Shown: positions 1 to 64,000 of the stretch, piece by piece
Numbering within the stretch: position 1 is the first letter of the stretch
How the letters are laid out: every line of letters begins with the position of its first letter
Assembly: GCA_030679255.1 (NCBI GenBank)
Contig: JAUXTO010000022.1
Coordinates: 128,915-192,914 of the forward strand
DNA from: Candidatus Gottesmanbacteria bacterium
Lineage (GTDB): Bacteria > Patescibacteriota > Microgenomatia > UBA10105 > UBA927
Length of the DNA: 64,000 nt
Direction: 5' to 3'
Notes under the pieces: generated by a model
The model's input: the letters and a program-made list of their open reading frames with translations, nothing else
What the model was told of the DNA's origin: nothing
Database searches by the model: none
Program-made: the position numbers and the translations under genes

Positions 1-46
1 AATAAGTCCTACAGAATGGCAAAGGATCAGCGAGGACGGAAGAAGA

Positions 47-544
47 ATGTTTTGGATGACTGAAACCGACCCTGACTTCACCATGGCGGGGCTGTATACT
101 CGCTTTGATGATAAAAAAGGTCCTGCTCTATTTGTCCTAGAGCACTATCGAGAATCGTTACTGCTGGATTCTGCCCGTCGACTGTTGTCTTTTCATGGAG
201 GTCCTACGACCACCGTCCAGACCATAATACGCTTTGAGGCTTTACCGAGGCACACTGTACCCGCTGTACCTGGTGACTTAGAATATCAGATAGGTGAACA
301 GGTAGAGTATAGATCAGATGGGTATTTGCACATCACCGGCTGGACCGGACGACCATTCGAGTGGTCTGTTGATGATTCAACAGATAAATTTCTCTATTCC
401 CATCAAGATTTGCAGGCGCAAGGAATTGTTAACGTTGATGATCTTCCCAAAAGAATAGACTTCATGAGAACAATGAGGCAGTTCCAAGAACAACTCATGC
501 AAGGAAACTTTAGGAATCCTCAACTTTTTTCCTCAGAGGATTGA
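47..544 (+). CDS. hypothetical protein
   Basis: Intact 165-aa ORF with no recognisable motif. Confidence 0.3.
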   Translation: MFWMTETDPDFTMAGLYTRFDDKKGPALFVLEHYRESLLLDSARRLLSFHGGPTTTVQTIIRFEALPRHTVPAVPGDLEYQIGEQVEYRSDGYLHITGWTGRPFEWSVDDSTDKFLYSHQDLQAQGIVNVDDLPKRIDFMRTMRQFQEQLMQGNFRNPQLFSSED

Positions 545-681
545 CAAAAACTGCTATATCAAAGAAAAACCATAATGCACATCACGCTGGAGTTCTAGAG
601 ATGATATACGAAGAGAATATATAATTTGATTTTTTCGTATATAATCACCCCATCTCCCCCGCCGGAAAAACATCAAAGAGA

Positions 682-1092
682 TTACCAGATAGTCCGGACG
701 AGCTTGGAGCGGCGGATTTTCTCGTCTTTGGTGACGATAGGCACGCCCAAACGAAGCGCAGTTGCGACGATGATGCGGTCGGCAGGATCTTTGTGGGACC
801 AGTTCGGAAGAAATACCGCCGACTTGGCAATGTGGACATCCACGGGAATAAACCTAAAATACGGCAGAATTTCCAAATCGCGAAGCCATGTCTCAATATC
901 CGTAGCAAGTGTCACCCGTCCTGCTTTCACGAGTAGACAAATCTCCCAGGCGCTCATCGCTGAAGAGGCGACCGCGCCGTTTTTGATTTCACCGTCGATA
1001 GCGAGGCGGGAACGAGAGGAAAGCAGTGCGGTTTCATTTGCCCACCAGACGAGGGCGTGCGTATCCAAAAGGATCATTTCAGTGCCTCCCAA
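682..1092 (-). CDS. vapC: PIN-domain toxin VapC (type II TA)
   Basis: N-terminus ILLDTHALVWW is typical of a PIN domain, with acidic residues spaced as in PIN. It overlaps the upstream antitoxin ORF by 19 nt. Confidence 0.75.
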   Translation of the reverse strand: MGGTEMILLDTHALVWWANETALLSSRSRLAIDGEIKNGAVASSAMSAWEICLLVKAGRVTLATDIETWLRDLEILPYFRFIPVDVHIAKSAVFLPNWSHKDPADRIIVATALRLGVPIVTKDEKIRRSKLVRTIW

Positions 1093-1367
1093 TCCTCTAA
1101 GCCTACAGGCTCAAAAGGATTGATATACTTAATGACGCTCCCTTTCAGCCGCGCTCTTGCCTCTGCTACCGTGCGCGCATCAGGCGCGTCTCTCATGAGT
1201 TTGGCATTTGCATGGACAATAGGGACAACTTTAGCGATTGCCTTCCCTTTACGCTCAATGATGGTAGAAACACCATGGTAAAACGCACTATTGAGTAGTT
1301 CTCCGAATCGCTTCCGCGCTTCCATAGCTGTCACTGTTGTTTGTAACATATATGTCAATTCTATCAA
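1074..1367 (-). CDS. Phd/YefM-family antitoxin
   Basis: The motif MEARKRFGELLN is characteristic of Phd/YefM. It lies upstream of VapC and overlaps it. Confidence 0.7.
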   Translation of the reverse strand: MIELTYMLQTTVTAMEARKRFGELLNSAFYHGVSTIIERKGKAIAKVVPIVHANAKLMRDAPDARTVAEARARLKGSVIKYINPFEPVGLEDWEALK

Positions 1368-1445
1368 TTGATAGAGATCATGTCAATACCACTAATCTCT
1401 ATCATTTTCCCGCCTCTCCCCCACCGGACAAAAAACTATACCATT

Positions 1446-2729
1446 CTAAACGAGCCATTCGATCACCGGTCGGGCGGGACGTTTTGAAGAACTGGTCGTG
1501 AGGGCATTATCCAGATAGAGCACGGTTCCATCCCCACCAAGATAGTTTTTAGCAAGTTCCAAATTGCCAAATTCCCGTTTTGAATTTTCATCCGTCAGGC
1601 GATAGCAAACTTGAAAGCATGAATAGTTACCCCCTTTATTCACGACAAAATCAATTTCATACCCGTTTTCATCCTGACCAAAAAAAACTTGCTCTCGTCC
1701 GTATTTCCTGATAAGTTCGTTGTAAACCAAATTTTCCAATCTTTTTTCGTCCGCCTCGTCGCGTCCGCTGATAAATGAATTATCCACCAAATAATATTTG
1801 GCAGTCCTGGAAAAGACCCGACTAAGTTTATAATCAAATTTTGTCAATTTTTCTATAGCGTAGGCGCTCATCCAGTAGCGAAGATAGTTTTCGATAGTCG
1901 CCACCGAGACCTTCATGCCCTGCTCTTCCAGACGGCCAACGATTTTCCTCAAAGACAGAGGGGAAGTGACGTTGCCACGGACAAATTCAAATGTTTCTTT
2001 TAACACATTGACGTTGTCCACTTGGTAGCGCTTGATGATGTCATCAAGTATTATTTTCTGGACAAGACCTTCATGATAATTGCGCGCCAACAGATCAGGG
2101 AGTTTGAATTGTTCACACAGACCGCCTCGACGAAGATAAAAAGTGAACGCCTTATCAATTTTTTGTTTTTGGGAATAATAGTCTTTGAAATTAATTGATA
2201 AAAAATCTAAATACTCTCTAAAACTAAAGGGGGTAATTTCGAGAGAAAGACTTCGTCCGGAGAGAGCAGAGCCAAGTTCGCCGGACAAAAGCTTGCTGTT
2301 ACTTCCACTGATAAAAATATTATATTTTCCCTGTTCGTACAGTGAGCGTACTAATTTTTCCCAGCTTTGCACTAACTGAATTTCGTCCCAAAAAATATAT
2401 ATTGGCTTGGTTATATCTCCCACTTCTCTTTGATACATTTCCCAGATTTGACGAAGCTCGCGGACCGTCTTTACTTCTTTCAAAAGATCGTTTTCAAAAT
2501 TTAAATAAAAAATATTCGTTTGGGGGATGCCCTTATGGATAAATGACTGGGAGAGCATTTTAAGTAGATATGATTTACCGGACCGACGAAATCCTACAAT
2601 AGCCTTGATTAAACGACTGGACGCAGCCTGCTGTAGCCAGGAAAAATAATCGTTCCTTTCTACCGGGATATCCGTGCTCAGCGTTTGGGATTCCGCTATA
2701 ACCTGACGTAATTCATGTACGGAAATCAT
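1446..2729 (-). CDS. AAA+ superfamily ATPase (COG1373, DUF4143 C-terminal domain)
   Basis: Walker A GFRRSGKSYLL, Walker B IFWDEIQ, 427 aa, architecture typical of the DUF4143 family. Confidence 0.7.
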   Translation of the reverse strand: MISVHELRQVIAESQTLSTDIPVERNDYFSWLQQAASSRLIKAIVGFRRSGKSYLLKMLSQSFIHKGIPQTNIFYLNFENDLLKEVKTVRELRQIWEMYQREVGDITKPIYIFWDEIQLVQSWEKLVRSLYEQGKYNIFISGSNSKLLSGELGSALSGRSLSLEITPFSFREYLDFLSINFKDYYSQKQKIDKAFTFYLRRGGLCEQFKLPDLLARNYHEGLVQKIILDDIIKRYQVDNVNVLKETFEFVRGNVTSPLSLRKIVGRLEEQGMKVSVATIENYLRYWMSAYAIEKLTKFDYKLSRVFSRTAKYYLVDNSFISGRDEADEKRLENLVYNELIRKYGREQVFFGQDENGYEIDFVVNKGGNYSCFQVCYRLTDENSKREFGNLELAKNYLGGDGTVLYLDNALTTSSSKRPARPVIEWLV

Positions 2730-2829
2730 AACTTCACATTATCATTTCCGTATGATTTTGTCAACTCGTGAACGCGCACCCAGAATCTATTCCCTACAAC
2801 CCCCGCCCTAACAAGCTATAATACGGTGT

Positions 2830-4035
2830 ATGAAAAACTTATCCCCCGACGAACGGAAGCTCCTGATTATCCAGGGGTTGGATATCCTGGCGGCAAGCCT
2901 CGCCGGGATATTTACCACGGTTTTCTTCTTTTCCCATGGGGATTTGAAAGTAACGACTCTCTACAACATCGCGGCGTTTGCCTCCATGACGTTTTTTTAC
3001 GGTTCCTCGGGATTTCTCCTCCGGTATTTTTCCTCGGGTACCCTCATGAAAATCAGTTTGTTGGCGTTTTCACTCTTTTATCTTCTGCTGTTTTTTCTCA
3101 AAGACCAAAGCATCGCGTACGTCGTTCCCCTTGGTATCCTCTCCGGCTTCTCCGGAGGAATATACTGGGCGACGTACAACCTGAATCAATACATTCTTGC
3201 ACATGAACGAAGACGGGTCTCATACTTTGGCTGGGCTGGCGCTATATTTAATTTGGCAAGCGCCGTAGGCCCGGGCGTGGGGGGCCTCATCATCATGTTC
3301 GTAGGCCGGACTTCGCTCGGACTTACGAATGGATATCTCGCATTATTTCTGATTGTCGCCCTGATCAATATCATCACGGTGTTTGTGATCGGCAAACTCC
3401 CCGCCCATGGATCGCTGGATTTTTCTTACCGTCATATCTGGGAACACCGACGATCGATGCGCTGGAAACTCATTCTCGGACAAAACGCGGTACTAGGTTT
3501 ATTTGATATCGCGCTCGGCACCGTGACGGGCGTATTATTTTTCGTCATAGTAAAAAATGAAGCAGATTTGGGTTTCGTTCTCACTGTGGCTTCCACGATC
3601 GCAATCGCTTCCAATCTTTATGCTATCCCGCTTCTCACGAGATACCCATCCGCGTTTTGGATCGGTGTCGTCGGGTCTGCTCTCTCGATCATTGTGTTTG
3701 CGCTCTATCAATCGCCACTGGGCGTCTGGGCGTATATTATTATCTCCGGACTCACTGTTCCGATATTTAACAACAGAATATCTACAGTTTACTTTGGTAC
3801 GCTGGATAAAGAGGAGGGAGGATGGCAGCAAAAGTATCATCTCCTTCTCGAACGCGATATTGTGTTGGGAATATTCCGGACAATAAGTTTCGTCGGGCTT
3901 TTTATTTTTCTTCAATTCGGGAATGAAATTCAACTGGCAAAATCCTGGCTGTATCTCCTCCCCGTCCTACCCCTTGCCCTCGCCTTGTTGCTCCAAAAAA
4001 CGATTGCACTAGCTACTCCAAAAATAAAAAGTTAA
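2830..4035 (+). CDS. MFS-type transporter
   Basis: About 12 predicted TM helices with two 6-helix halves. The G/A-rich loop motifs are MFS-like. Confidence 0.55.
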   Translation: MKNLSPDERKLLIIQGLDILAASLAGIFTTVFFFSHGDLKVTTLYNIAAFASMTFFYGSSGFLLRYFSSGTLMKISLLAFSLFYLLLFFLKDQSIAYVVPLGILSGFSGGIYWATYNLNQYILAHERRRVSYFGWAGAIFNLASAVGPGVGGLIIMFVGRTSLGLTNGYLALFLIVALINIITVFVIGKLPAHGSLDFSYRHIWEHRRSMRWKLILGQNAVLGLFDIALGTVTGVLFFVIVKNEADLGFVLTVASTIAIASNLYAIPLLTRYPSAFWIGVVGSALSIIVFALYQSPLGVWAYIIISGLTVPIFNNRISTVYFGTLDKEEGGWQQKYHLLLERDIVLGIFRTISFVGLFIFLQFGNEIQLAKSWLYLLPVLPLALALLLQKTIALATPKIKS

Positions 4036-4051
4036 GATTTTAGGATTCTCC

Positions 4052-5086
4052 TCAACCGTTCTCACCTGCTGGAAAAAACAGCGTGTCGGCGATATCGCGG
4101 GCATCGGCAAACAACATAATCAACCGGTCGACGCCAATGGCAATTCCGCTGCACTTGGGTAACCCAACCTTTAACGCGTTAATGAAGTCGTGATCATAAT
4201 CATAGGACGTTTTTCCCAGCCGTTGGATCTCATGTAATTCTTTCTTAAATCTCTCCTCCTGTTCTTTGGCGTCGGTGAGTTCGCTGTAGCAATCTCCGAG
4301 CTCAAGCCCTGCGATATAAAACTCAAACCGTTCTGCAAGCCTGGGGTCGCTCGTTTTTTTCTTAGATAATGCTGCCATCGATGATGGGAAATCATACAGA
4401 ATAGTCGGTTTACCCCGGCCAAGCCGGGGTTCAATTTCATTGAGTAAAATCTGATTATAAAGTTGTTCCCAGGTCGTACTCGCTTCGATTGTATATCCCT
4501 TTTTTTGTGCAATTGCCCGGGCTTTTTTTTCATCCAAAAATTCATCGAAATGCACATGAGCATACTTTTTAAATGCTTGAGCGACAGAAAGCCGCTCCCA
4601 TGGAGGTGTGAGGTCAATTGGTTTCCCTTGATAGGAAACAATCAATGAACCGCGATTGACGAACCGTGCAATCGAAACGATGAGTTGCTCCGTGTCCTCC
4701 ATTATTCTCATGTAATCCGCCCCCACGCGGTAAAATTCAAGAATTGTAAATTCCGGATTATGGAGATTCCCCTGGGTTTCCATGTTCCGGAAACTTTTGG
4801 TTATTGCGTAGCAGTTGCCGATGCCTGCCACCATGAGTTTTTTTAAGGGGACTTCCGGAGAGGTGGAAAGGTAAGCGGGAGTAGCCTGACCGTTGCGGTC
4901 CAGAAGTTGCGTTTCAAAAACTTCGAGGTGCGATTCAGCAGGAGGATGGGCTATGAGGATCGGCGTTTCGACCTCATGAAATTGTTGATCGTCAAGATAT
5001 CGGCGTATCGCTTTGATGATCTTCTCACGGATAAAATATCTATCCCAAAGCTCAGGATGTTCTTTTAATAATTTCCAAGTCTTCAT
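4052..5086 (-). CDS. epmA: class II lysyl-tRNA synthetase-like catalytic core (EpmA/PoxA-like)
   Basis: Class II motifs are present: motif 2 FRNMETQGNLHNPEFTILEFY and motif 3 GIAIGVDRLIML. At 344 aa there is no N-terminal anticodon-binding domain, as in EF-P lysine ligase EpmA. Confidence 0.55.
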   Translation of the reverse strand: MKTWKLLKEHPELWDRYFIREKIIKAIRRYLDDQQFHEVETPILIAHPPAESHLEVFETQLLDRNGQATPAYLSTSPEVPLKKLMVAGIGNCYAITKSFRNMETQGNLHNPEFTILEFYRVGADYMRIMEDTEQLIVSIARFVNRGSLIVSYQGKPIDLTPPWERLSVAQAFKKYAHVHFDEFLDEKKARAIAQKKGYTIEASTTWEQLYNQILLNEIEPRLGRGKPTILYDFPSSMAALSKKKTSDPRLAERFEFYIAGLELGDCYSELTDAKEQEERFKKELHEIQRLGKTSYDYDHDFINALKVGLPKCSGIAIGVDRLIMLFADARDIADTLFFPAGENG

Positions 5087-5115
5087 CCACCTGATTATAC
5101 TCCATTATTACCGCC

Positions 5116-5203
5116 CTTTTTGGTAGTATTGGCCTGCCCGCAATGCTTCGCAAAGCGATGCAGGCGGGTAGTATTTGATGATTGAATTATTGGTAGTATT
5201 TCC
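5116..5203. repeat. intergenic composite repeat: TTGGTAGTATT motifs flanking a GC-rich imperfect dyad (cctgcccgcaatgc...gcaggcggg)
   Basis: The same GC-rich core recurs at 23098-23255 and 24521-24596. The TTGGTAGTATT motif recurs at 20157-20206 and 63770-63806. Confidence 0.6.
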
Positions 5204-5932
5204 TTAAAGGAATCGAAGTACTTTCGCCTTTGCCTTGAGCTCATTAAACCACGGCTGGAGCTTATCGCCGATATGGGCGTCAAGGATAGCTTGTTTGGCT
5301 TCACTTCGCAGCGCCGCCTCTTCGGTAGCGACCAATGTCGCCCGATTCGTCGCGATAAAATTATTGACGTCTGCGTCGGTGATCGTTAACCCTTTTCCTA
5401 ATATCTTTTGGACCGTAAGCTGTAACGTGATTTGCCGGTCAAATTCTGATTTGGTCAGTCCCTGGATCTTGAGAATCTCCTCAAGTTTCATCCCCCCGCC
5501 CAACCCTTTGACGATTTCCTCTTCCCGGGCACTTACTTCCGCGGGCGACATGACGATGCCCTGCTTTCGGGCTTCGCTTTCGATCAATTTCTCACTGATC
5601 ATACCCTCAAGTGTTTGCTTACCATACCGGTCCGCCATCACACCATTGAGTTCCCAACTCCACACCGGCCTGCCGTCAACGACTGCCGCCACGAGCATGC
5701 TTTTGTTCGCCAAAAGTAATGCAGATAATGCCAGGAGTCCAAGAACGAGATACAGAACTTTTGTATTAAACTTTGGCTTGGCGGTCATCGGGGGTGTTTC
5801 ATTATTGAAACTCGAAGTCATCGCCATATCCGCTACTGCTTCTTTTTTCACTGAAGTTTTCTTCTTTGCAATTTTTCGTGTTGCCATACCAGGTAGTAGA
5901 ACTTCGATAATTTTCTTGCTCTTAAGTGTCAA
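5204..5932 (-). CDS. SurA N-terminal domain-like periplasmic chaperone, membrane-anchored
   Basis: A TM anchor (VLYLVLGLLALSALLLA) is followed by a SurA_N/PpiD-like helical region. The start codon is uncertain. Confidence 0.5.
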   Translation of the reverse strand: MTLKSKKIIEVLLPGMATRKIAKKKTSVKKEAVADMAMTSSFNNETPPMTAKPKFNTKVLYLVLGLLALSALLLANKSMLVAAVVDGRPVWSWELNGVMADRYGKQTLEGMISEKLIESEARKQGIVMSPAEVSAREEEIVKGLGGGMKLEEILKIQGLTKSEFDRQITLQLTVQKILGKGLTITDADVNNFIATNRATLVATEEAALRSEAKQAILDAHIGDKLQPWFNELKAKAKVLRFL

Positions 5933-6097
5933 GAAAATCTTTTGTCCTAATCCTCCATAAATGAACTATCAATATTATCAGTAACCAAGCATGGTCTCTC
6001 TCACCTTATAGCAAGATCGAAGTTTCACTACCTGGCTTTCTGTCAATCGCCAAAGCATACCACAGTCATGTGGGAAGCACAACCCACGATATACAAC

Positions 6098-6871
6098 TTA
6101 TGACGTACGGGATGCAGGACACAATATTCGCAACATACAATGAGCGCAGTCAGGATTTTGTGCTTTACAGACCGCGCGGCCGTGATCGATGAGGAGATAG
6201 GTTAACTTGAACCAGTCAGACTTTGGTATGACATCCATAAGTTCCCGCTCAATCTTCACCGGATCGGCATCTTTTTTGTAATCAACGACAACCTGTTCGT
6301 TTTTCAAGAGATGGTCTTGCGGTTTTGCAAGACCATCTCTTTTGAACACCATACTCTTTTTCCCACCAATTTTATCCAGGTCCACAATTCGCAATCGTTG
6401 GCTCAGTCGGAGAACATGAGTATCCACCGCGATCCCCTCGACAACTCCATACGCATTACCCAACACCACGTTTGCCGTTTTCCGGGCTACCCCGGGGATC
6501 GTCAACATCTCATCCATCGTCCGTGGGATTATTCCACTAAATTTTTCTCTAATGAGCTTGGCCGCCGCAAGAATATTTTTCGCTTTATTATGATAAAAGC
6601 CTGTTGACTTAATATCCTGCTCAAACACTTTGATATCAGCATGTACATAATCCTCAAGTGTTGGATATTTTGTAAATAATTTCTCTGTCACCTTATTGAC
6701 CATTACATCAGTGCACTGCGCCGAAAGAATGACGGAAACCAACAGTTCCCATGAATTACTATAGTGAAGGACTATCCTCGCTTGCGGATACGCGGCTTTC
6801 AACAGAGTTACTACGTGGGCAACTGTCTCTTTTCTCCGCTCTGAGGACTCCCCCCTTGTGATCACGGTCAT
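6098..6871 (-). CDS. nth: endonuclease III (DNA glycosylase/AP lyase)
   Basis: HhH-GPD motif LVSVILSAQCTD...IPGVARKTANVVL and the 4Fe-4S cysteine cluster CKAQNPDCAHCML. Confidence 0.85.
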   Translation of the reverse strand: MTVITRGESSERRKETVAHVVTLLKAAYPQARIVLHYSNSWELLVSVILSAQCTDVMVNKVTEKLFTKYPTLEDYVHADIKVFEQDIKSTGFYHNKAKNILAAAKLIREKFSGIIPRTMDEMLTIPGVARKTANVVLGNAYGVVEGIAVDTHVLRLSQRLRIVDLDKIGGKKSMVFKRDGLAKPQDHLLKNEQVVVDYKKDADPVKIERELMDVIPKSDWFKLTYLLIDHGRAVCKAQNPDCAHCMLRILCPASRTS

Positions 6872-6923
6872 AGATACTTACAATGATACCATTCTTGCTT
6901 TTATACGTTCTGCCCCGCAAACT

Positions 6924-7478
6924 ATGACGTTCAAGCTGTCCAAACTATTCCCGCACTTTCACCGAGTAATTTCCTCAAGAATTTTTTCTAGCCTCGAAAT
7001 TGTATTGTTGTGGGGTAGCCTTGCCGCCTTCATTACGATCAATGTCATGACGCTTCAAAAAACCCGTCCGGCTTATTGGAATGAACTCATGAAGTTTTTT
7101 TCCTCCCCTTTTTCTGTTTCCCGGCACATCGACCTCGCCTCCATCTTATGGCAACAAGGCAAAAAGCCTGAAGCGCGCGCGCTTATGATCTCCGCCGCCA
7201 AGGGAAATACGGTTAATGTTTTAGGGAGCACAACGAGTCCACTCGTTACACTCACTCAATGGGAACACGAGATAGACCGATTAAGAGGACGGTATGCGTT
7301 CTGGCAAACGGTTGTCGCCACCAAACCCGACTACCGGGATGCATACATCACGCTTGCCACACTGGCCTATCAACTTGATTCTCTTCAAGAAGCAAAAAAC
7401 TGGCTAACGAAAGCGCTCGCTCTTGACCCCAATAATCAACCATCTCAACAACTGTCCGTATTCCTTCAGGGAAAATAA
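6924..7478 (+). CDS. TPR-repeat membrane-anchored protein
   Basis: One TM helix followed by TPR-like helical repeats. The start is trimmed to an internal Met to avoid overlapping the nth start. Confidence 0.4.
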   Translation: MTFKLSKLFPHFHRVISSRIFSSLEIVLLWGSLAAFITINVMTLQKTRPAYWNELMKFFSSPFSVSRHIDLASILWQQGKKPEARALMISAAKGNTVNVLGSTTSPLVTLTQWEHEIDRLRGRYAFWQTVVATKPDYRDAYITLATLAYQLDSLQEAKNWLTKALALDPNNQPSQQLSVFLQGK

Positions 7479-7490
7479 TACTGCACGAAG

Positions 7491-8195
7491 CTATTCTTTC
7501 TTAGCGCTTTCTTCCTTTGCTTTTTCAGCCGGTGCTGCTCCCTCGGCAGTTGGGGCGGCGGCGGCGCCCTCGGCCGCTACTTCACTAGCCGCTTCAGCAG
7601 CTTTGGCTACGTCAGCAGCCACTTCGCTTGCTGCTTCTTTTGTTATGAGCGATCCAACCTTCACGATAGTCAATTCCGCATCGGTTAAGACAGTGAGTCC
7701 GGCGGGGACTTTCAAATCTTTGACTTTTACCTCCTGCCCGACTTCGGAAAGCGCGGTCACGTCAACCTCGATGTGTTCGACAAGTTCGGTAGGCAACGCT
7801 TCGACTTCCACCCCATCTAATATGCTCAATACGACCCCACGCTTCTCGCTGACGACAGAAGATTGCCCCGTTAACACAATCGGCACCTTTGCGTGGACTT
7901 TTTCCTTGAGGTCTACCTGATGAAATTCAACATGAAGTATAGTTCCTGTGACCGGATGTTTCTGGACATGATGAATGAGAACGTGTCGGACGGCTCCCCC
8001 CACGGATAGCTCAATCAACCCGGTCTCCCCTGCTTCACCATAGGTTTTCGCAAACGCCTCAGACGCGACCGTGAGGGATACGCTCTTCACTTTTTTTCCA
8101 TAAACGGTTGCAGGAAGCTCCCCTGCCTTACGGAGTTTTTTGACTTTTCTTCCAAGAGAATCGCGTTTCGTGGCGGAGAGTGAGTGTTTTTTCAT
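7491..8195 (-). CDS. rplY: 50S ribosomal protein L25 / general stress protein Ctc
   Basis: N-terminus KRDSLGRKVKKLRKAGELPATVYGK is the L25 signature. The A/E-rich C-terminal tail is as in Ctc. Confidence 0.85.
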   Translation of the reverse strand: MKKHSLSATKRDSLGRKVKKLRKAGELPATVYGKKVKSVSLTVASEAFAKTYGEAGETGLIELSVGGAVRHVLIHHVQKHPVTGTILHVEFHQVDLKEKVHAKVPIVLTGQSSVVSEKRGVVLSILDGVEVEALPTELVEHIEVDVTALSEVGQEVKVKDLKVPAGLTVLTDAELTIVKVGSLITKEAASEVAADVAKAAEAASEVAAEGAAAAPTAEGAAPAEKAKEESAKKE

Positions 8196-8204
8196 GCGTA
8201 TCAA

Positions 8205-10760
8205 TTATTTTGAAAAGTGTATGGTGATCTCTTTCGTCTGATCAAGAGTTGTATTGTATCGGACTTCCTTGGCATTTGCAAGGAAGCCATTGTCTTTCGG
8301 TACGCTCATCGATTTTTCAGTTTTTGCCTTCCATCCTGATGGGTACCCAATGGCTACATCCACATCGGTGTCAATGACGCCGGGTTGCTTCCGCAATACA
8401 TGGACAAATACTCCCTCATTGTTCGGAAATGAAAGGACCGTTCCCATCTGGTACCGGATCGTGATAGTCCGACTGGCCATTGGGGGCACGGTGAACGCAA
8501 CCGCAACTACCTGCTGAGTATCCGCGACCGTGTCGGTGTCTCGATAGGGATAGATCCTTTTGGTAGTTTTTACCGGTTTCAGAGGAATCTCCTGACCATC
8601 TGCCGTCACGGATACGACCTGCGCGTCGGCAGGCATATACGCCCGTACATACGAAAGATATACGCCCCCTCCCATTTCTACCGCGTCGTTTGTCGATGAA
8701 TTTTCATACGTGACCGACACTGACCCATCGATGATACCCTGTTCATCGATGTCCACTCGGCTTTTCATATTCCGCTTTATATATGCATTCACCTTATTGA
8801 CTCCCATATTTGCCTCAACAATCGCTATGCGATCCACGACGCATGGATGCTCAGCGATTTGGCAGGACGGTTCTCCCATGAGCTTCCCCGTCCATCCCGC
8901 CTGTTGGGCGATACGCTGAGGCTTGGCGGCGGGAAACCAAAATTGTATATCTCCTGCCAAAAGCGCGTTGGTAATTGCGAGAAACACGCTACTTCCCTCT
9001 TCGGCCTTGGTCGAAGTAAGCCGCCCGATGAGAGCGGATCCCAGACTTCCTAAAAAATCTTTTTTTTGCGTCGACCCGGGAAAAAAATCCGCTTGTGTAT
9101 AAAAAAGAGATTTTCCAAAAAAGTTGTCTTTAGAAATCCGGTCGTTGTAATCCGGCAGCTCTATGGGGCCTGTGGCGCCAAGAAGTTCGGTCAACACCGG
9201 AGTCGATACAGCGATCACGCCGTCGACCTTTATCCCCGTTTCTTTCTCGTAAAACCATGCAGCCTTCTCCCCGCTTATTGCAAAGTCCGGATTCCAATTG
9301 CTGTCCCGGAGGTACCAGTGCTCCTGCTCCAAAAGTTCTTTTATGGGCGTAGGCGGATCGACATGTCCCTTCAGTTGTCCGTCTACCACGTAGACATCCT
9401 GAATTTGAGGCAGCTCCATGATGCCGTTCTCGATACTCACCGTGGCGAGACTTCCGATAAATCCTCCCGTAGGACGAAGCTCCATACTATTCTGAAGAAG
9501 GATGAGATATGTTTTTTTCCCGTCAAACCCTCCCCCTATCCGATACAGGGATAAAAGATTGCGCGCTTGAGATACTTGAGTGATGGCTTTCAATAGAGAG
9601 GATTGGGCACGAGGAATGATTTGTTGCCCGGAAATAAATTGCAAAGGAAACGTTTGTATAGCGCTGAGAACCTCAAGTTGTGCGCTCACTAACTGCAATA
9701 CATTCGATAAATCGTCTAAGTTCGTCCGCATCCGATCGACCGCAACGAGAAGCGGTTCTCTCCCCGGCTCGCTTTCCGCCTGAAAAAAAGTCGGCAATAA
9801 TGTAGCGCTTTCGCCCATGAGCCGGGCAGCACGTGTCTCAACGTCTCCGAGTCCCGCGGCCACACCAAGCAAGCGTTCTTGATTTCGAAAGAGGTCCACG
9901 ATTCCGACACTCCCCGCGGTGGTACTCATGAAACGAAGTGTCCGTTGACCTTGGAGAGCCCAAAAGGTCGTACTGCCTGCGGCGTTTGCAAAACCCGTTG
10001 CATTCCCATTTTTCAGCGCTTGAAACGCCCGCATCTGTGACAGTCCAACGAACCCAATGGAAGAAAAATACCAAACAAGAGGAACAATAAAAAAACTTGC
10101 GAGCAACAAGGCGACACTATATGCCAAGCGCGGGGGCACCGCGGAGAATGGTAACGGAGACCAAAGAACTCTCCGTATTTCGGGATGAACTAGCGGCTCT
10201 TCCACAAACTCACTCATGGCACGGGTAATTCTTTCCTGGTGATTGGCAACGGTATCATTGACGAGCGGATGAACGTGTTGGAGAACATGAATGGTCTCTG
10301 ATTGACGTTCGTCATCATGGGGGATGATCTTCATTCCTTCGTCAGGCGGCGGGTACCCTTCTTCATAATAGGGTCCTCCGCAGCCGGTAATAAAGTAAGC
10401 GAATATCCGCTCTACCTCACGTGTGCCAAGCGACCGAGAAAAAACGCAGGCAATTTTTACGTGAATATGTGGCGAGTCCGAAACGTACTGTTTTTTATTA
10501 CGAAGAAATATTATTGCAAAGATCTCAATATGATTTTTTGGAGAATCCGCAACGCTATCTTTCACAAAATCCTCATCCCCGATGACAATGTGATAAGTGG
10601 GGGCAATAGCCGGATTCCGGTTCACAACGACCGCGCATCCATTGAGTTCTAAGTATTCCCGTACGGGCAGAGCAAGTGTCACGTCCTGCGCCTCTATATG
10701 GGCTATCGGCAAGTCTGACGACTGCGTGTTGATACGACCTGGAGAAGGATGATTATTCAT
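8205..10760 (-). CDS. DUF4012-like membrane protein (cell-envelope associated)
   Basis: 851 aa with a TM segment near residue 210 and the motif ELRPTGGFIGS resembling the DUF4012 signature. It is adjacent to the flippase and ligase genes. Confidence 0.55.
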   Translation of the reverse strand: MNNHPSPGRINTQSSDLPIAHIEAQDVTLALPVREYLELNGCAVVVNRNPAIAPTYHIVIGDEDFVKDSVADSPKNHIEIFAIIFLRNKKQYVSDSPHIHVKIACVFSRSLGTREVERIFAYFITGCGGPYYEEGYPPPDEGMKIIPHDDERQSETIHVLQHVHPLVNDTVANHQERITRAMSEFVEEPLVHPEIRRVLWSPLPFSAVPPRLAYSVALLLASFFIVPLVWYFSSIGFVGLSQMRAFQALKNGNATGFANAAGSTTFWALQGQRTLRFMSTTAGSVGIVDLFRNQERLLGVAAGLGDVETRAARLMGESATLLPTFFQAESEPGREPLLVAVDRMRTNLDDLSNVLQLVSAQLEVLSAIQTFPLQFISGQQIIPRAQSSLLKAITQVSQARNLLSLYRIGGGFDGKKTYLILLQNSMELRPTGGFIGSLATVSIENGIMELPQIQDVYVVDGQLKGHVDPPTPIKELLEQEHWYLRDSNWNPDFAISGEKAAWFYEKETGIKVDGVIAVSTPVLTELLGATGPIELPDYNDRISKDNFFGKSLFYTQADFFPGSTQKKDFLGSLGSALIGRLTSTKAEEGSSVFLAITNALLAGDIQFWFPAAKPQRIAQQAGWTGKLMGEPSCQIAEHPCVVDRIAIVEANMGVNKVNAYIKRNMKSRVDIDEQGIIDGSVSVTYENSSTNDAVEMGGGVYLSYVRAYMPADAQVVSVTADGQEIPLKPVKTTKRIYPYRDTDTVADTQQVVAVAFTVPPMASRTITIRYQMGTVLSFPNNEGVFVHVLRKQPGVIDTDVDVAIGYPSGWKAKTEKSMSVPKDNGFLANAKEVRYNTTLDQTKEITIHFSK

Positions 10761-10861
10761 ATGCGGAGATTACTCTCATTGTATTATGGCAAATCGACTC
10801 CCCGAAAACAACGGAAATATACAAGAATTTTGAAGCTAAATAGAGGAACAACACATGAGGC

Positions 10862-11359
10862 TTAGTCGTCAAGCGCTTGATTGACGAAATAATCCGCCCG
10901 GGTATTCTGTTCCCTGGGTACATACGAATAAGTCACTACTCCCCCAACCTCTTGTTCGAGAATACGAACGTCAAAAAAAAGCTTTTTCAGATGCGGATCT
11001 TTTACCTGAAAGTTTCCATTCAGTTGCTGCACCACGAGATTTGAGTCAAGAAAAAATTGTATTTCAAAATTTCTATCTGCTTGGTCATTGGTCATTGTGA
11101 TTTGTGATTTGAGATTTCGTAGTGCTTCCAGCACCGCGGTGTATTCCGCTACATTATTCGTCGTCTCCCCTATCCTCTTCCCAAACTCTGTAACGAGGAC
11201 TTTTGACTTTCCCGCCTGCAACGCTATGCGTAGCATTGCGGGCAGGTGACTTTCGACTTTCGACTCTTCCTCTCTTTCTATCACCACCCCCACCGCCGCC
11301 GGTCCCGGGTTCCCCCTCGCTCCCCCATCAGTATGTACGATTAGTTTCATAAATTCCAA
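10862..11359 (-). CDS. rnhA: ribonuclease HI
   Basis: HTDGGARGNPGPAAVGVVI (DEDD Asp/Glu), TNNVAEYTAVLEAL and C-terminal REQNTRADYFVNQAL. Confidence 0.8.
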   Translation of the reverse strand: MEFMKLIVHTDGGARGNPGPAAVGVVIEREEESKVESHLPAMLRIALQAGKSKVLVTEFGKRIGETTNNVAEYTAVLEALRNLKSQITMTNDQADRNFEIQFFLDSNLVVQQLNGNFQVKDPHLKKLFFDVRILEQEVGGVVTYSYVPREQNTRADYFVNQALDD

Positions 11360-11417
11360 GCATCAAGCACCAAATTCCAAACAAACTAATACAAGCACTA
11401 CTGTACAAAACAATTAA

Positions 11418-12788
11418 TTATTGTTTGCCTTCCTTTGGAGCTTTGAATTTGTTTGGTGTTTGGTGCTTGTTATTTGGCGCTTGAACATTGTGCCTATCGG
11501 TATCTATGGTACGAAATAACGACCAGAGATAACCAGCGGATAGTAATAGCACCAACCCTTCACTCCCGACCGTAATCCATGCCGCTCCGATAGCCCCGAA
11601 TGTTGGAATGACCAAGATATCTAATAGTACCGTGACTATCATCAAACTTCCATAGATCACTGCTAAAACGATTTGTTTTCCAAGGGCGATAAGCGCCCAC
11701 ATCATGAGACTCGAAAGAAAAAAGAACGGCAATCCCAGGGTCAGCACGCGCAAGAGGGGAATACTCTCAGTAAACTCCGGACGGATGACAGCGAGGAGGG
11801 GAGCAGCTAACCAAAATGTGAGACATAAGACGACGGACATAAGACATAAGATGATACAGGATTTTTTCAATAGTTTCTTCGTTTCATAGGTCCTACGTCC
11901 TACGTCCTGCGTCATTTGTTTAACGAGGAGTAGGGGATACACCGCGTTCATAAAAAACGTCGGGAGCACGATGGGCAACTCAAACACTTTATACGCGAGT
12001 CCATAGAGTCCTACTTCGGCAGTGGACCGGGTCAGCGCCAGGACAAAACTGTCAATCCGAAAGTACACTTGATTAAAGAGTAACGTGATTCCCAAAGGAA
12101 GGGATGCCATAAAAAGTATTTTCGCGGTTTTTCGATCAAAGGAGATTTGAGCATGGCGTTCAAGGTGGCGAACAAATATGAACGAAACCATTCCGGTCAC
12201 ACTCAACCCAACGAGCAGTGACGTCGTCACGCCGAGGATTCCAATGCGGGATGATAATCCGTAGATAGTAAACGCAACGAGGGCCACCGTCACGATGTTG
12301 CCGGCGGCGATGGCCAAACTTGCCAAGTCATACCGCAAATGTTTCTGAAATATCGCATTTGCCGATACAATCAATCCTTGGATGAGAATAGTAGGGGAGA
12401 AGAGAATAATGCCCAAGCGGACCAGTCCTGTAAATCCTTGGGTGTCGCGTTGGGGGAGAAACGACAAGATTGCGATTGCAACAAACATGAGGACGATACC
12501 ACCCGCGACCCGCATCCCCAAGAGCGTCGCCCAATCCGCCTTCCCGTTTACTGTTTTTTGTTTATTGTTTCCTGTCTGCCTTCGCAGATACACGGCATTG
12601 AGTCCAAAATCAACGAGGAGATAAAAAAATGCGATAAACGTCGTGATCTTCGTAAAGTCCCCATACCCCTGTGCTCCAAATTCCCGAGCAATGAGGATAC
12701 TCACGAAAAACATCGCCCCACTCCCCACGACTTTTCCCACGAGCTGACTGCCGGTATTCCATGCAACATTCCATCTCATCGAAGACAT
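11418..12788 (-). CDS. polysaccharide flippase (Wzx/MOP superfamily)
   Basis: About 12-14 TM helices; N-terminal region typical of oligosaccharide flippases. Confidence 0.65.
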   Translation of the reverse strand: MSSMRWNVAWNTGSQLVGKVVGSGAMFFVSILIAREFGAQGYGDFTKITTFIAFFYLLVDFGLNAVYLRRQTGNNKQKTVNGKADWATLLGMRVAGGIVLMFVAIAILSFLPQRDTQGFTGLVRLGIILFSPTILIQGLIVSANAIFQKHLRYDLASLAIAAGNIVTVALVAFTIYGLSSRIGILGVTTSLLVGLSVTGMVSFIFVRHLERHAQISFDRKTAKILFMASLPLGITLLFNQVYFRIDSFVLALTRSTAEVGLYGLAYKVFELPIVLPTFFMNAVYPLLLVKQMTQDVGRRTYETKKLLKKSCIILCLMSVVLCLTFWLAAPLLAVIRPEFTESIPLLRVLTLGLPFFFLSSLMMWALIALGKQIVLAVIYGSLMIVTVLLDILVIPTFGAIGAAWITVGSEGLVLLLSAGYLWSLFRTIDTDRHNVQAPNNKHQTPNKFKAPKEGKQ

Positions 12789-12793
12789 ACTGG

Positions 12794-14224
12794 CTATTGT
12801 ACCTCAATTCGTCGATTTGTTACTTTGTTACTTTGTAAAACTACAATGCTCATCCCCACGAGCACCGTCAATAACAATTGACCCTGCTGGAGGGTGAGGG
12901 GATAGTGGTCGACGAGACCGAGGAGAAGGATACAAAAAAATGGGACAAAGTATATAGTATTTAGGTTAAACAATAATTCCTTTCTATTTTCCTTAATACG
13001 AAATACTAATCCCTTAATACTCTGCCAAATAAATATGACAATAAAAACAAAACCAACGACGCCGGTTTCTGCCAATACAAGAAGATAGATGTTGTGGACC
13101 GGCTGGAGAAAATAGATTGTCCGGGAGGGGAGTGCCTCCGGCAACCGCACGAGAAAATTTCCCAACCCCACACCAAAGAGGGGAGAGGCAGTCCATAATT
13201 TTATAGCTGCATTGTTCAGCTGCTGCCGGACCACAACGCTTTCCTCTTTTGGTGAAAAAGACCAAACCGCTAACACTAGAAAAAGAATAAAGGGGATAGT
13301 ATATAGTATATAGGCAAAAACTCTATTCATTTTCTTCCTAAATACTAAATACAATATACTAATCCCTATCCCAGCCCCTCCCACCACAATCGCGCTCCGG
13401 CTAAATGTCAGGAGAAGCGCAATTGCACCCAACACCAACGCCGTGGCGTGCAAGTATTTTATTCTTTGATTCATTGGACTCATCAGACTCATTGGACGCA
13501 TAAGACTCATACATAATAGCGGCAATACTGCCGCCAAAAACCCGCCCAGCACATTCGGGTGGGGGAATGTGGCATAAGGCCGGAGTCCAAAAAGTCGAAA
13601 GTCAAAAGTCGAAAGTCGAAAGTCGAAATCGTAACGCGCTATCCCCGGTGTGTCCACACCAAATGTCCTCTCACCGAGCCACCAGAGCGGCCCGCCGACG
13701 GAATGCTGGAGAAAAAATTGTGTAATGGCCAATATTGAAGAATAGAGAACGCCGACCGCTAGGGGAGTAATGACAAACGAAAGTTTTGGTTTCGTTCTTA
13801 CGATGTACAGTCCCAGTAAAATATACTCACAAACTTTTATCCATTTATACACGGCAACAGGAATATTTGTTGCAATAAAAATATTAATACCTACGAACGC
13901 CAGCACTGCCGCCAACCATACATGTTTTGTTTGAAGCTTTGGAATTTTGAACCTTGGAATTTGTTTGGGATTTGTCAGCCATAGGCTGATCAGCCTTTGG
14001 CTGAGGATTTGGGATTTGGTATTTCCTTGCGCCCCTTGAAAAAAGACTGACGCCAACCAGCATCCTGTAGTCAAAAACACAAGTAAGTCTGTCAAAAACA
14101 AGGTGGGCGCCAGGTAGTCCACCCTCCTCCCCAACACTCCCGCCCACTCCGGCCAGAAGTGCAGCCCAAGTTGGGTGGGGAGTAATGCTAAAAGAAGCCA
14201 AAAAAACTTTTGGTGCCACTTCAT
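12794..14224 (-). CDS. O-antigen ligase/polymerase-like membrane protein (Wzy_C)
   Basis: Polytopic membrane protein with a Wzy_C-like motif TFSRSAIVVGGAGIG. It contains internal tandem DNA repeats. Confidence 0.6.
   Translation of the reverse strand: MKWHQKFFWLLLALLPTQLGLHFWPEWAGVLGRRVDYLAPTLFLTDLLVFLTTGCWLASVFFQGAQGNTKSQILSQRLISLWLTNPKQIPRFKIPKLQTKHVWLAAVLAFVGINIFIATNIPVAVYKWIKVCEYILLGLYIVRTKPKLSFVITPLAVGVLYSSILAITQFFLQHSVGGPLWWLGERTFGVDTPGIARYDFDFRLSTFDFRLFGLRPYATFPHPNVLGGFLAAVLPLLCMSLMRPMSLMSPMNQRIKYLHATALVLGAIALLLTFSRSAIVVGGAGIGISILYLVFRKKMNRVFAYILYTIPFILFLVLAVWSFSPKEESVVVRQQLNNAAIKLWTASPLFGVGLGNFLVRLPEALPSRTIYFLQPVHNIYLLVLAETGVVGFVFIVIFIWQSIKGLVFRIKENRKELLFNLNTIYFVPFFCILLLGLVDHYPLTLQQGQLLLTVLVGMSIVVLQSNKVTNRRIEVQ
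13592..13626. repeat. heptanucleotide tandem repeat (AAGTCGA x5, one imperfect) inside the Wzy_C-like CDS
   Basis: Read directly from the sequence. It encodes FDFDFRLSTFDFRLF. The unit length is not a multiple of 3. Confidence 0.8.
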
Positions 14225-15006
14225 GAAGGAACGATGGGAAGATGGTGCTTAAAATTATTCTCCTTCATCCGTTTCACCACCTTGCCAACGGTGGTATGAT
14301 CATATCCCTTTGCAACCACTTCATCAATCGACTTTTTCTCGTCCACAATCATTCTTAAAATTGCATCCGCCTCTTTATAGCTAAACCCAAACTCTCCTTC
14401 ATCCGTCTGGCCTTCCCAAAGGCCTGCCGTCGGGGCTTTCGTAATGACCTGATCCGGTAATCGTAACACTCGAGCCAGCTCATACACATCTGTTTTATAT
14501 AAGTTCCGTATGGGTTCGATGTCACTTGCCTCATCGCCAAAGCGCGTAAAGTAACCAAGGAGATGTTCCGTCTTATTTTCTGTACCGACGACTAAGGCAT
14601 CGTGTTTCTTCGCGTGGTCGTAAAGAAGTATCATCCGCACCCGCGCCATCACATTGCCTCGGCGAATGTTGTCCATCAAAGGATCCAGGGCAACAATCGG
14701 ATCAACCAGCGGCTGGATATTAATAATAGATACATTATTCTTTGGAATTTCCAACGTTTGTATGACCAGCTTTGCATCCGCGACCCCCTGATCGTTGAGG
14801 ATTCCATATGGCAGGAGTAGGGGATAAACATTATATTTTCCCAACGCCCGGACTGCTAACGCACAACTCACACTCGAATCAATCCCACCGGAAAACGCAA
14901 TCACCGCCCGCAAAAAACCGGCTGTCTGAAATGATGATCGGAGAAACTGAATCAGATTTTTTGTGACACGATGAGGATTAATGGTTTTCATACTTTGATA
15001 ATTCAC
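14221..15006 (-). CDS. nadE: NH3-dependent NAD+ synthetase
   Basis: PP-loop motif AFSGGIDSSVS; about 260 aa, NadE-like throughout. Confidence 0.9.
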   Translation of the reverse strand: MNYQSMKTINPHRVTKNLIQFLRSSFQTAGFLRAVIAFSGGIDSSVSCALAVRALGKYNVYPLLLPYGILNDQGVADAKLVIQTLEIPKNNVSIINIQPLVDPIVALDPLMDNIRRGNVMARVRMILLYDHAKKHDALVVGTENKTEHLLGYFTRFGDEASDIEPIRNLYKTDVYELARVLRLPDQVITKAPTAGLWEGQTDEGEFGFSYKEADAILRMIVDEKKSIDEVVAKGYDHTTVGKVVKRMKENNFKHHLPIVPS

Positions 15007-15511
15007 TCAAATTATCAGGCAAGTGATCAATCCCACCAAACTCTTTGATAGCAATTGATTTTATTCGTCTTTTTATCTCTGGCTTTATGAAGGTTATCGT
15101 CATTTCTTTTTCTCCGCCGATACTCTCACAATCGTCTTCAATTAAAATATCCGGTGCAATCTTTTCGGCTATTTGGGCGTAACTTTCTCCTTTTTTGCGA
15201 TGATAAATTTTCCCTTTTGGGAAAGCGTATCTATCCAAAATTTCTAAATCAGCTTTCACACCTTCTTTGCCGGCTACTTCATCACCTCTCGCTTTTATAT
15301 TCTCGGTTAACGCACTGAGATAAAAAATCTCTGCGCCTTGTTCAGCCCACCTTTTTAACTTCCCTACAGCATGACCGATAGGAACATACGCATGAAAATC
15401 ACGAACGGATTCTCCCTGATCCTTTACTTGTCTGATAATTTGTTCACGGGTTTTGCCAATAGCACTTTTGTGCATCAGCAGTGTGCCTTGGAGAAACAGT
15501 AAAATCTTCAT
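14978..15511 (-). CDS. HAD-fold-like hypothetical protein with degenerate motif I
   Basis: FLQGTLL sits where HAD motif I (DxDGT) is expected, and ILIEDD resembles motif IV. It overlaps the nadE start by 29 nt. Confidence 0.3.
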   Translation of the reverse strand: MKILLFLQGTLLMHKSAIGKTREQIIRQVKDQGESVRDFHAYVPIGHAVGKLKRWAEQGAEIFYLSALTENIKARGDEVAGKEGVKADLEILDRYAFPKGKIYHRKKGESYAQIAEKIAPDILIEDDCESIGGEKEMTITFIKPEIKRRIKSIAIKEFGGIDHLPDNLSELSKYENH

Positions 15512-15731
15512 ATACAAAGCTCTATGAAAATGGAAAATGCAATTATCGAAGACTCACTCTCTGCAATAGAGAGCTTTTTAGTCGAAGCTCGGAGTCATAC
15601 GGCAGATTTTTTTTCACAAACTCTATCGCCCTTTTCTCGGCTTTATCTACTAATTTTACCAATCTATGATATTCCTTGCCTTCCTCTCGTCTGGATTTCA
15701 TATCTATATGTAGAGTAGCACGTAGTATGCG

Positions 15732-16373
15732 TTAGTCAATACGGCAATGGTACGTAGCAGTGAGAATGCGTTTTAATTCTGGCAACGCAAATGCTCCGAT
15801 TATCTGCGAGTTTGCTTGCATCGCTCTCATAATCTGTGCCACTTGATCTTTAGAAAACTGATGACTACATTTGGATACGATACGAATAATTGTATTTGTT
15901 GTTTCAAATGAGCTGCTCTCGCAAAGAGCATGAACAAGTGACTGTAAAGATTTTTTGTAGTATACAGTCTTCGGCTGGTAGTGTAGACCAATATGCGCAA
16001 CGGTAACGGCCAGCTCAAACAAATTATCCGTTGGCTCATTTCTGTATTGCAGCGCCTGATACTTATTGATAAATCCGTATGGATTTATGGTCTCAAGTTT
16101 GATTGGAATTATTTTCTTTTTCAAACACACGGCGTAACCTGTTTCCTGGTCAGTATACGAAGAATTCTTAAAACGTTCCGAAACAAGAGGGATAAAGAAG
16201 TCTGCGTTTCGTATGGCGTGAAGTATTTCTTTTTCCCAAATTTCAGACCCAAGAATGTCATCATGGGCGATAAATGTATCGTAACCGCAGTAACGAATCA
16301 ACAACTGTTTTAATCTTCCACCGATTTGCTTTTCCTCCGAGGAATAGCTGATAAACGCACGAGTTCGATCCAT
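15732..16373 (-). CDS. TIR domain protein (predicted NAD+ glycohydrolase) with unknown C-terminal domain
   Basis: Bacterial TIR signature RAFISYSSEEK..., ADFFIPLVSERF, and a conserved Glu in SSYTDQETGYAV. The C-terminal 100 aa or so has no recognisable motif. Confidence 0.8.
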   Translation of the reverse strand: MDRTRAFISYSSEEKQIGGRLKQLLIRYCGYDTFIAHDDILGSEIWEKEILHAIRNADFFIPLVSERFKNSSYTDQETGYAVCLKKKIIPIKLETINPYGFINKYQALQYRNEPTDNLFELAVTVAHIGLHYQPKTVYYKKSLQSLVHALCESSSFETTNTIIRIVSKCSHQFSKDQVAQIMRAMQANSQIIGAFALPELKRILTATYHCRID

Positions 16374-16482
16374 ATATAATTTCTTAGTCTTTCCTAAAAC
16401 TTAACAATCTTACCAGCCCAGACTCGCGTATTGGACATTTAGACCTGACCCACTTACTCCTCATTGATAGACTTCATAATGA

Positions 16483-17022
16483 TTACTTCAAAAGCTTCTT
16501 TACAGTCGTGGTTGTCGCCCCGTAGCACATTTTTAGATAGCTCAGGCCCTCCCGATGATCCTTATCGCTAAACGATTCAACACAATCCTCCAACACCACA
16601 ACCGTATAATTCTTCGCAAATGCATCGGCGCTGGTATGTCTCACACAAATATGGGTATGCTGCCCCACGAGAATCACCGTTTTGATTTCGTGTTGACGAA
16701 GCAACAAATCAAGACCGGTCTCATAAAATGCACTATAGGTGCGCTTACCAAGCACGATGTCTCCCTGTTTTGGATCGAGTTCTTTTATCACTTGAGCACC
16801 GGGACTACCGGCAAGCGCATGGGTGCCCCACACCTTTTCCTCCGGATCGCCTGGTAAATGTGCATCATTGGCATATACCACAAGCCAGTCCTTTGCCCTT
16901 GCAAACTCAAGAAGCTTGGCAATGTTGGGAATAATTCGTTTGGCCCGGTCATTTTTCAGCGCTCCATAAACGAAATCTTCAAGCATGTCTATGACAACCA
17001 CTGCATATTTATTTCTTACCAT
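16483..17022 (-). CDS. pncA: nicotinamidase (isochorismatase family)
   Basis: VVIDMLEDF (catalytic Asp), YANDAHLPGD...GTHA (metal ligands), and the Cys in GQHTHICV. Confidence 0.75.
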   Translation of the reverse strand: MVRNKYAVVVIDMLEDFVYGALKNDRAKRIIPNIAKLLEFARAKDWLVVYANDAHLPGDPEEKVWGTHALAGSPGAQVIKELDPKQGDIVLGKRTYSAFYETGLDLLLRQHEIKTVILVGQHTHICVRHTSADAFAKNYTVVVLEDCVESFSDKDHREGLSYLKMCYGATTTTVKKLLK

Positions 17023-17028
17023 AGTTTT

Positions 17029-18093
17029 TCAGCTAAAATTATTTACTTTCATGCGGCTGTTTACCTGATAACTTCTCCCAGCCTTGGCAATCCTTTTTCC
17101 ATTAACTTTGACAATGTCCGCCGTAAAATCGTTGTTCCCATGCACAAGTGCCGACCCCACGCCATATCCATCCACCGGCGTCTTTTCTTTCTCAAACATC
17201 CGTACCTTCTCCTCGGTAAATCCTCCGGACACGAGTATTTTAACATGGCCGTATCCATTGTCGTTGAGTGCTTTCCGAACGAGCATAACCAACGTCGGAT
17301 TAACCCCAAACATATTTTTTGTATTTTTACTCAATGATTTATCAACCATATTGCCCGCAGTATCCAGTCGTACGCCCCACAACTTTTTCCCAAGGGCTTT
17401 GGCCACCGCCAGCGAGGAACCCACGCAATCGTTATCAAAATCAACAAGGGCAACAATGTTCACACCACGAATATGTTTAGCAAACAATTCTGCTGCCTTC
17501 ACCGTACTACCATCATTGACTGCAATGAGTGCATGGGGGATAGTGCCGACGGGAATTCCGTTCCACCGTGATGCGTGGGCAACCGTGCACACGCCCGCCG
17601 CACCCCCGATGTGCGCCGCGTACCCATCACCTTCCTGATTATGGAAATCATCAAACCGGTCGGCAAAGAAAAACACCGGTTTGCCGTTCGCGGCTTCTAT
17701 AACGCAGCGCGTGTTGGTCGCCACCATCGTGCGCCGTGCGAGGATGCCCAAGTATAATGATTCAAGATGAGCAAAATACAAATATGAACCGGTAACGTGC
17801 ATTATCGGCTCTCGATTACCAATGGTATCGCCATCGGAAAGCGCGGATACAGTAAGTGTTTGGTTTTTTGAAACCCATCGGGCTCCCCGCCACATCCCCG
17901 CTCCTACACGAAGAAGCTCTCCTACCTCATCCACACCACATAAAACACTGTTCTCGTTTCTCTGAAATATCTGCATTGTCACAACGGTCGTATCGCCTTC
18001 CCGCTCGAGGATATATTTGGTCCGGTTGAAGTACGTGGCACTATAGAATCCGCGCCGAATCCGCTCAATAGTTAGCTTATCCCAATACGTCAT
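17029..18093 (-). CDS. pncB: nicotinate phosphoribosyltransferase (short archaeal-type)
   Basis: YFNRTKYILE N-terminal motif and NAPRTase-family core at 354 aa. Only a 6-nt gap separates it from pncA. Confidence 0.7.
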   Translation of the reverse strand: MTYWDKLTIERIRRGFYSATYFNRTKYILEREGDTTVVTMQIFQRNENSVLCGVDEVGELLRVGAGMWRGARWVSKNQTLTVSALSDGDTIGNREPIMHVTGSYLYFAHLESLYLGILARRTMVATNTRCVIEAANGKPVFFFADRFDDFHNQEGDGYAAHIGGAAGVCTVAHASRWNGIPVGTIPHALIAVNDGSTVKAAELFAKHIRGVNIVALVDFDNDCVGSSLAVAKALGKKLWGVRLDTAGNMVDKSLSKNTKNMFGVNPTLVMLVRKALNDNGYGHVKILVSGGFTEEKVRMFEKEKTPVDGYGVGSALVHGNNDFTADIVKVNGKRIAKAGRSYQVNSRMKVNNFS

Positions 18094-18449
18094 ACTTTTA
18101 TGGCAAATCCCGCATAGTCATCAGGGTTTTTCATCGAGAAAAAATGACATAACAATTGATCTATTTCTTGATTAGAAAGTTCGGAAGGTATCGCGATAAT
18201 TCCCGGCTTTCCCTTTTTGACGAGCTTCTTGAAGTCCTGATAATTGATGGTAACGACAAATCTGTCTGTTTCGATTGCTTTTTGATAGATTTCCCGATCT
18301 TCTGCTTGTGGAGACAAGCCACAATCGGCAACAGCATGGGCAAGGTTAGCCTTCTTGCTCAAACGTGGAAAGGATTGAGGTTTGGCAAAAGCTGAATCAA
18401 GCAATAATCTAAATTTTCGTTTAATTTTTGAAGTTTTATTTTTAGACAA
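18090..18449 (-). CDS. DUF5615-like (PIN-like) protein, putative toxin partner of DUF433
   Basis: A small protein immediately downstream of the DUF433 gene and overlapping it, with a 4-nt overlap onto the pncB start. Confidence 0.45.
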   Translation of the reverse strand: MSKNKTSKIKRKFRLLLDSAFAKPQSFPRLSKKANLAHAVADCGLSPQAEDREIYQKAIETDRFVVTINYQDFKKLVKKGKPGIIAIPSELSNQEIDQLLCHFFSMKNPDDYAGFAIKV

Positions 18450-18645
18450 GTTGCTGTTGATAGTAGGTAAATATCTGAAGTAAATCCTGTCTGGTTATAT
18501 CCAAATACGGATAGTCTTTTTTAAAGTCTTTTATTCCATACCCTTGAACATAAAGAGCCACAACACGAGCTACAGGAATTCTTGTTCCTGAAATTACGGG
18601 TTGTCCTCCTAATACATTGGGATTTGATTCAATAATCTTTGGCAT
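18442..18645 (-). CDS. DUF433 domain protein
   Basis: VLGGQPVISGTRIPVARV is the DUF433 signature. Confidence 0.7.
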   Translation of the reverse strand: MPKIIESNPNVLGGQPVISGTRIPVARVVALYVQGYGIKDFKKDYPYLDITRQDLLQIFTYYQQQLV

Positions 18646-18679
18646 ACTGCGCGTAGTATAAAAAGCTTTTATTTATATG

Positions 18680-19243
18680 TCAACTTCTATACAGCCCATG
18701 CTTCTTTATATATGTGGCAACAGCAGGAGGGACAAATGCGTCGATGGACAGTCCCTGCCGCGCGCGTTCCCGTATCTTGGTCGAAGATATATTGGAAATC
18801 ATGAGGGATGTGTGCTCAAGAAGGGTCATATTTTTGTACAACGGGGCATTGGCATACCCGCCCCGGGGGAATATAAGAAACGGAATCTGATTGAGAAGTT
18901 CTTCCCAGTGGCTCCACTTAGTGGTAAATCCCGGCAGCCAGTCCGCGCCCATGATAAAGGTATAGGAGTGTTTGGGTGGAAGATGGGGGAGCAGGTTAAT
19001 GGTATTGCCGTCAAGTTTGCGATCTATCTCCAGAGTAGATACAACCGTCCCGGACATCTTCAAATATTTCGTCATTGCGAGCCGGTCGGCGACTGGAGCC
19101 ACATGGGGTTTTGGGGGGTGCTGCCCGTAGTTGGGGAGAAACCAAATTTCTTCAATGTCTGTAAAGTCCAGTACCTGCCGGGCAATCATGAGGTGCCCGA
19201 GATGGGGGGGATTAAACACGCCGCCGAAGATACCAATTCTCAT
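18680..19243 (-). CDS. nadD: nicotinate-nucleotide adenylyltransferase
   Basis: GIFGGVFNPPHLGHL (the HxGH nucleotidyltransferase motif) in a protein of about 190 aa. The start is trimmed to the Met of MRIGIFGG. Confidence 0.85.
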   Translation of the reverse strand: MRIGIFGGVFNPPHLGHLMIARQVLDFTDIEEIWFLPNYGQHPPKPHVAPVADRLAMTKYLKMSGTVVSTLEIDRKLDGNTINLLPHLPPKHSYTFIMGADWLPGFTTKWSHWEELLNQIPFLIFPRGGYANAPLYKNMTLLEHTSLMISNISSTKIRERARQGLSIDAFVPPAVATYIKKHGLYRS

Positions 19244-19254
19244 ACATACCAATA

Positions 19255-19400
19255 CACAATATCCAATCCACAATTTCCAACAAGGTGGAGAAAGCTTTTT
19301 ATAAAATGCCTTTTTTCCATGTTGGACATTGGATATTGGACATTGGATATTAACTGTGATCTCTCCGCGTTGGTCATTGGGATTTGGTCATTGGACATTT
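19255..19400. repeat. intergenic long imperfect palindrome with tandem TTGGACATTGGATATT / TTGGTCATTGG repeats
   Basis: tccaatatccaatccacaatttccaaca is mirrored by tgttggacattggatattggacattggatatt. It lies between nadD and jag. Confidence 0.6.
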
Positions 19401-19402
19401 AT

Positions 19403-19855
19403 TTAAGCTCGTGGCTTCACGACCAACGTCCTATTCATTCCTTCGCCCACAGACTCGGTCGCGACCCGCTCATCGCCGCCCAACGTCATGTGGATGACGC
19501 GCCGCTCGCTGGGCGAGAGGTTCGGGAGCTCGACGGGTTTGCCAAAAGAGATTGCCCGCTCGGCAGCGCGTTGGGCCATAAGCATGAGCGTCTCTTCGCG
19601 CTTCTGCCGGTAGTCTCCGACGTTGACATACACTTTCACCCACGCTTCCAACTTTTTGGACACAATGATCGAGAGCAGGATCTGAAAACTTTCAAGTGTC
19701 CGCCCATGAAATCCAATGAGGAGTCCGGTTTCGTCCGTATCGATCTGCACCTGGTAGGCGCCGGTTTCATCCATGTCTACGCCGACGGTTCCCAGGACTT
19801 CCAGCCGCTTGAGTAAATCTTCCGCAATTGCTTTAACGTGATCGATAGGTTCCAT
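19403..19855 (-). CDS. jag: Jag/SpoIIIJ-associated RNA-binding protein (KH + R3H)
   Basis: C-terminal R3H motif LSPSERRVIHMTL. It is in the conserved position downstream of yidC. Confidence 0.8.
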   Translation of the reverse strand: MEPIDHVKAIAEDLLKRLEVLGTVGVDMDETGAYQVQIDTDETGLLIGFHGRTLESFQILLSIIVSKKLEAWVKVYVNVGDYRQKREETLMLMAQRAAERAISFGKPVELPNLSPSERRVIHMTLGGDERVATESVGEGMNRTLVVKPRA

Positions 19856-19934
19856 GTGATTTCAGTATTTAGGAATTAGTATAAAGTATTCAGGAGTATA
19901 TTTTTGTATTTCCTATATACTAGATACTCTATAC

Positions 19935-20792
19935 TCACCCCTTGTTTTCCTTATTTACCGCGAGTTGCTGCATGATACCAAAAAGCCCGAATACGTTCCA
20001 GTAGAGCGATAATCCGAGTGGGAACTGAAAGGCAAAAAATCCAAACATGATCGGCGTAATCATCATCATCTGCTTTTGCATATCTCCCATCATATCCTCC
20101 TTCTTCTCTTCCGGCTTGCCCGCCGAAGCTTTAGCGGAGGAGGGTTTCATTTTTTCATTGGTAGTATTGGAAATTGGTAGTATTTGTTTATTGGTAGTAT
20201 TCGCCACCGTGGGCATCATCAATTTACTCTGCCAAAACTGTAGGAGTCCGGTGATCACCGGCACAGAAAGGAGCCACCACCCCTGTGTTTGCCATGCCTC
20301 GGGTTTAAGGCCTAAATTGATGCCAAAAAACGTGAGGTCGAGAGACGTGAGTTTCATGGCCGGCACATAGAGGACTTGGTTAAGCTGCGTGACGAGCGTC
20401 TCCAGATTTCCATTCCCCAACACTTGGTAAAACACGTTGTAGAGCGCGATGAGGATCGGCATTTGGACGAGAAGAGGAAGACACCCGGCCGCCGGATTGA
20501 CGCCGTGTTCTTTATAGAGAGCAAGCTGCGCCTGTTGAAGCTTCGGCTTATCATCTTTATGTTTGGCGTTGAGCGCATCCAGGTGAGGTTTGAGGTTACT
20601 CATCTTCTTGGCGCTTTTCATCTGCGCCTGCATCAGGGGGTAGAGGAGTAGCCGGATAAATGCCGTCATCCCGATGATGGCAAATCCCATGACCCCCGGC
20701 ACGCGGAGCCACTCAAACAATTTGTAGAATGCCACCAGAATATTTACTATAGGCCAGATCAATAATTGATTCCAAAGATTCGGATCAGTCAT
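19935..20792 (-). CDS. yidC: membrane protein insertase YidC (short form)
   Basis: YidC core YPLMQAQMKS...LYKEHGVNPAAGCLPLLVQMPILIALY. The C-terminal tail carries an in-frame TTGGTAGTATT x3 insertion. Confidence 0.9.
   Translation of the reverse strand: MTDPNLWNQLLIWPIVNILVAFYKLFEWLRVPGVMGFAIIGMTAFIRLLLYPLMQAQMKSAKKMSNLKPHLDALNAKHKDDKPKLQQAQLALYKEHGVNPAAGCLPLLVQMPILIALYNVFYQVLGNGNLETLVTQLNQVLYVPAMKLTSLDLTFFGINLGLKPEAWQTQGWWLLSVPVITGLLQFWQSKLMMPTVANTTNKQILPISNTTNEKMKPSSAKASAGKPEEKKEDMMGDMQKQMMMITPIMFGFFAFQFPLGLSLYWNVFGLFGIMQQLAVNKENKG
20157..20206. repeat. three tandem ATTGGTAGTATTNG units inside yidC
   Basis: Read directly. It encodes ANTTNKQILPISNTTN in the YidC tail. Confidence 0.8.
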
Positions 20793-20809
20793 AATATTCT
20801 CTTATTCCA

Positions 20810-21067
20810 TTATTTTGTTATTCTATTATTTCTCGGCACCGGGTCCCTGCCTCCCGCGCTCCACGGGTGGCATCGGACAATGCGTTTGACCCCAAGCCAC
20901 AACCCATGGATTATACCATAGCCATCGACGGCCTGATACATGTACTCACTGCACGTCGGCTGAAATCGACATGCGCGATCGGTGAGAAACAGAAATTTGA
21001 GGATCCCCGTATCAAACGATAGGTACCGTTGATAGAAACGAATGGCAACAAGAAAAATAGGTTTCAT
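20810..21067 (-). CDS. yidD: membrane protein insertion efficiency factor YidD
   Basis: RFYQRYLS...CRFQPTCSEY...HPWSAGGRDPVP. Confidence 0.9.
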   Translation of the reverse strand: MKPIFLVAIRFYQRYLSFDTGILKFLFLTDRACRFQPTCSEYMYQAVDGYGIIHGLWLGVKRIVRCHPWSAGGRDPVPRNNRITK

Positions 21068-21093
21068 AGTATATAGGGGATAGTATATAGGGT

Positions 21094-21474
21094 TTAGGGT
21101 TTAGCGATTTCTGATTGAGATTTTTTGATAAGTCCCCGGATAAGTTTGCTCACAAAAGTAGATTGTTCTGCGATTCTCCTGAATGCGTCCAAAGAGATAT
21201 ATCCCACATCGCGGCTCACCAACAACTGATTCTGTAATTCCGTAAGTGATCCAAGAGATATTGAATAAAATTGCAGCTTCTCTTTCCATGAATTTCTGCT
21301 AAATCCTTCTGCAATATTGGATGTTATAGAAACAGCACATCGGCGTATCTGGCTTGTTAGACCAAATAATTCCTCTCTTGGAAATCCTTTTGTTATACGA
21401 TAAATATCCAATACCAACACATGTCCCTCTTTCCATGCAACAAGATCAGTAAACGACAATATTTTTTCATTCAT
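21094..21474 (-). CDS. four-helix-bundle protein (TIGR02436; 23S rRNA IVS-protein family)
   Basis: 126 aa with the family motifs KEGHVLVLDIYRITKGFP and ITSNIAEGFSR. It is inserted between rnpA and yidD. Confidence 0.7.
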   Translation of the reverse strand: MNEKILSFTDLVAWKEGHVLVLDIYRITKGFPREELFGLTSQIRRCAVSITSNIAEGFSRNSWKEKLQFYSISLGSLTELQNQLLVSRDVGYISLDAFRRIAEQSTFVSKLIRGLIKKSQSEIAKP

Positions 21475-21520
21475 ACACTCGTTAATCTTTTGGTTTCCCT
21501 ATATACTAAATACTAGTACC

Positions 21521-21913
21521 TTACCCCTTAAAGATTCCTGTTTTCCTCAACACCTCCCTCACCCTCCCATCAACCACCCTAAACTCATCCCCCAATCCCT
21601 TCCGCACTATAAACACCCCGTCCCATCCGGGGCTGAGAGAGGGAAGAGCTAGCCGCACCGATTCTCGGACCAACCGCTTCAACCGATTTCTTCCCACTGC
21701 GCGTTTGTCCACGCTTACCGGCACCACAAATGCAAACCGTGTGTTTTCTCTTATGTCATCCCGGCCTTTGAGCCGGGATCCAGCGTTCAAAAAAGCAGAT
21801 GTAGATTCTCTCTTCCTATATATAAGGGAGATTCCGTCTCCGTTTAGGCGTTTGCCCCCGCGCATGACGGATTTGATTTCAGGTGAGGGGAGGCGGTGGT
21901 GTTTGGGAAGCAT
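21521..21913 (-). CDS. rnpA: RNase P protein component
   Basis: Basic 130-aa protein with RLKRLVRESVR, in the canonical position after rpmH. Confidence 0.85.
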   Translation of the reverse strand: MLPKHHRLPSPEIKSVMRGGKRLNGDGISLIYRKRESTSAFLNAGSRLKGRDDIRENTRFAFVVPVSVDKRAVGRNRLKRLVRESVRLALPSLSPGWDGVFIVRKGLGDEFRVVDGRVREVLRKTGIFKG

Positions 21914-21987
21914 GAGACAATCTTCATTTAGATTATTTTGCTATTTACTCATTCATTTGCAGATTTGTAGATTTGAATATTTGTAGA

Positions 21988-22125
21988 TTAAACAGTGAGC
22001 TTCTTCCGTCCCGTCAGTCTTCGTCTTTTGAGAACCTTGCGTCCGACCCGGGTCGCCATCCGGGCGCGGAACCCGTGCTTACGCGCACGCTTTCCCTTCT
22101 TCGGCTGATAGACTCTCTTTGGCAT
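21988..22125 (-). CDS. rpmH: 50S ribosomal protein L34
   Basis: This gene is absent from the ORF track because it is under 60 aa. Manual minus-strand translation gives [45 protein letters not shown], a canonical L34. Confidence 0.9.
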
Positions 22126-22244
22126 GACCCTAAGTATACCTGATCCGGCATCCCCGCAGCAACACCCACCATGTCTGATGGTTTATAGTTCACTATTAAC
22201 TATAAACAAACATTTGATATGTAAAAAAACTCTCCCAGCCGTTG

Positions 22245-22592
22245 TTATTTTTGTTGAGCTTTGATCATCAAATCAATCTCACGCTTCAAAACTGGCAGGT
22301 CGTCTTGTATCGTTTTCCAAATCACTTCTAGATCGATACCAAAGTACTCATGGACTACCTTGTCGCGCGCACCGACGACTTGTTTCCATGGGACAGTGGG
22401 ATACGCAAGACGCAGCGGCTCTGGTATGTGTCGCGCGGCTTCACCGATCACTTCGATGTTTCGAACCACCGCATCTATCGTCCGGGCGTCCCGGGAAAAC
22501 GCCTCAAAAGACATAGACGACACAAACTCGTTTATCTTTTCTATCGCCTCACGGATATCGGACAAGTAGAGAAGCGTGTTGTGTTCAGACAT
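22245..22592 (-). CDS. hepT: HepT-like toxin (DUF86/HEPN)
   Basis: HEPN-type Rx4HxY motif region in RDKVVHEYFGID. It overlaps the upstream MNT gene by 8 nt. Confidence 0.8.
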   Translation of the reverse strand: MSEHNTLLYLSDIREAIEKINEFVSSMSFEAFSRDARTIDAVVRNIEVIGEAARHIPEPLRLAYPTVPWKQVVGARDKVVHEYFGIDLEVIWKTIQDDLPVLKREIDLMIKAQQK

Positions 22593-22881
22593 AAACCGTC
22601 TCCCGTAAGACCACGTCTTTTATAAATGGTTTGAGTGCATTTACCGTAACGACATCCACATTCCGCTTCAAGAGTGTTTTTAAACGATCCTCAAGCTCAA
22701 TGAGCTTAAATAGCCCAATCGGTTGTGTGAGTTCTACGAGGATATCCACGTCGCTTGTTCGCTTGGTGTCGCCGCGCGCCACAGAGCCGAACACGCCCAA
22801 TCGTCTCACTGAGTATGATTCTCTAAAATGGGGAATGCTCTGCTTGAGTATCTTCTTTGCGGTTGCCAAATCTATCATCAT
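22585..22881 (-). CDS. mntA: MNT nucleotidyltransferase antitoxin
   Basis: GVFGSVARGDTKRTSDVDILV, the minimal NTase GSx9-13DxD motif. Confidence 0.8.
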   Translation of the reverse strand: MMIDLATAKKILKQSIPHFRESYSVRRLGVFGSVARGDTKRTSDVDILVELTQPIGLFKLIELEDRLKTLLKRNVDVVTVNALKPFIKDVVLRETVYV

Positions 22882-23048
22882 ATCTGTTTATTATACTGTT
22901 TTCTTGGAGAATTATCAGAAACAACTCTTACGGCACGGTTCTGCTGGTAGTATGTGTTTTTGGACTACCCCGCATAATGTAATAGGCGAGTGCCTCCCGT
23001 ACTTTTTTACGGTGTTTACCCCGTATGTCGCGCTCCTCGGGAGTGCGA

Positions 23049-23350
23049 GGCTGTAAGCCTCCAGACCGAGGGAAGCGTACTACGGGGCAACTTCCTCCCT
23101 GCCCGCAATGCCCTGCCCGAAGCTGCTGCATCGCTGCAGGCGGGTGCGCATAGCGTTGCAGGCGGGCCACGTGATGGGCACGTCTCTCATACTATCCGGC
23201 ATGGAGATGAGAAGACGGGCCTGCCCGCAATGCAAGCAACGCGTTGCAGGCGGGGATTATAGAGGAAAAGTTCCGCCGAAGTTGAATTGTTTTGCGAGAT
23301 GCTTACCAAGTCCCGCTGCAAGAGGAAGCTTCCGGCGACAAAAATGCCTT
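23049..23350. repeat. GC-rich composite repeat, copy A (about 300 bp)
   Basis: A core of about 83 nt (ctgcccgcaatgccctgcccgaagctgctgcatcgctgcaggcgggtgcgcatagcgttgcaggcgggccacgtgat) is identical to 24521-24596. A distal segment, gctgcaagaggaagct.ccggcgacaaaaatgccttg, is also shared. Confidence 0.85.
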
Positions 23351-23369
23351 GTCCAACCAACCGTTCTTT

Positions 23370-24026
23370 CTATGCGAGACGAGCGCTCGTATCTCCAAGA
23401 CATACCTGATGGATGAGATTCCAGCGTAAATAGGGGATCAGTTCTTTCTCCTCTTTTGGAGTTTCGCTGGTCATGAGAGTCTGTATGGTGTGTTTTATCA
23501 TGTCTTTCGATTGTCCGTTTGCCTCACCCACAGAATGTCCTTTGAGTATTGCCATAGCAACCTGATTAGACGGTTCGAGAAACAATTGCGCAGTTTTATC
23601 ATTGAGTGGCCGGGTCATATACTCGTCTTCAATAAAAAACACAAAATCGTCTGTGTATCCAAGGTACGCCATCGCACCCTTTGCGACACTCGCAGGTCCG
23701 AGTACTGCCGCAGAACTACAGGATCGGGCATACACGACGGTACCGAAAAATATGTCATCATTTTCACCGACCTCGACAAGCACTTCATTGTTTTGTCCAC
23801 CAACCTTATCCGCGCTGCCATGGCCATTGAGAAATATAAACGCCTGGCCGCCACGCTTACACAATACGCTCTCGAATTCTTTTCGCGTCGCCCGAGGGCC
23901 GCGAAGGTCTATCACATGCAAGGACCGTTTATCGGCGTAATCAATGACCGATTGACTCCAAAAAGAGAGGTAGTTCGTAGTGACGTCGTGATTGGGACGG
24001 GTGATAACCATGGGATTACTCTTCAA
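23370..24026 (-). CDS. hypothetical protein (possible His/Cys-dyad peptidase-like)
   Basis: 218 aa. FIFLNGHGSADK and VVYARSCSSAAV resemble the caspase/gingipain-type GHG...AC arrangement. Weak. Confidence 0.35.
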   Translation of the reverse strand: MKSNPMVITRPNHDVTTNYLSFWSQSVIDYADKRSLHVIDLRGPRATRKEFESVLCKRGGQAFIFLNGHGSADKVGGQNNEVLVEVGENDDIFFGTVVYARSCSSAAVLGPASVAKGAMAYLGYTDDFVFFIEDEYMTRPLNDKTAQLFLEPSNQVAMAILKGHSVGEANGQSKDMIKHTIQTLMTSETPKEEKELIPYLRWNLIHQVCLGDTSARLA

Positions 24027-24252
24027 ACGTGAGGCCTTCTTTTAACGATTGAAGGTAGGAAAGCTGTATCTGGATAATTTTATTTCCCACCGGATCGTTT
24101 TTGCCCACGCGGTCAATAAGCTCCTCTTTAGAAAACTCCCCGTCGGAACCGATAGACAACTTCTTACTCGAAGGAAATGATCGGAGGCGTGCAATGACTA
24201 ATTGGCGGACTTCTTCATCCGTCACTTTCTTTTTATTATATATATCGCTCAT
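24016..24252 (-). CDS. hypothetical small protein
   Basis: 78 aa; translationally coupled by overlaps to both neighbours. Confidence 0.35.
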   Translation of the reverse strand: MSDIYNKKKVTDEEVRQLVIARLRSFPSSKKLSIGSDGEFSKEELIDRVGKNDPVGNKIIQIQLSYLQSLKEGLTFEE

Positions 24253-24437
24253 AGCACGCCAAGTCCTTCGAGTTTTTCCAGAATAATACGAGAAAGCTTT
24301 GTGTCCTGATCGACTTCCAGCTTTGCCACTTTCCAGGTGATCGGCTCGTTATCCAATACCACTATCACTTCTTCTCTCAGATTGAGCGGTAAATTATTAT
24401 AGACCTTGTAAAATCGTTCTTGAAGGGTCATATCCAT
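24249..24437 (-). CDS. hypothetical small protein
   Basis: Start set at MDMTLQERF, because the longer ORF extends into repeat copy B. Confidence 0.3.
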   Translation of the reverse strand: MDMTLQERFYKVYNNLPLNLREEVIVVLDNEPITWKVAKLEVDQDTKLSRIILEKLEGLGVL

Positions 24438-24484
24438 TGCATTGTATCTCCCCACAGAACAAATCTCAATCAGGGTGCGGTTAT

Positions 24485-24790
24485 CTGAAGCGCGAAGCGG
24501 TTCAGGGAGCAACCTCTTCCCTGCCCGCAATGCCCTGCCCGAAGCTGCTGCATCGCTGCAGGCGGGTGCGCATAGCGTTGCAGGCGGGCCACGTGATCAG
24601 GGAGCAACCTCTTCCCACGTAATCGGCACATCTCGCATACTATCCGGCATGGAGATGAGGAGCCGGGGATTGTAGAGGAAGAGTTCCGCGGCGGTCGTGG
24701 TATTTTGAGATATACCCTCGAGGTCGCGCTGCAAGAGGAAGCTCCCGGCGACAAAAATGCCTTGACCCACAAGTCTTTCTTTCCCCACGA
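24485..24790. repeat. GC-rich composite repeat, copy B, with internal 17-18-bp duplication (cagggagcaacctcttcc)
   Basis: See copy A. The short direct repeat cagggagcaacctcttcc flanks the identical core at 24503-24520 and 24597-24614. Confidence 0.85.
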
Positions 24791-26321
24791 CCGTACTCGT
24801 TCCGGTCTGGAAGGTCCCCGTGGGGCTCGTCACATAAACGCCTTCGATTGCTGGAGTGTTCGACGAATACAATCCACCGACGGAGGAGGCAACGGTGATA
24901 TTGCCGTTGACGATGAAGGCAGCAAAGCCCGATCCCGTCAGCGTCACTTTCCCACCAAGGGTGAGATTTCCATTAACAATAACTATAACCGTTTCTCCGT
25001 CGGCGACCGCCCAATCTCCGCTGGTCGTCATATTTCCCACCACATAGTAAGGGGTGGCGCGCGACGCGGGTTTGGCAACGGCTGTGAGATCTGCGAATGC
25101 ATCAGCCGTCGTCCCTCCCCCGAACCGGCGGTAAAAAAGATCATAATAATTTATATTTGCGTAGGCCGCATTGGCAAGTTGATTGGTCGAGGAGACATAG
25201 CTTTCTCCAACCAGGAGCGGACTGGCGTCAAAATCATAGCTTGTGCCGTAGGTGACCAGTCCCGGCGTCCCGCCGGATCCATCGAGCGCAAACGTCCGCG
25301 GACTGACCGACGCCGAAACCGGAGATGTCACGGCCCCCGATCCATACACATTACCGCCTCCGCCGGTTTGCACCCAAGGGCCGGAGAAGGTGTAGCCCAA
25401 TTGCCAGGTGATGGTATCCCCATCCACGGGCACGGAAAGCGTCGTCGAGAGTCCTTCGCCGGAAAGGGCAGCGTTGAGCACCCGACTCCAACACGCACGG
25501 GCCAAGGTGTAATCACTAGCGGCCGTGGGGGAGATCGTGTAGCTCCCGCCGACGATGGGGGAGAAGGATACATAATTATTGCCTGACTGGATTTGCGCCG
25601 TGGGTTGACTCGCCGATCCGGGGGTGAAGGCGTGGCTCGTGCCGGTTAAACCCGTGGTTGATGCCGCGACCGCTGTGCAGGACGTATCAGCAGCCGTAAC
25701 CTGCACGGCTTTGGCCTGGATCGCCCCCACACAATCGATGGTCTGGGTGTAGCCGGTATAGCAATCATACCCCACGGTCCTACTTTTCTTGGCCGGGCTT
25801 GCCGAGCAGACCGACCACGCGCTCACGTACGGCCCACCTTCCGTGCATCCCGGCGCGGGCGTACCGGACGGTGGAGGGGGCGCACTCCCGCCGGTCGGAA
25901 CCGGCGGGGGAGTCGATCCCGGCGGGGGAGTCGTCGTCACCGTTGGCGCCGTAGTCGGCGTCGGCAGCGCCGTCCCGCAATCCCCGGGATTACAATACGT
26001 ACAACAAATTTGTTGGATACAAGGGGCAGGATTCTGAATACAATCTGGTGGATCAGCTACGTATTCCAGTCGATATCCCGGAGTACAGTTTGGCGTGAGA
26101 TAAGGGGCTGTTCCACAATTTAGCCATACTTGTTCTAACTTTTGTCCACAATAATTTTGATTTACACTTGTACAAGATGTGGAGGTTCCTCCGCAGTTTG
26201 CCGAACAAAAATTTTGAGCAGATACGCTTGTCACCAAAAAAACCGAGGCAAAAAAGAAACCGACAATTATCGTGGCAAGCGTTTTAATAAATTTATTTAC
26301 ATCCATAGACAAGTAAAACAT
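24597..26321 (-). CDS. secreted/surface protein with Cys-rich domain, Pro/Thr-rich linker and large C-terminal domain
   Basis: N-terminal TM or signal segment, many paired Cys residues, and the linker PTPTTAPTVTTTPPPGSTPPPVP. The last 60 codons or so are encoded by repeat copy B. Confidence 0.5.
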   Translation of the reverse strand: MFYLSMDVNKFIKTLATIIVGFFFASVFLVTSVSAQNFCSANCGGTSTSCTSVNQNYCGQKLEQVWLNCGTAPYLTPNCTPGYRLEYVADPPDCIQNPAPCIQQICCTYCNPGDCGTALPTPTTAPTVTTTPPPGSTPPPVPTGGSAPPPPSGTPAPGCTEGGPYVSAWSVCSASPAKKSRTVGYDCYTGYTQTIDCVGAIQAKAVQVTAADTSCTAVAASTTGLTGTSHAFTPGSASQPTAQIQSGNNYVSFSPIVGGSYTISPTAASDYTLARACWSRVLNAALSGEGLSTTLSVPVDGDTITWQLGYTFSGPWVQTGGGGNVYGSGAVTSPVSASVSPRTFALDGSGGTPGLVTYGTSYDFDASPLLVGESYVSSTNQLANAAYANINYYDLFYRRFGGGTTADAFADLTAVAKPASRATPYYVVGNMTTSGDWAVADGETVIVIVNGNLTLGGKVTLTGSGFAAFIVNGNITVASSVGGLYSSNTPAIEGVYVTSPTGTFQTGTSTVVGKERLVGQGIFVAGSFLLQRDLEGISQNTTTAAELFLYNPRLLISMPDSMRDVPITWEEVAP

Positions 26322-26853
26322 CCAATAAATACTTCTTATCTCGGCCTTCCTGTTCCTGAAAAACTCCGGTCACCCAGGTGTCCGGCTCTATCCTTTTATA
26401 TGTCTCTTTATATAAAAAGAGCTTGCCTTGTTTCAGAAACGTATCTCTATTGGTTTGGAGCGTTGCTACATATTTGGAAAGATCCAGGTACGTAGAATAT
26501 GCCAGGGCTAAACTTCCATCAGCAAGTTTTATAAATTTATCCCTACACTCAATTACGCTTGTATCAGTCGCAGATACAACATAGGTCTTCTGTGACCAAA
26601 GGCTGAATGTTTCGCGGTTTACGCTGCTTATCACCCCCTGAATCTGGAGCATCTTAGGAGAATTGGAAAGCGTGGTTACGTAATTCCTATCCTGTTTTTT
26701 GTCGAGAAGATTGGTCGGGGTATTTCGATCTGCCTCTGTAACATAGATGGGTCGGGGCGGTGGAGGAAAACTAAACTTACGTATACCGATAATAACAAAT
26801 ACAAAGGCGCTTACAATAAGTAATCCAAACAAAAGAAAGACTAATTTTTTCAT
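26293..26853 (-). CDS. membrane-anchored hypothetical protein
   Basis: N-terminal TM helix LVFLLFGLLIVSAFVFVIIGI; no recognisable motif. Confidence 0.4.
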   Translation of the reverse strand: MKKLVFLLFGLLIVSAFVFVIIGIRKFSFPPPPRPIYVTEADRNTPTNLLDKKQDRNYVTTLSNSPKMLQIQGVISSVNRETFSLWSQKTYVVSATDTSVIECRDKFIKLADGSLALAYSTYLDLSKYVATLQTNRDTFLKQGKLFLYKETYKRIEPDTWVTGVFQEQEGRDKKYLLDVLLVYGCK

Positions 26854-26940
26854 GGGCATTGCTATACCCATTTGACCATAAATTAGCAATTAATACAAGA
26901 GGATTTTAAATCAACTGTGGAATATTTACGCAGTATTCTA

Positions 26941-29085
26941 CTACTCATACAACCTTGCCCTAACAAGCAAGTGAAATTTCTGACTATCATAAAGTGTTTT
27001 CATCAGGGCACGACGAGCATCTTGATCAGACAACGCAAGAATCTGTTTTCCTATACTATTGGCACCTTTCATTCCAATATTATCTTCAAGAAACTTTCCT
27101 TGATAAGCAAAGCTTGGATTATATTGTGAGGATGTCTTTGATGCATCATTCACATCAACTAATCCCATGCCAGTTGCCAGAAATATTTGGAACATCTGCC
27201 CAGGCGTTGGCTCCTTACCCACTTGCGCTTCCCAGAACGGTTGTCCATTTGGCAGCGTTGCATTTTTATGAAAATCTCTTGTACCCAACACCGAATCAGT
27301 ACTACCGATAGTATCGGTTATTCTCCCAATGGTAATAATATACGTATTCGGTTTCTCGATGGGGATATAAACGTGCATTTTAACTTTTATATCAACGCTT
27401 TTTCCAATACTCCAATCCATCTTCGGCAACGTCACATCATGTCCTCCGGCATAAATAGCCATTTGATAATATGCTGTATATTGGTATGGGATATCTTTAC
27501 CTAGTGGATCTAGCGTCGGCTGCAAATTAAAGCTTGGCTTTTGATAGGCGGGGTCCGCCTTTATTTTTTTAATCTTTTCTTGTAAGCTAGGTGTATTTAT
27601 CGCGTCAAATTTTTCTTTTGCTAAACGTGTTGCATATTCAGAATTTATTGCACAACATTCCGCAAAATTCACCGGTGGATTTAAGACCCAATTCCGTGCC
27701 TCCGGCGTCGAGGTCGGGGCAAAAGTAGGAGTAACCGTCGGGACGGCAGGCTTTGTCGGGGACACCTGTTGTTCAGCTAATTTAAAAGCACTGAGCAGGA
27801 TGTTTCCCATCATCGTTCTAAACCCGTCCGGGGTCTTTGACGCGCCACTTCCCGAGTCGGTTAATTGGGTTGATTTTCCTAACTCCTTGTCTACTAGCCA
27901 TAACGACTCCCCATCAAACACCATGCTCCACTTTCCTATCACTATTTTTCCATTCCTGGCTTCTCCAAGCTGGAATACCTTCTTACCAACTGTAGAGGAA
28001 GCTTCGTCTGTAACCAATGCGTATCCCTCACATGGATTGCCTTGCGCGTCACAGCGTACAAAAAATGGTACCGATCGTGTTGATTTGTCTTTTCCGAGAA
28101 ATACGGCCTGACCAACAGCCCATCGATCGCTAGAATTAAATGAGGCATCTGAACTGACGGGGCGTAAAACCACTAACTCATCAACGCCTTCCTGTGTTAG
28201 AAATTGTACGGGTCGATCGAATTGGTATTGCTCCGATCCGAATGCAACGCTGTACCACGGTTTCGTCGATGCGTTGACAAGATCTTTAAAAGATGTTGCC
28301 CTATTATCTATTTTTGCCGGGTTTTCTACCCGAACAGGTTGGACTGACGATATTGGCGTACATGCACTTAAAACTAAACTTGACGCTACAACACCATTGA
28401 CTCCCCATCGAAACGCTTTTATTTTTTTAAACCTTCTCCCAAGAGAATCTTTCTTGGGCGTTTTAATGGGTATTCCGGTTTCTGCCATTAAACCAGCGGC
28501 TAGCCCGATGCCAAACAAGGGGCCTAGTCCACCATTCGCTTCAGTGGGAGCATCAGAAGTAAACAATGTTCCTGCGGACGAATTTGGCCCAGTTTGTCGC
28601 AATTTTGCGTTCCTTAATTTTGTTAGATCCCAGTCGTTTGCTTCTGCGAGTAGTGCTGCGTCTGGAGAAGCGCCGCCTGCTTGCCTCACTGCAGCTTCAC
28701 GCGTAATCAAACCGGAATCTTCTGCTCCACGAATTGCACTCAAAAATTCTATTCTCTGTGCATGCTGCATCGCCAATTGCACCTCAAGGGAAACTGGCTG
28801 TCCAAAGCGTGTCCTCGGTTTTTCCGGCATCACACTAAATACTTCAAACCCGCTTGGAGTCAAACCAACATAATGAGTGGCGTTATGTCGAACAAGGGAG
28901 ATAACTTGTGTAGGAGTTAAAAGATCGCCTTTTTGATCGTCAACGAAAAATTTGTCGTGGACATTTTCCCAATCTGTTGAAATACTACTTGGATTAATAT
29001 GGGCTTCAGATTCACCAAGCAAATATCCTTCGTGCCTCACAAAAAAATCTGGATGTGTCGCGTAGGCCTCTGTAGAGTTAATCAT
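26941..29085 (-). CDS. large hypothetical protein with internal lipoprotein-type signal (possible lipoprotein if translation starts internally)
   Basis: Around residue 205-250 the sequence MAETGIPIKTPKKDSLGRRFKKIKAFRW-GVNGVVASSLVLSAC has the n-region, h-region and LSAC lipobox of a lipoprotein signal. Confidence 0.45.
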   Translation of the reverse strand: MINSTEAYATHPDFFVRHEGYLLGESEAHINPSSISTDWENVHDKFFVDDQKGDLLTPTQVISLVRHNATHYVGLTPSGFEVFSVMPEKPRTRFGQPVSLEVQLAMQHAQRIEFLSAIRGAEDSGLITREAAVRQAGGASPDAALLAEANDWDLTKLRNAKLRQTGPNSSAGTLFTSDAPTEANGGLGPLFGIGLAAGLMAETGIPIKTPKKDSLGRRFKKIKAFRWGVNGVVASSLVLSACTPISSVQPVRVENPAKIDNRATSFKDLVNASTKPWYSVAFGSEQYQFDRPVQFLTQEGVDELVVLRPVSSDASFNSSDRWAVGQAVFLGKDKSTRSVPFFVRCDAQGNPCEGYALVTDEASSTVGKKVFQLGEARNGKIVIGKWSMVFDGESLWLVDKELGKSTQLTDSGSGASKTPDGFRTMMGNILLSAFKLAEQQVSPTKPAVPTVTPTFAPTSTPEARNWVLNPPVNFAECCAINSEYATRLAKEKFDAINTPSLQEKIKKIKADPAYQKPSFNLQPTLDPLGKDIPYQYTAYYQMAIYAGGHDVTLPKMDWSIGKSVDIKVKMHVYIPIEKPNTYIITIGRITDTIGSTDSVLGTRDFHKNATLPNGQPFWEAQVGKEPTPGQMFQIFLATGMGLVDVNDASKTSSQYNPSFAYQGKFLEDNIGMKGANSIGKQILALSDQDARRALMKTLYDSQKFHLLVRARLYE

Positions 29086-29110
29086 AAAAACCTATAGTAT
29101 CATTTTAAGT

Positions 29111-29232
29111 GCTCTCCGTCAACCCAGCTCCGGTTTTTTTTGCTTACATAAACTGGTGCTCGGATCAACCCAAAAAAATACCCCGCCGGGGCGGGGGTTA
29201 TTCTGCCGTTTTATCTGTGACAATAAATTTGT
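29111..29232. repeat. cassette-boundary repeat X1 (contains hairpin CCCCGCC-GG-GGCGGGG flanked by A-run/T-run)
   Basis: It shares gctctccgtcaaccc...ggtgctcggatcaacccaaaaaaataccccgccggggcggggg...ttattctgccgttttatc modules with 30606-30668, 31015-31102 and 32626-32700. Confidence 0.8.
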
Positions 29233-29329
29233 CTAAAAACTTTTTCATAGATTTCTTCTTCTGTATGCTACTATACAAAACTCCCTCTTCCCTGTCAATT
29301 TTTGACCACTTTCCCTGCTCACCGTCAAT

Positions 29330-29584
29330 TCAATTTCGACCACTGTCCAATAATCGAAAAAACTGATCAATGGTCACGAGGTGAACGTCATCGTATTGAC
29401 GCAAACGAAGGAGGTGTGCGTCTCCGGTCACGATATAGCCCGCGTTCCCAACAAGAGCAGTTTCAACGATGGGGTTATCTTCGAGGTAAGCACCAAACAG
29501 ACCTTCGTTCACGATTGCTGCTGGTCTTCCACCAAAAAGAATACCGGAAAGGTACACGTTTGTATCAAGAACTGAGCGTAGCAT
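29330..29584 (-). CDS. short PIN-family protein (TIGR00305-like, middle region missing)
   Basis: N-terminal motif VLDTNVYLSGILFGG and C-terminal motif YIVTGDAHLL...VTIDQFFRLL. Confidence 0.45.
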   Translation of the reverse strand: MLRSVLDTNVYLSGILFGGRPAAIVNEGLFGAYLEDNPIVETALVGNAGYIVTGDAHLLRLRQYDDVHLVTIDQFFRLLDSGRN

Positions 29585-29774
29585 TCGGGTATCGCGTGTC
29601 ATACAGTGTTCGCATCACGTCACGTATTGATAACGAAGCCTTCTTTGATCGCGCCACGCCTCGCTTTACTGCTTTTTGCCAGGAGATCACCGCCTTCAAT
29701 CCATCAATTTCTGATTGCAGGCGTGCGACTCTGGTCGTCATGGTGTTTGGTGAAAAACGAATAATCGGTTCCAT
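29565..29774 (-). CDS. putative antitoxin partner of the PIN-like protein
   Basis: A small basic protein directly upstream of the PIN gene and overlapping it; no confident family assignment. Confidence 0.3.
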   Translation of the reverse strand: MEPIIRFSPNTMTTRVARLQSEIDGLKAVISWQKAVKRGVARSKKASLSIRDVMRTLYDTRYPNATLSS

Positions 29775-29828
29775 ACTCAGAGTATACAAAAATACGACTA
29801 CTATTACAAATTTGGTGTCACTTTCTCT

Positions 29829-29925
29829 GCTCTCCGTCAACTCTACTTTTTCGTCAAAAAAGGACCCCTCATCGGGGTCTCTGGTGATCCTTGATGGAAA
29901 AAGTGATAAAATCATCGACCAAATA
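29829..29925. repeat. cassette-boundary repeat Y1 (hairpin GACCCC-TCAT-GGGGTC after A-run)
   Basis: gctctccgtcaactc...caaaaaaggacccctcatcggggtctctggtgatccttgatgg...tgataaaat is nearly identical to 31521-31600. Confidence 0.8.
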
Positions 29926-29930
29926 CTCTT

Positions 29931-30284
29931 TCATGGATAGTTGTGTTGCAATTTTTTTTGCAGTACTACCAGCTGCTTTTTAAGGATTGGAAGTTCTTGC
30001 TCCACTATCTCCCACACCCTACCCATGCTCATTCCAGCATACTCATGAATGGCCACATTGCGAAATCCTACAATAGACCGCCACTGAGTTTCGGGTGAAA
30101 GAACGCGAATATCATCAGGGATGCGGGTAGATGCTTCCCCGATTATCATCAGCCTACGAATTACGGAATCCTGTTTTTCCTTATCTCTGGAAAAATCCAC
30201 CTCCGTGACACCTGATACATACTCTTCAATAAGCGCTATCGCCTCGAGCATATCACTCACAAACACAAGAATATTTTTATTCAT
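29931..30284 (-). CDS. hepT: HepT-like toxin (DUF86/HEPN)
   Basis: FRNVAIHEYAGMSM carries the HEPN motif. It overlaps the upstream MNT gene by 4 nt. Confidence 0.8.
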   Translation of the reverse strand: MNKNILVFVSDMLEAIALIEEYVSGVTEVDFSRDKEKQDSVIRRLMIIGEASTRIPDDIRVLSPETQWRSIVGFRNVAIHEYAGMSMGRVWEIVEQELPILKKQLVVLQKKLQHNYP

Positions 30285-30574
30285 AATTTCGCCTCGTACA
30301 TCGTCACTGCATCAGCTAATATGCCGTCCTTAAACTCAGGGCGCAATGCAACATATTCAACGAGGTCTACGTGGCGGCCAAACCGTTCTGAAAGCTCTTC
30401 TTGTAGTCCAAAAAAGTCGAGTGCTCTTCCTTCTCCCATTTCCACAAGGATATCGATATCGCTACTCGCGCTTCCTGCTTCGCCGCGGGCAATAGATCCA
30501 AAAAGTGCAGCTTTTCGAACCTTATACTGTTTAAACAGCTCGGTTGTCTTTTGTTTTATCGCTTGTATATCCAT
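30281..30574 (-). CDS. mntA: MNT nucleotidyltransferase antitoxin
   Basis: LFGSIARGEAGSASSDIDILV. The start is trimmed to MDIQAIK. Confidence 0.8.
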   Translation of the reverse strand: MDIQAIKQKTTELFKQYKVRKAALFGSIARGEAGSASSDIDILVEMGEGRALDFFGLQEELSERFGRHVDLVEYVALRPEFKDGILADAVTMYEAKL

Positions 30575-30605
30575 AACAAGAGTATAGCATGATAACTCAC
30601 GAATT

Positions 30606-30668
30606 TCCAAAAAAAATACCCCGCCTGGACGGAGTTTATTCTGCCGTTTTATCAAGTGCAATAAAAAT
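30606..30668. repeat. cassette-boundary repeat X2 (partial; hairpin + ttattctgccgttttatc tail)
   Basis: aatttccaaaaaaaataccccgcctggacggagtttattctgccgttttatcaagtgcaataaa matches the 3' half of X1. Confidence 0.75.
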
Positions 30669-30692
30669 ATCCGGATAGATGATCATGCGTTT

Positions 30693-30902
30693 TTATGCGT
30701 ATACCGCAGGAATGCTTAATGTAAGCGACGTGATATCTTTCTTAGCAACCTTGCTCGAGACATCCAAGACCTCTATACCTACCATATCCTCTCCTGCATA
30801 ATCCACGAGAAGATCGTCACGAAGCTCAAGCGTTTTCGTGCTTTTCTTATCGGAAAAGTAAATATACATGGCATTGGCTTTTGGATCAAAGGTGACATTC
30901 AT
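30693..30902 (-). CDS. DUF2283 domain protein
   Basis: 69 aa; the N-terminus VTFDPKANAMYIYFSD...VDYAGEDMVGIEVL is typical of DUF2283. Confidence 0.6.
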   Translation of the reverse strand: MNVTFDPKANAMYIYFSDKKSTKTLELRDDLLVDYAGEDMVGIEVLDVSSKVAKKDITSLTLSIPAVYA

Positions 30903-31014
30903 ATGAACATATCTTACTGTTTTATCCGATTCTTTATTCGACTAACCTCTTATCTATGCCGCGCGCAGCAAGCACTTCTTCCGCGTGTTTCGTGTAGATG
31001 ATTCGCTTCATATT

Positions 31015-31102
31015 CGCTCTGCCGTCAACCCAGCGCCTGTCTCCTGGTGCTCGGGTCAACCCAAAAAAATACCCCGTCGCTGGGGCCTGATCATTTTTTT
31101 CC
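31015..31102. repeat. cassette-boundary repeat X3
   Basis: ctgccgtcaacccagcgcctg...ggtgctcgggtcaacccaaaaaaataccccgtcgctgggg. Confidence 0.8.
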
Positions 31103-31237
31103 TAAGCCCGCATCATGCGGACCAAGCGCATCAATGGTCAGCGTGTCACCGTCTTTACGAAAAGACGCGCGGTGATGCCGGTCTAAAGGAAGCTTCAAAA
31201 ATGCCTTTTCTGCGTCATGCGAAAAGATAATGTTCAT
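31091..31237 (-). pseudogene. truncated RelE/ParE-family toxin remnant (48 codons)
   Basis: Manual translation gives MNIIFSHDAEKAFLKLPLDRHHRASFRKDGDTLTIDALGPHDAGLGKK. The N-terminus matches the RelE/ParE start and the C-terminus the IGHRKD-like end, with the middle missing. Its start overlaps the antitoxin stop (ATGA). The 3' half is made of repeat X3. Confidence 0.35.
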
Positions 31238-31515
31238 GGGGCAATCGAGTCAAGATGCCGTACGAAATCATTTGCTGAATCAAACGATTTATACTTTCCG
31301 GCAGCGACATCTTTTTTTGATCGCTCAATGCTTTGCTCCCACCAGGCATCACTGCCGTACTGAGCGGGAAGGATCTGGCTAAGCCTTTTGCGCATAGCAA
31401 GAGCCGCACGGGAAAACGTCTCCAGATCGTCCAGGAGTCCCGAGAGCGCCTTTGTGTCAATTTCTGTAGATAGCGTTTTTCCATTTGCCATATGGTTTCC
31501 TTGTATCATGTTCAT
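31234..31515 (-). CDS. ParD/RelB-like antitoxin
   Basis: The C-terminal region SIERSKKDVAAGKYKSFDSANDFVRHLD resembles ParD-family antitoxins. It is coupled to the downstream toxin remnant. Confidence 0.45.
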   Translation of the reverse strand: MNMIQGNHMANGKTLSTEIDTKALSGLLDDLETFSRAALAMRKRLSQILPAQYGSDAWWEQSIERSKKDVAAGKYKSFDSANDFVRHLDSIAP

Positions 31516-31520
31516 GGCGA

Positions 31521-31600
31521 ACTGTCAAAACAATTTCCAAAAAAAGACCCCTCATCGGGGTCTCTGGTGATCCTTGATGGCCATTGATAAAATGTTCAAC
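31521..31600. repeat. cassette-boundary repeat Y2
   Basis: caatttccaaaaaaagacccctcatcggggtctctggtgatccttgatgg...ttgataaaat. Confidence 0.8.
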
Positions 31601-31610
31601 TATTTTTTCG

Positions 31611-31922
31611 TCATAGTATTTGAATACCATGGGTTTTTACTTCATGAACCAATAAATTATATTTATCATCAAAATCGGCAGGATTAAATGCTACTGGTTC
31701 AATTCTGCTGTCCACTTTTAATGTTTCGAGGCGCAAATCCATTTCCTCGTCAAAATAGTCTTTCCCAAACGCGGGGGATATGATGCATACATCGATATCG
31801 CTTCCATCATGGATAAACCCTCTTGCAAACGAACCAAACAGATAAGCAGACTGCACCGGATATTTATGGGATATGAGTGCTAAATACTTTTTCAATAATA
31901 TTGTTACGTCGGCTTTACTCAT
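31611..31922 (-). CDS. MNT-type nucleotidyltransferase (antitoxin-like)
   Basis: LFGSFARGFIHDGSDIDVCI, a GSx10DxD NTase motif. It overlaps the upstream HEPN gene by 4 nt. Confidence 0.75.
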   Translation of the reverse strand: MSKADVTILLKKYLALISHKYPVQSAYLFGSFARGFIHDGSDIDVCIISPAFGKDYFDEEMDLRLETLKVDSRIEPVAFNPADFDDKYNLLVHEVKTHGIQIL

Positions 31923-32344
31923 AAAGAAAAATGTGAAATAAGCACTATTCTAATTTCTGTCGCTTTTTGAAACCACAAGTCTGCGTATTCTTTATTGGCT
32001 TTTTTATAAAAATTTTTCTTGTAATCATCGTAACGCGCAGAGAGATTAAAGGAAGATAGTTCTTTTAGATCAGATACCTGGGACTGGGACATCTCAATTT
32101 CTGCTCTCTTGGCCAACTCCACCAGATCATGAATAGCCAACGGATGACTGTCCTTACGATGATAATGGAGACCTTTGAGTAATTTCTCAAGCGATAGGTG
32201 GATAAAAAATAATGCATAATCATATCTCTTCCCCCCAGCGTAAATTTCCTGAGAAAACTCCCAGTCCTTATCCGATGTTTGCTTCCAAAAAGCTACCACT
32301 TCTTCTTGCGTCATGGTTACATTATATACTAATGTTTTCGTCAA
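31919..32344 (-). CDS. HEPN domain protein (toxin-like)
   Basis: Alpha-helical protein of 141 aa paired with the MNT gene. The partner order HEPN then MNT is inverted relative to the two HepT/MNT pairs. Confidence 0.65.
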   Translation of the reverse strand: MTKTLVYNVTMTQEEVVAFWKQTSDKDWEFSQEIYAGGKRYDYALFFIHLSLEKLLKGLHYHRKDSHPLAIHDLVELAKRAEIEMSQSQVSDLKELSSFNLSARYDDYKKNFYKKANKEYADLWFQKATEIRIVLISHFSL

Positions 32345-32595
32345 GCAAAAACGTATGGCTGAGGTTGGGGCGAGAAGGGGACATACTCTATAGATTTCAC
32401 CCGCTCTGCGGCATAATGCAGTGCCACCTCCACCGCCCCCTTCGGGACGGTCGGATATGCACTATACACCTCACCCGCCGTCGAGCCGGATTCCAAAAGT
32501 TCCGGGATTTGCCACACCATCACCCGAGTGCCGGCGATCACCGGCTTTCCGTGGCAAATATGAGGGTCAATGCTAATAGTTATTGTTCGTTTCAT
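32341..32595 (-). CDS. DUF433 domain protein
   Basis: HICHGKPVIAGTRVMV is the DUF433 signature. A 4-nt overlap couples it to the HEPN gene. Confidence 0.7.
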   Translation of the reverse strand: MKRTITISIDPHICHGKPVIAGTRVMVWQIPELLESGSTAGEVYSAYPTVPKGAVEVALHYAAERVKSIEYVPFSPQPQPYVFA

Positions 32596-32625
32596 TACGA
32601 GTGATTATACGTTTTTGTCTCTATC

Positions 32626-32700
32626 AGCGTCAATCCAGCACCTGCCCGCTGGTGCTCGGATCAACCCAAAAAATACCCCGCCGGGGCGGGGCTTGATTAT
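32626..32700. repeat. cassette-boundary repeat X4
   Basis: cgtcaatccagcacctgcccgctggtgctcggatcaacccaaaaaataccccgccggggcggggcttgatt. Confidence 0.8.
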
Positions 32701-33299
32701 CCAATGAGTTCTCTCTTCAATAATGTTCCTACAAACATCACAGCTTTACCGAGAAGTTTGAGGTCAAACCGTACTGATTTTTGCTTCGTGTAGGCAATGT
32801 CGCTTCGCATCCACTCGTCAAACGGCCTGGAGTGGTAGCCTTCAAATATCCAGGGAGAGATGATGCCGGGCAAGATCGCGTGGCGCTTCCGCATCCAAGG
32901 CTTAAGGAGTTTGGCTTCCACGCTCGGCAACGGCCGCGGACCGAAGAGGGCCATCTCGCCGCGCACCACGTTGACCAGTTGTGGCAATTCATCGAGTCCC
33001 ACGTGGCTCAAAAACTTGCCCAACCGCGTAAACCGCGGGTCGTCATACATTTTAAATACCGGCCCACGCGCTTGATTGCGACGGAGATAATAGCGTTTAA
33101 GTTGCTCCGCCCCCAGCTTCATCGTCCGGAATTTCACCATCGTAAACGGTTTTCCGCCCAGTCCCACCCGCCGCTGCCGGTAGAGGACGGGGGAGCCGTC
33201 GATAAGCCGGATAAGGATAGCCACCACCCCCATGACGGGCAATGCGCCAAGAAACAAAAGGGAAATAAATATCCGATACGCCCACTTCTTCATATGCAT
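32697..33299 (-). CDS. sugar phosphotransferase (bacterial sugar transferase family, WbaP/WcaJ C-terminal-type)
   Basis: KFRTM...GPRP motif region FGPRPLPSVEAKL, 200 aa with one TM helix. Confidence 0.8.
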   Translation of the reverse strand: MHMKKWAYRIFISLLFLGALPVMGVVAILIRLIDGSPVLYRQRRVGLGGKPFTMVKFRTMKLGAEQLKRYYLRRNQARGPVFKMYDDPRFTRLGKFLSHVGLDELPQLVNVVRGEMALFGPRPLPSVEAKLLKPWMRKRHAILPGIISPWIFEGYHSRPFDEWMRSDIAYTKQKSVRFDLKLLGKAVMFVGTLLKRELIG

Positions 33300-33428
33300 T
33301 TTTCGTTTCGATCATACCATACCTCCCGTATCCTCCCGTATCCTCCCATAATTTCCCGTACCTTCTCGTACGATCTCCTCTATTCTCCTCATCTCTCCTA
33401 ACTTCTCCTAAATGCTACTATATACAAT
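33300..33428. promoter_or_regulatory. divergent intergenic region with tandem CCTCCCGTAT / TCTCCT repeats
   Basis: acctcccgtatcctcccgtatcctcccataatttcccgtaccttctcgtacg, then several further tctcct tandem units, between divergently transcribed genes. Confidence 0.4.
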
Positions 33429-33968
33429 ATGAAGCGCATCCATGCTGCCGGCCTCTTCCTTCTCTTGGCCGCCTTCCTTTTTGGTCTCTCTGTTGGTAAA
33501 ACGACTTCCTCTTCGTCTACCCAATTACCAAAGACTTCATCATCGCCAGCCCCCACACCGCGGGATGCAATCGTTCCCACCCCGCAACCCGGCTACTACA
33601 AGGTCGCTCGGGTGTTAGATGGGGATACCATAGAAATTTCTTCCGGAGAACGCGTCCGCTATCATGGGATTGACGCCCCGGAAAATAACGAGAAGTGGGG
33701 GACGGTCGCGTATAAAACCAACCGTGACTTGGTCGAGGGAAAAACAGTACGGATCGAGATCGACCGGCCAACACGCGATCAATATGGACGGATACTGGCG
33801 TATGTTTGGGTAGGGAACACCATGGTGAATGAGCGCTTGGTCGACGACGGACTTGCGAAAATTCTTATTATCAAAGGTGAGGTCAAATTGAAATATCTCT
33901 CCATTCTCCAAGCCGCCGAAGCGCGGGCCAGGGGCGCTACTCGCGGCCTCTGGACCCCCCAGCCATAG
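33429..33968 (+). CDS. secreted thermonuclease (SNase-like)
   Basis: Signal or TM segment, then VLDGDTIEI...RYHGIDAPE, the staphylococcal-nuclease catalytic core. Confidence 0.85.
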   Translation: MKRIHAAGLFLLLAAFLFGLSVGKTTSSSSTQLPKTSSSPAPTPRDAIVPTPQPGYYKVARVLDGDTIEISSGERVRYHGIDAPENNEKWGTVAYKTNRDLVEGKTVRIEIDRPTRDQYGRILAYVWVGNTMVNERLVDDGLAKILIIKGEVKLKYLSILQAAEARARGATRGLWTPQP

Positions 33969-33993
33969 CGGGACGTGGTCACACTCACATCAG

Positions 33994-35037
33994 TCACGCG
34001 CTCCACAGCTCCTCGATGATCTTCTCTGTGGTGTGCGTGAGCCGCCACTGAGGATAATGGCGTTGAAATTTTTTTACGTCAGATACATACCATTGATGAT
34101 CGCCGATACGGGGCGTATCGACAAAAGTTATATCTATTGTTGTTTTTCCCAAACGCTCAATCATCGCGATTGCTTCAATGAGAGAAATGTTTGAGGCGCG
34201 CGATCCGCCCATGTTATACACTTCCCCCGGCCGCGGTTTCTCGTAAAACGCGTCAAATGCGGCAACAAGGTTAGATACGTGCAGATTGTCCCGGACCTGT
34301 TTACCTTTATACCCATAGACGGTATACGGACGATTCTCTTTAGCAGAGCGCACGAGGAAGGATAAAAATCCATGCTGCCGTGCTCCGCGGTGCGCCGGAC
34401 CCGTGAGACACCCGCAACGGAATACGCCGGTCCGCAGCCCAAAATATCGTCCATATTCCTGGACCATAAGATCGGCGGCCGTCTTTGATACACCAAATAC
34501 TGTGTGTGTCGTCTTATCGATAGTCATCGATTCATTGATGCCATCATAGGACGGATGGGTTGTGGGCAAATCATAACGAGTAGGAAGCTCGACAAACGGA
34601 AGCGCGTTGGGGGAGTCGCCATACACTTTGTTCGTAGACGTAAAAATATACACCGCATCTGGACTATACTTCCTCGCGTTTTCCAATAACGATAGCGTCG
34701 CGGTCGCATTGATGGCAAAGTCACCAATTGGGTCAGTCGCCGACCAATCATGGGACGGTTGACCGGCCGCGTGAATGATGAGGTCAAACCGGACGCTTTT
34801 AAACAAATCCTGTAATGCCAGTTCATCTCGAATGTCAAAATCGTGATGATGATATTTTTTATGTGAACTAACTAGGGACTCGCGCACGCCGCTCGTGTCC
34901 CCATCGGATCCGAAAAAATACTTTCGCATATTATTATCGATTCCGTGGACGACGTACCCTTTTTGACTATAAAACCGCACGGCTTCCGATCCAACGAGGC
35001 CCGCAGAACCAGTGATGAGTATGTGTTTCGTTTTCAT
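33994..35037 (-). CDS. NAD-dependent epimerase/dehydratase family (CDP-paratose 2-epimerase-like)
   Basis: Rossmann motif ITGSAGLVGS and the YxxxK region STNKVYG...SKTAADL. Confidence 0.7.
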   Translation of the reverse strand: MKTKHILITGSAGLVGSEAVRFYSQKGYVVHGIDNNMRKYFFGSDGDTSGVRESLVSSHKKYHHHDFDIRDELALQDLFKSVRFDLIIHAAGQPSHDWSATDPIGDFAINATATLSLLENARKYSPDAVYIFTSTNKVYGDSPNALPFVELPTRYDLPTTHPSYDGINESMTIDKTTHTVFGVSKTAADLMVQEYGRYFGLRTGVFRCGCLTGPAHRGARQHGFLSFLVRSAKENRPYTVYGYKGKQVRDNLHVSNLVAAFDAFYEKPRPGEVYNMGGSRASNISLIEAIAMIERLGKTTIDITFVDTPRIGDHQWYVSDVKKFQRHYPQWRLTHTTEKIIEELWSA

Positions 35038-35067
35038 AGATTGCCGTCATAGTATAATACTCCCGCT

Positions 35068-35853
35068 ATGAAAAACACGGAGTTGTTTCCACTCACCCAA
35101 ACGCTGAGTGTCGCGTTGCTTTTTGCCAAGCGCGATATTTCCTCGCGGTACCTAGGATCCATCCTGGGTCCTCTTTGGGTCATCATCTCGCCCCTAGCCA
35201 CCGCAAGCATTACGACGATGGTATTTTCCGTGGTTTTTCGCCATGCATCAGAAGGAGTTCCTTATTTTTTTGTCGTACTCTCCGGATTACTTTCCTGGGG
35301 ATTTTTTAGCGCGTCTATTTCCCATGCTACCCGTTCGCTGGTCATCAATCGCCATATCATCTTAGCCCACAAATTTCCCCTTGCAGCACCAGTAATCGGA
35401 TCAATTGTTGGACGAATTGCAGATTACGTCATCGTGCTTTTGTTTCTTTTCGCTCTCCTGGTTTTTTTCGGTCATTCAGTCTCCCTCACAACGTTTTTTT
35501 TCCTTCCTCTTGTGCTCATCTTACAGCTTGCTCTTCAAATCGGGTTCGGGCTTATGCTCGCTGCTCTTAACTCCTATTACCGTGATGTTCAAAACGTCGT
35601 CGACGTTGCGCTCCAACTCGTGTTTTATACAACCCCCATCCTGTATCCACCTTCTGCCATACCACAACCCTATCGAATGTTCATACAATTTCACCCTATG
35701 TCCCTTGCCGTTGAAGCCACGCGGGCAATCCTCCTCACCTCCCGCGTTCCCGTCTATGAATTATTAGCGTTCACCGTCTGGTCATCCGTCATTATTACTG
35801 TGGGAATATATGTATTTCATAAGCTCGCCCGCCGTATGCCTGACGTCATATAA
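35068..35853 (+). CDS. wzm: ABC-2 type polysaccharide export permease (Wzm/TagG-like)
   Basis: Six TM helices; the N-terminus KRDISSRYLGSILGPLWVII is typical of ABC-2 permeases. Confidence 0.85.
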   Translation: MKNTELFPLTQTLSVALLFAKRDISSRYLGSILGPLWVIISPLATASITTMVFSVVFRHASEGVPYFFVVLSGLLSWGFFSASISHATRSLVINRHIILAHKFPLAAPVIGSIVGRIADYVIVLLFLFALLVFFGHSVSLTTFFFLPLVLILQLALQIGFGLMLAALNSYYRDVQNVVDVALQLVFYTTPILYPPSAIPQPYRMFIQFHPMSLAVEATRAILLTSRVPVYELLAFTVWSSVIITVGIYVFHKLARRMPDVI

Positions 35854-35859
35854 CAACGT

Positions 35860-36867
35860 ATGGGTAAACCACCCGCTATCACCGTCACGCATATTTCTAA
35901 ATCCTTTGATACCAAAAGAATCCGGAGTCTCAAGGACCGTTTGATACGAAAAAATAACGGGGAAAATTTGGTAAAAGCAATCGATGACATATCTTTTGTC
36001 GTGCCCGAGCGATCCATCATCGGACTCTACGGCCCTAATGGGTCAGGAAAATCGACGCTTCTGCGGCTCCTTGCCGGCATCATGACTCCGGACACCGGGA
36101 CAATTGCGACGCGCGGCTCGACCGCTGCGGTTCTGGATCTAGGCGCGGGGCTCTATGAAGAAGCGACCGGACGCGACAATGTATTTTTCGTCGGATCCCT
36201 CATGGGGATGACCTCAAAAAAAATCCACAAGGCTTTCCCGGATATCACCACATTTGCGGACATCGGTTCCTTTATAGACTCACCGGTCAAAATGTACTCC
36301 ACCGGCATGCGCGCACGACTGGCTTTTGCAATCGCCATCCACGCAAGCCGCGCTGATATACTCCTCTTAGACGAGATATTGGCGGTAGGTGACGCTGACT
36401 TTCAACTAAAATGTTTATCTGCCATGCGCGCGCGGGCAAAAACCAAAACCGTCATCCTTGCTAGCCACAACCTTGCGATACTCCAAAGGCTTTGCTCGCG
36501 CGTCCTTCTGTTGTCCGGCGGCCGTCTCCTCAACGAAAGCCAACAAAAAGTCATCGACCTTCTCAAGTCTCTTCCTGCGGGAGAATCGTTTACCGCCGAG
36601 GCCCTCTCCAACAGCATGCTTCCAATCATTCGCAAAGGCGACGCTCTTGCCGTTCACCGGTCGCCCTGGGAAAAAGTGAGCGTAGGAGATATCATCGCAT
36701 TCGCTTTCCCCAATCTCCCGCAAATCATCGTCCACCGCGTCACGGATGTGATAATCAAAAACAAAGAAAAAATCTGCTCAACCCAAGGAGATAGCGTTCT
36801 ATTTGAAGATTCCTGGCTCGTAAAAAAGTCAGACTATTTGGGAACCGTTAGGCGGTCTCCTCGATAA
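35860..36867 (+). CDS. wzt: polysaccharide ABC exporter ATP-binding protein with C-terminal extension (Wzt/TagH-like)
   Basis: Walker A GPNGSGKST, signature YSTGM, Walker B ILLLDE. A C-terminal domain of about 110 aa follows. Confidence 0.85.
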   Translation: MGKPPAITVTHISKSFDTKRIRSLKDRLIRKNNGENLVKAIDDISFVVPERSIIGLYGPNGSGKSTLLRLLAGIMTPDTGTIATRGSTAAVLDLGAGLYEEATGRDNVFFVGSLMGMTSKKIHKAFPDITTFADIGSFIDSPVKMYSTGMRARLAFAIAIHASRADILLLDEILAVGDADFQLKCLSAMRARAKTKTVILASHNLAILQRLCSRVLLLSGGRLLNESQQKVIDLLKSLPAGESFTAEALSNSMLPIIRKGDALAVHRSPWEKVSVGDIIAFAFPNLPQIIVHRVTDVIIKNKEKICSTQGDSVLFEDSWLVKKSDYLGTVRRSPR

Positions 36868-37114
36868 GGCCAAGTTTTTTGTATTCCCTGAGAAATCGGG
36901 CAACATCCTCCTCGACCTCGCTTTTGGGAGCGTCATATTCCTGACACATTTTTTTCACTATTACGTCGGGCGTTGTGGGTTTTTTGAGAAGTGACCAGAT
37001 GAACCCGGCAGTCTCATTGAGTTCACGGATGTGTTTTTTGTTGGGTTCGAGGAGAATCCAAGTGTTTCCGGTCTTTTTCGTTGTAATAGTATTATTTCGG
37101 ACGATCATTACCAT
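36848..37114 (-). CDS. PqqD-family protein (RiPP recognition element-like)
   Basis: About 88 aa; AGFIWSLL...TPDVIVKKMCQEYDAPKSEVEEDVARFLREYKKLGLIE matches the PqqD/RRE fold pattern. Confidence 0.6.
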   Translation of the reverse strand: MVMIVRNNTITTKKTGNTWILLEPNKKHIRELNETAGFIWSLLKKPTTPDVIVKKMCQEYDAPKSEVEEDVARFLREYKKLGLIEETA

Positions 37115-37165
37115 CAATCTATCAATAAAAGCGCAACTTGCACGATAATACGCGTATCGTGAGGC

Positions 37166-37273
37166 TTACAATACTGTTTTTTTACTTTCATGGTTCAAGT
37201 CGGAGCCAGCAACACGGTTATCGCGCGTCGGAAATCTTTCGGCTTTCTGTACATTTTTTTCTTTCTCATGCAT
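37166..37273 (-). CDS. unannotated 35-aa peptide ORF with strong Shine-Dalgarno (candidate precursor peptide)
   Basis: Manual translation: AGGAGGTG, a 0-nt gap, then ATG and MHEKEKNVQKAERFPTRDNRVAGSDLNHESKKTVL. It sits between the QueC-like stop and the PqqD-like start. Confidence 0.3.
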   Translation of the reverse strand: MHEKEKNVQKAERFPTRDNRVAGSDLNHESKKTVL

Positions 37274-37293
37274 CACCTCCTGATGAACTCATG

Positions 37294-38232
37294 CTATCGC
37301 CCGGACAATAGACCTGTCAAGCGCTGGGAGAAAACCTTGCCTCTGGATCGAATCCATCCCTCTGTTTCATAAATCGTTTTATCCACAACTCCCGCTTGTT
37401 TAAACTCCCACCGCCTGGTGTCGCACCCACCACATCTTCCGCAATGCACAGAGCCGCTCCGATAACAACTAAACGTGCGCTCAAGCGGCAACATTGCTTC
37501 GACTCCGATACGAATAATGTCTGCTTTGCGCGCAAACCATCCGGTTTCTTTTTCGATATAGAGAGATGCGTACTGAAGTGTGGGATCGGCAAGAAAGGTC
37601 ATCATATAGAGGAGGCTTGTACGCAGAAAGGTCAATGTTTGGCTTTTCACCCCCATCCCGTCCATGGCTGTCACCCCACAAAATATCGTCGTAAACGCGT
37701 GAGGGAGCCTGGACCGGAGTGATCCCATATAAAGCGCCGCCTGACCAGCTTCAAGCATAACGGATCCAGCACCGGGTCGCCAATTAAATGTTTTATGCTG
37801 CGGATCATACGAGTCCAATATTGCACGGGGTGTAAGCTCACTGCTTTTTTTCATATCAAAAATTTCTCTTGCTGCCGTCACCTCCGGTACAACAAGCGGC
37901 GCATGATACAAGTCTACAAATTTCTTCCGGTACATCTTGCTAAAAAAACTCAATGAAGAAACTTGAGCGTGATGATTATCATTGGTAACCATAAACGGGT
38001 AGACGTGAAGCCCAAACTCCTTCATCAGAATATACCACGCAACTGTTGAATCTATTCCACCCGACGCCATGAGTACGACGCGGGATCCTGGGCGCGGCAT
38101 GCGGAACACAAATCCACGTTTTTTCGAGACATATCGCTCAATCATGGCAACAAGATCGAGGTCTTCGTATTTTCGTTTACTCAATCGAGCAACAAATTGG
38201 TCTCTACTGATAGTAGGAATTGAGCTGAACAT
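37294..38232 (-). CDS. QueC-like PP-loop ATPase
   Basis: PP-loop VLMASGGIDSTVAW and a C-terminal zinc motif SCYRSGSVHCGRCGGCDTRRWEF, as in QueC. There is an N-terminal extension of about 50 aa. Confidence 0.6.
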   Translation of the reverse strand: MFSSIPTISRDQFVARLSKRKYEDLDLVAMIERYVSKKRGFVFRMPRPGSRVVLMASGGIDSTVAWYILMKEFGLHVYPFMVTNDNHHAQVSSLSFFSKMYRKKFVDLYHAPLVVPEVTAAREIFDMKKSSELTPRAILDSYDPQHKTFNWRPGAGSVMLEAGQAALYMGSLRSRLPHAFTTIFCGVTAMDGMGVKSQTLTFLRTSLLYMMTFLADPTLQYASLYIEKETGWFARKADIIRIGVEAMLPLERTFSCYRSGSVHCGRCGGCDTRRWEFKQAGVVDKTIYETEGWIRSRGKVFSQRLTGLLSGR

Positions 38233-38242
38233 ATTGGTAGAT

Positions 38243-38986
38243 CTATTTTTGCAGTACCCCTAAAGCATTCACCCCATCTATAAACTCCAACATATGGTGA
38301 CCTTTTAGCTCCTTCCAAAATTTCCATACCCCAAACTCACTGTCGTTATATGCGCCCTTGGTGTTGATGTCGTGAAGCGCCATCATTCCTCCATCGGTAA
38401 GTCGCGGCCAAAACAAATTAAAGTCCTTTTTCACCCCCGCATAACTATGGTCTCCGTCTACATATATATAGGTATATTTGCGGTTCGGGTATTTCCTCGC
38501 ATAGTCCACCGACGTCATGACGTAGGTCGTGAGATGGTCTCCTATTCCGAGTACAGAAAAATGTTCCTGTGGATTATTTTTTTTCCAAAACCCGGTACCT
38601 CCCCAATTGCCCGGCTCGCCCGCGTCATACCCCGCGTCCACAAAATCGACGTGGCCGTGGCGGTTGTATTTACACGCCAGCGCACATACCGCAGGGATAA
38701 ATCCCTGCCGGGATCCAATACAGAGCACGCGTTCGGGATTGAGTGTGTTGATAAACCCGGCATGCAAAAATCCAAATCCTAAATTTCCGGTTTTCGTGAT
38801 CGCCCCATGGCCCATGGAGCCGTTAAAATATTTTATGAGATAGGATGTGTTCCCAAAGCGGTATAAATCCGATGTCATTTTTTTCCGCAACATTCCCTTT
38901 TCGACGAACGCATGGTAAGCATCGTATAATCCGAATAGATTTGCCAATCGCTCAATCCGTGAAAATCCTATCTTTCGCAGTTTCAT
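38243..38986 (-). CDS. class I SAM-dependent methyltransferase (TylF/CmcI, Methyltransf_24-like)
   Basis: IYVDGDHSYAGVKKDFNLFWPRLTDGGMMALHD is the signature of the macrocin/CmcI O-methyltransferase family. Confidence 0.65.
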   Translation of the reverse strand: MKLRKIGFSRIERLANLFGLYDAYHAFVEKGMLRKKMTSDLYRFGNTSYLIKYFNGSMGHGAITKTGNLGFGFLHAGFINTLNPERVLCIGSRQGFIPAVCALACKYNRHGHVDFVDAGYDAGEPGNWGGTGFWKKNNPQEHFSVLGIGDHLTTYVMTSVDYARKYPNRKYTYIYVDGDHSYAGVKKDFNLFWPRLTDGGMMALHDINTKGAYNDSEFGVWKFWKELKGHHMLEFIDGVNALGVLQK

Positions 38987-39117
38987 ATTGGAAATGGTTG
39001 CGGTCAGTTGTTCCTGACGAACTCCTGATCTTTGCCGTGTTTGTCCTCTCCCACCTAATCGTTGCCAATTATAAACCATATTCGATAGTAATTATTATCT
39101 ATATCTTGTTTCTGGTA

Positions 39118-40437
39118 ATGGTAACGAAAAGCATAACTTCATCATTGTGGTACGCGACTCTCGGTACCCTATTTTTTTTTAAAGCAAAATATTTCTCCAT
39201 TCCGTTTATTTCTGAGATGGCCGCGGGTGAGGGGCTTACCACGGAAACGCCGTTCGTATACTACATTTCGTTCTCCATGATACTCCTTATCCTCCTCATT
39301 TTTTCTATTCTCCGCGCACGCAAAGGCGCCTCCGTTGTCATGCCGGTATTTGGAGAGTCCGTCCTGCTTGCTGTCTTTCTTGTCATCGGCTCCGTCTCAT
39401 CGGTGCTATCGGCATTTGGCACCATAAGTTGGTTTTCTCTTTTTATCATGTTTGAATATGTACTACTGTTTTACGTCAGCATTATCATGTGTTCAGATAA
39501 AAAAGTTTTCCGGTTGACGATCCGGATGATTATAGCGTTTGTCGCCCTGAACGCGCTTCTTATCGTCCTCCAAAAATTGCGTGGTGGACCAATCGGCATT
39601 ATCCTCGAAGATATCTCATCTGGGGCATTTGGACGATTTCCCACGGAAACGCCCGGGTTCTATCGACCCGGAGGTATCTATTTTGAACCGAATCTTCCCG
39701 CGTCACTTATCAATCTCATACTCCCGGCAGCGTTATATTTTGTTCTGACGCACATAAAGGGATTGGTGGGCGTTGTGCTAAGAATGTCTTTACTAACGTT
39801 ACTCGCCGCGCTTATCGCTACGGGAAGTCGTGCAAATTGGGCAATTGGCGTTATCGCAATGTCGACAACCGCATGGTATTACCGGCAGAAAAATACATTA
39901 TCAACAATATTCACAAACCCACGGTTCATCGTTATGATAGCTATCGTTCTGCTCATGCTCCTTCCCACAATTTTTTCTAGAATCTCTTCAATCCCAATAT
40001 CGTTTACTGGTGATACCGGGGGGTGGCAGTTTCGCTTGCGGCACATAACTATTGCCAAAGATATCATGAGCACAAATATTTTTGGCGTGGGTTTGGATGT
40101 GTTCCAATATCATATTCTTGATCATTATTCGCCTACCTATTATTTCTCCCACTTCACCGCTCCACACAATGTCTTGGCAGAGGCAGGAAGCGCGACGGGC
40201 TTCATCGGGCTTGGAGTATTTATTTCTTTTTTCGTAGTTGTGTTGTATCGTCTCTTTAAAAATTTCAAAGGAGACAATGCTGCCGCATCTGGCATCAATG
40301 CCGCGTTATTGATAGGATATGCTACGTACCTGCTTTCTGCGCAAGTTTATCCATGGCTCTTTACGCCGCCCTTAAGCGAATTGTCCTGGATTATCCTGGG
40401 ATGTCTCTATGCAAAAACCGCAGCAATCAAAAAATAA
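39118..40437 (+). CDS. O-antigen ligase-like polytopic membrane protein (Wzy_C)
   Basis: Many TM helices and the Wzy_C motif TGSRANWAIGVIAMS. The start is uncertain: the longer ORF from 38845 would overlap the divergent methyltransferase gene. Confidence 0.5.
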   Translation: MVTKSITSSLWYATLGTLFFFKAKYFSIPFISEMAAGEGLTTETPFVYYISFSMILLILLIFSILRARKGASVVMPVFGESVLLAVFLVIGSVSSVLSAFGTISWFSLFIMFEYVLLFYVSIIMCSDKKVFRLTIRMIIAFVALNALLIVLQKLRGGPIGIILEDISSGAFGRFPTETPGFYRPGGIYFEPNLPASLINLILPAALYFVLTHIKGLVGVVLRMSLLTLLAALIATGSRANWAIGVIAMSTTAWYYRQKNTLSTIFTNPRFIVMIAIVLLMLLPTIFSRISSIPISFTGDTGGWQFRLRHITIAKDIMSTNIFGVGLDVFQYHILDHYSPTYYFSHFTAPHNVLAEAGSATGFIGLGVFISFFVVVLYRLFKNFKGDNAAASGINAALLIGYATYLLSAQVYPWLFTPPLSELSWIILGCLYAKTAAIKK

Positions 40438-41272
40438 CATCCAGATCCTCATCACCAACAAGCTCAAGCGTCTCACGCTTTTTGATTATTTCATGGGTAT
40501 TCTCCTCGTGGGTATTGCTGTGTTTTTCATATTTACATTCAGCAGAACGGAACAAACCGTGCTCGTCGACCTCACGTTTGAACGGGTGGGACAGGGGAAC
40601 AACTTCTTCCCTCCGGAGTATTGGGCCGCGGAAGATATTACCGTTGGAGCCGTAGTGTACAACGCGCTCGGTAATAAAATCGCGTCGGTCAAAAAAGTAT
40701 CCCGTGTCCCGTGGCGCGGGGGATCGCGGCTCTACACATACCTGACGATTGAGCTGAAGGCGCTCTACCATAAGGCAAACCGGACATACTCCTATGAAGG
40801 GTCTGCCTTGGCTGTAGGCCAAAAACTCACGTTCCTCATCCGCAACACTAACTACACCGGTATTGTAAAAAATATATATGTAAATGATCTGCCAACGCCT
40901 CCGGACGCCATCAAAAGCGCGCAGGTTTCCTTATACTGCAGAGAGTACGAACCGTGGCATGCCGACGCTATAAAAAATCTCACAGTCAAAGATCAAAATG
41001 GAAAAATAAAGGCAAAAATTCTGTCGGCACAAATCTCCCCGGCTCAAATCGCCGTAGAAACATCAGATGGCAGAATTGTCGAGGCGCGCCATCCGTATAA
41101 AAAAGATCTCGATCTCACCGTTGCGCTCTATGATCTGAGATGCACGGATAATACTATGTGTTTATATAATGAAACTCAATCGTTTTTTATCGGCTCAGAG
41201 CTCTGGTTGGATTCTGGCACAACGTGGGTGGGGGCGCGCTGTTCAGTGAAAGACTTTACGCTTCTCAAGTAA
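40409..41272 (+). CDS. membrane-anchored hypothetical protein
   Basis: One N-terminal TM helix; no recognisable motif. It sits within the glycan locus. Confidence 0.4.
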   Translation: MQKPQQSKNNIQILITNKLKRLTLFDYFMGILLVGIAVFFIFTFSRTEQTVLVDLTFERVGQGNNFFPPEYWAAEDITVGAVVYNALGNKIASVKKVSRVPWRGGSRLYTYLTIELKALYHKANRTYSYEGSALAVGQKLTFLIRNTNYTGIVKNIYVNDLPTPPDAIKSAQVSLYCREYEPWHADAIKNLTVKDQNGKIKAKILSAQISPAQIAVETSDGRIVEARHPYKKDLDLTVALYDLRCTDNTMCLYNETQSFFIGSELWLDSGTTWVGARCSVKDFTLLK

Positions 41273-42046
41273 TAATTTTCCAATCGTCCGTATTTTTTCG
41301 GATAACGGTGCCGACCGGAGCATCTCGGGGTACCGCTGAGCCACCAACCGGAACGCGCCACTGAGGCGCGCCCTGTGAGCAATAAACGCAAGCGTTCGGG
41401 GTCGTTCTTCGTGGTGCACGGTCCACGAACGATGCAGCGCAATGCTTTTGTCGCCAAGCCGGATCCGTAATCTACATCCCAAATCAATGTCGCTTCCATA
41501 ACGCAACGATTCGTCAAACGTCAACCCGTCCGAGGCTTGAGGCAACAAGCGGAGGGCACAGCATTTCGTATCCAGAATGTTACTGTAATCACCGGTAATG
41601 TTATATAAAAACCACAGACGATACAGCGCCAACGAAATTCTGGTAAATAAACCCGTATCCGGATCAACGCCCGTCATCCCCTGGACCGCATTGATTGTCA
41701 TTGCTTTTTTACTTCGGAAAAATTCTGTGATCGTGACTATCCACGCCTCTGACGGCAAACAGTCATCATCAATAAATATCATCCACTTAGCCCGGCTCCT
41801 TGCCGCACGAAGAAGTGTGTTTCGTGCTTTTGAAATGTTTGCTTCCTGTTGCCTGAACACTATAATACGTAAACGTGTAAATATGGAAAAGTCTCTTTGT
41901 AGTAATTCATTACTCCCATTTTCGTTTATGTAAACATCTATTATGGCATCGCATTGACTCTGAAGCACGCTCAATAACCGAAGAAGTTTGTTGCGCCTGC
42001 CGGAAGTGACTATGCCGATGATAAATAATTTCTTTTTAATTTTCAT
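41243..42046 (-). CDS. family 2 glycosyltransferase
   Basis: IIGIVTSGRRNKL...IFIDDDCLPSEAW, the GT-A DXD region. The start is set at MKIKKK, so that it abuts the divergent gene at 42047. Confidence 0.7.
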   Translation of the reverse strand: MKIKKKLFIIGIVTSGRRNKLLRLLSVLQSQCDAIIDVYINENGSNELLQRDFSIFTRLRIIVFRQQEANISKARNTLLRAARSRAKWMIFIDDDCLPSEAWIVTITEFFRSKKAMTINAVQGMTGVDPDTGLFTRISLALYRLWFLYNITGDYSNILDTKCCALRLLPQASDGLTFDESLRYGSDIDLGCRLRIRLGDKSIALHRSWTVHHEERPRTLAFIAHRARLSGAFRLVAQRYPEMLRSAPLSEKIRTIGKLLLEKRKVFH

Positions 42047-42637
42047 ATGAACCAACATCTCGCCATCATATTCTGGGACCTTGGCATTGGCGGCGTCCAA
42101 ACGCGCATCAGTGCGGTCGTAGAAAAGATTCTTACCACCCATCCCAAAGCATTTATAACAATCATGCTTTATGAACGGAAAACGAACGAGGTTGTGATTT
42201 CGAACAATCCGCGTGTTTCCATTGTGTCGTTTCCTGGTTCCTATACTATCAAATCCCGGTTCTTCACAAAAAAAATCTGGCGGTTTACAACCCTCCAGTT
42301 TGCTCTATGGATGTATTATCAACTCTTCACTGTCCGTCCAACCCACGTGCTGGTGTTTCTCAACCGTCTTTCGTTTTCAGTCGCGTGGTATATTCTCTTG
42401 CTAAAAATTCTCCGGTCTGCCCCACACTTCGTTATCAACGAACCGGTTGTGCTGTCTGACTATCTCCAGCGCAGGGATCCTCATTGGCAACCATTCATGA
42501 TTACTTTTTCACACGCCGTTGCCGATACAGTAATCGTTGCGACTCGATCAGTGAAGGGAGATCTCATTAAGAATTTTCAGACAAATCCGAAAAAAATAAT
42601 CGTCATCCCCAGTTGGACAAAACACCATGAAAACTGA
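42047..42637 (+). CDS. GT4 N-terminal-domain-only paralogue (truncated duplicate of downstream gene)
   Basis: 196 aa that align with the N-terminal half of the 42627 GT4 gene (IIFWDLGIGGVQTR vs ILYWSTKIGGVATI; VLVFLNRLSF vs ILVFLNRFTL). It lacks the C-terminal nucleotide-binding domain. Confidence 0.5.
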   Translation: MNQHLAIIFWDLGIGGVQTRISAVVEKILTTHPKAFITIMLYERKTNEVVISNNPRVSIVSFPGSYTIKSRFFTKKIWRFTTLQFALWMYYQLFTVRPTHVLVFLNRLSFSVAWYILLLKILRSAPHFVINEPVVLSDYLQRRDPHWQPFMITFSHAVADTVIVATRSVKGDLIKNFQTNPKKIIVIPSWTKHHEN

Positions 42638-43727
42638 TGTGTCTGTGGCCATCCTCTATTGGAGCACAAAAATCGGTGGAGTCGCAACGATTATTCCATC
42701 GATTGCGGCTCGTCTCCGACAACGCCATGCAACGAGTGTTTCCGTCTTTCTCAAGCGGCGGGACGGAATAATCACACGTGCTGCAGAGAGAGCGCGTTTT
42801 CATTACTTTTCAAAAAACACGTATTCCGGGGCCAAAATTGCATTCATGTCTTGGCTTTTGCATAACCTGTTCATCGCGAAACCGGATTATATCCTCGTCT
42901 TTCTCAACCGATTCACGCTTGTAGCCGTTCTCTATAAATTGTCAGCGGCCCTACTTGGACGTAAAACGGTTATCGTCATAGACCAGGCTGCGGTTCTCGA
43001 TTCCTATCTTTATCAGTATGAATCGTGGTACTGGAAGCCCATGATGCGCGCGTGCTTCACATTCGTTGACCGCATCATCGTCAATAGCCGTGCGATTGAA
43101 AAGGATCTCAATCATAATTTCTCGGTTTCTTCTGCTAAAATACGACTCGTCAGGAGTTGGGTTGTCCCAGCAAAACGTGCGCGCACTATGAAAAAAAGAT
43201 ATGATTGCATTTTCGTCGGCCGTCTGTCTCCCGAAAAGGGGATTGAGACCCTTCTGGATACGGCTGTTTATTGTCAAACTAAAATACCCGGTTTTTCGCT
43301 TGCAATCATCGGTGACGGAGCGTTGAAAGGGTGGATGATAGAAGATATCCGAAAAAGGGGATTGGCCCCAAATATTTCATATTTAGGTTATCAAATAAAT
43401 CCCCGGAAATTTATGCGGCAGGCAAGTCTCCTTCTTCTTCCTTCTTATAATGAGGGGTTGCCCATGGTTATTCTTGAGGCATATTCCGTCGGGATTCCTG
43501 TTGCAGTAACACCGTTTTTGGGGGCCGGCGAGGCGGTGGAAAATGGTAAAACAGGAATTATTACCGGTCGCGACGAGTATCCGGCAGCAGTCTGCCGCCT
43601 GCTTGGCGACACAAAAAAACTAGCAGACATGGGAAGGGCTGCACATATAAAAGCAAAAAATGATTTCGGGATGCAGAATCTGGATCGTTTTGTCGAAACG
43701 ATCTTTGCTACCCGGCGTGCATCTTAA
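42627..43727 (+). CDS. family 4 glycosyltransferase (GT-B)
   Basis: The C-terminal GT4 region FVGRLSPEKG...EGLPMVILEAYSVGIPVAV is intact. Confidence 0.85.
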   Translation: MKTDVSVAILYWSTKIGGVATIIPSIAARLRQRHATSVSVFLKRRDGIITRAAERARFHYFSKNTYSGAKIAFMSWLLHNLFIAKPDYILVFLNRFTLVAVLYKLSAALLGRKTVIVIDQAAVLDSYLYQYESWYWKPMMRACFTFVDRIIVNSRAIEKDLNHNFSVSSAKIRLVRSWVVPAKRARTMKKRYDCIFVGRLSPEKGIETLLDTAVYCQTKIPGFSLAIIGDGALKGWMIEDIRKRGLAPNISYLGYQINPRKFMRQASLLLLPSYNEGLPMVILEAYSVGIPVAVTPFLGAGEAVENGKTGIITGRDEYPAAVCRLLGDTKKLADMGRAAHIKAKNDFGMQNLDRFVETIFATRRAS

Positions 43728-45513
43728 GCCATGCGTCTGCAATCACGATGTTCCAGACGGCAAGCGCATCGTTGTGTTGTTGAGACAAAAATCCATTAAT
43801 AATATTGCCTGTTGTTTCTTTTGACAGTACCTCCTGTAATCGATCATGGGGATCAAGCGTCCGCTCGACGATGTCCCGCATTTCACCGCGAAGCCACTGC
43901 TCAAGAGGAAGGGAAAATCCGTGTTTTTCTCTGTTCGTTATTTCCGCAGGTAAATAGTTTTGAGCCACGGACCGCAATAAATATTTATCTTGATACCCCG
44001 ATCTCAAAAGGTCCGCTGACAATTCCACGAATTGCATCAGCCGTTCATCCAAATATGGAGCCCGGGATTCGATGGAGTGAAGCATTGTCATTTTATCTAT
44101 TTTCATGCAAAGTTGTTCTCCCACATAGTACCGGAGGTCATACTGCATGAGCCGAAGGGGAGGGAGGGCGCTCGACAACTGGTGATTATTTTCAAGTTCG
44201 CTCCAGGCTTGATGAAGAAGGTGGAGGTGATGACGACGAAATCGGACCCCTGCATGCAAATCAATATTGTATCGCGCGGATGTATAAAGCATGTCCGGCC
44301 ATCCGATGAGACTCGCGAGCCTCGTAGATGGCCTTATACTCATTGCTATCTCCGCCAACCATCGTGGTACCCTTATTCTTCCCTCCTGATGCAAAGCGTT
44401 CCTGTAATGCGGGTACCCTCCGAATAGTTCGTCTGCTCCTTCGCCGCTGAGAATCACTTTTACGTGTTTTTGAGCTTCTTGTGATAATAGATATGTTGGA
44501 AAAATCGCAGGATCAGCAAACGGTTCATCGAGCTTTTTCATCACCTCGTCCCACACTCCGCGGATTGATCCCCCGGTCATCACTATTTCCGTGTGATGCG
44601 TCTGCAGGCACCGAGCCACAACTTGGGATGAGAATGATTCATCATAACCGGGATGGTCAAACGCAACGGAAAACGTTTGAACGGGTTGGCGGGTATGTCT
44701 CTTTACGAGAGCAGTAAGGAGGGCCGAGTCAACACCGCCACTTAAAAACACCCCAAGCGGCGCATCGGATACGACTTTCTCTTTAACTATTGTATTGAGC
44801 GTCTTGTCTAAAGATCGTATCGCGTCGTCACTGCACCCCACATGGTCGTCACGTGTCCCACAGTAGCTAACGAACGCTTTTTTTCCATACAACTGCCTAT
44901 CAACGCTTCGATTGGAGAGGTTTATGGACACCGCCTCTCCGGGTAGCACTTTATAGACATTTTTATAGATCGTCGTACGCAGCGGCTGGTATCCGAATGA
45001 TAGATAGGTTCGTATTGCGTCCGGAGTCACACTGCTGTCGATAAAAATTTTCAGTTCGGATCCAAAAAACACTTCATCCTCTGTGACGCTGTAGTACAGC
45101 GGTTTTTCGCCAAATTTGTCCCGCGCAAGCACCAATGTGTTGGATGCAGAATCATATATTGCCATCGCGAACATTCCCACAAATTGATCTAGGCAGGAAG
45201 CTCCATATTGAAAAAATGCAGGTAAAATTATTTCTCCGTCGCAATGTGTTTTCGGCCTATATCCCGTGCTCTTCACGATTTCCTGTACGTTATAGAGCTC
45301 ACCGTTATAAATTAAAGACAGCCCTTTATACGAAAACGGGTAGAGACCTCGATGCAGATCCCGGATCGCCAGGCGGTTCTCCCCAACGCTAAACTGTTTA
45401 CCGGGAAATGTCTGAATCGTTGTTTCATCCGGACCACGATGGCGCATAAGCGCTAAGGCGTCTTTGGTCCACTTTCGATGTTGATTTCCGTAACGTCCTG
45501 CAATCGCGCACAT
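43708..45513 (-). CDS. asnB: asparagine synthetase (glutamine-hydrolysing)
   Basis: N-terminal MCAIAG with Cys2 (Ntn amidotransferase) and the PP-loop FLSGGVDSALL; 601 aa. Confidence 0.9.
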   Translation of the reverse strand: MCAIAGRYGNQHRKWTKDALALMRHRGPDETTIQTFPGKQFSVGENRLAIRDLHRGLYPFSYKGLSLIYNGELYNVQEIVKSTGYRPKTHCDGEIILPAFFQYGASCLDQFVGMFAMAIYDSASNTLVLARDKFGEKPLYYSVTEDEVFFGSELKIFIDSSVTPDAIRTYLSFGYQPLRTTIYKNVYKVLPGEAVSINLSNRSVDRQLYGKKAFVSYCGTRDDHVGCSDDAIRSLDKTLNTIVKEKVVSDAPLGVFLSGGVDSALLTALVKRHTRQPVQTFSVAFDHPGYDESFSSQVVARCLQTHHTEIVMTGGSIRGVWDEVMKKLDEPFADPAIFPTYLLSQEAQKHVKVILSGEGADELFGGYPHYRNALHQEGRIRVPRWLAEIAMSIRPSTRLASLIGWPDMLYTSARYNIDLHAGVRFRRHHLHLLHQAWSELENNHQLSSALPPLRLMQYDLRYYVGEQLCMKIDKMTMLHSIESRAPYLDERLMQFVELSADLLRSGYQDKYLLRSVAQNYLPAEITNREKHGFSLPLEQWLRGEMRDIVERTLDPHDRLQEVLSKETTGNIINGFLSQQHNDALAVWNIVIADAWLKMHAG

Positions 45514-45556
45514 AATTTATTTTTTGATCAAAATATATTCATGTTATTATACCCTC

Positions 45557-46216
45557 ATGGGAAACATTAGGTTGGTGGTCGTTCTTTTAATCCTTGTTGC
45601 AGCCGCCATGGTTGTAGGGAATAAACCTTCACTTCTTGCCCTCGCGGGCGCGGAAAAGGGGCCGTCCATAAAAACTTTGACACAGTCATCTCAACCTAGC
45701 CCGTCGGTCACCCCCGCCATAAGGAGGGTTAGACAAAGCACCTTCGTCATTGAAAAAATTTCAGTCAAAAAAAGAGATGATGACAAAAAGGCCGGCGACG
45801 TTCACTCGAGACTCGTCAATCATTCATTCTCCATTGCTGGTCTAACATCGGGCGTTAGCCCCAACGCGATCCATCTTATTTTCGACAATAAGGTTGAAAT
45901 TGTGGGCATATTAGTGAGCGTCGATCATTCTGATCGGGATGTTACCCTATCTGAATTTTCAGCAACGATAAATGCTGAAAATTCCGGTTATATCGGTAAT
46001 ACAAAAAACGATACGCTTATACACACGTCTTATTCGTGCGCGCGAAACACATCGTGTCCGGGAAAAACCGATGAACACCTGTGGTTTGGTAAAAATAGCG
46101 GAATAGAGTTGAAGGCTGGAGATTGGATTAGTTTTGGAGCATACCAAATCAACGCAGGGTCATCCATATCACAAACAGAGCCTGAATTTATCGTTTGGTA
46201 TCGCTGGCTTGAATAA
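45557..46216 (+). CDS. membrane-anchored hypothetical protein
   Basis: TM helix RLVVVLLILVAAAMVV; no other motifs. Confidence 0.35.
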   Translation: MGNIRLVVVLLILVAAAMVVGNKPSLLALAGAEKGPSIKTLTQSSQPSPSVTPAIRRVRQSTFVIEKISVKKRDDDKKAGDVHSRLVNHSFSIAGLTSGVSPNAIHLIFDNKVEIVGILVSVDHSDRDVTLSEFSATINAENSGYIGNTKNDTLIHTSYSCARNTSCPGKTDEHLWFGKNSGIELKAGDWISFGAYQINAGSSISQTEPEFIVWYRWLE

Positions 46217-46221
46217 AAAGG

Positions 46222-47202
46222 ATGAATATATTAATTACCGGAGCGCTGGGGTTTATCGGCTCTCACATAGCCCAACACTATCTTCAAAAAGGTGATCACG
46301 TAATAGGAATTGACAATCGTTCCGGTTGGTATCCTTTACGGGTTTACAACTACACCGAATCACTGCTAATGAAGCATACATTTTTTTCTTTTCACCCACT
46401 GGACATTCGAAGGCACACAGAATTGTCATCGTTTGTACAAAAGGTAAATCCTGATATTGTAATACACGCGGCCGCCCTTACCGGCATCCGGGATTGCGCT
46501 CAAAGACCATACGAATGCATGGAGACCAACGCGCTCGCAACACAGGGTCTTCTTGAAGCGTGTAAGACAATTGGTGACGTTCGTTTAGTTTTACTGTCTT
46601 CCTCTTCTGTTTATGGTGATCAACCGGGTGTTCCGTTTGAAGAAAACGCTCTGTTAAATCCAAAATCTATTTACGCCATAAGCAAGCAAACTGTCGAGAC
46701 CATGGCGGTATATTATTCGCGTCACTATAGATTACCCATTCTGATGATCAGGCCATTTTCTGTCTATGGACCCCGGGGAAGAATGAACATGTTGCCGCAC
46801 ATGCTTCTTGCGTCTGTTATAACCGCAACACCATTTCTTCAGTTTGGCACAAATACACAGAACAAAAGGGACTGGACCCATGTTGATGACTTTATCTACG
46901 CGCTTGGGCGCATCATCAATACTCATAAAACAGGCTATGATGTGTTTAATATTGGGTCGGGAAATCCGGTTGGTATCGTTGATTTTATCAAAACGTTTCG
47001 AAAACACCTTTCGTTGATGACAAGCGCGCCTCTTCGTATTATTCACAAACCAAAGCCGTTGTACGAAATGGAGATTACGCACGCAGATACAACAAAATTA
47101 ATCGACCACATAGGGGTCATCCCCAAAACGTCACTCGATAAAGGGTTGGGGAATCTTCTAACATATTATCGCGCAAACCGGAATATATATTTCCCTAAAT
47201 AA
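46222..47202 (+). CDS. NAD-dependent nucleotide-sugar epimerase/dehydratase (GalE-like)
   Basis: ITGALGFIGSH and YAISK (the YxxxK motif). Confidence 0.85.
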   Translation: MNILITGALGFIGSHIAQHYLQKGDHVIGIDNRSGWYPLRVYNYTESLLMKHTFFSFHPLDIRRHTELSSFVQKVNPDIVIHAAALTGIRDCAQRPYECMETNALATQGLLEACKTIGDVRLVLLSSSSVYGDQPGVPFEENALLNPKSIYAISKQTVETMAVYYSRHYRLPILMIRPFSVYGPRGRMNMLPHMLLASVITATPFLQFGTNTQNKRDWTHVDDFIYALGRIINTHKTGYDVFNIGSGNPVGIVDFIKTFRKHLSLMTSAPLRIIHKPKPLYEMEITHADTTKLIDHIGVIPKTSLDKGLGNLLTYYRANRNIYFPK

Positions 47203-47919
47203 AATAAGAATTGTATATTTGTGATGGTGTAGCGCTTCCACAATCTCTGGGGCTCCTGTGACAAACGAAACAACCACTCAAGACCCGCGTGTTGCATCCA
47301 TGCCGGCGCCTGACGAACCCGGCCGGAAAGAAAATCAAACGCTGCCCCGACCCCGATCAATACAGAGGGTATCAATGTATTTCTATTTTTCATCATCCAT
47401 CTCTCCTGCTCGGGACACCCCATCCCAACAAACACGATGTCTGCCCGGCTTTTGTTTATCTCTTCAATAATCTTCCTGTTTTGTTTTTCTGGAATTGGCC
47501 GTACCGGCGTGTCGCGGGCGCCAACGACGCGAAGCGATGAATAGTGTCTTTGCAAATTGTGCGCTAGCTCATCTGATTGACCGTTTCTTCCTCCAAGGAG
47601 GTATACCCGCCACCCATGATGCGTCGCTTCCTTACACAATGTTTTCATGAGTCCCGGCCCGTAAACCCGTTGAGCGTTTTTGTATCCCGCCAGGCGCAGC
47701 AACCATACAAGCGGCATCCCGTCGGGCACCACAAGGTCGGCTCTGTTCACTCCATCGAGAAGCCAGTTATCATGTTGACATTCCACAGTCAGGTGAACCG
47801 CCGCAACACAGATATAAACCTTCTGGTTTGTTGTCAATGCCGCACGGATAAATTGGACAACATCTGAATTGTTTACCGGAGATACCCCAACGTGCAAAAT
47901 TTGGTATTTATGCATCATG
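47166..47919 (-). CDS. WecB/TagA/CpsF-family glycosyltransferase (GT26)
   Basis: A family core spanning the region from ADLVVPDGMPLVW through YLLGGRNG to ADIVFVGMGCPEQE. The start is trimmed to the ATGATG at 47919/47916, directly after the stop of the upstream gene. Confidence 0.7.
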
Positions 47920-47922
47920 ATG

Positions 47923-50697
47923 TTAAAAATCTGTCCACTGCGCTTTTCCTTGAATGATTTGCGATATTTGTCCATATCTATCTTTCTTGTATGGTGTCCG
48001 CCCTTTAGCATCCTGTAGCCCAAGCGCACAATCCTTGTGACCGGCCGTTCTAACGACAACACATTTTTCAAATGAATCGAGTGCTTTTTTTCCGTTGCCG
48101 GTCGCAAGATAAAAAAACCCTTCCTGTGCCTGCACCCAATAATCGTCCGGCAATAAATACTTCATAGACAAAATAAGGTATTCGGCATCCGTTACCTTGA
48201 TTGCCGCCAACAAATCATCTGCTTTTTTTTGAATCCTCGTCACCAAATCCTTCCTCGTTTCAAAATTAATTTCATCTGGAATTATTATTTTTTTGGCGTA
48301 AACAAAAACTTCCTCCGGTTTCCCGTCTTCAATAAGCCTGTCATTCAACAATACCGCAGCATAGCTCCTGCTCCGGTTTTTCCACGGGCCAGGTTTGGCG
48401 TCCTCTTGGAGAAGGTAGGCGATGAGCGTTGACGTAGGTATGTTTCCCACTCCAGGCGTTTTATACCACGCGGAGATACTCTTCCCAATCCATGGATTCA
48501 TGCTCTCAGCCGAATCCTGAAGTTTTTCCGTCATGGCAAGGTCGTATGAGCTCAATTCGTTTCCGAGCCGCATAATGTGGCGGGAAGCCTTCTCCCTCAG
48601 CCCCCAATCAAGCTCGGGCTGGTCCATGGATAAACCTCTATAAACATCGAGAAGCATCAGCGCCTTTACTTTTGCCTTGTTGGCGTTTCCTTCTTTAAGG
48701 GCCTTCCTTGATTGTTCTAAAAGCATTAATCCTAAACTCATCCAAAATTCATTTCTCCTCCACGGTGCGATCGATCCCAACGAACGAATGTTTTTTTCCA
48801 CCGGTACATAGTTGTCAACATTTACAACATCTACAATCGCGCTATACCAAGCATGAACATACTCCTCTCTGTTTTTACCCAAATAACTACCCGGAACAAC
48901 GCTCAGGGCTTCAAAAAAATTGATCTTCTCTTTAATTGTCGCATGAAAACGTAAAAAAATCGGCTCGTAGCGGTCAAGCGCCCAAGCGTCCTCTTTTTGC
49001 GCCTGTTTATACCACTGTCCTGATTCGGAAAATTTATTTCCCTTGTAATACTCATCACCCAGACGCACCATCGTTTCAGATAACCCCCTTCGCTCTTCAG
49101 CGTCCTTCTCGTGCGCTTGTTTCAGGATAATTATTTGAGCTGCTCTTTCTGTAAGTTTCTTCTCCAATAAATATTGGACCGCAGCAAAAGCCGAGTTCCC
49201 CCACGGATCAATTACGGCCAACGTTTCGCGCGCTTGCTGCTTGGCGGCTTCATCTGTACCGATGGATACGATCCAGGAAAGAATTTCAGGATTTTTGTTA
49301 TGAAAAAACCGTACGACATTTTCCTGTCCAATAATTTCCCTTGCGGTTTTAGCGTCGTAAGGAGCAAGATAAAAAGCGGCGTTTTTATTGTTCAGTGACG
49401 TTGCAATCAATCCCCCGAATGACGATGTATAAAACATCCCCAGCACGATGAGCGCGCCATAGATCATTATGTTTTGCCTTGGGTTTCTATTGCGATCTTT
49501 GTGGCGAGCCAACGTTCCGAGCGTTGCACACAACAAAATCCAAATCGAAGAGTAATCCAAAGAAAATTCATAACTTCCATAGAGAAGCACAAGCAGCGCC
49601 CCGTTCCACAGAACGTTTTTTTGCAACCCGGCCTTAACAATAAAAAATATAAGAATGGAAAAAAGAAACAGGCCTACAAGCCCTGTCTCCGCCGCGGCCT
49701 GCAAAGGAAAACTGTGAGCGAACCACGACCAATTGTCCGGACGCGACTGGAGTCTCCGGGACTCGAGATAAAAAGTCCCGGGACCGCTACCAAACAAGGG
49801 TCGCTCTTTGATCGCCGCCACCGCCTGGCGCCAATACTCCCAACGATTGTCCTCAAATAGTGTTGTTTTTTGTGCTTGACGAGCGAGTTGACCAATCAAC
49901 CCGACGCCGTGCGTTTGCCCCTTTAAAGAGGTTAGTGAGATAACGAGGAGTGCCGTTGCTATTACCACCGCAATAGACAACCCAACTCTTCTCACGATAA
50001 TGGTTTTACTTCGTAGCACAACATAAAAAAGATAAAGAACAAGAAGGACCCACGCCCCGCGGGCAAGGGTAAGTATCATGCCAACGCTAAATAATCCAAG
50101 CTCCCCAATTGCCCAGCTATTTTTTTTCTTTTCAACCAATCCAATCGCCACAGGAAAAACAAAAAGCAACAAGTCCGCTAAATGATTGTGACCATAATTG
50201 GCATACAACAAATTCATGGGCGGCAGCATCCGCGCGAGCGCAGGGAAAAGCAAAAAAACAAAAGATGCAAGCGTGGCGACAACACCAATAAAGAGAAGGC
50301 CCTTAATAAAAAATTCAACAATTTGATTCCCGGAATCTGGGGGCTCTTGATTCCGGGAATCTCGGGCCAAGGTTAAAAACAACACATATACCAAATATCC
50401 CTCAATAAGCCTGATGGTGGCACTTATCGAGTATCCGGCGCTATCGGAAAAGGGGATGAGAATAATGTAGTAAAGGATTAAGGCCATCCATCCAAATCCA
50501 ATCGGGCGGGGGAGGGGGGCAAAATCAAGTTTGCCCCGCTGATAATACCTGGCCCCATACATCGTCAGAATCCCCAGCGCCCACCACACATCGACAAACG
50601 GCTGCTTCCCGTCGCCCAAAAAAAGCGATGTGGTGAGAAAAACAAAAAACACAATCTCCGGACGGGTAATCCAGTGTATCAGGGTTTTTATTGACAT
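47923..50697 (-). CDS. large O-antigen ligase-like membrane protein with C-terminal helical-repeat (TPR-like) domain
   Basis: 924 aa. The N-terminal half is polytopic, with a Wzy_C-like LTLARGAWVLLVLY. The C-terminal half of about 450 aa is soluble and helical. Confidence 0.5.
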   Translation of the reverse strand: MSIKTLIHWITRPEIVFFVFLTTSLFLGDGKQPFVDVWWALGILTMYGARYYQRGKLDFAPLPRPIGFGWMALILYYIILIPFSDSAGYSISATIRLIEGYLVYVLFLTLARDSRNQEPPDSGNQIVEFFIKGLLFIGVVATLASFVFLLFPALARMLPPMNLLYANYGHNHLADLLLFVFPVAIGLVEKKKNSWAIGELGLFSVGMILTLARGAWVLLVLYLFYVVLRSKTIIVRRVGLSIAVVIATALLVISLTSLKGQTHGVGLIGQLARQAQKTTLFEDNRWEYWRQAVAAIKERPLFGSGPGTFYLESRRLQSRPDNWSWFAHSFPLQAAAETGLVGLFLFSILIFFIVKAGLQKNVLWNGALLVLLYGSYEFSLDYSSIWILLCATLGTLARHKDRNRNPRQNIMIYGALIVLGMFYTSSFGGLIATSLNNKNAAFYLAPYDAKTAREIIGQENVVRFFHNKNPEILSWIVSIGTDEAAKQQARETLAVIDPWGNSAFAAVQYLLEKKLTERAAQIIILKQAHEKDAEERRGLSETMVRLGDEYYKGNKFSESGQWYKQAQKEDAWALDRYEPIFLRFHATIKEKINFFEALSVVPGSYLGKNREEYVHAWYSAIVDVVNVDNYVPVEKNIRSLGSIAPWRRNEFWMSLGLMLLEQSRKALKEGNANKAKVKALMLLDVYRGLSMDQPELDWGLREKASRHIMRLGNELSSYDLAMTEKLQDSAESMNPWIGKSISAWYKTPGVGNIPTSTLIAYLLQEDAKPGPWKNRSRSYAAVLLNDRLIEDGKPEEVFVYAKKIIIPDEINFETRKDLVTRIQKKADDLLAAIKVTDAEYLILSMKYLLPDDYWVQAQEGFFYLATGNGKKALDSFEKCVVVRTAGHKDCALGLQDAKGRTPYKKDRYGQISQIIQGKAQWTDF

Positions 50698-50740
50698 ACG
50701 GTTCGGTTGGTGTAGTATGCAATAAGTTTACTACAGAACA

Positions 50741-52738
50741 ATGGTGAAAAAATTCATTATCCTTCTCGTTCTTCTTCTCGTTAGTTTTGGTGTTTTTGCT
50801 GGAATCAAAAAAAGGGGGGCTGCGTCAAAATCTCTTCGTCTCTATTGGTTTATCCCCGACGGTATGCGCGCAGATCCGAACCTCTTTACTGTCTTTCAGT
50901 GGGCCAAAGAAGGCAAACTCCCTAACATCAAAAAACTCATGGACCGGGGTTCTTATGGTTACTCGTATCCCAATTTTCCCAGCCATACGCCCACCAACTT
51001 TGCGACCCTTCTGACCGGCGCGTACCCCGAGGTTCACGGCGTCAACGATGGACCTATGCATGCTCTCGGAAAACCCCTAGATAGTGTCGCCGTCGGCGGG
51101 TTTCGTTCGGTTGCTAAAAAAGTATCTCCAATATGGAAAACCCTCGAAGAAGCGGGCATGAAGGTTTCACTCATTTCCATCCCGGGATCAACGCCACCGG
51201 AAATTAACAAGGGGGTTGTCGTCCGTGGCCGATGGGGAGGATGGGGACCTGACTTTGCCGCAATTAATTTTGAAACGAAAGGTAACATTGCTCAACGCAT
51301 TAAACAGGGGAGAGGGTCGAGGCTTTTCTATTTTGGCCCACAACTCACCGAATATCAGGACGCCACGAAACCCGCGGGTTGGAAAAACGCACCAACAAGT
51401 TATTCGCCGGGGATGGAAGCGTCTCTCGTCGGATGGAGTGCGACAGTCTATGCGTATATTTATGATTCAACCGACGACGGTATAACAAATTATAATCGCG
51501 TTACTTTTTCGTTGGACAAAAATTCCATTGTTGCCGATCTTTCCCAAGGAGAGTGGAGTGAATGGAGTCCAATCACCCTGAAATGGAAGTCTGAAAACCA
51601 ATCGGTGGATATAAAAACTTCTGCAAAAATTGCCGTCATCAAATTGGGACCAGGCGATTTTTATCGTTTCCGCGTTTTTTATGACAATCTCAATGAACAG
51701 GTGATTTTCCCGGAAAACGCATTTCTTCCTCTCCACAATGCAACGGGTCCCATGGTCGACTTTGTTGATAATTATCCGGCACAACTCGTGTACTACGACG
51801 AAGACAAAAAAATATTTCAGGATGAGGCCGCAATGTCATTTGATTGGCACAAAAAAGTGGTATCCGCCATAAAAACCAACTTTTCCCCGGATGTCATCAT
51901 TCATGACATCTATACTCCCAATCAAATGCTTACGAGCCGATGGTGGATGGGTTCAGTTGACCCTAAAAGCACTCGTTTCTCTGCTGTGTCCGAACAAGAC
52001 CGCACGAGACTTTGGGGAGAAGTCCAGGATATGTACAAAAAACTGGATGATATTATCGGCGAGATAATTTCTGTCGCAGACCCCAACACCTACATCGTCT
52101 TGAGCTCTGATCATGGTGCGGTGCCGCTCGACCGGTTTGTAAACCTCAACAATCTCTTTGCCAAAAAAGGCTGGCTTGTCTTTGCCCTCGACCCGAAGAC
52201 GGGCGAGCCCATCATTGATTGGAAAAAAACCAAGGTTATATATCTTAAAATGGCGCATGTATATATAAACCCCGAAGGATTATCAGGAAACTACACTCGT
52301 GCATCCGGCCCTGAGTATGACGCGCTTCGAAACGAAGTAATAAAAGAACTTCAATCTCTATCCGACGAAAACGGCATGAAACCACTTGTGGAAGTTGTAA
52401 AGTGGGAACAGGCAAAAGAGTTCATGCGTCTTGACCCTGACCGCGTTGGGGACCTCGTCATCGCCAATGCCCCGGGATATGGATGGAACGAAGAAATGAC
52501 CATGGACCTAAAAGTGTTCACGGAGCCCCTGATATCCGGATACAAACAAGCCATTAAGTCTCAGGACGTACCAGGAATGTGGACGCCGTTTATCATGGCC
52601 GGTCCGGGAGTAAAACAAAATAATTTTATCGGGAATGCCCCTTTCTCTCTCATCAACCAATACCCAACAATTATGAAAGCCCTTGGAATCCCGTCCCCCA
52701 ACTTTGTGCAAGGAAAGCCACTACAAATATTTAAGTAA
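50741..52738 (+). CDS. alkaline-phosphatase superfamily ectoenzyme (type I phosphodiesterase/nucleotide pyrophosphatase-like)
   Basis: N-terminal TM helix; PNFPSHTPTNFATLLTGAYPEVHG with the catalytic Thr; later SSDHGA. Confidence 0.65.
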   Translation: MVKKFIILLVLLLVSFGVFAGIKKRGAASKSLRLYWFIPDGMRADPNLFTVFQWAKEGKLPNIKKLMDRGSYGYSYPNFPSHTPTNFATLLTGAYPEVHGVNDGPMHALGKPLDSVAVGGFRSVAKKVSPIWKTLEEAGMKVSLISIPGSTPPEINKGVVVRGRWGGWGPDFAAINFETKGNIAQRIKQGRGSRLFYFGPQLTEYQDATKPAGWKNAPTSYSPGMEASLVGWSATVYAYIYDSTDDGITNYNRVTFSLDKNSIVADLSQGEWSEWSPITLKWKSENQSVDIKTSAKIAVIKLGPGDFYRFRVFYDNLNEQVIFPENAFLPLHNATGPMVDFVDNYPAQLVYYDEDKKIFQDEAAMSFDWHKKVVSAIKTNFSPDVIIHDIYTPNQMLTSRWWMGSVDPKSTRFSAVSEQDRTRLWGEVQDMYKKLDDIIGEIISVADPNTYIVLSSDHGAVPLDRFVNLNNLFAKKGWLVFALDPKTGEPIIDWKKTKVIYLKMAHVYINPEGLSGNYTRASGPEYDALRNEVIKELQSLSDENGMKPLVEVVKWEQAKEFMRLDPDRVGDLVIANAPGYGWNEEMTMDLKVFTEPLISGYKQAIKSQDVPGMWTPFIMAGPGVKQNNFIGNAPFSLINQYPTIMKALGIPSPNFVQGKPLQIFK

Positions 52739-52740
52739 CC

Positions 52741-53322
52741 CTATTCACACGGCATGGTTTTTAACCTGTTTGTTTCTTTGTTAAATTCTTCGATGGAGTT
52801 TTTTACCGGAAAAAACAACTCAAACTTATAAAGTCTTTTTTGCGAATCGCAATAAAACATGACCGCCGCCGCGCGCTTGGTAATGATGTCATCAGAGCAC
52901 GCCCCAAACACCAGTCGTTCACTTGCATACCCGACAAAAACATGTGTCTCTCTTCCATTGTTCTTTTCTGTCGAGTATTTCGGACGATACTGCCGGTCGC
53001 AAGAGATGGCGTTACTCACTTCTCCGGGGTAGGGCGACACAGATTTCTCATACAGCGTGTCCATCCTAATAATGTGGTTCCTTATGGTGGATGCAGCTTC
53101 ATTTTGGTCAATGTTCGTCCATGTGTCTGCCCGGAGCCTGGTATCTTTTTGTTTTAACAAAGCTCCATATAACCTGTCCGTGTTCTGATAGACTGTTTCA
53201 TTTTTGTATTCGGTTAAATGCCGCCGGAGATAGCATTCCGGACCATTGCATGGCCGAGCCGCATAAAGAGCGGCCGCCGCCGCGATTATTGCGACCGTAA
53301 AAAATAAAGCGATTTTTTTCAT
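52741..53322 (-). CDS. membrane-anchored hypothetical protein
   Basis: TM helix IALFFTVAIIAAAAALYAA; no motifs. Confidence 0.35.
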   Translation of the reverse strand: MKKIALFFTVAIIAAAAALYAARPCNGPECYLRRHLTEYKNETVYQNTDRLYGALLKQKDTRLRADTWTNIDQNEAASTIRNHIIRMDTLYEKSVSPYPGEVSNAISCDRQYRPKYSTEKNNGRETHVFVGYASERLVFGACSDDIITKRAAAVMFYCDSQKRLYKFELFFPVKNSIEEFNKETNRLKTMPCE

Positions 53323-53335
53323 ACGTTTTCTGTTC

Positions 53336-54841
53336 ATGAAGAGTGTATATACTATAAGAAACCGACTCGCCATGAAAAAAGTGAAAAAAAATCTTGTTGC
53401 CCGTACGGTAATTATTATACTCCTTGTTTTTATAGCCGCGGTCTCCGTCTATTGGACCAAAACCCAAAAAGAAAAGCCTGCGTGCTCGCGCTGCAACGTC
53501 GTGCTCATCGACATAGACATCCTGCGCGCGGACGCCCTGCCGTGTTATGGATATAAAAGAAACACGACTCCCAACATCTGTGCGCTTGCCCAAAAGAGCC
53601 AGGTCTTTACAGACAACTACGCACAAGCCAACTGGACCCTTCCCAGCATGATGTCAACCATTACATCGCTGTATCCGTTTTCTCATGGCGTATCCAAAAC
53701 ATACAGTGACGCACTCAATCCCGACACGCCAACCCTTGCGGCGGAACTTAAAAAAATTGGCTACAATACGATATTTTTTGGATCTATCAGCTCTTCCACA
53801 ATCGATGACACAAATGGCGGGACAAAAGGTTATAGCGCTCTTCATGGTTTTGGCCCAAGACGATGGCTTGAGGAGGTGCGCGAAGTTTTAAACCAAAAAG
53901 GCCCCTTTTTTATTCATTTATATACCGGCAACCTTCATATGCCGTACCTCGTGGAAAACGAGTCTCAAATACTTGAACAGCTGCCCAGACCAAATAATTT
54001 TCCTGCTACGCTCAAAGACTTCAAGCCTCTCGTTGGTAAGTCTCTTTACCAAAATTACCTCGACGTGTTTACTTCTCTTGCCATATCAGAGAGACCAGAT
54101 CTGTTTGCGTCAATGAGTGCTTCTAAAATTCCCGGCCTTGTTGATTATTTTTGGTCTCGAGCTATTCCCAATGACCCAGAAAGAATAATCAACAACGGGT
54201 GGATAGTTAAATATGAAGCATATATGGAGGCAATTACAAAAAACGAGCCTTTGTCAGACCCGTATACCCGCCTCCTCTATGATTCTGTTCTTTCGGTTTT
54301 AGACAATGACTTGTCCCCGTTGTTGTCATTGATAAACTCTCCGGGATTTGAAAAAAACACCATCGTTATACTTTATTCTGATCACGGGGAAGCTTTCGGC
54401 GAACACGGCATTAATGGTCATCCTGAAAGCTTATATAATGAAATAATTAAAACTCCTCTCATTGTTTATGTTCCGGGCGTCTCCCCTCAAAGATTTACTG
54501 TGTCCTCCCAAAATATTGATATTCTTCCGACCATCCTTGGGCTCGTTGGCGGCACCCCTCTCGGGGGACTGCGCGGCGAGTCTCTTGTTTCTTTAATGAC
54601 GAAGGGAGCCCCTATTCAAAAGAGGCCCATTGTCGCTCAGGCGGGAAAATATAAATTCTCTATTTACAACGGGACATTGAAACTCATAGTAAACAATTAC
54701 AATAATCCGCTTCTTAACGCTGAGCTTTATAACACTCAACAAGATCCTGGAGAAACCACAAATATAATTTCGTTCAACCAAAGGGCCGCTGAGATGTTAT
54801 TGTCTGGCCTAACTGCAACAATCCTCGAAAAAACTCCGTAA
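53336..54841 (+). CDS. sulfatase-family protein (alkaline-phosphatase superfamily, membrane-anchored)
   Basis: VVLIDIDILRADAL...YSDHGEAFGEHG and an N-terminal TM helix. Confidence 0.7.
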   Translation: MKSVYTIRNRLAMKKVKKNLVARTVIIILLVFIAAVSVYWTKTQKEKPACSRCNVVLIDIDILRADALPCYGYKRNTTPNICALAQKSQVFTDNYAQANWTLPSMMSTITSLYPFSHGVSKTYSDALNPDTPTLAAELKKIGYNTIFFGSISSSTIDDTNGGTKGYSALHGFGPRRWLEEVREVLNQKGPFFIHLYTGNLHMPYLVENESQILEQLPRPNNFPATLKDFKPLVGKSLYQNYLDVFTSLAISERPDLFASMSASKIPGLVDYFWSRAIPNDPERIINNGWIVKYEAYMEAITKNEPLSDPYTRLLYDSVLSVLDNDLSPLLSLINSPGFEKNTIVILYSDHGEAFGEHGINGHPESLYNEIIKTPLIVYVPGVSPQRFTVSSQNIDILPTILGLVGGTPLGGLRGESLVSLMTKGAPIQKRPIVAQAGKYKFSIYNGTLKLIVNNYNNPLLNAELYNTQQDPGETTNIISFNQRAAEMLLSGLTATILEKTP

Positions 54842-54885
54842 TTGTGTTTTTTCGCGCTTGACAACTCTCTTATTTCTTTCTAGGA

Positions 54886-54904
54886 TGTGGATAAGTTATC
54901 CACC
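54886..54904. promoter_or_regulatory. pair of inverted DnaA boxes upstream of dnaA (TGTGGATAA g TTATCCACc)
   Basis: Read directly; it matches the TTATCCACA consensus with 0-1 mismatches. Confidence 0.7.
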
Positions 54905-54967
54905 TGCTCCCGCCTCTGCCCGCACCGTGTGCTCGTCACATAATTCTATCACGTGTATATCAAGAAT

Positions 54968-56341
54968 ATGGATTTAGAAAAACTCTGGAAAACAACTCTT
55001 GCGGAGATCGAGGTTTCTGTCTCGCGCGTTGCGTTTCACACGCAGTTTAAGGGCTCATCACTCGTGTCGCTTGCCAGTAATGTCGCAACGGTCGGCATTT
55101 CTAATGCTCCCCTCAGGGCGCTTGTCGAATCTCGTTATTATAGTCTCATCAAAAGCATTCTTGACCACCATACAAACGAAAACATCAGTCTGATCTTTGT
55201 GGTGGCCGCCAAGCACGAACGGATGACCGACGAAGATGCCGGGCCGTTATTTTCTTCCCGTGGGGCAGCCGCCTTATCCTCATATGTCACAGGCCCACAG
55301 GACACCGCCCGGAGACTCCATATCCGCGCAGACGCCTCATTTGACAACTTCGCCGTATCCACGACCAACCAACTCGCGTACGCTGCGGCTACCGCCGTTG
55401 CCAAGAGCCCGGGTGGCGCATATAACCCTCTTTTTCTTTATGGAGGCGTCGGGGTGGGGAAGACCCACCTCATGCATGCGGTAGCCAATGCGATCATTGC
55501 TAAAAAGCCTACCGTTAAGCTTGTCTATTGTATGGGCGAGGAGTTTACCAATGAAATCGTCGAGGCCATCCAAAATAAAACCAACCGGCAATTCCGGCAA
55601 AAATACCGGTCCGCGGAGCTTTTTTTGGTCGACGACGTCCAGTTTATCGCCGGTAAGCAGCAAACCCAGGAAGAGTTTTTTCACACCTTCAACGCGCTGC
55701 ACCGCGAGGGAGTACAAATCATCCTAACCAGCGACCGGCCTCCGCCGGAAATTGCCAAGCTTGATGACCGCCTAAGGAGCCGCTTTGAAGGGGGGATGAC
55801 GGTAGATATCGCTCCTCCCAACTTTGAGCTGCGGGTCGCAATTGTCAACATCAAATCAGCGGCGTTGGGAATTAGCGTTCCTTCGGAGGCCGCCCAGCTC
55901 GTCGCGGCCAACCTCACCGACACGCGGGCAATTGAGGGATTTCTGCGTAAACTCACCGCCCCCGGCGTGGGACCGGCGACCCCAGAGTTGGTCGCGTCTC
56001 TCTTAGGATCCAAGGCGGTGGTGGGAAGCGGAGGGATAGCCAAGCACGACAAGCGCGTGCCGGCGGCTGAGGTGCTCGAGGTGGTTGCCGCCTACTACAG
56101 CATTAAATCCACAACCATCAAAAGCCCCAAACGCGACCGCCCCATCTCCCGGCCGAGGCAAATCATTATGTATCTTTGTAAAACCGAGCTGGGCCTCACT
56201 CTTGAGGACATCGGCGGTCTCCTGGGGGGCCGCGATCATACGACCATTATGCACGGCGTCGAAACGATTACCCAAGAGCTCTCGGTCAACGAACGCCTGC
56301 GCTCGGATGTAGAGGGGATAAAAAAGAAACTCTGGGCATAA
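54968..56341 (+). CDS. dnaA: chromosomal replication initiator DnaA
   Basis: AAA+ Walker A GGVGVGKTHL, the sensor and box VII regions, and a C-terminal DNA-binding domain (the HTIMHGV helix). The start is set at MDLEKLWK. Confidence 0.95.
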   Translation: MDLEKLWKTTLAEIEVSVSRVAFHTQFKGSSLVSLASNVATVGISNAPLRALVESRYYSLIKSILDHHTNENISLIFVVAAKHERMTDEDAGPLFSSRGAAALSSYVTGPQDTARRLHIRADASFDNFAVSTTNQLAYAAATAVAKSPGGAYNPLFLYGGVGVGKTHLMHAVANAIIAKKPTVKLVYCMGEEFTNEIVEAIQNKTNRQFRQKYRSAELFLVDDVQFIAGKQQTQEEFFHTFNALHREGVQIILTSDRPPPEIAKLDDRLRSRFEGGMTVDIAPPNFELRVAIVNIKSAALGISVPSEAAQLVAANLTDTRAIEGFLRKLTAPGVGPATPELVASLLGSKAVVGSGGIAKHDKRVPAAEVLEVVAAYYSIKSTTIKSPKRDRPISRPRQIIMYLCKTELGLTLEDIGGLLGGRDHTTIMHGVETITQELSVNERLRSDVEGIKKKLWA

Positions 56342-56360
56342 CTAGGGGGCCCCCGGCCCA

Positions 56361-56499
56361 GATATCCACTTTTCCACAATTTGCCCTTTCTTATCCACAA
56401 CGTTATCCACACTTCGCCGTGCTCATTGTTAACAATAAAAGCCCCTCTCTTCTTCTTGTTGTTGACTCCTAAACTAAAAAAACGTACACTTTTCCACGC
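56361..56499. promoter_or_regulatory. DnaA-box cluster in dnaA-dnaN intergenic region (candidate oriC)
   Basis: Five or more 9-mers: atatccact, ttttccaca, ttatccaca (x2, perfect) and ttttccacg. The GGGGGCCCCC palindrome sits directly after the dnaA stop. Confidence 0.6.
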
Positions 56500-56531
56500 T
56501 CCTTACTTACTACTACGACGAATAACAACAT

Positions 56532-57644
56532 ATGAAAGTCTCCGTTCTTCAAGAAAACCTTACACAGGCAGTGACGAGGACAAGTAGGGTGATTTCTACG
56601 AAGCCGCCTCTCCCAATTCTTTCTACTATTTTACTACTCGCCACAAAGGATGGTCTCTTGTTGACCGCGTCAACCCTAGAGACAACAGAGTCCGTTTCTG
56701 TGGGGGCAAAGATAGACCGCGAGGGGGGCCTTTGTGTGCCGGCGAAGGTATTTTCAGAGCTTGTTTCCTCTCTTCCTCAAGACACGGTGTTCCTTGAAGA
56801 AAAAGAGGGGTCCTTACGTATATCTTGTGGAGGGATTCGCGCTTCCATCGCAGGAGTCGCAGCGGGAGAGTTTCCCCCCTTAAACAAGAATGAAGGAAAA
56901 AAGGAAACATCGCTTGATAAAGACGCGTTTGTTTCTGTTTTATCTCTTGTGTTATTTGCCGCGTCTACAGACGAAGGAAGACCCCTGTTGACGGGGGTCA
57001 AAATTGTACAAAAGCAAGAAGGCGCCCTTTTTGCTGCGACAGACGGCTACAGACTGTCGGTTTATCGGTCCGGGCTCGCGCTTCCTGCCTCCACCGACGT
57101 CGTGATTCCCGGACGGGCACTTGGGGAAATACTTCGCGTGTGTCAGGAAGAAAAGGAAGTGAAAAAGGTAGTCATTTCGGACGCAGGAGAAGGACAATTG
57201 GTGGCGCGGGTAGGGGACACAACCATCGTGACGCGTAGGATTGAAGGAGAGTACCCTAATTTTGAAAAAATAATACCCGCGAAGCACACCACGGTGGCGA
57301 CAATTGACGTGCAGCAGTTTACAAGGGCGGTCAAGTCTGCATCAATATTTGCCCGCGACAGCGCCAACATTGTCCGTCTTCACGTTGGCAAAAACTCGCT
57401 CACGATTTCCGCCAACGCCCCCCAGGTGGGCGAAAATACCGTAGAGCTGGACGCAAAAACGGAAGGCGAAGAGGGAGACATTGCGTTTAACAGCCGTTTT
57501 TTAGCCGAGCTCCTCAGTAATTTTCCCGGAGAAGAAGTGGTGTTTGAAATGACCGGGTCACTGAACCCCGGCGCGTTCCGAAGTCCCAAAGACTCCTCAT
57601 TTCTCCACATCATCATGCCGGTGAGGGTGTCTGCCGAAGGATAA
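56532..57644 (+). CDS. dnaN: DNA polymerase III beta subunit (sliding clamp)
   Basis: 370 aa with three-domain clamp topology; the N-terminus MKVSVLQENLTQAVTRTSRVIS is typical of DnaN. Confidence 0.9.
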   Translation: MKVSVLQENLTQAVTRTSRVISTKPPLPILSTILLLATKDGLLLTASTLETTESVSVGAKIDREGGLCVPAKVFSELVSSLPQDTVFLEEKEGSLRISCGGIRASIAGVAAGEFPPLNKNEGKKETSLDKDAFVSVLSLVLFAASTDEGRPLLTGVKIVQKQEGALFAATDGYRLSVYRSGLALPASTDVVIPGRALGEILRVCQEEKEVKKVVISDAGEGQLVARVGDTTIVTRRIEGEYPNFEKIIPAKHTTVATIDVQQFTRAVKSASIFARDSANIVRLHVGKNSLTISANAPQVGENTVELDAKTEGEEGDIAFNSRFLAELLSNFPGEEVVFEMTGSLNPGAFRSPKDSSFLHIIMPVRVSAEG

Positions 57645-57651
57645 TGTCCGT

Positions 57652-60036
57652 TTATAAAGAACCACACGCAAGCGTTTCTTTGTACCCGCCGCACCCCGAA
57701 GGTAAAACAAAGGGGGGCTTGGTTCCATCTGCGTTGCGCAGTTCATAATGGAGATGGGGGCCCGAGGAGGCCCCCGTGTTGTCAGAGGCCCCCAAAATCG
57801 TCCGGGCCGGAACAGGACGCGCAGACGTTGACCCCGAACACCGGGGGGCCCCGCCGCAAAGACTTTTTATTGTTGTGCTTACATCGAGAAGGTGGCCATA
57901 TATAGTGAAGTAGAGTTTTCCTGATGAGGGATCAGTGCCGGCAAGAACGACGTAATTTCCATAGTCAGCCCCCCCGTTTTGAGGAATATCAGATACATAT
58001 TCAACGAGGTACCCATAGTGGGTTGAATATATATCCGTTGACATTGGTAAACCAATATCAAACGCGTTGGACCAAGCGTGTGTAAAATAATGAGAATAGT
58101 CGGGCCTATTGTCGTTGGGACACTGTGTAATTGAAGCAAACAAGGTTCGACCTACGGGGCACCCACTTACCGCAGATGCGGGACTGGGGGGGGGACCATT
58201 ATAGATAATTTCATTTTTCCCTTCGATCCCCACACCTCGCCCGGAGAGGTTTTGTCCGGCAGACATAAGGACTGCCGTGATATTGTTTGATTTTATAAAA
58301 CCAAAATTTATAAACGTCGGGAGCACAAAAAGAAGGACAATGGCAACCCCGATAAACACCGCGATCATGAGGGGCGTGTCATCCCAAAAACTGGTTTTTT
58401 GGGTTCTTCTCCCAAACGGCGAAAAGGGAACGCCGCCAAACAAGAGGCCCACGAGACCTCCTCCTGCGCGGCCAGCAACGCCAGCGAGCCCCAACCCCGC
58501 CCATGACAATGCCCCACCGATTGCGCCCCCCAAGCCACCCCCGGAAACGCCAATGTGGGGGATTGCCCCTGATTGCCCCACGAGTTGCGTGGCGGCTGCC
58601 TCCGGCGACACCAAAGAGATGACCATTGTATAAAAGGTTTGCCACGACGGGATTTGTTTGGAAAAAGAAGCGGCTGCGGCGGCCACATTGGCCCCTCCCG
58701 CGGCGCCCGCCCCCGGCCCGCCAGCAAGAGACAGTAATAGCAGTGCAACATTCTCCGCCCGTCCCAGAGCAAGCGCCGGTTGGCCTCCGGGAGTCCTCGC
58801 GTGTATGGCGAGAAGTTCAAAGTAAGCAAGTATCGCCTCCCGTGGATTAGTCAAGAGAGGAGCGGTCACCGGTCCCACGAGGATAGCGCCAATAATATCA
58901 TCAAGGGCGCCCTTAGCCTGTGTTATCCCCGACCCCCCTCTTGGCGCACGGGTAAATTCTTTTTTTGTGCCTTCCATGACGAGTCGAAAGAGCTCACTGT
59001 CAACAAACTCTTTCCCCAGCCTGGTCGTCAGATCGTCGGTTTTGGTAAGCGCCTGTTCAAGAGCCCTGGAAAACGTAGCACGGATGACGTCTTGCCGGGC
59101 CAGAGGAGAAAGTTGGGAAAACAACGCATCGGCGGCCCCCGCGATAAATTTTTGTGCCGGCCCCTCGGCAACGGTGGTAAAAAACTTACCCGACCCACCC
59201 CCGATGTTCCCACGGTCCGCGCGCGGGTCCACGGCGGCTTCGGCCACCCGCGCTAGCACGTCTGCGTGGTCAATTGCGCTGCCCGTGGGAAGGTCAGAGC
59301 GGGTGATAATGTCAGTAACAATCGCCGCAAACCGCTCGATGTTTGGGTTTCCCATCCGGGAGTAGATGGCTTTTGGAATTTCATGCACGGCGGAAAGGGC
59401 GCGCGTGCCGCGGGAAAGCTCTTGTTTTATGTTACCTTCTTCACCGATTGCGTCCCGTATAACGCGTGGCGCGGAGGGTCCCGCGTTGAGTATTGTTTCA
59501 ATAACGCGGCTTGCGTCCGGCCCCGACAACTCCTGGGCCGAAATCCCCTCAAGCTTTTGACGGACAACAACCTCGCTTAAGGACCCCGCACTAATTTCCT
59601 CGCGCGATCGTGCAATCCAGTTGGCCACAAGCCGCTCGATGAATGTTTTACGCAACGCAGCAACGTTTTTTTGTTGCCGCGCCATAGCCCCGGCAACTAT
59701 TTTTTCTGACGCCCGCAAGGAGCTTGCCCGACTGAGGACCTCTTTCGGAGAGAGGGCAGCATCAGGTTTTTCCGCATGAAATTGTGGAGGGGCCCCAGCT
59801 ATTTCCGCCGCCGCACCATGAAGGGCTTGGGTAACCGCATCAACAGAGAGACCACCGTCGTCGCCCGGAGACAGGGTGAGCTTGCCCGCGTTTTGAGTCA
59901 GGGCACGGCGCAACCCCTCATATTGTCCTGCCGCGACTAAAGCCGCCTCGGGCGTAATTCTTCCCGCGCTAAGATCGTCAAGAAGATTATTGATGAATTC
60001 TTTGATTGTTTGTTGTTCCTCTAATTGTTGTGCCAT
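57652..60036 (-). CDS. large membrane protein with C-terminal M23 (LytM-type) peptidase domain
   Basis: About 430 aa of N-terminal helical soluble domain, a Gly/Ala-rich TM cluster, and a C-terminal HLHYE and HxxxD M23 signature (SGPHLHYELR). Confidence 0.6.
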   Translation of the reverse strand: MAQQLEEQQTIKEFINNLLDDLSAGRITPEAALVAAGQYEGLRRALTQNAGKLTLSPGDDGGLSVDAVTQALHGAAAEIAGAPPQFHAEKPDAALSPKEVLSRASSLRASEKIVAGAMARQQKNVAALRKTFIERLVANWIARSREEISAGSLSEVVVRQKLEGISAQELSGPDASRVIETILNAGPSAPRVIRDAIGEEGNIKQELSRGTRALSAVHEIPKAIYSRMGNPNIERFAAIVTDIITRSDLPTGSAIDHADVLARVAEAAVDPRADRGNIGGGSGKFFTTVAEGPAQKFIAGAADALFSQLSPLARQDVIRATFSRALEQALTKTDDLTTRLGKEFVDSELFRLVMEGTKKEFTRAPRGGSGITQAKGALDDIIGAILVGPVTAPLLTNPREAILAYFELLAIHARTPGGQPALALGRAENVALLLLSLAGGPGAGAAGGANVAAAAASFSKQIPSWQTFYTMVISLVSPEAAATQLVGQSGAIPHIGVSGGGLGGAIGGALSWAGLGLAGVAGRAGGGLVGLLFGGVPFSPFGRRTQKTSFWDDTPLMIAVFIGVAIVLLFVLPTFINFGFIKSNNITAVLMSAGQNLSGRGVGIEGKNEIIYNGPPPSPASAVSGCPVGRTLFASITQCPNDNRPDYSHYFTHAWSNAFDIGLPMSTDIYSTHYGYLVEYVSDIPQNGGADYGNYVVLAGTDPSSGKLYFTIYGHLLDVSTTIKSLCGGAPRCSGSTSARPVPARTILGASDNTGASSGPHLHYELRNADGTKPPFVLPSGCGGYKETLACGSL

Positions 60037-60041
60037 GATGG

Positions 60042-63000
60042 TTATTCGCCGTTACCCGCTACGGTTTCGACGGTAAAAAGGGGACGATTAGACGCAGGAA
60101 GTAGCCGTTCCCCATTGATGTTGTGTGGGGAGGTGGGCGCGCTCACCGAGCTTTTGTTTTGTGATTGAGCGATAAGATCTTGGGGCTTCGTGGTGACGAG
60201 CTCGTGCTCTGTGGGGCTTGCGATGATGCGCATGGCCGCGTGAGCAGGTCCGGCAAAAAAGAGCCCTTCCCCGATGTCCGCCGAAAGGAGAAGATGCTTT
60301 TCTCCTTCAGAAAGAAAGAACGCCTCCGCGATGCGGTCGATGGCCGCCGTTGATTGTTTGAGTAACACCTGGAGACTGCTATTTTGGATGATGGCACGGC
60401 CAAGATCCGTGGAGAGAAAATCCTCAACATCTTGAGAGATGGTCGTCACGCCAAGATAATATTTCCGCGCGCGCTTGGCGATAGAGTTCATAAAATATGC
60501 CGAGTCCGGAAACTTCATCATATACCACGCTTCGTCTACAATGAGCAGCCGTCGTTTGAGGTCTCGCCGGACCTTGGTCCAGATGAAGTCTAAAATAAGA
60601 TACATAGCGATGGGGCGGAGCTCCTCTTCGAGGTCCCGAATGGAAAACACCGTGAGGGGATTTCTGATTTCCACATTGGTTTGTTGATCGAATATGCCCA
60701 CGAGGCTTCCTTTGACGAATTTTTCTATCCGGTCAGCCAGGCCGCGCGCCGCAGGCTCTTCCATACCGATGAGAGATTTGTATAAATCTTCCATAAGCGG
60801 AGGCTCCCGGCCTTGTGTTGCCGGGTCAGGGGTAATGCCCCGTTGTTTGTAGGTGAGGATAAGCGCGCGGTCCAAGATTGCATCCTCCGTGGGGGTGAGC
60901 GTTCCCATGACCACCCGGAAGAACCCATGGAGAGAAAGAATTTTTTGGTTAAGCTCGCTTTCGCCGCTTCCGGCGCGAAGAAGCGCGAGATCAAAGGGGT
61001 TAATTTTGGTTTCCGTGCCAAAGTGGAAGCGGATATATTCGCCTCCCAACGCGTGAGTGAGCGCTTGGTATTCGTTTTCCGGATCGATAATGATGACTTC
61101 TGTGTCAAACATGAGGCTCCGCATGGCTTCGAGCTTGACGAAATAACTTTTTCCTCCGCCGGAGTTGTGGACAAACATTCCGCCGTGTCCTGCGAGGAAC
61201 ACGTGGTTGTCTACCGTCAGGTCGTAGACGTAGCGTTCGTTATGTTTGATTTTTTCTTTGCGAACGACCGGATCCCAAAAGAGGTCGGCATCGGCGAGTT
61301 TTTTAAGACCCGCAAGGATTCTTTTTGCGTGCCGAAGTTTAAGTTGGAGCGACCGGTAGCGTTTTTTAAGCACCACGACTGCGTCATAAAGCGTCGCATA
61401 CGAAGCGTCTCCTTGTTTGCGCGCCTCCAGGACCACGCTCGTCCAAAGACTTTTATTATGAGCAAGAAGAGACACGCCCATTTCCTTGAAGCACTCATAG
61501 AGTGTTTGTTTGATGATGTGGGGAGCTACGAAGCGCTCGCCTGTGATGGTTTCGTACGCGCGAAGGACAGTTGTTGTGCGCGGGATTACGGCACCGCGCT
61601 TCATGAGCCGCCAGGTCTGTCCGAGGTTTTTCCACAAGAGCGCATTCAGGCGCTTGTTTGTGTTTCCTCTGCGGATGATTTCTTCAAGCTCTGGAAGCCT
61701 GGAAAGGAGCTGCACGCGTTCTCTAAGTTTTTGTAGATGAGCAATACGTTGTTCTGCGGCGAGAATAATGTTTTTCAATTCCTTGGGAGACGGCTGAAAA
61801 ACGTTTCGGGATAACGGGGAAACATTTATTGGCGCCGCCACACAATCTCCGCAGTACAGCATGTCGTGGAGTTTGCCAATGGTCGGCCCCAGCGTGGGAA
61901 TGGTATTCACGTTCGTGTTTGCGGTTTTCCCCAACAGAGCGTGGAGCGCTTTGGTTTTCCGTTGTGTGAGGAATCCAATTTCGCCTGCAAACGCTTTAAG
62001 CTCGTCCGCGCCTGAGATGGTGAGTTCGTGATATGTGTCACCCGCATGGTTGGAGTTGGTTGCGCGTTTTTGTTTTATGTGCATTCTTCCGATGATGCCA
62101 AAATAAAGAAGTAGGTATGCAATATCAGAGATAAGACGTTTTGATTTTGAGGTACACGATACGACATGCTTTCCAACGGTTCCGTCGCCTTCAAAATATG
62201 CGCATAGATACTGGGCGACACGCACCTTTGGCAAAGTGAATACAATTGGTGGAACTCGCTTCTCCCCCGACTTTCCCCCTGCGCCCATCGCCACGAAAAG
62301 CCGCGCGTATGCGTTGGGCTGGATGTTGTACCCCTTGATTTGGTGATCCTGGTCGTTTCGCGATGCGACAAGGGCGCCAACAGCTGACGCCGCACGCTTT
62401 ATCGTATCAAGTACTACCGGGTCGGTGTTATAAATAGTAAGCACTTTTTCTGTCACAAAGCCTTCCGCCGTGGTTAGCCCCAAAAGCGTGAGGAGCGGCG
62501 TCTCGATGGGTATAGAAGTTGGAAGTGAATCTGGCCATGATGAGGCGAGGAGAGAGCGTGGTTTGATTATGGCTCGGGTGGCACCCCCCCCATGGACGGT
62601 TCGGGGAAGGGGAACGACGTCGCCTCGTCGTATTGTCCGACCGCGCGCCGCTGTCACGCGCCCGTCGCGAAGAGTAATCAAACTATGATCCCCGGTAACC
62701 GTGATCTCTCGACCGCTTCTTGTGGTGAGTTTATAGAGCCTTTCTCGTTTCGAAAACGGTTTTCGAGCTGCTACAGAAACCCGCGTCCATTCGCCGTGAA
62801 GGGCATTATTATACGAGAACACTTCAAGGGCGGGGTCTCTTACGCCCTCAAGGTCTTCGTCCTTATATGTAATGCCGTGTTTTTGGATAAGCGACTCAAC
62901 GATATCCCCGATGATTCCTTTGTGGACGACACCGTTTTCTCGTACAAGCACAGGCTCCCAGCTTGCTACGGACTTCCCAAACACCACCATATTCGCGTTT

Positions 63001-63746
63001 TCTAAGGTAAACCGGTCAAAGATGATGAGACTCCCGTTGTGTTCATTCATGCCATAGAGAACCCCTTCATTTGCGGAAAGTTCAGATGTGGTGAACGGGA
63101 AGGTGGTGGCCAAGGTGGTCGTGTCCATGTTGCGGGTTACCATAATCCGGTCTTGGCCCATAGGGAGGGTGGTTCGGAACCCCTCATCCATGGCAAGCAC
63201 CGCCTTTTTGGTAATGATCAGGAGCGAGCCCAGCGTTGCCTCTACCTGTTTGGTGATTTTATCAAGCTCCGAAAGGGTTTTGGAGGGAATAGTGATATAG
63301 AGTCCAAATTGGAAAAAACGCTCCGCGCCGCGGGCAAGCTCTTGCTGGAGGGAAAGGGCATCTTCGAGGGACACCTGGATGGAGGGCTCGATGACCCTGC
63401 CGCGTTTCATGTCCGATTGTATGGTGGCCTCCATTTCACCGACCTTACGCTTGAGATTCTCGAGAATCTCCTCAGACTTGGTGGGGTAGATATACATGGA
63501 TACATCAAGCGTATGGTTGAAAGAAATGAGCGGCTCAAGCCAGTTGGCGCTGACAAACCGGGGGTAACCCACCACAAAAAGCGTCCGGTGAAATTGGTCG
63601 CCCACCTTGATGTGGTCAAAGTCGACCTCAATCGTTGGTGGGGCAATCATGTCGCGCACCTCAAGCGGGATATTGGGGTCGTGTTCTACGCCCACGTCCT
63701 CCGGCATGGGATTTATGAATTGTTTGATGGCCCTTTGTATGTTCAT
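60042..63746 (-). CDS. VirB4/TrbE-family type IV secretion-like ATPase, intein-containing
   Basis: The Walker A VFGK/SGGGKS is split by an intein, and Walker B LLIVDEAW is present, together with INPFDL and DPENEY regions typical of VirB4. The extein is about 631 aa. Confidence 0.75.
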   Translation of the reverse strand: MNIQRAIKQFINPMPEDVGVEHDPNIPLEVRDMIAPPTIEVDFDHIKVGDQFHRTLFVVGYPRFVSANWLEPLISFNHTLDVSMYIYPTKSEEILENLKRKVGEMEATIQSDMKRGRVIEPSIQVSLEDALSLQQELARGAERFFQFGLYITIPSKTLSELDKITKQVEATLGSLLIITKKAVLAMDEGFRTTLPMGQDRIMVTRNMDTTTLATTFPFTTSELSANEGVLYGMNEHNGSLIIFDRFTLENANMVVFGKSVASWEPVLVRENGVVHKGIIGDIVESLIQKHGITYKDEDLEGVRDPALEVFSYNNALHGEWTRVSVAARKPFSKRERLYKLTTRSGREITVTGDHSLITLRDGRVTAARGRTIRRGDVVPLPRTVHGGGATRAIIKPRSLLASSWPDSLPTSIPIETPLLTLLGLTTAEGFVTEKVLTIYNTDPVVLDTIKRAASAVGALVASRNDQDHQIKGYNIQPNAYARLFVAMGAGGKSGEKRVPPIVFTLPKVRVAQYLCAYFEGDGTVGKHVVSCTSKSKRLISDIAYLLLYFGIIGRMHIKQKRATNSNHAGDTYHELTISGADELKAFAGEIGFLTQRKTKALHALLGKTANTNVNTIPTLGPTIGKLHDMLYCGDCVAAPINVSPLSRNVFQPSPKELKNIILAAEQRIAHLQKLRERVQLLSRLPELEEIIRRGNTNKRLNALLWKNLGQTWRLMKRGAVIPRTTTVLRAYETITGERFVAPHIIKQTLYECFKEMGVSLLAHNKSLWTSVVLEARKQGDASYATLYDAVVVLKKRYRSLQLKLRHAKRILAGLKKLADADLFWDPVVRKEKIKHNERYVYDLTVDNHVFLAGHGGMFVHNSGGGKSYFVKLEAMRSLMFDTEVIIIDPENEYQALTHALGGEYIRFHFGTETKINPFDLALLRAGSGESELNQKILSLHGFFRVVMGTLTPTEDAILDRALILTYKQRGITPDPATQGREPPLMEDLYKSLIGMEEPAARGLADRIEKFVKGSLVGIFDQQTNVEIRNPLTVFSIRDLEEELRPIAMYLILDFIWTKVRRDLKRRLLIVDEAWYMMKFPDSAYFMNSIAKRARKYYLGVTTISQDVEDFLSTDLGRAIIQNSSLQVLLKQSTAAIDRIAEAFFLSEGEKHLLLSADIGEGLFFAGPAHAAMRIIASPTEHELVTTKPQDLIAQSQNKSSVSAPTSPHNINGERLLPASNRPLFTVETVAGNGE
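61164..62972 (-). mobile_element. 603-aa intein with LAGLIDADG homing-endonuclease domain inserted in the VirB4-like P-loop
   Basis: Block A begins with Ser (SVASWEPVLV), block B is TVTGDHSL, the LAGLIDADG motifs are LLGLTTAEGFV and YLCAYFEGDGTV, and the C-terminus is VYDLTVDNHVFLAGHGGMFVHN followed by +1 Ser. Splicing would restore GKSGGGKS. Confidence 0.8.
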
Positions 63747-63946
63747 GGTTGTTCCGGCGTTTTGTTTTCGATTGGTAGTATTTGTTGATTGGTAGTATTT
63801 GTCGGATTGAAGTGCTCCGGCTGCGGTATGCCGGGATTATAGACGGAAAAAAACAATCGCGCGAGTTGATCGCTGGTCAGCTGTTTTCCGCGCAGCCCAA
63901 TGCGCGTCAAGAGCCGCAAAACATGATCCCTTTTTGGTGTAAGCAC
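63743..63946 (-). CDS. small hypothetical ORF upstream of the VirB4-like gene, containing TTGGTAGTATT repeats
   Basis: 67 aa with a 4-nt overlap onto the VirB4-like start. It encodes NTTNQQILPIENKT from two tandem repeat units (63770-63806). Confidence 0.25.
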   Translation of the reverse strand: MLTPKRDHVLRLLTRIGLRGKQLTSDQLARLFFSVYNPGIPQPEHFNPTNTTNQQILPIENKTPEQP

Positions 63947-64000
63947 GGTTAATGCTTTTTCATAAATATATTCTTTATCATAGGGGAGACCGCGTTTTTT

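Follow-up and report, generated by a model that had tools for sequence, protein, structure and literature searches.

NAD salvage genes and interleaved inserts

The window, i.e. the whole stretch of 64,000 nucleotides of Candidatus Gottesmanbacteria bacterium DNA that was analysed, carries a run of minus-strand genes between positions 14221 and 19273 (Table 1). All eight co-directional ORFs listed in a preliminary description of this DNA were recovered in place, and their gene identities were borne out by family profile matches. The Preiss-Handler set was confirmed by equivalog matches of PncB, NadD and NadE, the PncB score (376 bits) lying just under its cut-off of 378 bits. The gene calls placed the likely true starts of nadD, the HAD-like gene and nadE at 19243, 15511 and 14991, respectively. 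The ATG at 19243 yields the canonical MRIGIFGG, the longest nadD ORF extending to 19273, and nadE overlaps the stop of the HAD-like gene by 14 nt.

Table 1. Positions in the window of the genes, relics and promoter-like site of the NAD salvage locus.
Feature	Position	Strand	Remarks
nadE, ammonia-dependent NAD+ synthetase	14221..14991	-	core operon gene; NF010587 297 bits, cut-off 255
HAD-like-fold protein	14978..15511	-	CPR-wide family
Small basic protein, 52 aa	15543..15701	-	conserved partner of the TIR gene; pI 10.2; helical motif LVKLVDKAEKRAIEFVKKN
Two-domain TIR protein, 213 aa	15732..16373	-	TIR domain, residues 1-115 (16029-16373); helical C-terminal domain, 118-213 (15735-16022)
Second pncB 3' end (relic) and conserved TIR leader	16374..16434	-	~85% alignment to L002
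Relic of the ancestral nadE start	16454..16477	-	mini-ORF MKSINEE*; left where the TIR block met pncA
pncA-like isochorismatase-family cysteine hydrolase	16483..17022	-	PF00857 E 5.6e-47
pncB, nicotinate phosphoribosyltransferase	17029..18093	-	core operon gene; NF005529 E 1.7e-112, 376 bits, cut-off 378
DUF5615 protein, second gene of putative TA pair	18090..18449	-	PF18480 E 3e-10; GC3 0.34
DUF433 protein, first gene of putative TA pair	18442..18645	-	PF04255 E 2.4e-16; low-GC insert
Strongest sigma-70-like promoter match of the region	18655..18683	-	TTGACA-17-TATACT, 11/12; consensus match only; directly upstream of DUF433
nadD, nicotinate-nucleotide adenylyltransferase	18680..19243	-	core operon gene; TIGR00482 130 bits, cut-off 112; 187 aa

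The pncA-like product is a probable nicotinamidase. It carries the catalytic triad D12/K93/C126 and the D-x-H...H motif D53/H55/H68, and at least 11 distant loci have a homologue immediately downstream of their pncB. The nicotinamidase equivalog scored just 46 bits (cut-off 174); the top PDB match was 3eef (Ta0454, E 3e-42), the solved nicotinamidases following at ~1e-17. The gene is present in the related locus L094 and absent from L002, L082 and L095.

The DUF433 gene has a GC3 of 0.25 compared with ~0.5 in the nad genes, and the DUF433/DUF5615 pair is missing from L002 and L095. The HAD-like gene matched no family in the Pfam search and resulted in weak Foldseek matches to HAD phosphatases (E ~1e-3). 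Its FLQGT had been read as a degenerate catalytic motif; since FLQGT or FLHGT is conserved among its 1678 homologues (60-84% identity), the motif is a trait of the family and not the mark of a degenerate copy. In other genomes the homologues adjoin dCMP deaminase or NUDIX and HIT genes, and in L084, L127 and L082 the gene occupies other places of the locus. A role as part of the TIR module was considered for this separate CPR-wide family and rejected on account of these other neighbours and shifting positions. Neither the HAD-like gene nor the DUF433/DUF5615 pair belongs to a common system; each was inserted independently. In L082 and L084, AbiEii, MNT/HEPN, DUF433/DUF5615, HicAB and Y1 transposase genes occupy the same interval, and the junctions between the operon's genes were shown to be a hotspot for TA/defence cassettes, the TIR cassette included, in the narrow Gottesmanbacteria clade.

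The TIR protein and its small partner

The TIR assignment was confirmed by the profile search: the protein scored 61.5 bits with TIR_2 PF13676 (cut-off 28) and 25.6 bits with PF01582 (cut-off 21.3), and a flavodoxin-like TIR fold was found. The claimed catalytic Glu was also verified. Glu77 of the QETG motif (codon 16143-16145) was invariant across 37 homologues and aligned with the catalytic position of Cat1 (..CWDELEQA) and C. elegans TIR-1 (..VHKELKCA). The protein is accordingly a predicted NAD+ glycohydrolase with Glu77 as the catalytic residue. Fold matches also included DNPH1, MilB, BcmB and deoxyribosyltransferases. The ThsB-type models matched weakly: PADLOC ThsB with an E of 1.9e-4, Pfam ThsB_TIR PF08937 with 17.5 bits (cut-off 21.2) and NCBIfam Thoeris III ThcB4 with an E of 8.5e-6 and 24.8 bits (cut-off 220). 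The family comprises 1120 cluster representatives at E <=1e-30 and ranges over bacteria and archaea.

The N-terminal domain is TIR and gave no match to HEPN, the RNase domain that carries an Rx4H motif in DARNA/PD-T7-3. Of 32 C-terminal domains of the family, 19 matched PDC-S34 (best 3.6e-8) and 13 matched PD-T7-3 (best 1.8e-7); the matches invariably fell on one and the same C-terminal part of the profiles. The C-domain of the window protein alone matched the DARNA-type models weakly (E 4e-4 to 1.4e-5), and PDB 9wxf 'Dandelion' (460 aa, 12 chains) was matched at residues 343-410 with an E of 1e-3. The match spans the distal ~55-65 residues, and the whole C-domain has ~95 aa compared with ~300 aa in DARNA. 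The ssDNA base contacts of DARNA include F368, D372, Q403, Y405 and W406 (bioRxiv 10.64898/2026.02.22.705581). On an assumed numbering offset of +5, itself inferred, the best-conserved positions of the TIR family, S153/F156/N160 and N188/Q190, coincide with three of these: F156 aligns with F368, Q190 with Q403, and N160 replaces D372. The essential W406 has no counterpart in the TIR C-domain. Altogether, moderate evidence points to a relationship between the C-domain and the distal C-terminal ssDNA-sensor region of DARNA/PD-T7-3.

The 214-nt apparent gap downstream of the TIR gene contains a conserved gene of 52 codons that the preliminary description overlooked. Wherever a CPR locus has a TIR of at least 39% identity, this small ORF lies 20-35 nt past the TIR stop; the pair was found in ~20 distinct CPR loci (TIR identity 39-100%) and at least 6 different contexts. 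Comparison with L002 gave 14 synonymous to 10 non-synonymous codon changes, a ratio by which the small ORF was shown to be under purifying selection. The 52-aa protein matched no Pfam family, and the family searches detected no recognisable antitoxin or DNA-binding fold or domain. An intact TIR gene without the small ORF was seen in no CPR locus examined, and in the sole locus with the small ORF alone the catalytic core of the TIR is deleted. Outside CPR, members of the TIR family have no small partner gene. The GC3 of the cassette was 0.40 compared with 0.47-0.57 in the nad genes. The two genes display several features of type II TA pairs, namely adjacency, co-direction, conserved pairing and a patchy, mobile distribution. 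The true unit was shown to be a mobile two-gene cassette of TIR and small ORF, not an eight-gene operon.

Distribution among relatives and recombination scars

In tblastn searches with the NAD proteins of the window, a TIR gene flanked by NAD genes was confined to a narrow Gottesmanbacteria clade with TIR proteins at least 79% identical. No NAD gene was found within 10 kb of the ~70 more distant TIR loci. The locus L094 has the same synteny as the window operon, and its pncA runs directly into nadE with no TIR gene; in the sister operons L095, L099 and L102, pncB adjoins nadE, also with no TIR gene. Adjacency of pncA and TIR was seen in this genome only. The TIR gene decays in relatives: it is frameshifted in L082 and, in L096/L097, internally deleted (residues 1-35 and 166-213 remain), with the small ORF intact and at a different junction. 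Within the clade the cassette is found at two separate junctions of the operon (L002 versus L096), perhaps a sign that it has some affinity for these genes. The stop of the small ORF overlaps the nadE start as TAATG in L002 and L082.

The pncA-TIR junction is scarred. The 13 nt at 16466-16478 are identical at 12 of 13 positions to the pncA-nadE junction of L094, and 16374-16434 aligns to the last 12 codons of L002 pncB (...PNTRLRLVRL*) plus the L002 TIR leader. By these alignments the adjacency was shown to be a recent recombination mosaic. Its parents would have been a pncB-pncA-nadE operon and a pncB-TIR-small ORF-nadE operon, joined by recombination.

The preliminary description had the TIR protein wired into the housekeeping NAD pathway, possibly in a cycle of NAD+ hydrolysis and resynthesis or with a paired recovery route, and took a TIR-pncA-pncB-nadD-nadE neighbourhood lacking in relatives as a sign of chance insertion. 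The neighbourhood is kept among very close relatives only, which by the description's own yardstick speaks largely against the wiring. With the gene absent from the sister operons, the distant homologues away from NAD genes and the pncA-TIR junction scarred, the wiring is not supported; judging from gene order, the TIR gene was shown not to be a conserved member of the NAD salvage operon. Transcription of the TIR gene from its own promoter, which would also have spoken for a chance insertion, was not indicated, as the gaps contained neither a terminator-like site nor a strong promoter-like site on the coding strand. The cassette is probably co-transcribed with nadE.

Proposed explanation and its alternatives

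Of the options offered before, an abortive-infection-type effector fits the evidence. The neighbours of 43 non-CPR family loci were enriched in type I R-M genes (HsdS 8, HsdR_N 7, MTase_I 9). The CPR cassettes also have R-M neighbours, often in restriction-modification contexts, and frequently lie among housekeeping genes, not in obvious defence islands. The defence association of the TIR family was thereby shown. We favour, with somewhat better than even confidence, a mobile defence-type cassette that acts as a nucleic-acid-triggered NADase abortive-infection module and whose position in the NAD operon is a historical accident. Comparison with relatives indicates that it landed there recently.

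The first gene encodes an N-terminal TIR, a predicted NAD+ glycohydrolase, fused to a helical domain of ~95 residues that is probably related to the DARNA sensor region. The second gene, confined to the CPR branch, codes for a basic helical protein of 46-56 aa. How the enzyme works, what triggers it and what the small protein does are inferred from sequence. The C-domain may bind an infection-associated nucleic-acid cue, ssDNA by analogy, and several C-domains on one strand would bring the TIR domains together. TIR-TIR assembly would then form the active sites, and the resulting loss of NAD+ would arrest growth or abort the infection. An antitoxin-like restraint or a co-sensor is the most likely role of the small protein, and the place within nadD-pncB-nadE would be an accident in the history of the narrow Gottesmanbacteria clade.

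A pure addiction module of the type II kind, with a TIR toxin, a small antitoxin and a C-domain that serves only regulation or oligomerisation and senses no phage, is unlikely. The strict pairing, patchy distribution and low-GC composition suit it, as do the location among other TA pairs, the locus in which the small ORF outlasts the TIR core, and the pairing of every intact CPR TIR. However, the partnerless non-CPR members are widespread (1120 representatives) and embedded in type I R-M loci like stand-alone defence genes, the small protein resembles no antitoxin, and the C-domain matches models of defence proteins.

Functional coupling to the surrounding genes is rather unlikely. The NADase would be kept in the sole NAD salvage operon, where co-expressed PncA, PncB, NadD and NadE buffer leaky hydrolysis or allow recovery, as a reversible dormancy switch or cycle. 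The gene order lets TIR-derived nicotinamide feed PncA, nadE lies downstream of the cassette with terminator-free gaps and the TAATG overlap, two junctions of one operon are occupied, and the NAD-salvage pathway neutralises NatT, an unrelated NADase toxin (PMC11535050). The latter makes a selective benefit of the cassette's location possible, and the CPR bacterium probably depends on salvage for NAD. Yet the association is limited to one narrow clade, as fits a single insertion, and lacking from the sister operons and the distant family loci; the pncA-TIR adjacency is unique and scarred, and the TIR gene is pseudogenised in L082 and L096. A related version was judged quite improbable: an NADase immune effector captured into the salvage operon, with toxin and remedy on one transcript, so that NAD+ collapse and resynthesis from the released nicotinamide amount to reversible dormancy.

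A signalling TIR of the ThsB type, producing a cyclic ADPR-type messenger for a remote effector with nicotinamide as by-product, is highly improbable: the ThsB models matched, but every score was under its cut-off, and no adjacent ThsA effector (SIR2, Macro, SLOG) turned up among the genes called around the cassette in this genome and in the examined relatives, nor such a family among the 25 most frequent neighbour families. A housekeeping TIR-fold nucleotide or NAD N-glycosidase of CPR metabolism is barely credible: the fold matches to DNPH1, MilB, BcmB and deoxyribosyltransferases and the frequent housekeeping surroundings agree with it, but genuine TIR NADases head both the sequence and the fold matches, the gene is patchily distributed and has pseudogenes in close relatives, the composition looks foreign and the wider family is tied to R-M loci.

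The mobile-cassette reading removes an attractive but misleading one, a TIR NADase built into NAD metabolism. In its place stands a testable proposal, that a large uncharacterised family (~1100 cluster representatives) joins a TIR NADase to a DARNA sensor region. If so, one sensor would drive suicide effectors of two kinds, the HEPN RNase of DARNA and the TIR NADase. In CPR bacteria the TIR protein has gained a small partner of its own. The locus also illustrates clearly how an essential operon can become a landing pad for TA/defence cassettes, with the recombination scars still readable.

In DARNA, an abortive-infection protein, the distal C-terminal region binds single-stranded DNA and switches on the HEPN RNase. 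The TIR protein shares with DARNA/PD-T7-3 the C-terminal helical region at the profile level and the compact effector-plus-sensor build; it differs in that the effector is TIR and not a HEPN RNase, and that the CPR branch has an extra small partner gene. DARNA forms a dodecamer and is activated by ssDNA, which the TIR protein may or may not do. SARM1, SPARTA TIR-APAZ, TIR-SAVED, Cat1 and SpbK likewise have the sensor C-terminal to the TIR and NAD+ depletion as the expected output, but the present sensor is unrelated to APAZ, SAVED, CARF and ARM. Unlike ligand- or oligomerisation-activated TIR effectors, the cassette has no Argonaute, cyclase or CRISPR partner here. Thoeris ThsB is also a stand-alone bacterial TIR protein of ~200 aa; the scores under threshold, the lack of a ThsA partner and a different C-terminal domain set the two apart.

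The defence systems TIR-I to TIR-IX of E. coli consist of a short TIR protein, in some cases with a single partner gene, and their phage protection needs the TIR active site (PMC11350192). By description they have a similar one- or two-gene build, but a DARNA-like domain or a partner of 50 aa is described for none of them. RES-Xre systems, including NatR-NatT, are likewise two-gene modules with an NAD+-depleting toxin, which NAD salvage counteracts physiologically. They differ in the RES toxin fold, in the Xre-type HTH antitoxin encoded upstream and in lying outside the salvage operon.

Gene content and identity of the TIR protein

The ORF listing and the profile searches bore out, with unchanged coordinates, the block of eight co-directional minus-strand ORFs that the preliminary description had reported in this Candidatus Gottesmanbacteria (CPR, Microgenomates) metagenome-assembled genome; the features are collected in the table. 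The TIR assignment of the central protein, which had been proposed together with a catalytic Glu, is solid. The TIR_2 score was above the cut-off, and Glu77, located in a Q-E-T-G motif, was invariant in 37 homologues; in the alignment with Cat1 and C. elegans TIR-1 it occupied the position of their catalytic Glu. The AlphaFold2 model of the protein had a pLDDT of 92.8.

The pncA-like protein was determined to be an isochorismatase-family cysteine hydrolase with the catalytic triad D12/K93/C126 and the motif D53-x-H55...H68. Its nearest solved relative is Ta0454 (3eef, E 3e-42); the solved nicotinamidases matched at about 1e-17. As 11 or more distant loci have a homologue directly 3' of pncB, a nicotinamidase role is likely, but this assignment rests on context.

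Features of the window and of relatives' loci (positions are those of the window unless a locus, L-number, is named)
Feature	Position	Strand	Basis or remark
NadD		minus	TIGR00482, 130 bits, above cut-off
DUF433/DUF5615 pair		minus	profile searches
PncB		minus	NF005529, 376 bits, two bits below cut-off
pncA-like gene		minus	isochorismatase-family hydrolase, profile search
TIR protein	15732-16373	minus	TIR_2, 61.5 bits, cut-off 28
Small ORF	15543-15701		52 aa
HAD-like protein	14978-15511	minus	no Pfam family
NadE		minus	NF010587, 297 bits
Stretch 5' of TIR start	16374-16434		61 nt, aligned with L002
nadE-start-like stretch	16454-16477		
Promoter-like site	18655-18683	minus	TTGACA-17-TATACT
23S rRNA intervening-sequence-protein/bAvd-like gene	21094-21474	minus	between yidD and rnpA
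MNT (NTP_transf_2) + HepT TA pair	22245-22881	minus	just beyond rnpA
Cassette at nadD-pncB junction	L096 507-917; L097 9105-9515		
TAATG overlap, small ORF and nadE	L002 6340-6355; L082 8740-8755		
NUDIX gene next to TIR	L175 5437-5994		Levybacteria
NUDIX gene preceding HAD-like homologue	L092 5568-5999		single instance
TIR match starts, loci with D-[DE]-[ILV]-P-F tail	10001 in L039, L041, L065, L066; 931 in L043; 6052 in L059		

The two-gene cassette and its neighbourhoods

The 214-nt "gap" 3' of the TIR gene contains a small ORF that had been overlooked in the preliminary description. The same gene was found 3' of every close TIR homologue by independent gene callers. Across the loci examined, all CPR loci with a TIR identity of 39% or more have an ORF of 46-61 aa with the motif Y..LVKLV.KAEK.A.EFV.KN, beginning 20-35 nt past the TIR stop; this ORF was absent beside the non-CPR homologues of 26-38% identity. 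Because of this constant company in CPR, the evolutionary unit is the TIR gene together with the small gene. The encoded protein is basic (pI 10.2) and matched no family in the Pfam search. The 14 synonymous and 10 non-synonymous codon changes between the window and the relatives' locus L002 indicate purifying selection. The possibility that the small protein is a detached piece of the TIR C-terminal domain was rejected, as the profile-profile comparison of the two gave no match.

The NAD genes do not generally accompany this unit. When the window proteins were compared by tblastn with 80 genomic loci encoding TIR homologues, NAD genes were detected in only one, L002 (TIR 86% identical). In further family members the order was pncB-TIR-small-nadE (P0007, TIR 87%) or TIR-small-nadE with no adjoining pncB (P0004, 79%), and the surroundings were unrelated in P0008 (69%). 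The more distant CPR copies lie beside a type IIG R-M and PD-(D/E)XK island (L174), NUDIX and Pif1 genes (L175) or YceG and TrmB genes (L176). The NAD neighbourhood of TIR is thus conserved in a narrow clade only. In L175 the NUDIX hydrolase gene ends 7 nt upstream of the TIR start, a single instance; ADP-ribose can be hydrolysed by NUDIX enzymes.

The converse check with 80 pncB-centred metagenome loci revealed operons of the same kind lacking TIR. The synteny of L094 is identical to that of the window (rnpA-yidD-yidC-jag-nadD-DUF433-DUF5615-pncB-pncA-nadE-Wzy-flippase), with nadE beginning 5 nt past pncA and the TIR gene, the small ORF and the HAD-like gene all missing; in L095, L099 and L102 nadE directly follows pncB. 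The proposal that TIR is wired into NAD recycling is not supported by these comparisons; its suggested role as an effector is supported. A selected location, in which the salvage enzymes buffer a leaky NADase, has a precedent in the NatT toxin, which is counteracted by NAD salvage (PMC11535050), but finds no comparative support and is considered improbable.

The cassette is mobile and subject to decay. In L096 and L097 it occupies a different junction, nadD-pncB, where the small ORF is intact (73% identity) and the TIR gene, with a frame break, retains only residues 1-35 and 166-213, so that the catalytic core is deleted. In L082 the TIR gene is frameshifted. As the small ORF was kept where TIR had been deleted and no intact CPR TIR was found without it, an antitoxin-like role of the small protein is mildly favoured. 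The corresponding interval of L082 and L084 also accommodates DUF6922-AbiEii, MNT-HEPN, DUF433/DUF5615 and a Y1 transposase; HicAB lies close by. Together with the MNT/HepT pair of the window, these elements mark the operon junctions as a hotspot for selfish cassettes. The MNT/HepT pair and the bAvd-like gene are further small selfish elements in the origin-proximal rnpA-yidC-jag region.

Regarding a vehicle, tblastn detected no relatives in phages and only two near-full-length ones in plasmids, which gives no evidence for transfer by either. The 64-kb window contains no tRNA genes and therefore no tRNA integration site. The repeat search around the insert gave short matches, likely due to chance, and, apart from the gene relics described below, neither terminal repeats nor target duplications were detected.

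Junctions, transcription and interleaved genes

The stretch immediately 5' of the window TIR start aligns at about 85% with L002, where its opening part corresponds to the final 12 pncB codons; a relic of a second pncB 3' end thus precedes TIR in the window. Right after the window pncA stop lies TATGAAGTCTATC, identical at 12/13 positions to the nadE start of L094, and the nadE-start-like stretch meets a stop after seven codons. With these two relics, the locus is a mosaic of two operon types, pncB-pncA-nadE and pncB-TIR-small-nadE. The order with pncA beside TIR, which had suggested a complete cycle, is recent and has so far been found in this genome only. The GC3 values agree with a mosaic origin: those of the nad genes are 0.47-0.57, against 0.40 for the two cassette genes, 0.33 for the HAD-like gene, 0.25 for DUF433 and 0.34 for DUF5615.

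The best promoter-like site of the consensus scan (11 of 12) lies just 5' of DUF433. This near-consensus sigma-70-type site is situated in the last codons and stop region of nadD, and the inserted DUF433/DUF5615 TA pair may have brought its own promoter, perhaps also driving pncB. A promoter of TIR's own, which the preliminary description had named among the findings that would indicate a chance insertion, was not detected: no site in the pncA-TIR gap reached 9 of 12, although such a scan is not decisive for CPR promoters. The scan for terminator-like hairpins on the coding strand found none in any gap, and in L002 and L082 the small ORF stop overlaps the nadE start as TAATG. Read-through of the cassette into nadE is consequently likely. 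Any cassette landing 5' of an essential gene is expected to behave in this way, and the read-through is no evidence of functional coupling. In L002 and L082, nadE appears translationally coupled to the second cassette gene. The Rfam search matched nothing in the window, and an NAD riboswitch 5' of the operon was likewise not found.

The HAD-like gene is independent and not part of the TIR system, as it occurs at other positions within the clade (L084, L127) and as a 41-aa fragment in L082. Its family is CPR-wide, very large and strongly conserved, with 1678 matches of 60-84% identity in Microgenomates and Parcubacteria. The motif FLQGT noted at the DxDGT position is present, but it is not a degenerate single copy: FLQGT or FLHGT is the family trait, with another residue in place of the HAD nucleophile Asp in all members. 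About 38 residues are invariant, including H16, R24, R39, D79-E80, H106-R107 and E127-D128-x-C130. The similarity to HAD phosphatase folds was weak (E about 1e-3, TM 0.36-0.53). Elsewhere the gene adjoins a dCMP deaminase gene or NUDIX and HIT genes; in L092 a NUDIX gene precedes it. The protein may be an enzyme of nucleotide metabolism. The low-GC DUF433/DUF5615 pair, absent from L002 and L095, is likewise independent and outside the TIR system.

The C-terminal domain and the wider TIR family

Residues 118-213 of the TIR protein (C-domain) were modelled by AlphaFold2 as a bundle of five or six helices, and the Pfam search found no family for them. PADLOC gave weak matches of the window protein to PDC-S34 (E 6e-5) and PD-T7-3 (E 1.6e-3). 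When 32 diverse C-domains from bacteria and archaea were scanned singly, PDC-S34 was matched by 19 (best 3.6e-8) and PD-T7-3 by 13 (best 1.8e-7), all within one C-terminal stretch of the models. The PDB profile search retrieved residues 343-410 of "Dandelion" (9wxf; 460 aa, 12 chains; E 1e-3), an entry of which no description was found in the literature. A word-indexed search for homologues, run with the C-domain profile, yielded close CPR relatives only and no fusion partners.

PD-T7-3 has been characterised as DARNA, a HEPN RNase dodecamer activated by ssDNA bound by phage SSB; its distal C-terminal domain binds ssDNA via F368, D372, N402, Q403, Y405, W406 and N408 (bioRxiv 10.64898/2026.02.22.705581). 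The Dandelion segment FERAD...NNQCY reproduces this contact pattern at an inferred offset of +5. On the alignment with this offset, F156 would correspond to F368, N160 to D372 and Q190 to Q403; S153, F156, N160, N188 and Q190 are the best-conserved positions of the family. This moderate evidence suggests that the C-domain shares a nucleic-acid-sensing module with DARNA. The window would accordingly encode a TIR NADase fused to a sensor region of the DARNA type and accompanied by a small partner specific to CPR.

By analogy with DARNA, the C-domain may sense a nucleic-acid cue. Multivalent binding would then cluster the TIR domains into composite NADase sites, the solved TIR effectors (SARM1, SPARTA, TIR-SAVED, Cat1, SpbK) being assembled as oligomers or filaments. 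NAD+ depletion would then arrest the cell. In CPR hosts the small basic protein might restrain or assist this process.

The profile search of 1.84 billion proteins resulted in 1120 cluster representatives with an E value of 1e-30 or less, most of them 200-250 aa long and covering both domains. Among 149 ORFs around 43 non-CPR members, the commonest neighbour families were type I R-M subunits (HsdS 8, HsdR N-terminus 7, MTase_I 9) and MNT/HepT pairs. R-M neighbours were observed also in the 12 CPR loci examined, and no NAD-salvage family was among the 25 most frequent neighbour families of either set. Stand-alone abortive-infection genes, e.g. PrrC, are typically embedded in R-M loci. In E. coli, defence by short TIR proteins, either single or together with one partner, has been demonstrated (PMC11350192).

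In a sizeable subset of members, 330-450 aa long (P0248, P0258, P0260, P0266, P0271, P0293, P0311), the TIR domain is preceded by an N-terminal extension of 110-180 aa, which could represent an additional domain or mis-called starts. The Pfam search, including extensions of 110-140 aa from some members, found no domain in it. Six of 88 members, from different phyla, end with D-[DE]-[ILV]-P-F, a tail that the window protein lacks. Such an ending marks the C-terminal tip of SSB (...DDDIPF in E. coli) and suggests that these six TIR proteins attach to sites that interact with SSB, in keeping with the ssDNA/SSB theme of DARNA.

Follow-up and report, generated by a model that had tools for sequence, protein, structure and literature searches.

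It is, in our judgement, somewhat better than an even chance that the stretch from a gene for a DUF7305-type surface protein to the rpmH-rnpA-yidD-yidC cluster serves as a slot whose cargo turns over in Gottesmanbacteria and other Microgenomates, with RecA-type recombination anchored in the conserved end of the surface-protein gene (which we call R) and with an operon for a caspase-fold protein as the present cargo. We studied this locus in a window of 64,000 nucleotides from a Candidatus Gottesmanbacteria (CPR) genome, that is, the whole stretch of DNA analysed, and in related loci, which are denoted below by L numbers. The locus is partly ordinary and partly new. It offers a testable picture of how accessory genes are exchanged in the tiny genomes of CPR bacteria, which have few mobile-element genes: a conserved gene end would serve as a portable homology arm, and the piled-up former ends would mark past events.

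Structure of the flanking repeats

An earlier note on this DNA, made from the sequence alone, described an operon of three genes between two direct repeats of about 300 bp. Self-comparison of the window confirms these repeats, copies A and B, and divides them into three collinear blocks:

23248-23370 versus 24661-24783: repeat block 1, 78% identity
23167-23219 versus 24615-24667: repeat block 2, 89% identity
23072-23175 versus 24494-24597: repeat block 3, 92% identity

The longest exact match between the copies spans 80 nt (23096-23175 = 24518-24597); the identical core of the earlier note is real, at this length rather than about 83 nt. The internal duplication that it reported in copy B is also present, as an exact 20 nt (24502-24521 = 24597-24616) instead of 17-18 bp. 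G+C content is 59% in both copies, versus 47% in the window.

Each repeat had been taken for one element. It is, rather, a composite, consisting of a duplicated gene end, R, and inserted GC-rich hairpin elements. R is the last ~190 nt of the DUF7305-type gene, and such gene-end sequence, conserved at the protein level and lying outside the hairpin, makes up ~190 of the ~300 nt of each copy. Copy B is the genuine, family-conserved C-terminus of the gene and supplies, as had been noticed, the end of the 574-aa ORF (its last 62 codons and stop); copy A is a second one, detached from the gene. The parts are as follows:

24597-26321, minus strand: gene for a DUF7305-type secreted surface protein rich in Cys, Pro and Thr (574 aa, signal peptide)
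24600-24785, minus strand: R_B, the coding part of copy B, last 62 codons of the 574-aa ORF (stop at 24597-24599)
24494-24596, minus strand: R_B2, the other half of copy B, a third, very short R fragment just past the stop
23247-23369, minus strand: 5' part of R_A, codons 2-42 of the gene end, directly after the TAG of operon gene 3
23220-23254, plus strand: 35-nt hairpin after codon 41 of R_A, shifting the frame
23167-23217, minus strand: middle part of R_A, codons 41-57 (RLLISMPDSMRDVPITW), identical to R_B at 100% of amino acids and 89% of nucleotides
23098-23166, plus strand: 69-nt nested hairpin in R_A, between W57 and E58
23072-23097, minus strand: tail of R_A, GAGGAAGTTGCCCCGTAG (EEVAP*, 23080-23097) and ~8 nt of shared 3' flank

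Read in the sense of the gene, R_B2 begins with TCACGTGG (24589-24596), which is followed by the 69-nt nested hairpin (24520-24588), by GAAGAGGTTGCTCCCTGA (24502-24519) and by the ~8 nt of shared 3' flank; the 80-nt identical core of copy B is located in this fragment. Composites of the same type are found in L008 (4170-4300) and L140 (10190-10370), and a degenerate version in L016. The frame of the 5' part of R_A is still open, with 88% protein identity to R_B and only 77% DNA identity. The 35-nt hairpin variant of R_A occurs as the same variant at the same site in L145, and the 69-nt insert has no target duplication and a length that preserves the frame.

This architecture is no assembly artefact. 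L012, another assembler's contig of the same strain, is 100% identical and spans 23146-24547, breaking inside both identical cores, and L140, from an unrelated groundwater sample, has the same layout of gene-R, operon and R.

The C-terminus of the 574-aa protein, which the earlier note held to be uncertain, is secure: the motif ...AELFxYNPxLLxxMPDxMxxxxxxWQEVAP ends all 16 of the 16 family members examined. A weak match to DUF7305 is the protein's sole family hit in Pfam, NCBIfam, PADLOC and PHROGs. We found 65 homologues, and in L140 and L145 the conservation extends to the long N-terminus. R owes its strong conservation to the C-terminal motif that it encodes.

The operon and its caspase-fold protein

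Three minus-strand ORFs lie between the repeats, as reported earlier, preceded by a promoter-like site:

24441-24469, minus strand: promoter-like site TTGAGA-17-TACAAT, 10/12 matches
24249-24437, minus strand: gene 1, small protein of 60-62 aa, first gene of the unit in all relatives
24016-24252, minus strand: gene 2, 78-aa protein, 32 homologues with 18 invariant columns
23370-24011, minus strand: gene 3, 213-aa stand-alone candidate cysteine protease of caspase/CHAT fold (clan CD-like)

Genes 1 and 2 overlap by ATGA, and gene 3 starts 4 nt past the stop of gene 2, given the ATG at 24011 (NCBI annotation, 213 aa). The promoter-like site ends 3 nt upstream of the operon's first ATG, and therefore the transcript leader would be very short or absent. 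L008 has kept both promoter-like hexamers, and L140 the -10 hexamer. As far as its sequence indicates, the operon is a self-contained unit with its own promoter-like site, two small proteins and a caspase-fold protein.

The three operon proteins have no matches in Pfam, NCBIfam, PADLOC or PHROGs. A PDB profile search returned no match for the product of gene 1, nothing relevant for that of gene 3 and nothing significant for that of gene 2, and a fold search with the 78-aa model of the latter also gave no significant match. This model (pLDDT 82) consists of a helix, a short beta-hairpin and then two helices. We rejected the idea that genes 1 and 2 are paralogues (hhalign probability 0.2%).

The earlier note had remarked on a caspase-like His/Cys dyad in the product of gene 3, which it took as 218 aa, and the predicted structure bears this out. 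The AF2 model (pLDDT 96.9, pTM 0.92) is an alpha/beta sandwich with a six-stranded sheet, and it points to the caspase-haemoglobinase alpha/beta fold. All top Foldseek matches in the PDB belong to clan CD (8tl0, 8dgz, 6mzo, 5h0i, 7y84, 9hn5, 4m9r). The best neighbour is SAVED-CHAT (8tl0, E = 2e-5, TM 0.58); the others include caspase-7, C11, the legumain-like OaAEP1, Craspase CHAT, separase and CED-3, and the TM-scores to known enzymes are moderate, 0.53-0.59. The candidate dyad consists of His64 (NGHG) and Cys98 (RSC): in the model FIFLNGH64G follows strand 58-62 and VVYARSC98 follows strand 92-96, and none of N62, G63, H64, G65 and C98 varies among 48 sequences of the family. Pfam gave no match for the window's 213-aa protein (no C14, CHAT, C11, C13 or C25 at threshold), and a search of the 48 members gave one chance-level match each for C25 (E = 0.058) and CHAT (E = 0.092). 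No signal peptide was found in the protein. We therefore speak of a predicted cysteine protease, a candidate assignment that comes from the predicted structure and to which no curated family corresponds.

The likeness to clan CD (CHAT in 8tl0, Craspase TPR-CHAT in 7y84, caspases in 8dgz and 4m9r, C11, C13, separase) lies in an invariant His-Gly and then Cys, each placed after a strand. Unlike these proteins, the product of gene 3 has only 213 aa, stands alone without sensor, TPR or pro-domain, is always encoded behind two small proteins, and matches no curated family at threshold.

The family of gene 3 comprises 2355 clusters at 50% identity and is strongly conserved across Microgenomates; in relatives the gene is always 3' of the two small-protein genes. 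It is, then, a large family of minimal caspase-fold proteins that no database family covers. If the models hold, its members would count as the smallest CHAT/caspase-like units that stand alone, and as candidates for a simple regulated protease switch. The protease would be active in the cytoplasm, where the two small proteins would regulate it or be its partners. The proposal that the operon is a defence or toxin-type effector module is not supported, given no PADLOC, PHROG, NCBIfam or Pfam matches and the size and conservation of the family.

Turnover of cargo among relatives

The variable zone lies between the DUF7305-type gene and the rpmH-rnpA-yidD-yidC cluster, and its next unit after the operon is a toxin-antitoxin pair:

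22245-22881, minus strand: MNT/HepT toxin-antitoxin pair

An empty site is found in L016 and L144, where MNT/HepT directly follows the gene end, and the operon is flanked by R copies in L140, L008-L011 and L153. The earlier description of a mobilised or recombination-prone cassette holds in that the segment is absent from some relatives (L016, L144) and present in others (L140, L008, L153); it does not hold in the sense of a cassette with a recombinase of its own. Scans of the operon's three proteins and of 20 cargo proteins in relatives found no integrase, transposase, Xer-like, HUH or other recombinase domain.

Elsewhere different genes stand directly after gene-R: YcaO and a Cys/Gly-rich peptide in L139; PEP mutase, Fe-ADH and HAD in L141/L143; radical SAM, APH and IMPase in L147; LeuRS, Dtd and an aminotransferase in L145; and TA pairs in L008. 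The gene ends of L139 and L145 are clean, without a hairpin. Cargo ranges in size from the 1.1-kb operon to blocks of up to 7 kb with housekeeping genes, for example LeuRS on the opposite strand. One R stays joined to the gene, and one or more extra copies lie beyond the cargo, on its far side; in L008, L140, L143/L147 and L145 successive cassettes are separated by arrays of 3-4 R copies. Since the cargo of relatives differs and extra R copies lie beyond it, we conclude that the repeats mark a recombination-prone cargo slot.

Detached R copies are truncated at the 5' side, at query residues 1, 2, 6, 20, 29, 31, 44, 47 and 49 (of 62), and the length of the repeat varies from 14 to 89 codons, the longest being kept in L002. 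All of them run through ...WEEVAP and the stop in the same orientation as the gene, retaining its last ~50 nt.

Divergence and constraint in the detached copy

There are 28 differences between R_A and R_B, and 21 of these (75%) are synonymous, with a saturated pS of 0.70 against a pN of 0.08 (binomial p = 2e-8). This divergence is comparable to that between the gene ends of different genomes, and therefore the two copies did not diverge by the decay of an in-situ duplicate. Had the 3' end of the gene been duplicated in tandem in situ, copy A would be a decaying pseudogene fragment, unrelated to gene gain or loss; its frameshifting 35-nt insertion and its lack of the gene's 5' part would fit such an origin. 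However, the predominance of synonymous differences and the saturation of pS argue against it, as do the cargo that varies among relatives between the copies and the existence of an empty site, and we hold this origin to be very improbable. In L147, the detached R beside rpmH shares 91% identity with the working gene end of another genome, L145, and only 76% with the gene end of its own genome.

The same 28 differences bear on a diversity-generating retroelement, in which copy B would be the variable repeat and copy A the template repeat. Two direct repeats of ~120 nt, one of which lies where a secreted-protein gene ends, and a nearby gene for a bAvd-like four-helix bundle (21094-21474) would suit such an element. 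The mismatches, however, involve all four bases (A 6, T 10, G 7, C 5), with no focus on the adenines of copy A or copy B; the region, far from being variable, is better conserved than any other part of the family; and no reverse transcriptase was seen adjoining. We reject this reading on the mismatch spectrum and accord it next to no probability.

If copy A were a plain relic, it should nevertheless have drifted neutrally. Between the window and L140, which share the same joint of operon and R_A, the first 41 codons of R_A show pS of 0.57 and pN of 0.12 (p = 5e-5), a substitution pattern of continuing constraint at the level of the peptide. A start codon for R_A is available in each lineage: a TTG ORF at 23187-23360 in the window, an ATG ORF that overlaps the end of gene 3 in L140, and an ATG created at the joint in L008. 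These observations, and the fact that at least three lineages have the operon immediately behind the DUF7305 gene end, would be expected if R were a C-terminal signal for recognition or processing of the surface protein, acted on by the caspase-like enzyme, with copy A (at least its first 41 codons) translated as a fourth operon ORF, a decoy, substrate or regulator. We nonetheless consider such a functional coupling improbable. The surface protein is secreted, whereas the protease has no signal peptide; the operon occurs without a nearby R (L004, L006), and the DUF7305 gene without a nearby operon (L013, L014, L016); R_A shares the frame of gene 3 in the window, whereas in L140 it does not; and its 3' half is disrupted differently in each lineage, with large deletions in L008 and L153.

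Proposed mechanism

We propose that cargo would be gained and lost by RecA-type recombination anchored in R, without an element-encoded integrase. A crossover would first take place in the conserved gene end, a second joint would form in or beside a resident R, and recombination between R copies would later delete or exchange what lies between them. Both this mechanism and the direction of change, whether gain here or loss in L016, are our reading of end states only.

Within this genome and within that of L140, the hairpin-bearing unit is perfectly identical on the two sides of the operon (80 nt here, ~66 nt in L140), and the hairpins differ between these two genomes. An identical flanking unit with a different hairpin in the window and in L140 requires a conversion step, or else indicates a crossover site at the hairpin. 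Under RecA-type exchange, the unit running from ACGTGG through the hairpin to GAAGAGG and the stop may have been made identical on both sides by gene conversion, or the last crossover may have fallen inside it.

The alternative is a site-specific capture of cassettes, in which the last ~50 nt of the gene, the adjoining hairpin unit or both would be an att-like site for a recombinase encoded elsewhere, much as in islands at tRNA 3' ends or dif/Xer-dependent modules, and each integration would add one copy of the site. The detached R copies, which all keep their 3' end and orientation whatever their 5' truncation, the arrays of 3-4 copies between successive cassettes and the hairpin unit, which in two genomes with different hairpins is exactly the same on either side of the operon, all speak for it. 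We judge it unlikely all the same: no integrase, Xer-like or HUH gene appears in the operon or among the 20 cargo proteins, the length of the repeat is not fixed, L139 and L145 have gene ends without a hairpin and yet carry different cargo, and large blocks with housekeeping genes on the opposite strand (LeuRS) are unlike cassette systems. Retention of the last ~50 nt in all detached R copies is also what a site-specific core predicts.

The hairpin element

The 80-nt identical core does not belong to the gene but consists of a 36-nt imperfect-palindrome element, present as a nested pair. In the nested 69-nt hairpin, one 33-nt element sits within the loop of another, and the pair lies between codons 57 and 58 of R. 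Set side by side, copies A and B form a clean pair of filled and empty hairpin sites, without target duplication. The window contains five hairpin copies (searches of the window gave 5 and 7 matches, against ~0.4 expected by chance), two of them solo:

5133-5168, plus strand: solo 36-nt hairpin in an intergenic spacer
11211-11246, minus strand: solo 36-nt hairpin within a short GAAAGTC tandem repeat

The first corresponds to the fragment of the core that had been placed at 5131-5170; the second had been missed.

Hairpins with identical arms occur at at least 120 loci in a collection of species-level genomes of several phyla, and CPR, PVC, proteobacterial and other lineages all have these same arms. 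Covariation is seen in the inner stem, where pair 16-26 is AU in 11 cases, UA in 11 and GC in 2. Among the 128 matches listed, 57 are located 40 or more codons inside an ORF. The length of the hairpin is divisible by 3 in 54 of these 57, versus 52 of the 71 located elsewhere (Fisher p = 0.0017, matches listed), and one reading frame is strongly preferred (37 of the 57 listed deep inside ORFs). In ORFs the hairpin reads as a short hydrophilic peptide, often PARNAxHSxAGG, and ribosomal protein S9 is among the genes that carry it in frame. This peptide often lies inside essential proteins. Flanking direct repeats of at least 6 nt accompany 17 of 127 listed hairpins, versus ~4 expected, and many of these are, by eye, local short tandem repeats.

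The window has no Rfam match at gathering threshold, nor has the repeat region at E <= 10, and no tRNAs were found in the window. We rejected an intrinsic terminator, there being no T-run after the hairpin, and a phage or plasmid origin (two IMG/VR contigs only, none in PLSDB, none in INPHARED).

One might ask whether the whole repeat is only a REP-like extragenic element that stands on both sides of the operon by chance, a possibility that the earlier note had raised against itself. The 80-nt core is indeed of this REP-like kind, being a nested form of a widespread hairpin that occurs also at 5133, 11211 and at least 120 loci elsewhere. The gene-end part is not: the ~190 nt of each copy that lie outside the hairpin are a gene end conserved at the protein level, and copies of this gene end go together with differences in cargo. 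As an account of the repeat as a whole, we find it hardly credible.

It is also conceivable, although quite unlikely in our view, that the hairpin is the recognition signal of an undescribed single-strand recombination system (HUH-type or other) in CPR, PVC and other uncultured lineages, which would spread the hairpin in frame through genes and would capture or exchange cassettes at hairpin-marked gene ends. If this were true, the locus would be a CPR counterpart of the integron platform. More generally, a mobile hairpin would be an element of unusually small size and great promiscuity, and a functional one an unrecognised cross-phylum signal.

Several known elements resemble the hairpin in part. 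Like Rickettsia palindromic elements, it is a short palindromic repeat tolerated in coding genes, in frame and translated; unlike them, it has 36-39 nt rather than 100-150 nt, is spread across phyla instead of one genus, has a different sequence and one strongly preferred frame, and its copies nest in each other's loops. With the RAYT-mobilised REP/BIME elements it shares an imperfect palindrome of ~35 nt in many copies, no consistent target duplication, occasional nesting or pairing, and a frequent position just past stop codons; however, it lacks a conserved 5' tetranucleotide of the GTAG type, is not species-specific, and nearly half of its listed copies lie well inside ORFs. It also differs from an integron cassette: by eye, its arms CCTGCCCGCAA / TTGCAGGCGGG depart from the attC consensus RYYYAAC ... 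GTTRRRY, and the head of the array here is a surface-protein gene, not intI. We found no published description of the hairpin sequence in the literature searched; keyword hits were organelle analogies only, namely mitochondrial GC-cluster or hairpin elements, which are in-frame palindromic insertions (PMC7813641, PMC4524435).

Relation to known exchange systems

The cargo slot has much in common with genomic islands inserted at the 3' ends of tRNA, tmRNA or protein genes (attL/attR). In both cases the 3' end of the target gene is intact, a partial 3' copy lies in direct orientation beyond the insert, arrays of several partial copies occur, and relatives have empty sites. Here, however, there is no integrase in or beside the cargo examined, and R is long and variable (14-89 codons) and has diverged mostly at synonymous sites. 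That is, of the features of att-type integration, the locus shows direct repeats of a 3' end and an empty site, but neither a recombinase nor a fixed crossover point.

A second comparison is with rhs and cdiA loci, where displaced (orphan) C-terminal modules lie downstream and a conserved handle precedes the exchanged, variable toxin tip. As in those loci, the recombination handle here would be a conserved stretch of the coding sequence for a large secreted protein, and former ends accumulate downstream in the same orientation. Unlike in those loci, the handle coincides with the extreme C-terminus, what is exchanged behind it is unrelated genes, and no toxin/immunity logic is evident.

Finally, homology-facilitated illegitimate recombination during natural transformation is a mechanism known from Acinetobacter and Streptococcus. 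It is a candidate likeness: one-sided homology would give a detached R with a variable 5' cut and with a 3' end continuous with native DNA.

Repeats at the end of a surface-protein gene

The window belongs to a MAG of Candidatus Gottesmanbacteria (Microgenomates, CPR), and its proteins match NCBI entries Q8L37_03980, _03985 and _03995, carried by a contig of 258 kb. As an earlier note reported, two direct repeats bracket a small operon: 23072-23370 is linked to 24494-24783 by three collinear blocks of 78%, 89% and 92% identity, the longest exact match being 80 nt (23096-23175 = 24518-24597), and the three minus-strand ORFs between them are present with their ATGA overlap. The features are as follows.

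23072-23370: copy A, containing R_A, a detached copy of a gene end
23370-24011, minus strand: gene for a 213-aa protein of predicted caspase/CHAT fold
24016-24252, minus strand: 78-aa gene
24249-24437, minus strand: ~60-aa gene
24485-24790: copy B, containing R_B, the same gene end still attached to its gene
24597-26321, minus strand: DUF7305-type surface-protein gene, 574-aa ORF

The layout is not an assembly artefact, because a same-strain contig from another assembler is 100% identical over 23146-24547, breaking inside both identical cores, and because L140, an unrelated groundwater contig, has the same layout.

On the minus strand, the 574-aa ORF takes its final 62 codons (GKERLVGQGIFVAGSFLLQRDLEGISQNTTTAAELFLYNPRLLISMPDSMRDVPITWEEVAP, then stop) from copy B; we denote this segment R. 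The C-terminus of this protein had been called uncertain; copy B is its true C-terminus, for the homologues retrieved and read at this end (250-430 aa, some flagged DUF7305) share the end motif and the stop position. The long Cys-rich N-terminal region, with its signal peptide, is conserved in L140 and in a further relative, L145, and thus the start annotated by NCBI, which gives 392 aa, is probably too far downstream.

Copy A carries the codons of R in unchanged order, beginning at codon 2 directly after the TAG of the 213-aa gene, and is broken by two GC-rich inserts, one of 35 nt after codon 41 and one of 69 nt between W57 and E58. In copy B, by contrast, the GC-rich core lies outside the gene, downstream of the stop, within a third and very short R fragment (TCACGTGG + 69-nt insert + GAAGAGGTTGCTCCCTGA); this fragment explains the internal duplication of copy B, which is 20 nt long (24502-24521 = 24597-24616). 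Composites of the same type also follow R copies in L008 and L140, with a degenerate form in L016. The repeats that the earlier note observed are confirmed, and its reading of them as flanks of a mobilised cassette is supported in part. Duplicates of a gene end at a hot spot of integration or recombination are a known theme, and the repeats represent a variant of it.

Variable cargo after a conserved gene end

Across Microgenomates the gene order is [~700-850 aa] [~200 aa] [DUF7305 gene-R] ... [rpmH rnpA yidD yidC jag], where gene-R is the surface-protein gene with its R end attached. The content of the gap after gene-R differs even among relatives whose R is 87-95% identical.

Table. Content of the gap after gene-R.
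Window, L140: operon, then R
L008: R, DUF2268 + HEPN/MNT, R, HTH-PIN, R, operon, R, rpmH
L016, L144: MNT/HepT directly
L139: YcaO cluster with Cys/Gly-rich peptide
L141/L143: PEP mutase, Fe-ADH, HAD; R; radical SAM, APH, IMPase; R; rpmH
L145: LeuRS, Dtd, aminotransferase; R; MNT-like; R
L014: bAvd-like gene + 339-aa gene, then 14-codon R

The detached R copies always have the orientation of the gene and always include the stop, while their first residue varies (1, 2, 6, 20, 29, 31, 44, 47 or 49).

Several cargoes deserve mention in their own right. In L139, the closest relative by R (95%), a YcaO cyclodehydratase gene adjoins the gene end (2789-4422), with a gene for a 68-aa Cys/Gly-rich peptide (...GDCGGGGDCGGACAGDCGCDGGGTCASECAQCGCG) upstream of it; this looks like a RiPP cluster. 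The PEP mutase, Fe-alcohol dehydrogenase and HAD hydrolase of L143 (1296-6605) resemble a phosphonate-type pathway, here encoded by a CPR genome. The window has a gene for a four-helix bundle (23S rRNA IVS protein / bAvd-like) between rnpA and yidD (21094-21474), whose homologue in L014 (8021-8395) comes immediately after the DUF7305 gene end. An iterated TTGGTAGTATT / AATACTACCAA motif stands upstream of a minus-strand gene at 5100-5200 and again in L008 (30-100), upstream of the DUF2268 cassette that trails an R copy; both genes may use it as a promoter or operator.

Divergence of the R copies

Between R_A and R_B, codons 2-42 show 28 nucleotide differences, of which 21 are synonymous (pS 0.70, pN 0.08; binomial p = 2e-8), a divergence equal to that between the gene ends of different genomes. 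In L147, the detached R beside rpmH shares 91% identity with the working gene end of L145, but only 76% with that of its own contig. These two patterns rule out a recent in-situ duplication that is now decaying. Since the divergence is dominated by synonymous changes and resembles that between genomes, the copies have been gene ends under selection through most of their history.

The joint between operon and R_A is common to the window and L140, TAG|A(A)AGAACGG. Between these genomes the first 41 codons of R_A (window 23247-23369, minus strand; L140 11577-11699) show pS 0.57 and pN 0.12 (p = 5e-5), that is, pN/pS of 0.21, with all amino-acid changes falling in the variable linker of the family; host genes have pS 0.54-0.68. 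Each lineage has its own disruptions in the 3' half of R_A. This peptide-level constraint despite a disrupted 3' half does not fit easily with the explanation we favor below. Possibly a small ORF is translated, or copies alternate between detached and working states by recombination, or they are patched by conversion. Candidate small ORFs lie at window 23187-23360, L140 11544-11933 and L145 17314-17535.

A proposed mechanism of cargo turnover

From the anatomy of the locus, the differences between relatives and the pattern of divergence, all of which are observed, we infer how cargo turns over and in which direction. The locus would be a cargo slot serviced by homologous recombination, with the conserved gene end as the anchor. 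A further joint, formed within or next to the resident R, would leave a detached R copy behind, and later recombination between R copies would delete or exchange the cargo. L016 and L144 have exactly the look of products of such a deletion, including, after the stop, a hairpin and what is left of the final 18 nt.

A second feature does not fit this explanation easily. In the window and in L140 alike, the two ACGTGG-hairpin-GAAGA..stop units that flank the operon match each other perfectly, yet the hairpins differ between the two genomes; such an arrangement requires either homogenisation of, or crossover at, the unit. It keeps alive a model of site-specific recombination, which we nevertheless consider unlikely; among 20 cargo proteins we find no integrase or transposase.

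A widespread hairpin element

The inserts in the R copies are a 36-nt imperfect palindrome, CCTGCCCGCAATGC-T-NCGC-ATA-GCGN-TGCAGGCGGG, the 69-nt insert being one copy nested within the loop of another. This hairpin is the most unexpected item of the locus. Its copies in the window are:

5133-5168, the core fragment already described near 5131-5170
11211-11246, missed by the earlier note
23098-23166
23220-23254
24520-24588

Copies A and B form a clean filled/empty pair for the hairpin, without target duplication. A pattern scan of one genome per species yields at least 120 loci, and the arms are identical across at least 120 species-level genomes, whose lineages include CPR, PVC and others labelled as proteobacterial or otherwise (loci L019-L138 and L156-L158). 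The matches listed include many Patescibacteria classes, Verrucomicrobiota, Kiritimatiellia and Lentisphaerae, as well as MAGs labelled Gammaproteobacteria or Bdellovibrionales and one Woesearchaeota bin. Several MAGs have copies on several contigs. The flanks of the copies are unrelated to one another.

Among the copies listed, 78 are 36 nt long and 23 are 39 nt. Those lying at least 40 codons inside an ORF number 57 of 128, against a random expectation of 69%; 54 of these 57 have a length that is a multiple of three, versus 52 of the 71 elsewhere (Fisher p = 0.0017), and 37 of the 57 use one reading frame, PARNAxHSxAGG. The inner stem co-varies (pair 16-26 is AU in 11, UA in 11 and GC in 2), with a covariation score reached by none of 500 shuffles, and single strands fold better than shuffled sequences (z = -4.0).

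In several sets of orthologous proteins from different CPR classes the hairpin occupies the same position, so either it has been retained since ancient times or the site is a strong hot spot for insertion. Such pairs are L024/L106, L071/L121, and L027 (6894-6929) with L086 (3721-3756); the last, from Saccharibacteria and Nomurabacteria genomes, we read as ribosomal protein S9, with an N-terminal hairpin just before the GRRK motif.

The hairpin has no matching Rfam family, is absent from PLSDB and INPHARED, and occurs in only two IMG/VR contigs; none of the papers in the literature collection searched contains the sequence. It behaves like REP elements and Rickettsia palindromic elements, but is much smaller and is not bound to a lineage. 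The element merits a dedicated study.

At codons 40-42 the natural target, AATC CCCGCCT CCTC (window 23254-23262 region, with equivalents in L140, L153 and L008), already holds the first 7 nt of the hairpin, and CCCGCCT and CCCGTCT flank the filled site; this hints at insertion by microhomology or template switching. Flanking direct repeats of at least 6 nt occur at 17 of 127 copies, versus about 4 expected. Many copies sit amid short tandem repeats with a period of 7-8 nt, such as GAAAGTC, AGAAGTT and GAAAATT (L058, L060, L113, L040, L073, L109; window 11190-11270). In relatives, a second GC-rich hairpin, CCCGCCTTCG...ACGGACGGG, occupies the same ACGTGG | GAAGA site as the 36-nt element of the window (L140 10290-10345 and 11815-11870; L008 4198-4275; L016 about 7715-7760), and detached R copies repeatedly carry, after MPDS, an insert of a third kind, CTCCTTCGAC...

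The operon and its predicted caspase-fold protein

The 213-aa protein has 358 matches in 90% clusters and 2355 representatives at 50% identity, of which the 150 listed are mostly 200-220 aa. In every relative examined the ~60-aa and ~78-aa genes precede it, while the neighbouring genes vary. N62-G63-H64-G65 and C98 are invariant in an alignment of 48 sequences. In the AlphaFold model (pLDDT 96.9, pTM 0.92), His64 follows strand 58-62 and Cys98 follows strand 92-96; the best solved neighbour is SAVED-CHAT 8tl0 (E = 2e-5, TM 0.58), and others are caspase-7, C11 protease, a legumain-like ligase, Craspase CHAT, separase and CED-3. Thus, the guess of a caspase- or gingipain-like product holds at the level of predicted fold and dyad. 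The protein matches no curated family and has no signal peptide; we regard it as a new family of known fold and a candidate protease.

The model of the 78-aa partner (helix, beta-hairpin, two helices) found no structural neighbours, and the 60-aa partner has no matches; comparison of the two rejected the idea that they are paralogues. A good promoter-like site, TTGAGA-17-TACAAT, ends 3 nt upstream of the first ATG of the operon, which makes the unit self-contained. L008 conserves both hexamers of this site, and L140 the -10 hexamer.

Elsewhere in the window, the cumulative GC skew declines continuously from position 1 until about 59-60 kb, where it begins to rise (window about 58000-60000); this may mark a replication origin or terminus.

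What the first reader, a model, noticed from the sequence alone, without database searches (positions are those of the whole stretch)
29100..32700. Repeat-delimited array of five toxin-antitoxin cassettes (integron-like organisation) built from two modular repeat families
Six copies of a modular repeat of 60-120 bp recur at 29111, 29829, 30606, 31015, 31521 and 32626. Each contains an A-run, a GC hairpin (CCCCGCC-GG-GGCGGGG or GACCCC-TCAT-GGGGTC) and a conserved tail, with shared modules such as gctctccgtcaacYc and aatttccaaaaaaa. Every interval between repeats holds one small minus-strand cassette. The cassettes are PIN-like plus antitoxin, HepT/MNT, DUF2283, ParD-like plus a RelE remnant, and DUF433-HEPN-MNT. 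This layout of gene cassettes separated by structured repeats resembles a sedentary chromosomal integron cassette array, and those are known to be enriched in toxin-antitoxin cassettes. The GTCAAC module weakly resembles an attC inverse core, but the repeats do not obviously fit the canonical R''/R' GTTRRRY boxes. No integrase lies inside the window. The hairpins probably also act as bidirectional intrinsic terminators.
Basis: seen in the sequence. Interest (0 to 1): 0.75.

Follow-up and report, generated by a model that had tools for sequence, protein, structure and literature searches.

The report
Toxin-antitoxin cassette hot spot, not integron
In a Gottesmanbacteria (CPR) chromosome, five small toxin-antitoxin operons sit in a row at one hot spot whose content differs between related genomes, separated by copies of a hot-spot-specific terminator-plus-promoter repeat, and the array shows none of the tested hallmarks of an integron.

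Summary
The six repeats are real, non-random and confined to 29.1-32.7 kb of the window. All genes lie on the minus strand. On that strand each repeat is a GC hairpin plus T-run placed 1-16 nt after a cassette's stop codon (module T), followed by the -35 region of the next promoter (modules P, P2, Pm), sometimes with a second hairpin (H).

The same locus, between a sugar-transferase gene and a large variable gene, was recovered from seven other Gottesmanbacteria lineages. It holds 0, 0, 1, 1, 2, 3 and 5 cassettes, in partly different order. So the island is not static.

T occurs only at this locus in 156 kb examined, which argues against a generic terminator. It is not an integron. There are no AAC...GTT R boxes, each junction has two separate hairpins, no integrase was found in the 64 kb window, and the left cassette boundaries are imprecise.

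The most likely reading is an accretion hot spot. Homologous terminator and promoter junctions are duplicated, converted and recombined, and toxins decay in place. A structure-specific recombinase acting in trans on the T hairpin is not excluded (about 0.15).

The empty site holds a conserved promoter, 15-17-codon open frame and terminator unit.

The parts
32697..33299 (-). Left conserved flank of the hot spot: sugar transferase (Bac_transf). Its stop codon lies 5 nt before the first T hairpin.
   Evidence: Pfam PF02397, E 6.6e-47. Orthologues at 69-81% identity flank the hot spot in all relatives.
32601..32691 (-). Junction R6. T1 hairpin plus T-run at 32668-32691, hairpin H at 32629-32665, promoter-like TTGACG (32628-32633), 18 nt spacer, TATAAT (32604-32609) for the DUF433 operon.
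   Evidence: 44 nt are 97.7% identical to R1.
31611..32595 (-). Cassette 1: DUF433 (32341-32595), HEPN (31919-32314), MNT nucleotidyltransferase (31611-31922).
   Evidence: Pfam. HEPN is 90% and MNT 84% identical to the single cassette of L003. DUF433 is 75% identical to a gene at a different locus in L005.
31499..31593 (-). Junction R5. T2 tail, hairpin GACCCCGATGAGGGGTC and T-run at 31539-31593. Module P (GGAAATT...TTGACAG) at 31522-31538. -10-like GATACAAGG at 31499-31507.
   Evidence: The TTGACAG...GATACAAGG promoter is shared with the intact antitoxin-ParE cassette of L015.
31091..31515 (-). Cassette 2: antitoxin-like gene (31234-31491/31515) plus a 48-codon internally deleted ParE-like toxin remnant (31091-31237).
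   Evidence: No Pfam or NCBIfam hit. 48% and 58% identity to the L015 pair, whose toxin carries PF24732 ParE_like (weak).
31015..31087 (-). Junction R4. Degenerate T1 at 31063-31087, hairpin H at 31024-31060, P2 -35 (GTTGACGGCAGAGCG) at 31015-31029, abutting the DUF4258 start codon.
30693..31011 (-). Cassette 3: 25-codon DUF4258 toxin remnant (30934-31011) plus DUF2283 (30693-30902).
   Evidence: Pfam. DUF2283 is 93% identical to L005, where DUF4258 is full length at 79 aa.
30577..30686 (-). Junction R3. 16-codon open frame MIIYPDIFIALDKTAE at 30636-30686, T1 hairpin plus T-run at 30609-30635, module P at 30596-30608, -10 TATACT at 30581-30586.
   Evidence: The same miniORF-T1-P-MNT arrangement occurs in L005 and L011.
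29931..30574 (-). Cassette 4: MNT antitoxin (30281-30574) plus intact HepT toxin (29931-30284).
   Evidence: Pfam PF18765/PF01909 and PF01934. Homologous cassettes in L005 and L011 have truncated HepT of 41 and 38 aa.
29776..29912 (-). Junction R2. T2 tail, hairpin and T-run at 29856-29912, P2 (GTTGACGGAGAGCAGAGAAAGTGAC) at 29817-29841, -10 TATACT at 29781-29786.
   Evidence: The T2-TTTTTTGACG...GTTGACGGAGAGCAGGGAAAGTGA block is shared with L011, where it runs straight into the big gene's -10.
29330..29774 (-). Cassette 5: antitoxin-like gene (29565-29774) plus a shortened PIN remnant (29330-29602).
   Evidence: PF13470 and TIGR00305 match only the C-terminal 22-27 residues. The cassette is flanked by two P2 copies, at 29817-29841 and 29306-29329.
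29094..29329 (-). Junction R1, the resident unit of the empty site. Partial P2 copy at 29306-29329. Promoter Pm (TTGACA, 17 nt, TATAGT) at 29270-29298. 16-codon open frame MKKFLDKFIVTDKTAE at 29198-29248. T1 at 29172-29196. Long hairpin H at 29118-29169. Big-gene promoter P2 (TTGACG, 17 nt, TACTAT) at 29094-29122.
   Evidence: Conserved at about 75% nt identity in L001. Present as the only content of the locus in L004 and L012.
24597..29085 (-). Right conserved flank: a hypervariable 714-aa protein (26941-29085), a 198-aa protein (26293-26889) and a 574-aa protein (24597-26321).
   Evidence: Syntenic in L004, L005, L012 and L015. The 198-aa protein is 67-77% identical in L004, L005 and L012. 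The 574-aa protein is 58-74% identical in L004, L005 and L015. The large protein is only 27-30% identical.

Best explanation
The region is a lineage-specific chromosomal hot spot about 25 kb from oriC. It lies between a sugar-transferase gene and a variable large-protein gene, and small type II toxin-antitoxin operons accumulate there as self-contained, co-oriented transcription units.

The 'repeats' are the junction kit of these units. Module T is a hot-spot-specific intrinsic terminator, a GC hairpin ending in GGGGT(A/C)TTTTTT-GG, that closes each unit right after its last stop codon. It is followed by the -35 region of the next promoter (TTGACGGAGAGC = P2, TTGACAGG = Pm, TTGGAAATT = P), sometimes embedded in a second hairpin (H).

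The ancestral, empty locus holds one such unit: promoter Pm, a 15-17-codon open frame, T, then P2 and the big gene. Cassettes have been added, lost and reordered by recombination that uses these short homologous junctions. The candidate processes are Campbell-type or unequal crossing-over, homology-facilitated illegitimate recombination of incoming DNA, and gene conversion between copies. Each of these duplicates T or P2 on both sides of an insert.

Once resident, the toxins decay while the antitoxins persist.

Shown here: the anatomy, the terminator and promoter signals, the locus specificity of T, the variable content between lineages, intragenomic homogenisation and the imprecise left junctions. 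Inferred: the recombination mechanism and its dependence on general rather than dedicated recombination.
For: 1. Every repeat contains a minus-strand hairpin plus T-run, and most are followed by a sigma-70-like promoter hit.

2. The orthologous locus carries different content in different lineages:
- nothing but the Pm-miniORF-T unit in L004 and L012
- HEPN-MNT in L003
- antitoxin-ParE in L015
- MNT-HepT' plus DUF4258-DUF2283 in L005-L010
- DUF433(+DUF5615 pseudogene), HicBA and MNT-HepT' in L011
- five cassettes in the window

The MNT-HepT and DUF4258-DUF2283 order is inverted between the window and L005.

3. The lineages are roughly equidistant by the flanking sugar transferase, and the two empty sites are not sisters. 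Several gains or losses are therefore needed.

4. T occurs only at this locus. The regex GGGGT[ACT]T{5,} and an nhmmer profile of 20 copies find nothing else in 156 kb.

5. The T variant travels with the upstream genes and the P/H/P2 variant with the downstream genes. Homology between contexts ends right after TTTTTTGG.

6. Inserts are flanked by direct copies of P2 or T. Antitoxin-PIN' lies between 29817-29841 and 29306-29329. DUF433-DUF5615' in L011 lies between two P2 copies.

7. Left breakpoints differ from case to case: at the ATG, about 30 nt upstream, at the -35, or 13-21 nt into the P2 spacer. This points to imprecise rather than site-specific joining.

8. R1/R6 and R2/R5 are 97.7% identical, while orthologous junctions in other genomes are 90% identical or less. 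In addition, R2 carries the tail of the HEPN-MNT cassette rather than the tail seen after HepT' in L011. Both observations indicate gene conversion within the array.

9. Three of the five window toxins, and HepT in L005 and L011, are truncated.
Against: - General recombination on 25-45 nt of homology is inefficient, and nothing here shows that it operates.
- A hairpin conserved at the 3' end of every cassette, with right-hand breakpoints that always fall just after the T-run, is also what a structure-specific recombinase would produce.
- All cassettes share one orientation. Site-specific capture would explain that as well as selection for co-directional transcription does.
- No donor copies of the cassettes with or without T are known, because exact-pattern scans of the public collections found nothing.
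- The rest of the source genome could not be examined.
- The order of the window array across the 43-44 nt repeats rests on one MAG assembly. An independent Logan assembly of the same organism stops inside R5.
Confidence: 0.6

Rival explanations
1. A non-canonical, integron-like capture system. The T hairpin, alone or with H, is a structure-recognised recombination site carried at the 3' end of every cassette. A recombinase encoded elsewhere (Xer-like, another tyrosine or serine recombinase, or a single-strand transposase) excises and reinserts the cassettes.
For: - Every cassette in eight lineages ends in T, and T is exclusive to this locus.
- Right-hand homology breakpoints always fall right after TTTTTTGG.
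- All cassettes are co-oriented.
- Cassette order differs between genomes.
- DUF433 occupies different loci in different genomes.
- H folds better on the minus strand, using G-T/G-U wobble pairs and a bulged G (-36.2 vs -28.4 kcal/mol for R6). That strand is the inferred lagging-strand template given dnaA/dnaN and the GC-skew switch. This is the same logic as attC bottom-strand folding.
Against: - No recombinase in 64 kb or in the flanks of seven relatives.
- Left boundaries are imprecise.
- Some cassettes (antitoxin-PIN', DUF433-DUF5615') lack their own T and are bounded by P2 copies instead.
- A second variable toxin-antitoxin spot at 22.1-23.2 kb exchanges cassettes without any T.
- T has the full anatomy of an ordinary intrinsic terminator.
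Confidence: 0.15
2. A static or purely decaying island. An ancestor already carried a long toxin-antitoxin array, and the lineages differ only by deletions between repeats. The repeats are shared terminators with no role in acquisition.
For: - Cassette proteins are not systematically more similar than the flanks. MNT is 53-57% and antitoxin-ParE 48-58% identical, against 69-79% for Bac_transf.
- Many toxins are decayed.
- Direct repeats of 43-44 nt would readily delete intervening cassettes.
Against: - The order of MNT-HepT and DUF4258-DUF2283 is inverted between the window and L005.
- HicBA, antitoxin-PIN and the different DUF433 alleles (41% identity) are each confined to one lineage.
- HEPN (90%) and DUF2283 (93%) are more conserved than the flanks.
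- The empty sites are not sister lineages.
- Intragenomic near-identity of R1/R6 and R2/R5 shows ongoing exchange.
Confidence: 0.15
3. A canonical sedentary chromosomal integron array, or a CALIN (cluster of attC sites lacking an integrase).
For: A co-oriented array of small toxin-antitoxin cassettes with structured inter-cassette repeats of 60-120 nt, and variable content between relatives.
Against: - No AAC...GTT conserved triplets or R boxes. These are the most conserved attC positions according to PMC4889954.
- The boxes around H are direct repeats.
- Each junction has two hairpins.
- No intI was found.
- The cassettes have promoters.
Confidence: 0.03
4. Dispersed REP/MITE-like intergenic repeats that inserted independently between pre-existing genes.
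For: Hairpin H is bracketed by a 7-8 nt direct repeat (GGGTTGA), like a target-site duplication around a small palindromic element.
Against: There are no copies of T, H, P or P2 outside the hot spot in the 64 kb window or in about 90 kb from relatives. Exact copies are absent from the scanned public collections.
Confidence: 0.05

Closest known systems
Sedentary chromosomal integron cassette arrays and CALINs (IntegronFinder definition, PMC4889954)
   Same: Co-oriented array of small cassettes, enriched in toxin-antitoxin modules. Each cassette is followed by a structured repeat of about 60-120 nt. Content and order differ between related genomes. The repeats are chimeric, with the left part following the upstream cassette and the right part the downstream one.
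   Different: No R''/R' boxes or AAC/GTT triplets. Two independent hairpins instead of one imperfect attC stem. The hairpin is a canonical terminator with a T-run. No IntI or attI. Cassettes have promoters. Left boundaries are imprecise.
Minimal mobile elements and intergenic mosaic repeats of Neisseria (PMC3082526 and PMC2649163 were retrieved by title and abstract only; the details are from my own knowledge)
   Same: A slot between two conserved genes holds different whole-gene cassettes in different lineages. The intergenic DNA is a mosaic of short repeat modules that carry promoters or terminators. Exchange is by general recombination rather than by a dedicated enzyme.
   Different: The cassettes here stack into arrays of up to five. 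The repeats are confined to one locus rather than dispersed genome-wide. Natural transformation in this organism is only presumed.
pdif (XerC/XerD) modules of Acinetobacter plasmids (PMC6449649, PMC13141974; retrieved by title and abstract only)
   Same: Arrays of small modules, often toxin-antitoxin pairs, bounded by short recombination sites and shuffled between replicons, using a recombinase encoded elsewhere.
   Different: As I recall it, pdif sites are 28-bp sites (two 11-bp Xer-binding arms around a 6-bp spacer) in alternating orientation. All repeats here are direct, GC-hairpin plus T-run, with variable loops and no such architecture. The setting is chromosomal, not plasmid.
Ordinary intrinsic terminators and promoters in toxin-antitoxin or defence islands
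   Same: The T modules have the full anatomy of rho-independent terminators. P, P2 and Pm match the sigma-70 consensus. Toxin decay is typical of chromosomal toxin-antitoxin clusters.
   Different: The terminator is one homologous sequence family restricted to this locus and conserved across lineages whose flanking genes are only 65-81% identical. It is duplicated with each insert.

Membership tests
Integron (complete) | An integron integrase gene (intI; PF00589 plus an IntI-specific domain) adjacent to the array. | tested here: not met
   No PF00589 or other recombinase hit in the window ORFs tested across the 64 kb. None in the precomputed Pfam annotation of 6-10 kb flanks in L002-L016. The rest of the genome is not available.
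Integron / CALIN | attC sites with R''(RYYYAAC) and R'(GTTRRRY) boxes whose AAC/GTT triplets pair at the base of the stem. | tested here: not met
   Zero box pairs 50-150 nt apart on either strand in 29000-32800, against 6 per strand in the whole window. The boxes around H read GTT...GTT on minus and AAC...AAC on plus.
Integron / CALIN | A single imperfect hairpin (R-L boxes, extrahelical bases, variable terminal structure) scored by the IntegronFinder attC covariance model. | not testable with these tools
   The model is not available here and Rfam holds no attC family; the Rfam scan gave only chance-level hits. Folding shows two independent hairpins per junction. H has one bulged G.
Integron / CALIN | Co-oriented cassettes whose presence and order vary between related genomes. 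| tested here: met
   0, 0, 1, 1, 2, 3 and 5 cassettes at the orthologous locus, with order inverted between the window and L005.
Minimal-mobile-element-type hot spot | A slot between two conserved genes holding different whole-gene cassettes in different lineages. | tested here: met
   Bac_transf on one side and the big-protein/~190-aa/~575-aa genes on the other in all lineages.
Minimal-mobile-element-type hot spot | Exchange by transformation and homologous recombination in the flanks. | not testable with these tools
   Inferred only from imprecise junctions and intragenomic conversion.
pdif / Xer modules | 28-bp XerC-spacer-XerD sites in alternating orientation bounding the modules. | tested here: not met
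   All 20 T copies and all P2 copies are in direct orientation. The loops are variable and there is no 11-6-11 architecture.
Intrinsic (rho-independent) terminator | A GC-rich stem-loop followed by a T-run, downstream of a stop codon on the coding strand. | tested here: met
   Scan hits at 32692, 31086, 30635, 29879 and 29196 on the minus strand. R5 is identical in sequence to R2. Termination activity was not measured.
REP/MITE-type dispersed repeat | Many copies at unrelated intergenic sites in the genome. | tested here: not met
   None outside the hot spot in 156 kb. The whole genome was not available.
Type II toxin-antitoxin modules | Adjacent small genes matching toxin and antitoxin families. 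| tested here: met
   HepT/MNT, HEPN/MNT, DUF433, DUF4258/DUF2283 and PIN_3; ParE_like through L015. Activity was not tested, and three toxins are truncated.

The most novel reading that the evidence does not exclude
The hot-spot-specific T hairpin, with its invariant GGGGT-T-run-GG 3' side and sometimes paired with the strand-specific hairpin H, is the attachment site of a previously undescribed cassette-capture system in CPR bacteria. It would be a functional analogue of attC, recognised as folded single-stranded DNA on the lagging-strand template by a recombinase encoded elsewhere. The conserved Pm-miniORF-T unit would be the resident attI-like entry point, and it would also gate read-through into the array.
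Probability: 0.13. Interest if true: 0.85.

Novelty: new variant of a known kind. Interest (0 to 1): 0.55.

Why it matters
CPR bacteria have tiny genomes, and little is documented about how they acquire accessory genes. This locus is a concrete, comparable example of a gene-accretion site, with empty, singly occupied and multiply occupied states in related genomes and a diagnostic repeat at every boundary.

If the junction repeats are only substrates of general recombination, the locus illustrates how terminator and promoter modules can act as 'portable homology' that builds cassette arrays without an integrase. If a dedicated enzyme acts on the hairpin, it would be a new cassette system outside the integron family.

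Either way, the locus cautions against calling integrons from layout alone.

Tried and rejected
- Rfam scan of 28900-32900 at E<=10: only chance-level hits.
- Exact-pattern scans for H, T2, T1 and the Pm leader in genome contigs (2), metagenome contigs (2) and viral contigs (4): no match. The repeats are therefore lineage-restricted.
- Exact look-ups of the window's own sugar transferase (200-aa start) and of P0001 failed. The 198-aa start (P0003) worked.
- Canonical attC: rejected on the box test and the folds.
- dif/Xer-like site in the TTTATT-N7-ATAAA box upstream of T1: the half-sites are in the wrong relative order and are not conserved in L004, L005 or L012 (by inspection).
- IS200/IS605-type insertion of H 3' of TTGAT/TTGAC: rejected because H is bracketed by a direct duplication, which that family does not make (own knowledge).
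- MiniORF as a protein-coding gene: the frame is open in all 8 copies, but entropy by codon position is 0.57/0.83/0.81 and there are 23 synonymous against 243 non-synonymous codon differences, so there is no coding signature. As a structured sRNA: no conserved pairing except the terminator.
- NCBIfam gave nothing for the two unassigned antitoxins or for the three right-flank proteins.
- Covariation in T could not be scored cleanly, because T1 and T2 hairpins are out of register by 2 nt in the alignment.

Full report
**Source and setting**

The 714-aa ORF at 26941-29085(-) is 100% identical to a protein of a Candidatus Gottesmanbacteria MAG (CPR/Patescibacteria; locus tag Q8L37_04010, contig 258 kb). 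dnaA (54953-56341) and dnaN (56532-57644) lie in the window. The cumulative GC skew turns at about 58-60 kb. The array is therefore about 25 kb from the origin. Its genes, all on the minus strand, are co-directional with replication (inference).

**1. The observation**

The six repeats are real. Three diagnostic patterns of 22-33 nt match 3, 2 and 3 times within 29.1-32.7 kb. They match nowhere else in the 64 kb, with 0 matches expected by chance. The repeat finder and blastn recover the same families. R1/R6 share 44 nt at 97.7% identity and R2/R5 share 43 nt at 97.7%.

Pfam confirms the cassette content:
- DUF433-HEPN-MNT
- an unassigned antitoxin-like gene plus a 48-codon toxin remnant
- a 25-codon DUF4258 remnant plus DUF2283
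- MNT-HepT
- an antitoxin-like gene plus a shortened PIN

**2. Anatomy on the coding (minus) strand**

Read 5'->3' on the minus strand, each junction has the following parts.

- Module T is a GC hairpin ending in GGGGT(A/C)TTTTTT-GG, placed 1-16 nt after the last stop codon of the unit. T1 is CCCCGCCCCGGCGGGG in R1 and R6, and degenerate in R3 and R4. T2 is GACCCCGATGAGGGGTC in R2 and R5. These are called as intrinsic terminators on the minus strand only and fold as such.
- After the T-run comes the 5' region of the next unit. This is P (TTGGAAATT...; R3, R5), P2 (GTTGACGGAGAGC; R1, R2, R4, degenerate in R6) or Pm (TTGACAGG, 17 nt, TATAGT; upstream of the miniORF in R1).
Promoter-like hits with 16-18 nt spacing exist for R6, R3, R2 and twice in R1.
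- In R1, R4 and R6 a second hairpin, H, lies between the T-run and P2 and includes the -35 in its 3' arm. On the minus strand it forms a 14-15 bp stem with one bulged G and two G-U/G-T wobble pairs. On the plus strand those become A-C mismatches (-36.2 vs -28.4 kcal/mol for R6).
- The 'conserved tail' of R1 and R3 is a 16-codon open frame: MKKFLDKFIVTDKTAE at 29198-29248 and MIIYPDIFIALDKTAE at 30636-30686. Its stop lies 1-3 nt before the hairpin.

**3. Related genomes**

Homologues of the flanking sugar transferase led to the orthologous locus in seven further lineages. These are 69-81% identical in that protein and roughly equidistant from one another. In each genome where the contig extends beyond the cassettes (L004, L005-L010, L012, L015), the left flank is Bac_transf and the right flank is a large variable protein followed by genes of about 190 aa and about 575 aa. 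In L003 and L011 the contig ends within the large gene.

| Locus | Source | Content between the flanks |
|---|---|---|
| L004 | ERZ2470813 | Pm-miniORF-T, then P2-big gene (the empty site) |
| L012 | SRR22388331 | Pm-miniORF-T, then P2-big gene (the empty site) |
| L003 | GCA_016218205.1 | T, then HEPN-MNT-T |
| L015 | SRR22387951 | an intact antitoxin-ParE pair, then T |
| L005-L010 | six Hainich groundwater contigs | miniORF-T, MNT-HepT'-T, DUF4258-DUF2283-miniORF-T |
| L011 | GCA_900218215.1 | T2-H-P2, DUF433 (+ DUF5615 pseudogene), Pm-miniORF-T, HicB-HicA-T, Pm-miniORF-T, MNT-HepT'-T2-P2 |
| window | this MAG | five cassettes |

Several points follow from the comparison.
- The order of MNT-HepT and DUF4258-DUF2283 is inverted between the window and L005.
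- The window's DUF433 is 75% identical to a DUF433 at a different locus in L005, but only 41% identical to the hot-spot DUF433 of L011.
- The two empty sites are not sister lineages.

The island is therefore not static, and several independent gains, losses or moves are required.

**4. What the repeats are**

T is not the organism's generic terminator. A regex for its 3' half and an nhmmer profile built from 20 copies find it only at this locus, in 156 kb from ten loci.

The T variant follows the upstream genes. T2 follows HEPN-MNT in both the window and L003, and follows HepT in both the window and L011. T1 follows the miniORF everywhere. The module after the T-run follows the downstream gene: P with MNT in three genomes, the TTGACAG...GATACAAGG promoter with antitoxin-ParE in two, and P2 with the big gene in all.

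When the same cassette sits in two contexts, homology on its right side ends just after TTTTTTGG. On its left side the end point varies: the ATG for DUF4258, about 30 nt upstream for HEPN, the -35 for antitoxin-ParE, and 13-21 nt into the P2 spacer for several others.

Two cassettes (antitoxin-PIN' in the window and DUF433-DUF5615' in L011) have no T of their own. They are bracketed instead by direct copies of P2.

R2 carries the tail of the HEPN-MNT cassette rather than the tail found after HepT' in L011. R1/R6 and R2/R5 are far more alike than orthologous junctions between genomes. Both facts point to gene conversion inside the array.

Three of the five window toxins, and HepT in L005 and L011, are truncated.

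**5. Integron test**

According to the IntegronFinder paper, attC sites are single palindromic structures with R and L boxes. Their most conserved positions are the AAC triplet and its complementary GTT (PMC4889954).

- No RYYYAAC...GTTRRRY pair 50-150 nt apart exists on either strand in 29000-32800. There are six per strand in the whole window.
- The boxes around H are direct repeats (GTT...GTT on minus, AAC...AAC on plus) that pair only through wobble.
- Each junction folds into two hairpins.
- Rfam finds nothing.
- No integrase or transposase family appears among the window ORFs tested or in the annotated flanks of the relatives.
- The IntegronFinder covariance model itself could not be run.

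**6. Most likely mechanism (confidence about 0.6)**

This is a hot spot in which self-contained toxin-antitoxin transcription units accumulate. Its homologous terminator and promoter junctions serve as short patches of homology for insertion, deletion, reordering and conversion. Flanking duplication of T or P2 is the footprint of single-crossover or unequal exchange. Imprecise left junctions suggest an illegitimate component. Toxin decay follows.

The rivals are:
- a dedicated structure-specific recombinase acting on T or H from elsewhere in the genome (about 0.15). Not excluded, because of the invariant right-hand breakpoint, the uniform orientation and the strand-specific folding of H on the presumed lagging-strand template.
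- pure differential loss from a long ancestral array (about 0.15)
- dispersed MITE-like repeats (about 0.05)
- a canonical integron or CALIN (about 0.03)

**7. The resident unit**

The empty site holds a strong promoter (TTGACA, 17 nt, TATAGT, 11/12 matches), an open frame of 15-17 codons and T. This unit is conserved in L001, L004, L005, L011 (twice), L012 and the window (twice).

The frame is open in all eight copies compared, and its stop always lies 1-3 nt before the hairpin. However, substitutions show no codon-position bias, and no RNA structure beyond the terminator is conserved.

A plausible but untested role is a leader whose translation, not its product, modulates termination at T.

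**8. Caveats**

- Only the window and short stretches of relatives could be examined.
- The exact-pattern scans were too strict to find diverged copies.
- The order of the five cassettes depends on one MAG assembly across 43-44 nt repeats. The independent Logan contig of the same organism confirms the sequence from the flank only as far as R5, and ends inside its hairpin.
- Multi-cassette arrays are nevertheless confirmed independently in six Hainich contigs and in L011.

Noticed in passing
window 29172-29298 and 30609-30686; L004 10585-10742; L012 985-1144; L011 2972-3113 and 3676-3817; L001 3855-3992; L005 10580-10710 and 11695-11790: A conserved mini-unit occupies the empty hot spot and recurs inside arrays. 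It consists of the promoter TTGACA-17-TATAGT, a 15-17-codon open frame (consensus M-x3-[PL]-[DG]-x-F-I-x3-K-T-A-E) and a terminator starting 1-3 nt after the stop. The frame is always open, but there is no codon-level selection signature and no conserved RNA fold apart from the terminator. It may be a translated leader gating read-through.
   Followed up: partly
window 22139-23248 (MNT 22585-22881, HepT 22245-22592, minus strand); L005 18522-20000: A second variable toxin-antitoxin slot lies between the 218-aa gene and rnpA. The window holds an MNT-HepT pair where L005 holds DUF433 plus DUF2268. There are no T/H/P2 repeats here, so cassette turnover in these genomes does not require the T repeat.
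   Followed up: partly
window 26941-29085 versus L005 11828-14638, L012 1191-3770, L015 1602-4127, L004 10950-13303; L001 4288-5619: The large gene right of the hot spot is hypervariable (27-30% identity where detectable), while its two downstream neighbours are 58-77% identical in most lineages. In L001 a 72% identical homologue sits directly downstream of a prepilin peptidase and pilin (N_methyl) genes, which hints at a pilus-associated surface protein.
   Followed up: partly
window 54953-57644 and GC-skew turn near 58-60 kb: dnaA and dnaN with a cumulative GC-skew minimum place the replication origin inside the window. The toxin-antitoxin array lies about 25 kb away and is transcribed co-directionally with replication.
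   Followed up: partly
window 60042-63746 (-): A 1234-aa TraG/HerA-like P-loop ATPase is interrupted by an intein with a LAGLIDADG homing-endonuclease domain.
   Followed up: no
window 14221-18093 (-): A TIR-domain protein (15732-16373) is embedded among NAD-metabolism genes: NAD synthase at 14221-15006, an isochorismatase-family protein at 16483-17022 and a QRPTase-like gene at 17029-18093.
   Followed up: no
L002 (Logan SRR13727518 contig), end = window 31551: An independent assembly of the same organism is 100% identical to the window from 36000 down to 31551 and stops inside the T2 hairpin of R5. This is an assembly break at the 43-nt repeat shared with R2. The order of the cassettes beyond that point is therefore not independently verified.
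   Followed up: partly
L011 2533-2900: Downstream of the hot-spot DUF433 in L011 lies an unannotated, frame-disrupted gene that looks like a DUF5615/PIN-like toxin judged by eye from the translation (no domain search was run). It would be another decayed toxin in the same locus.
   Followed up: no
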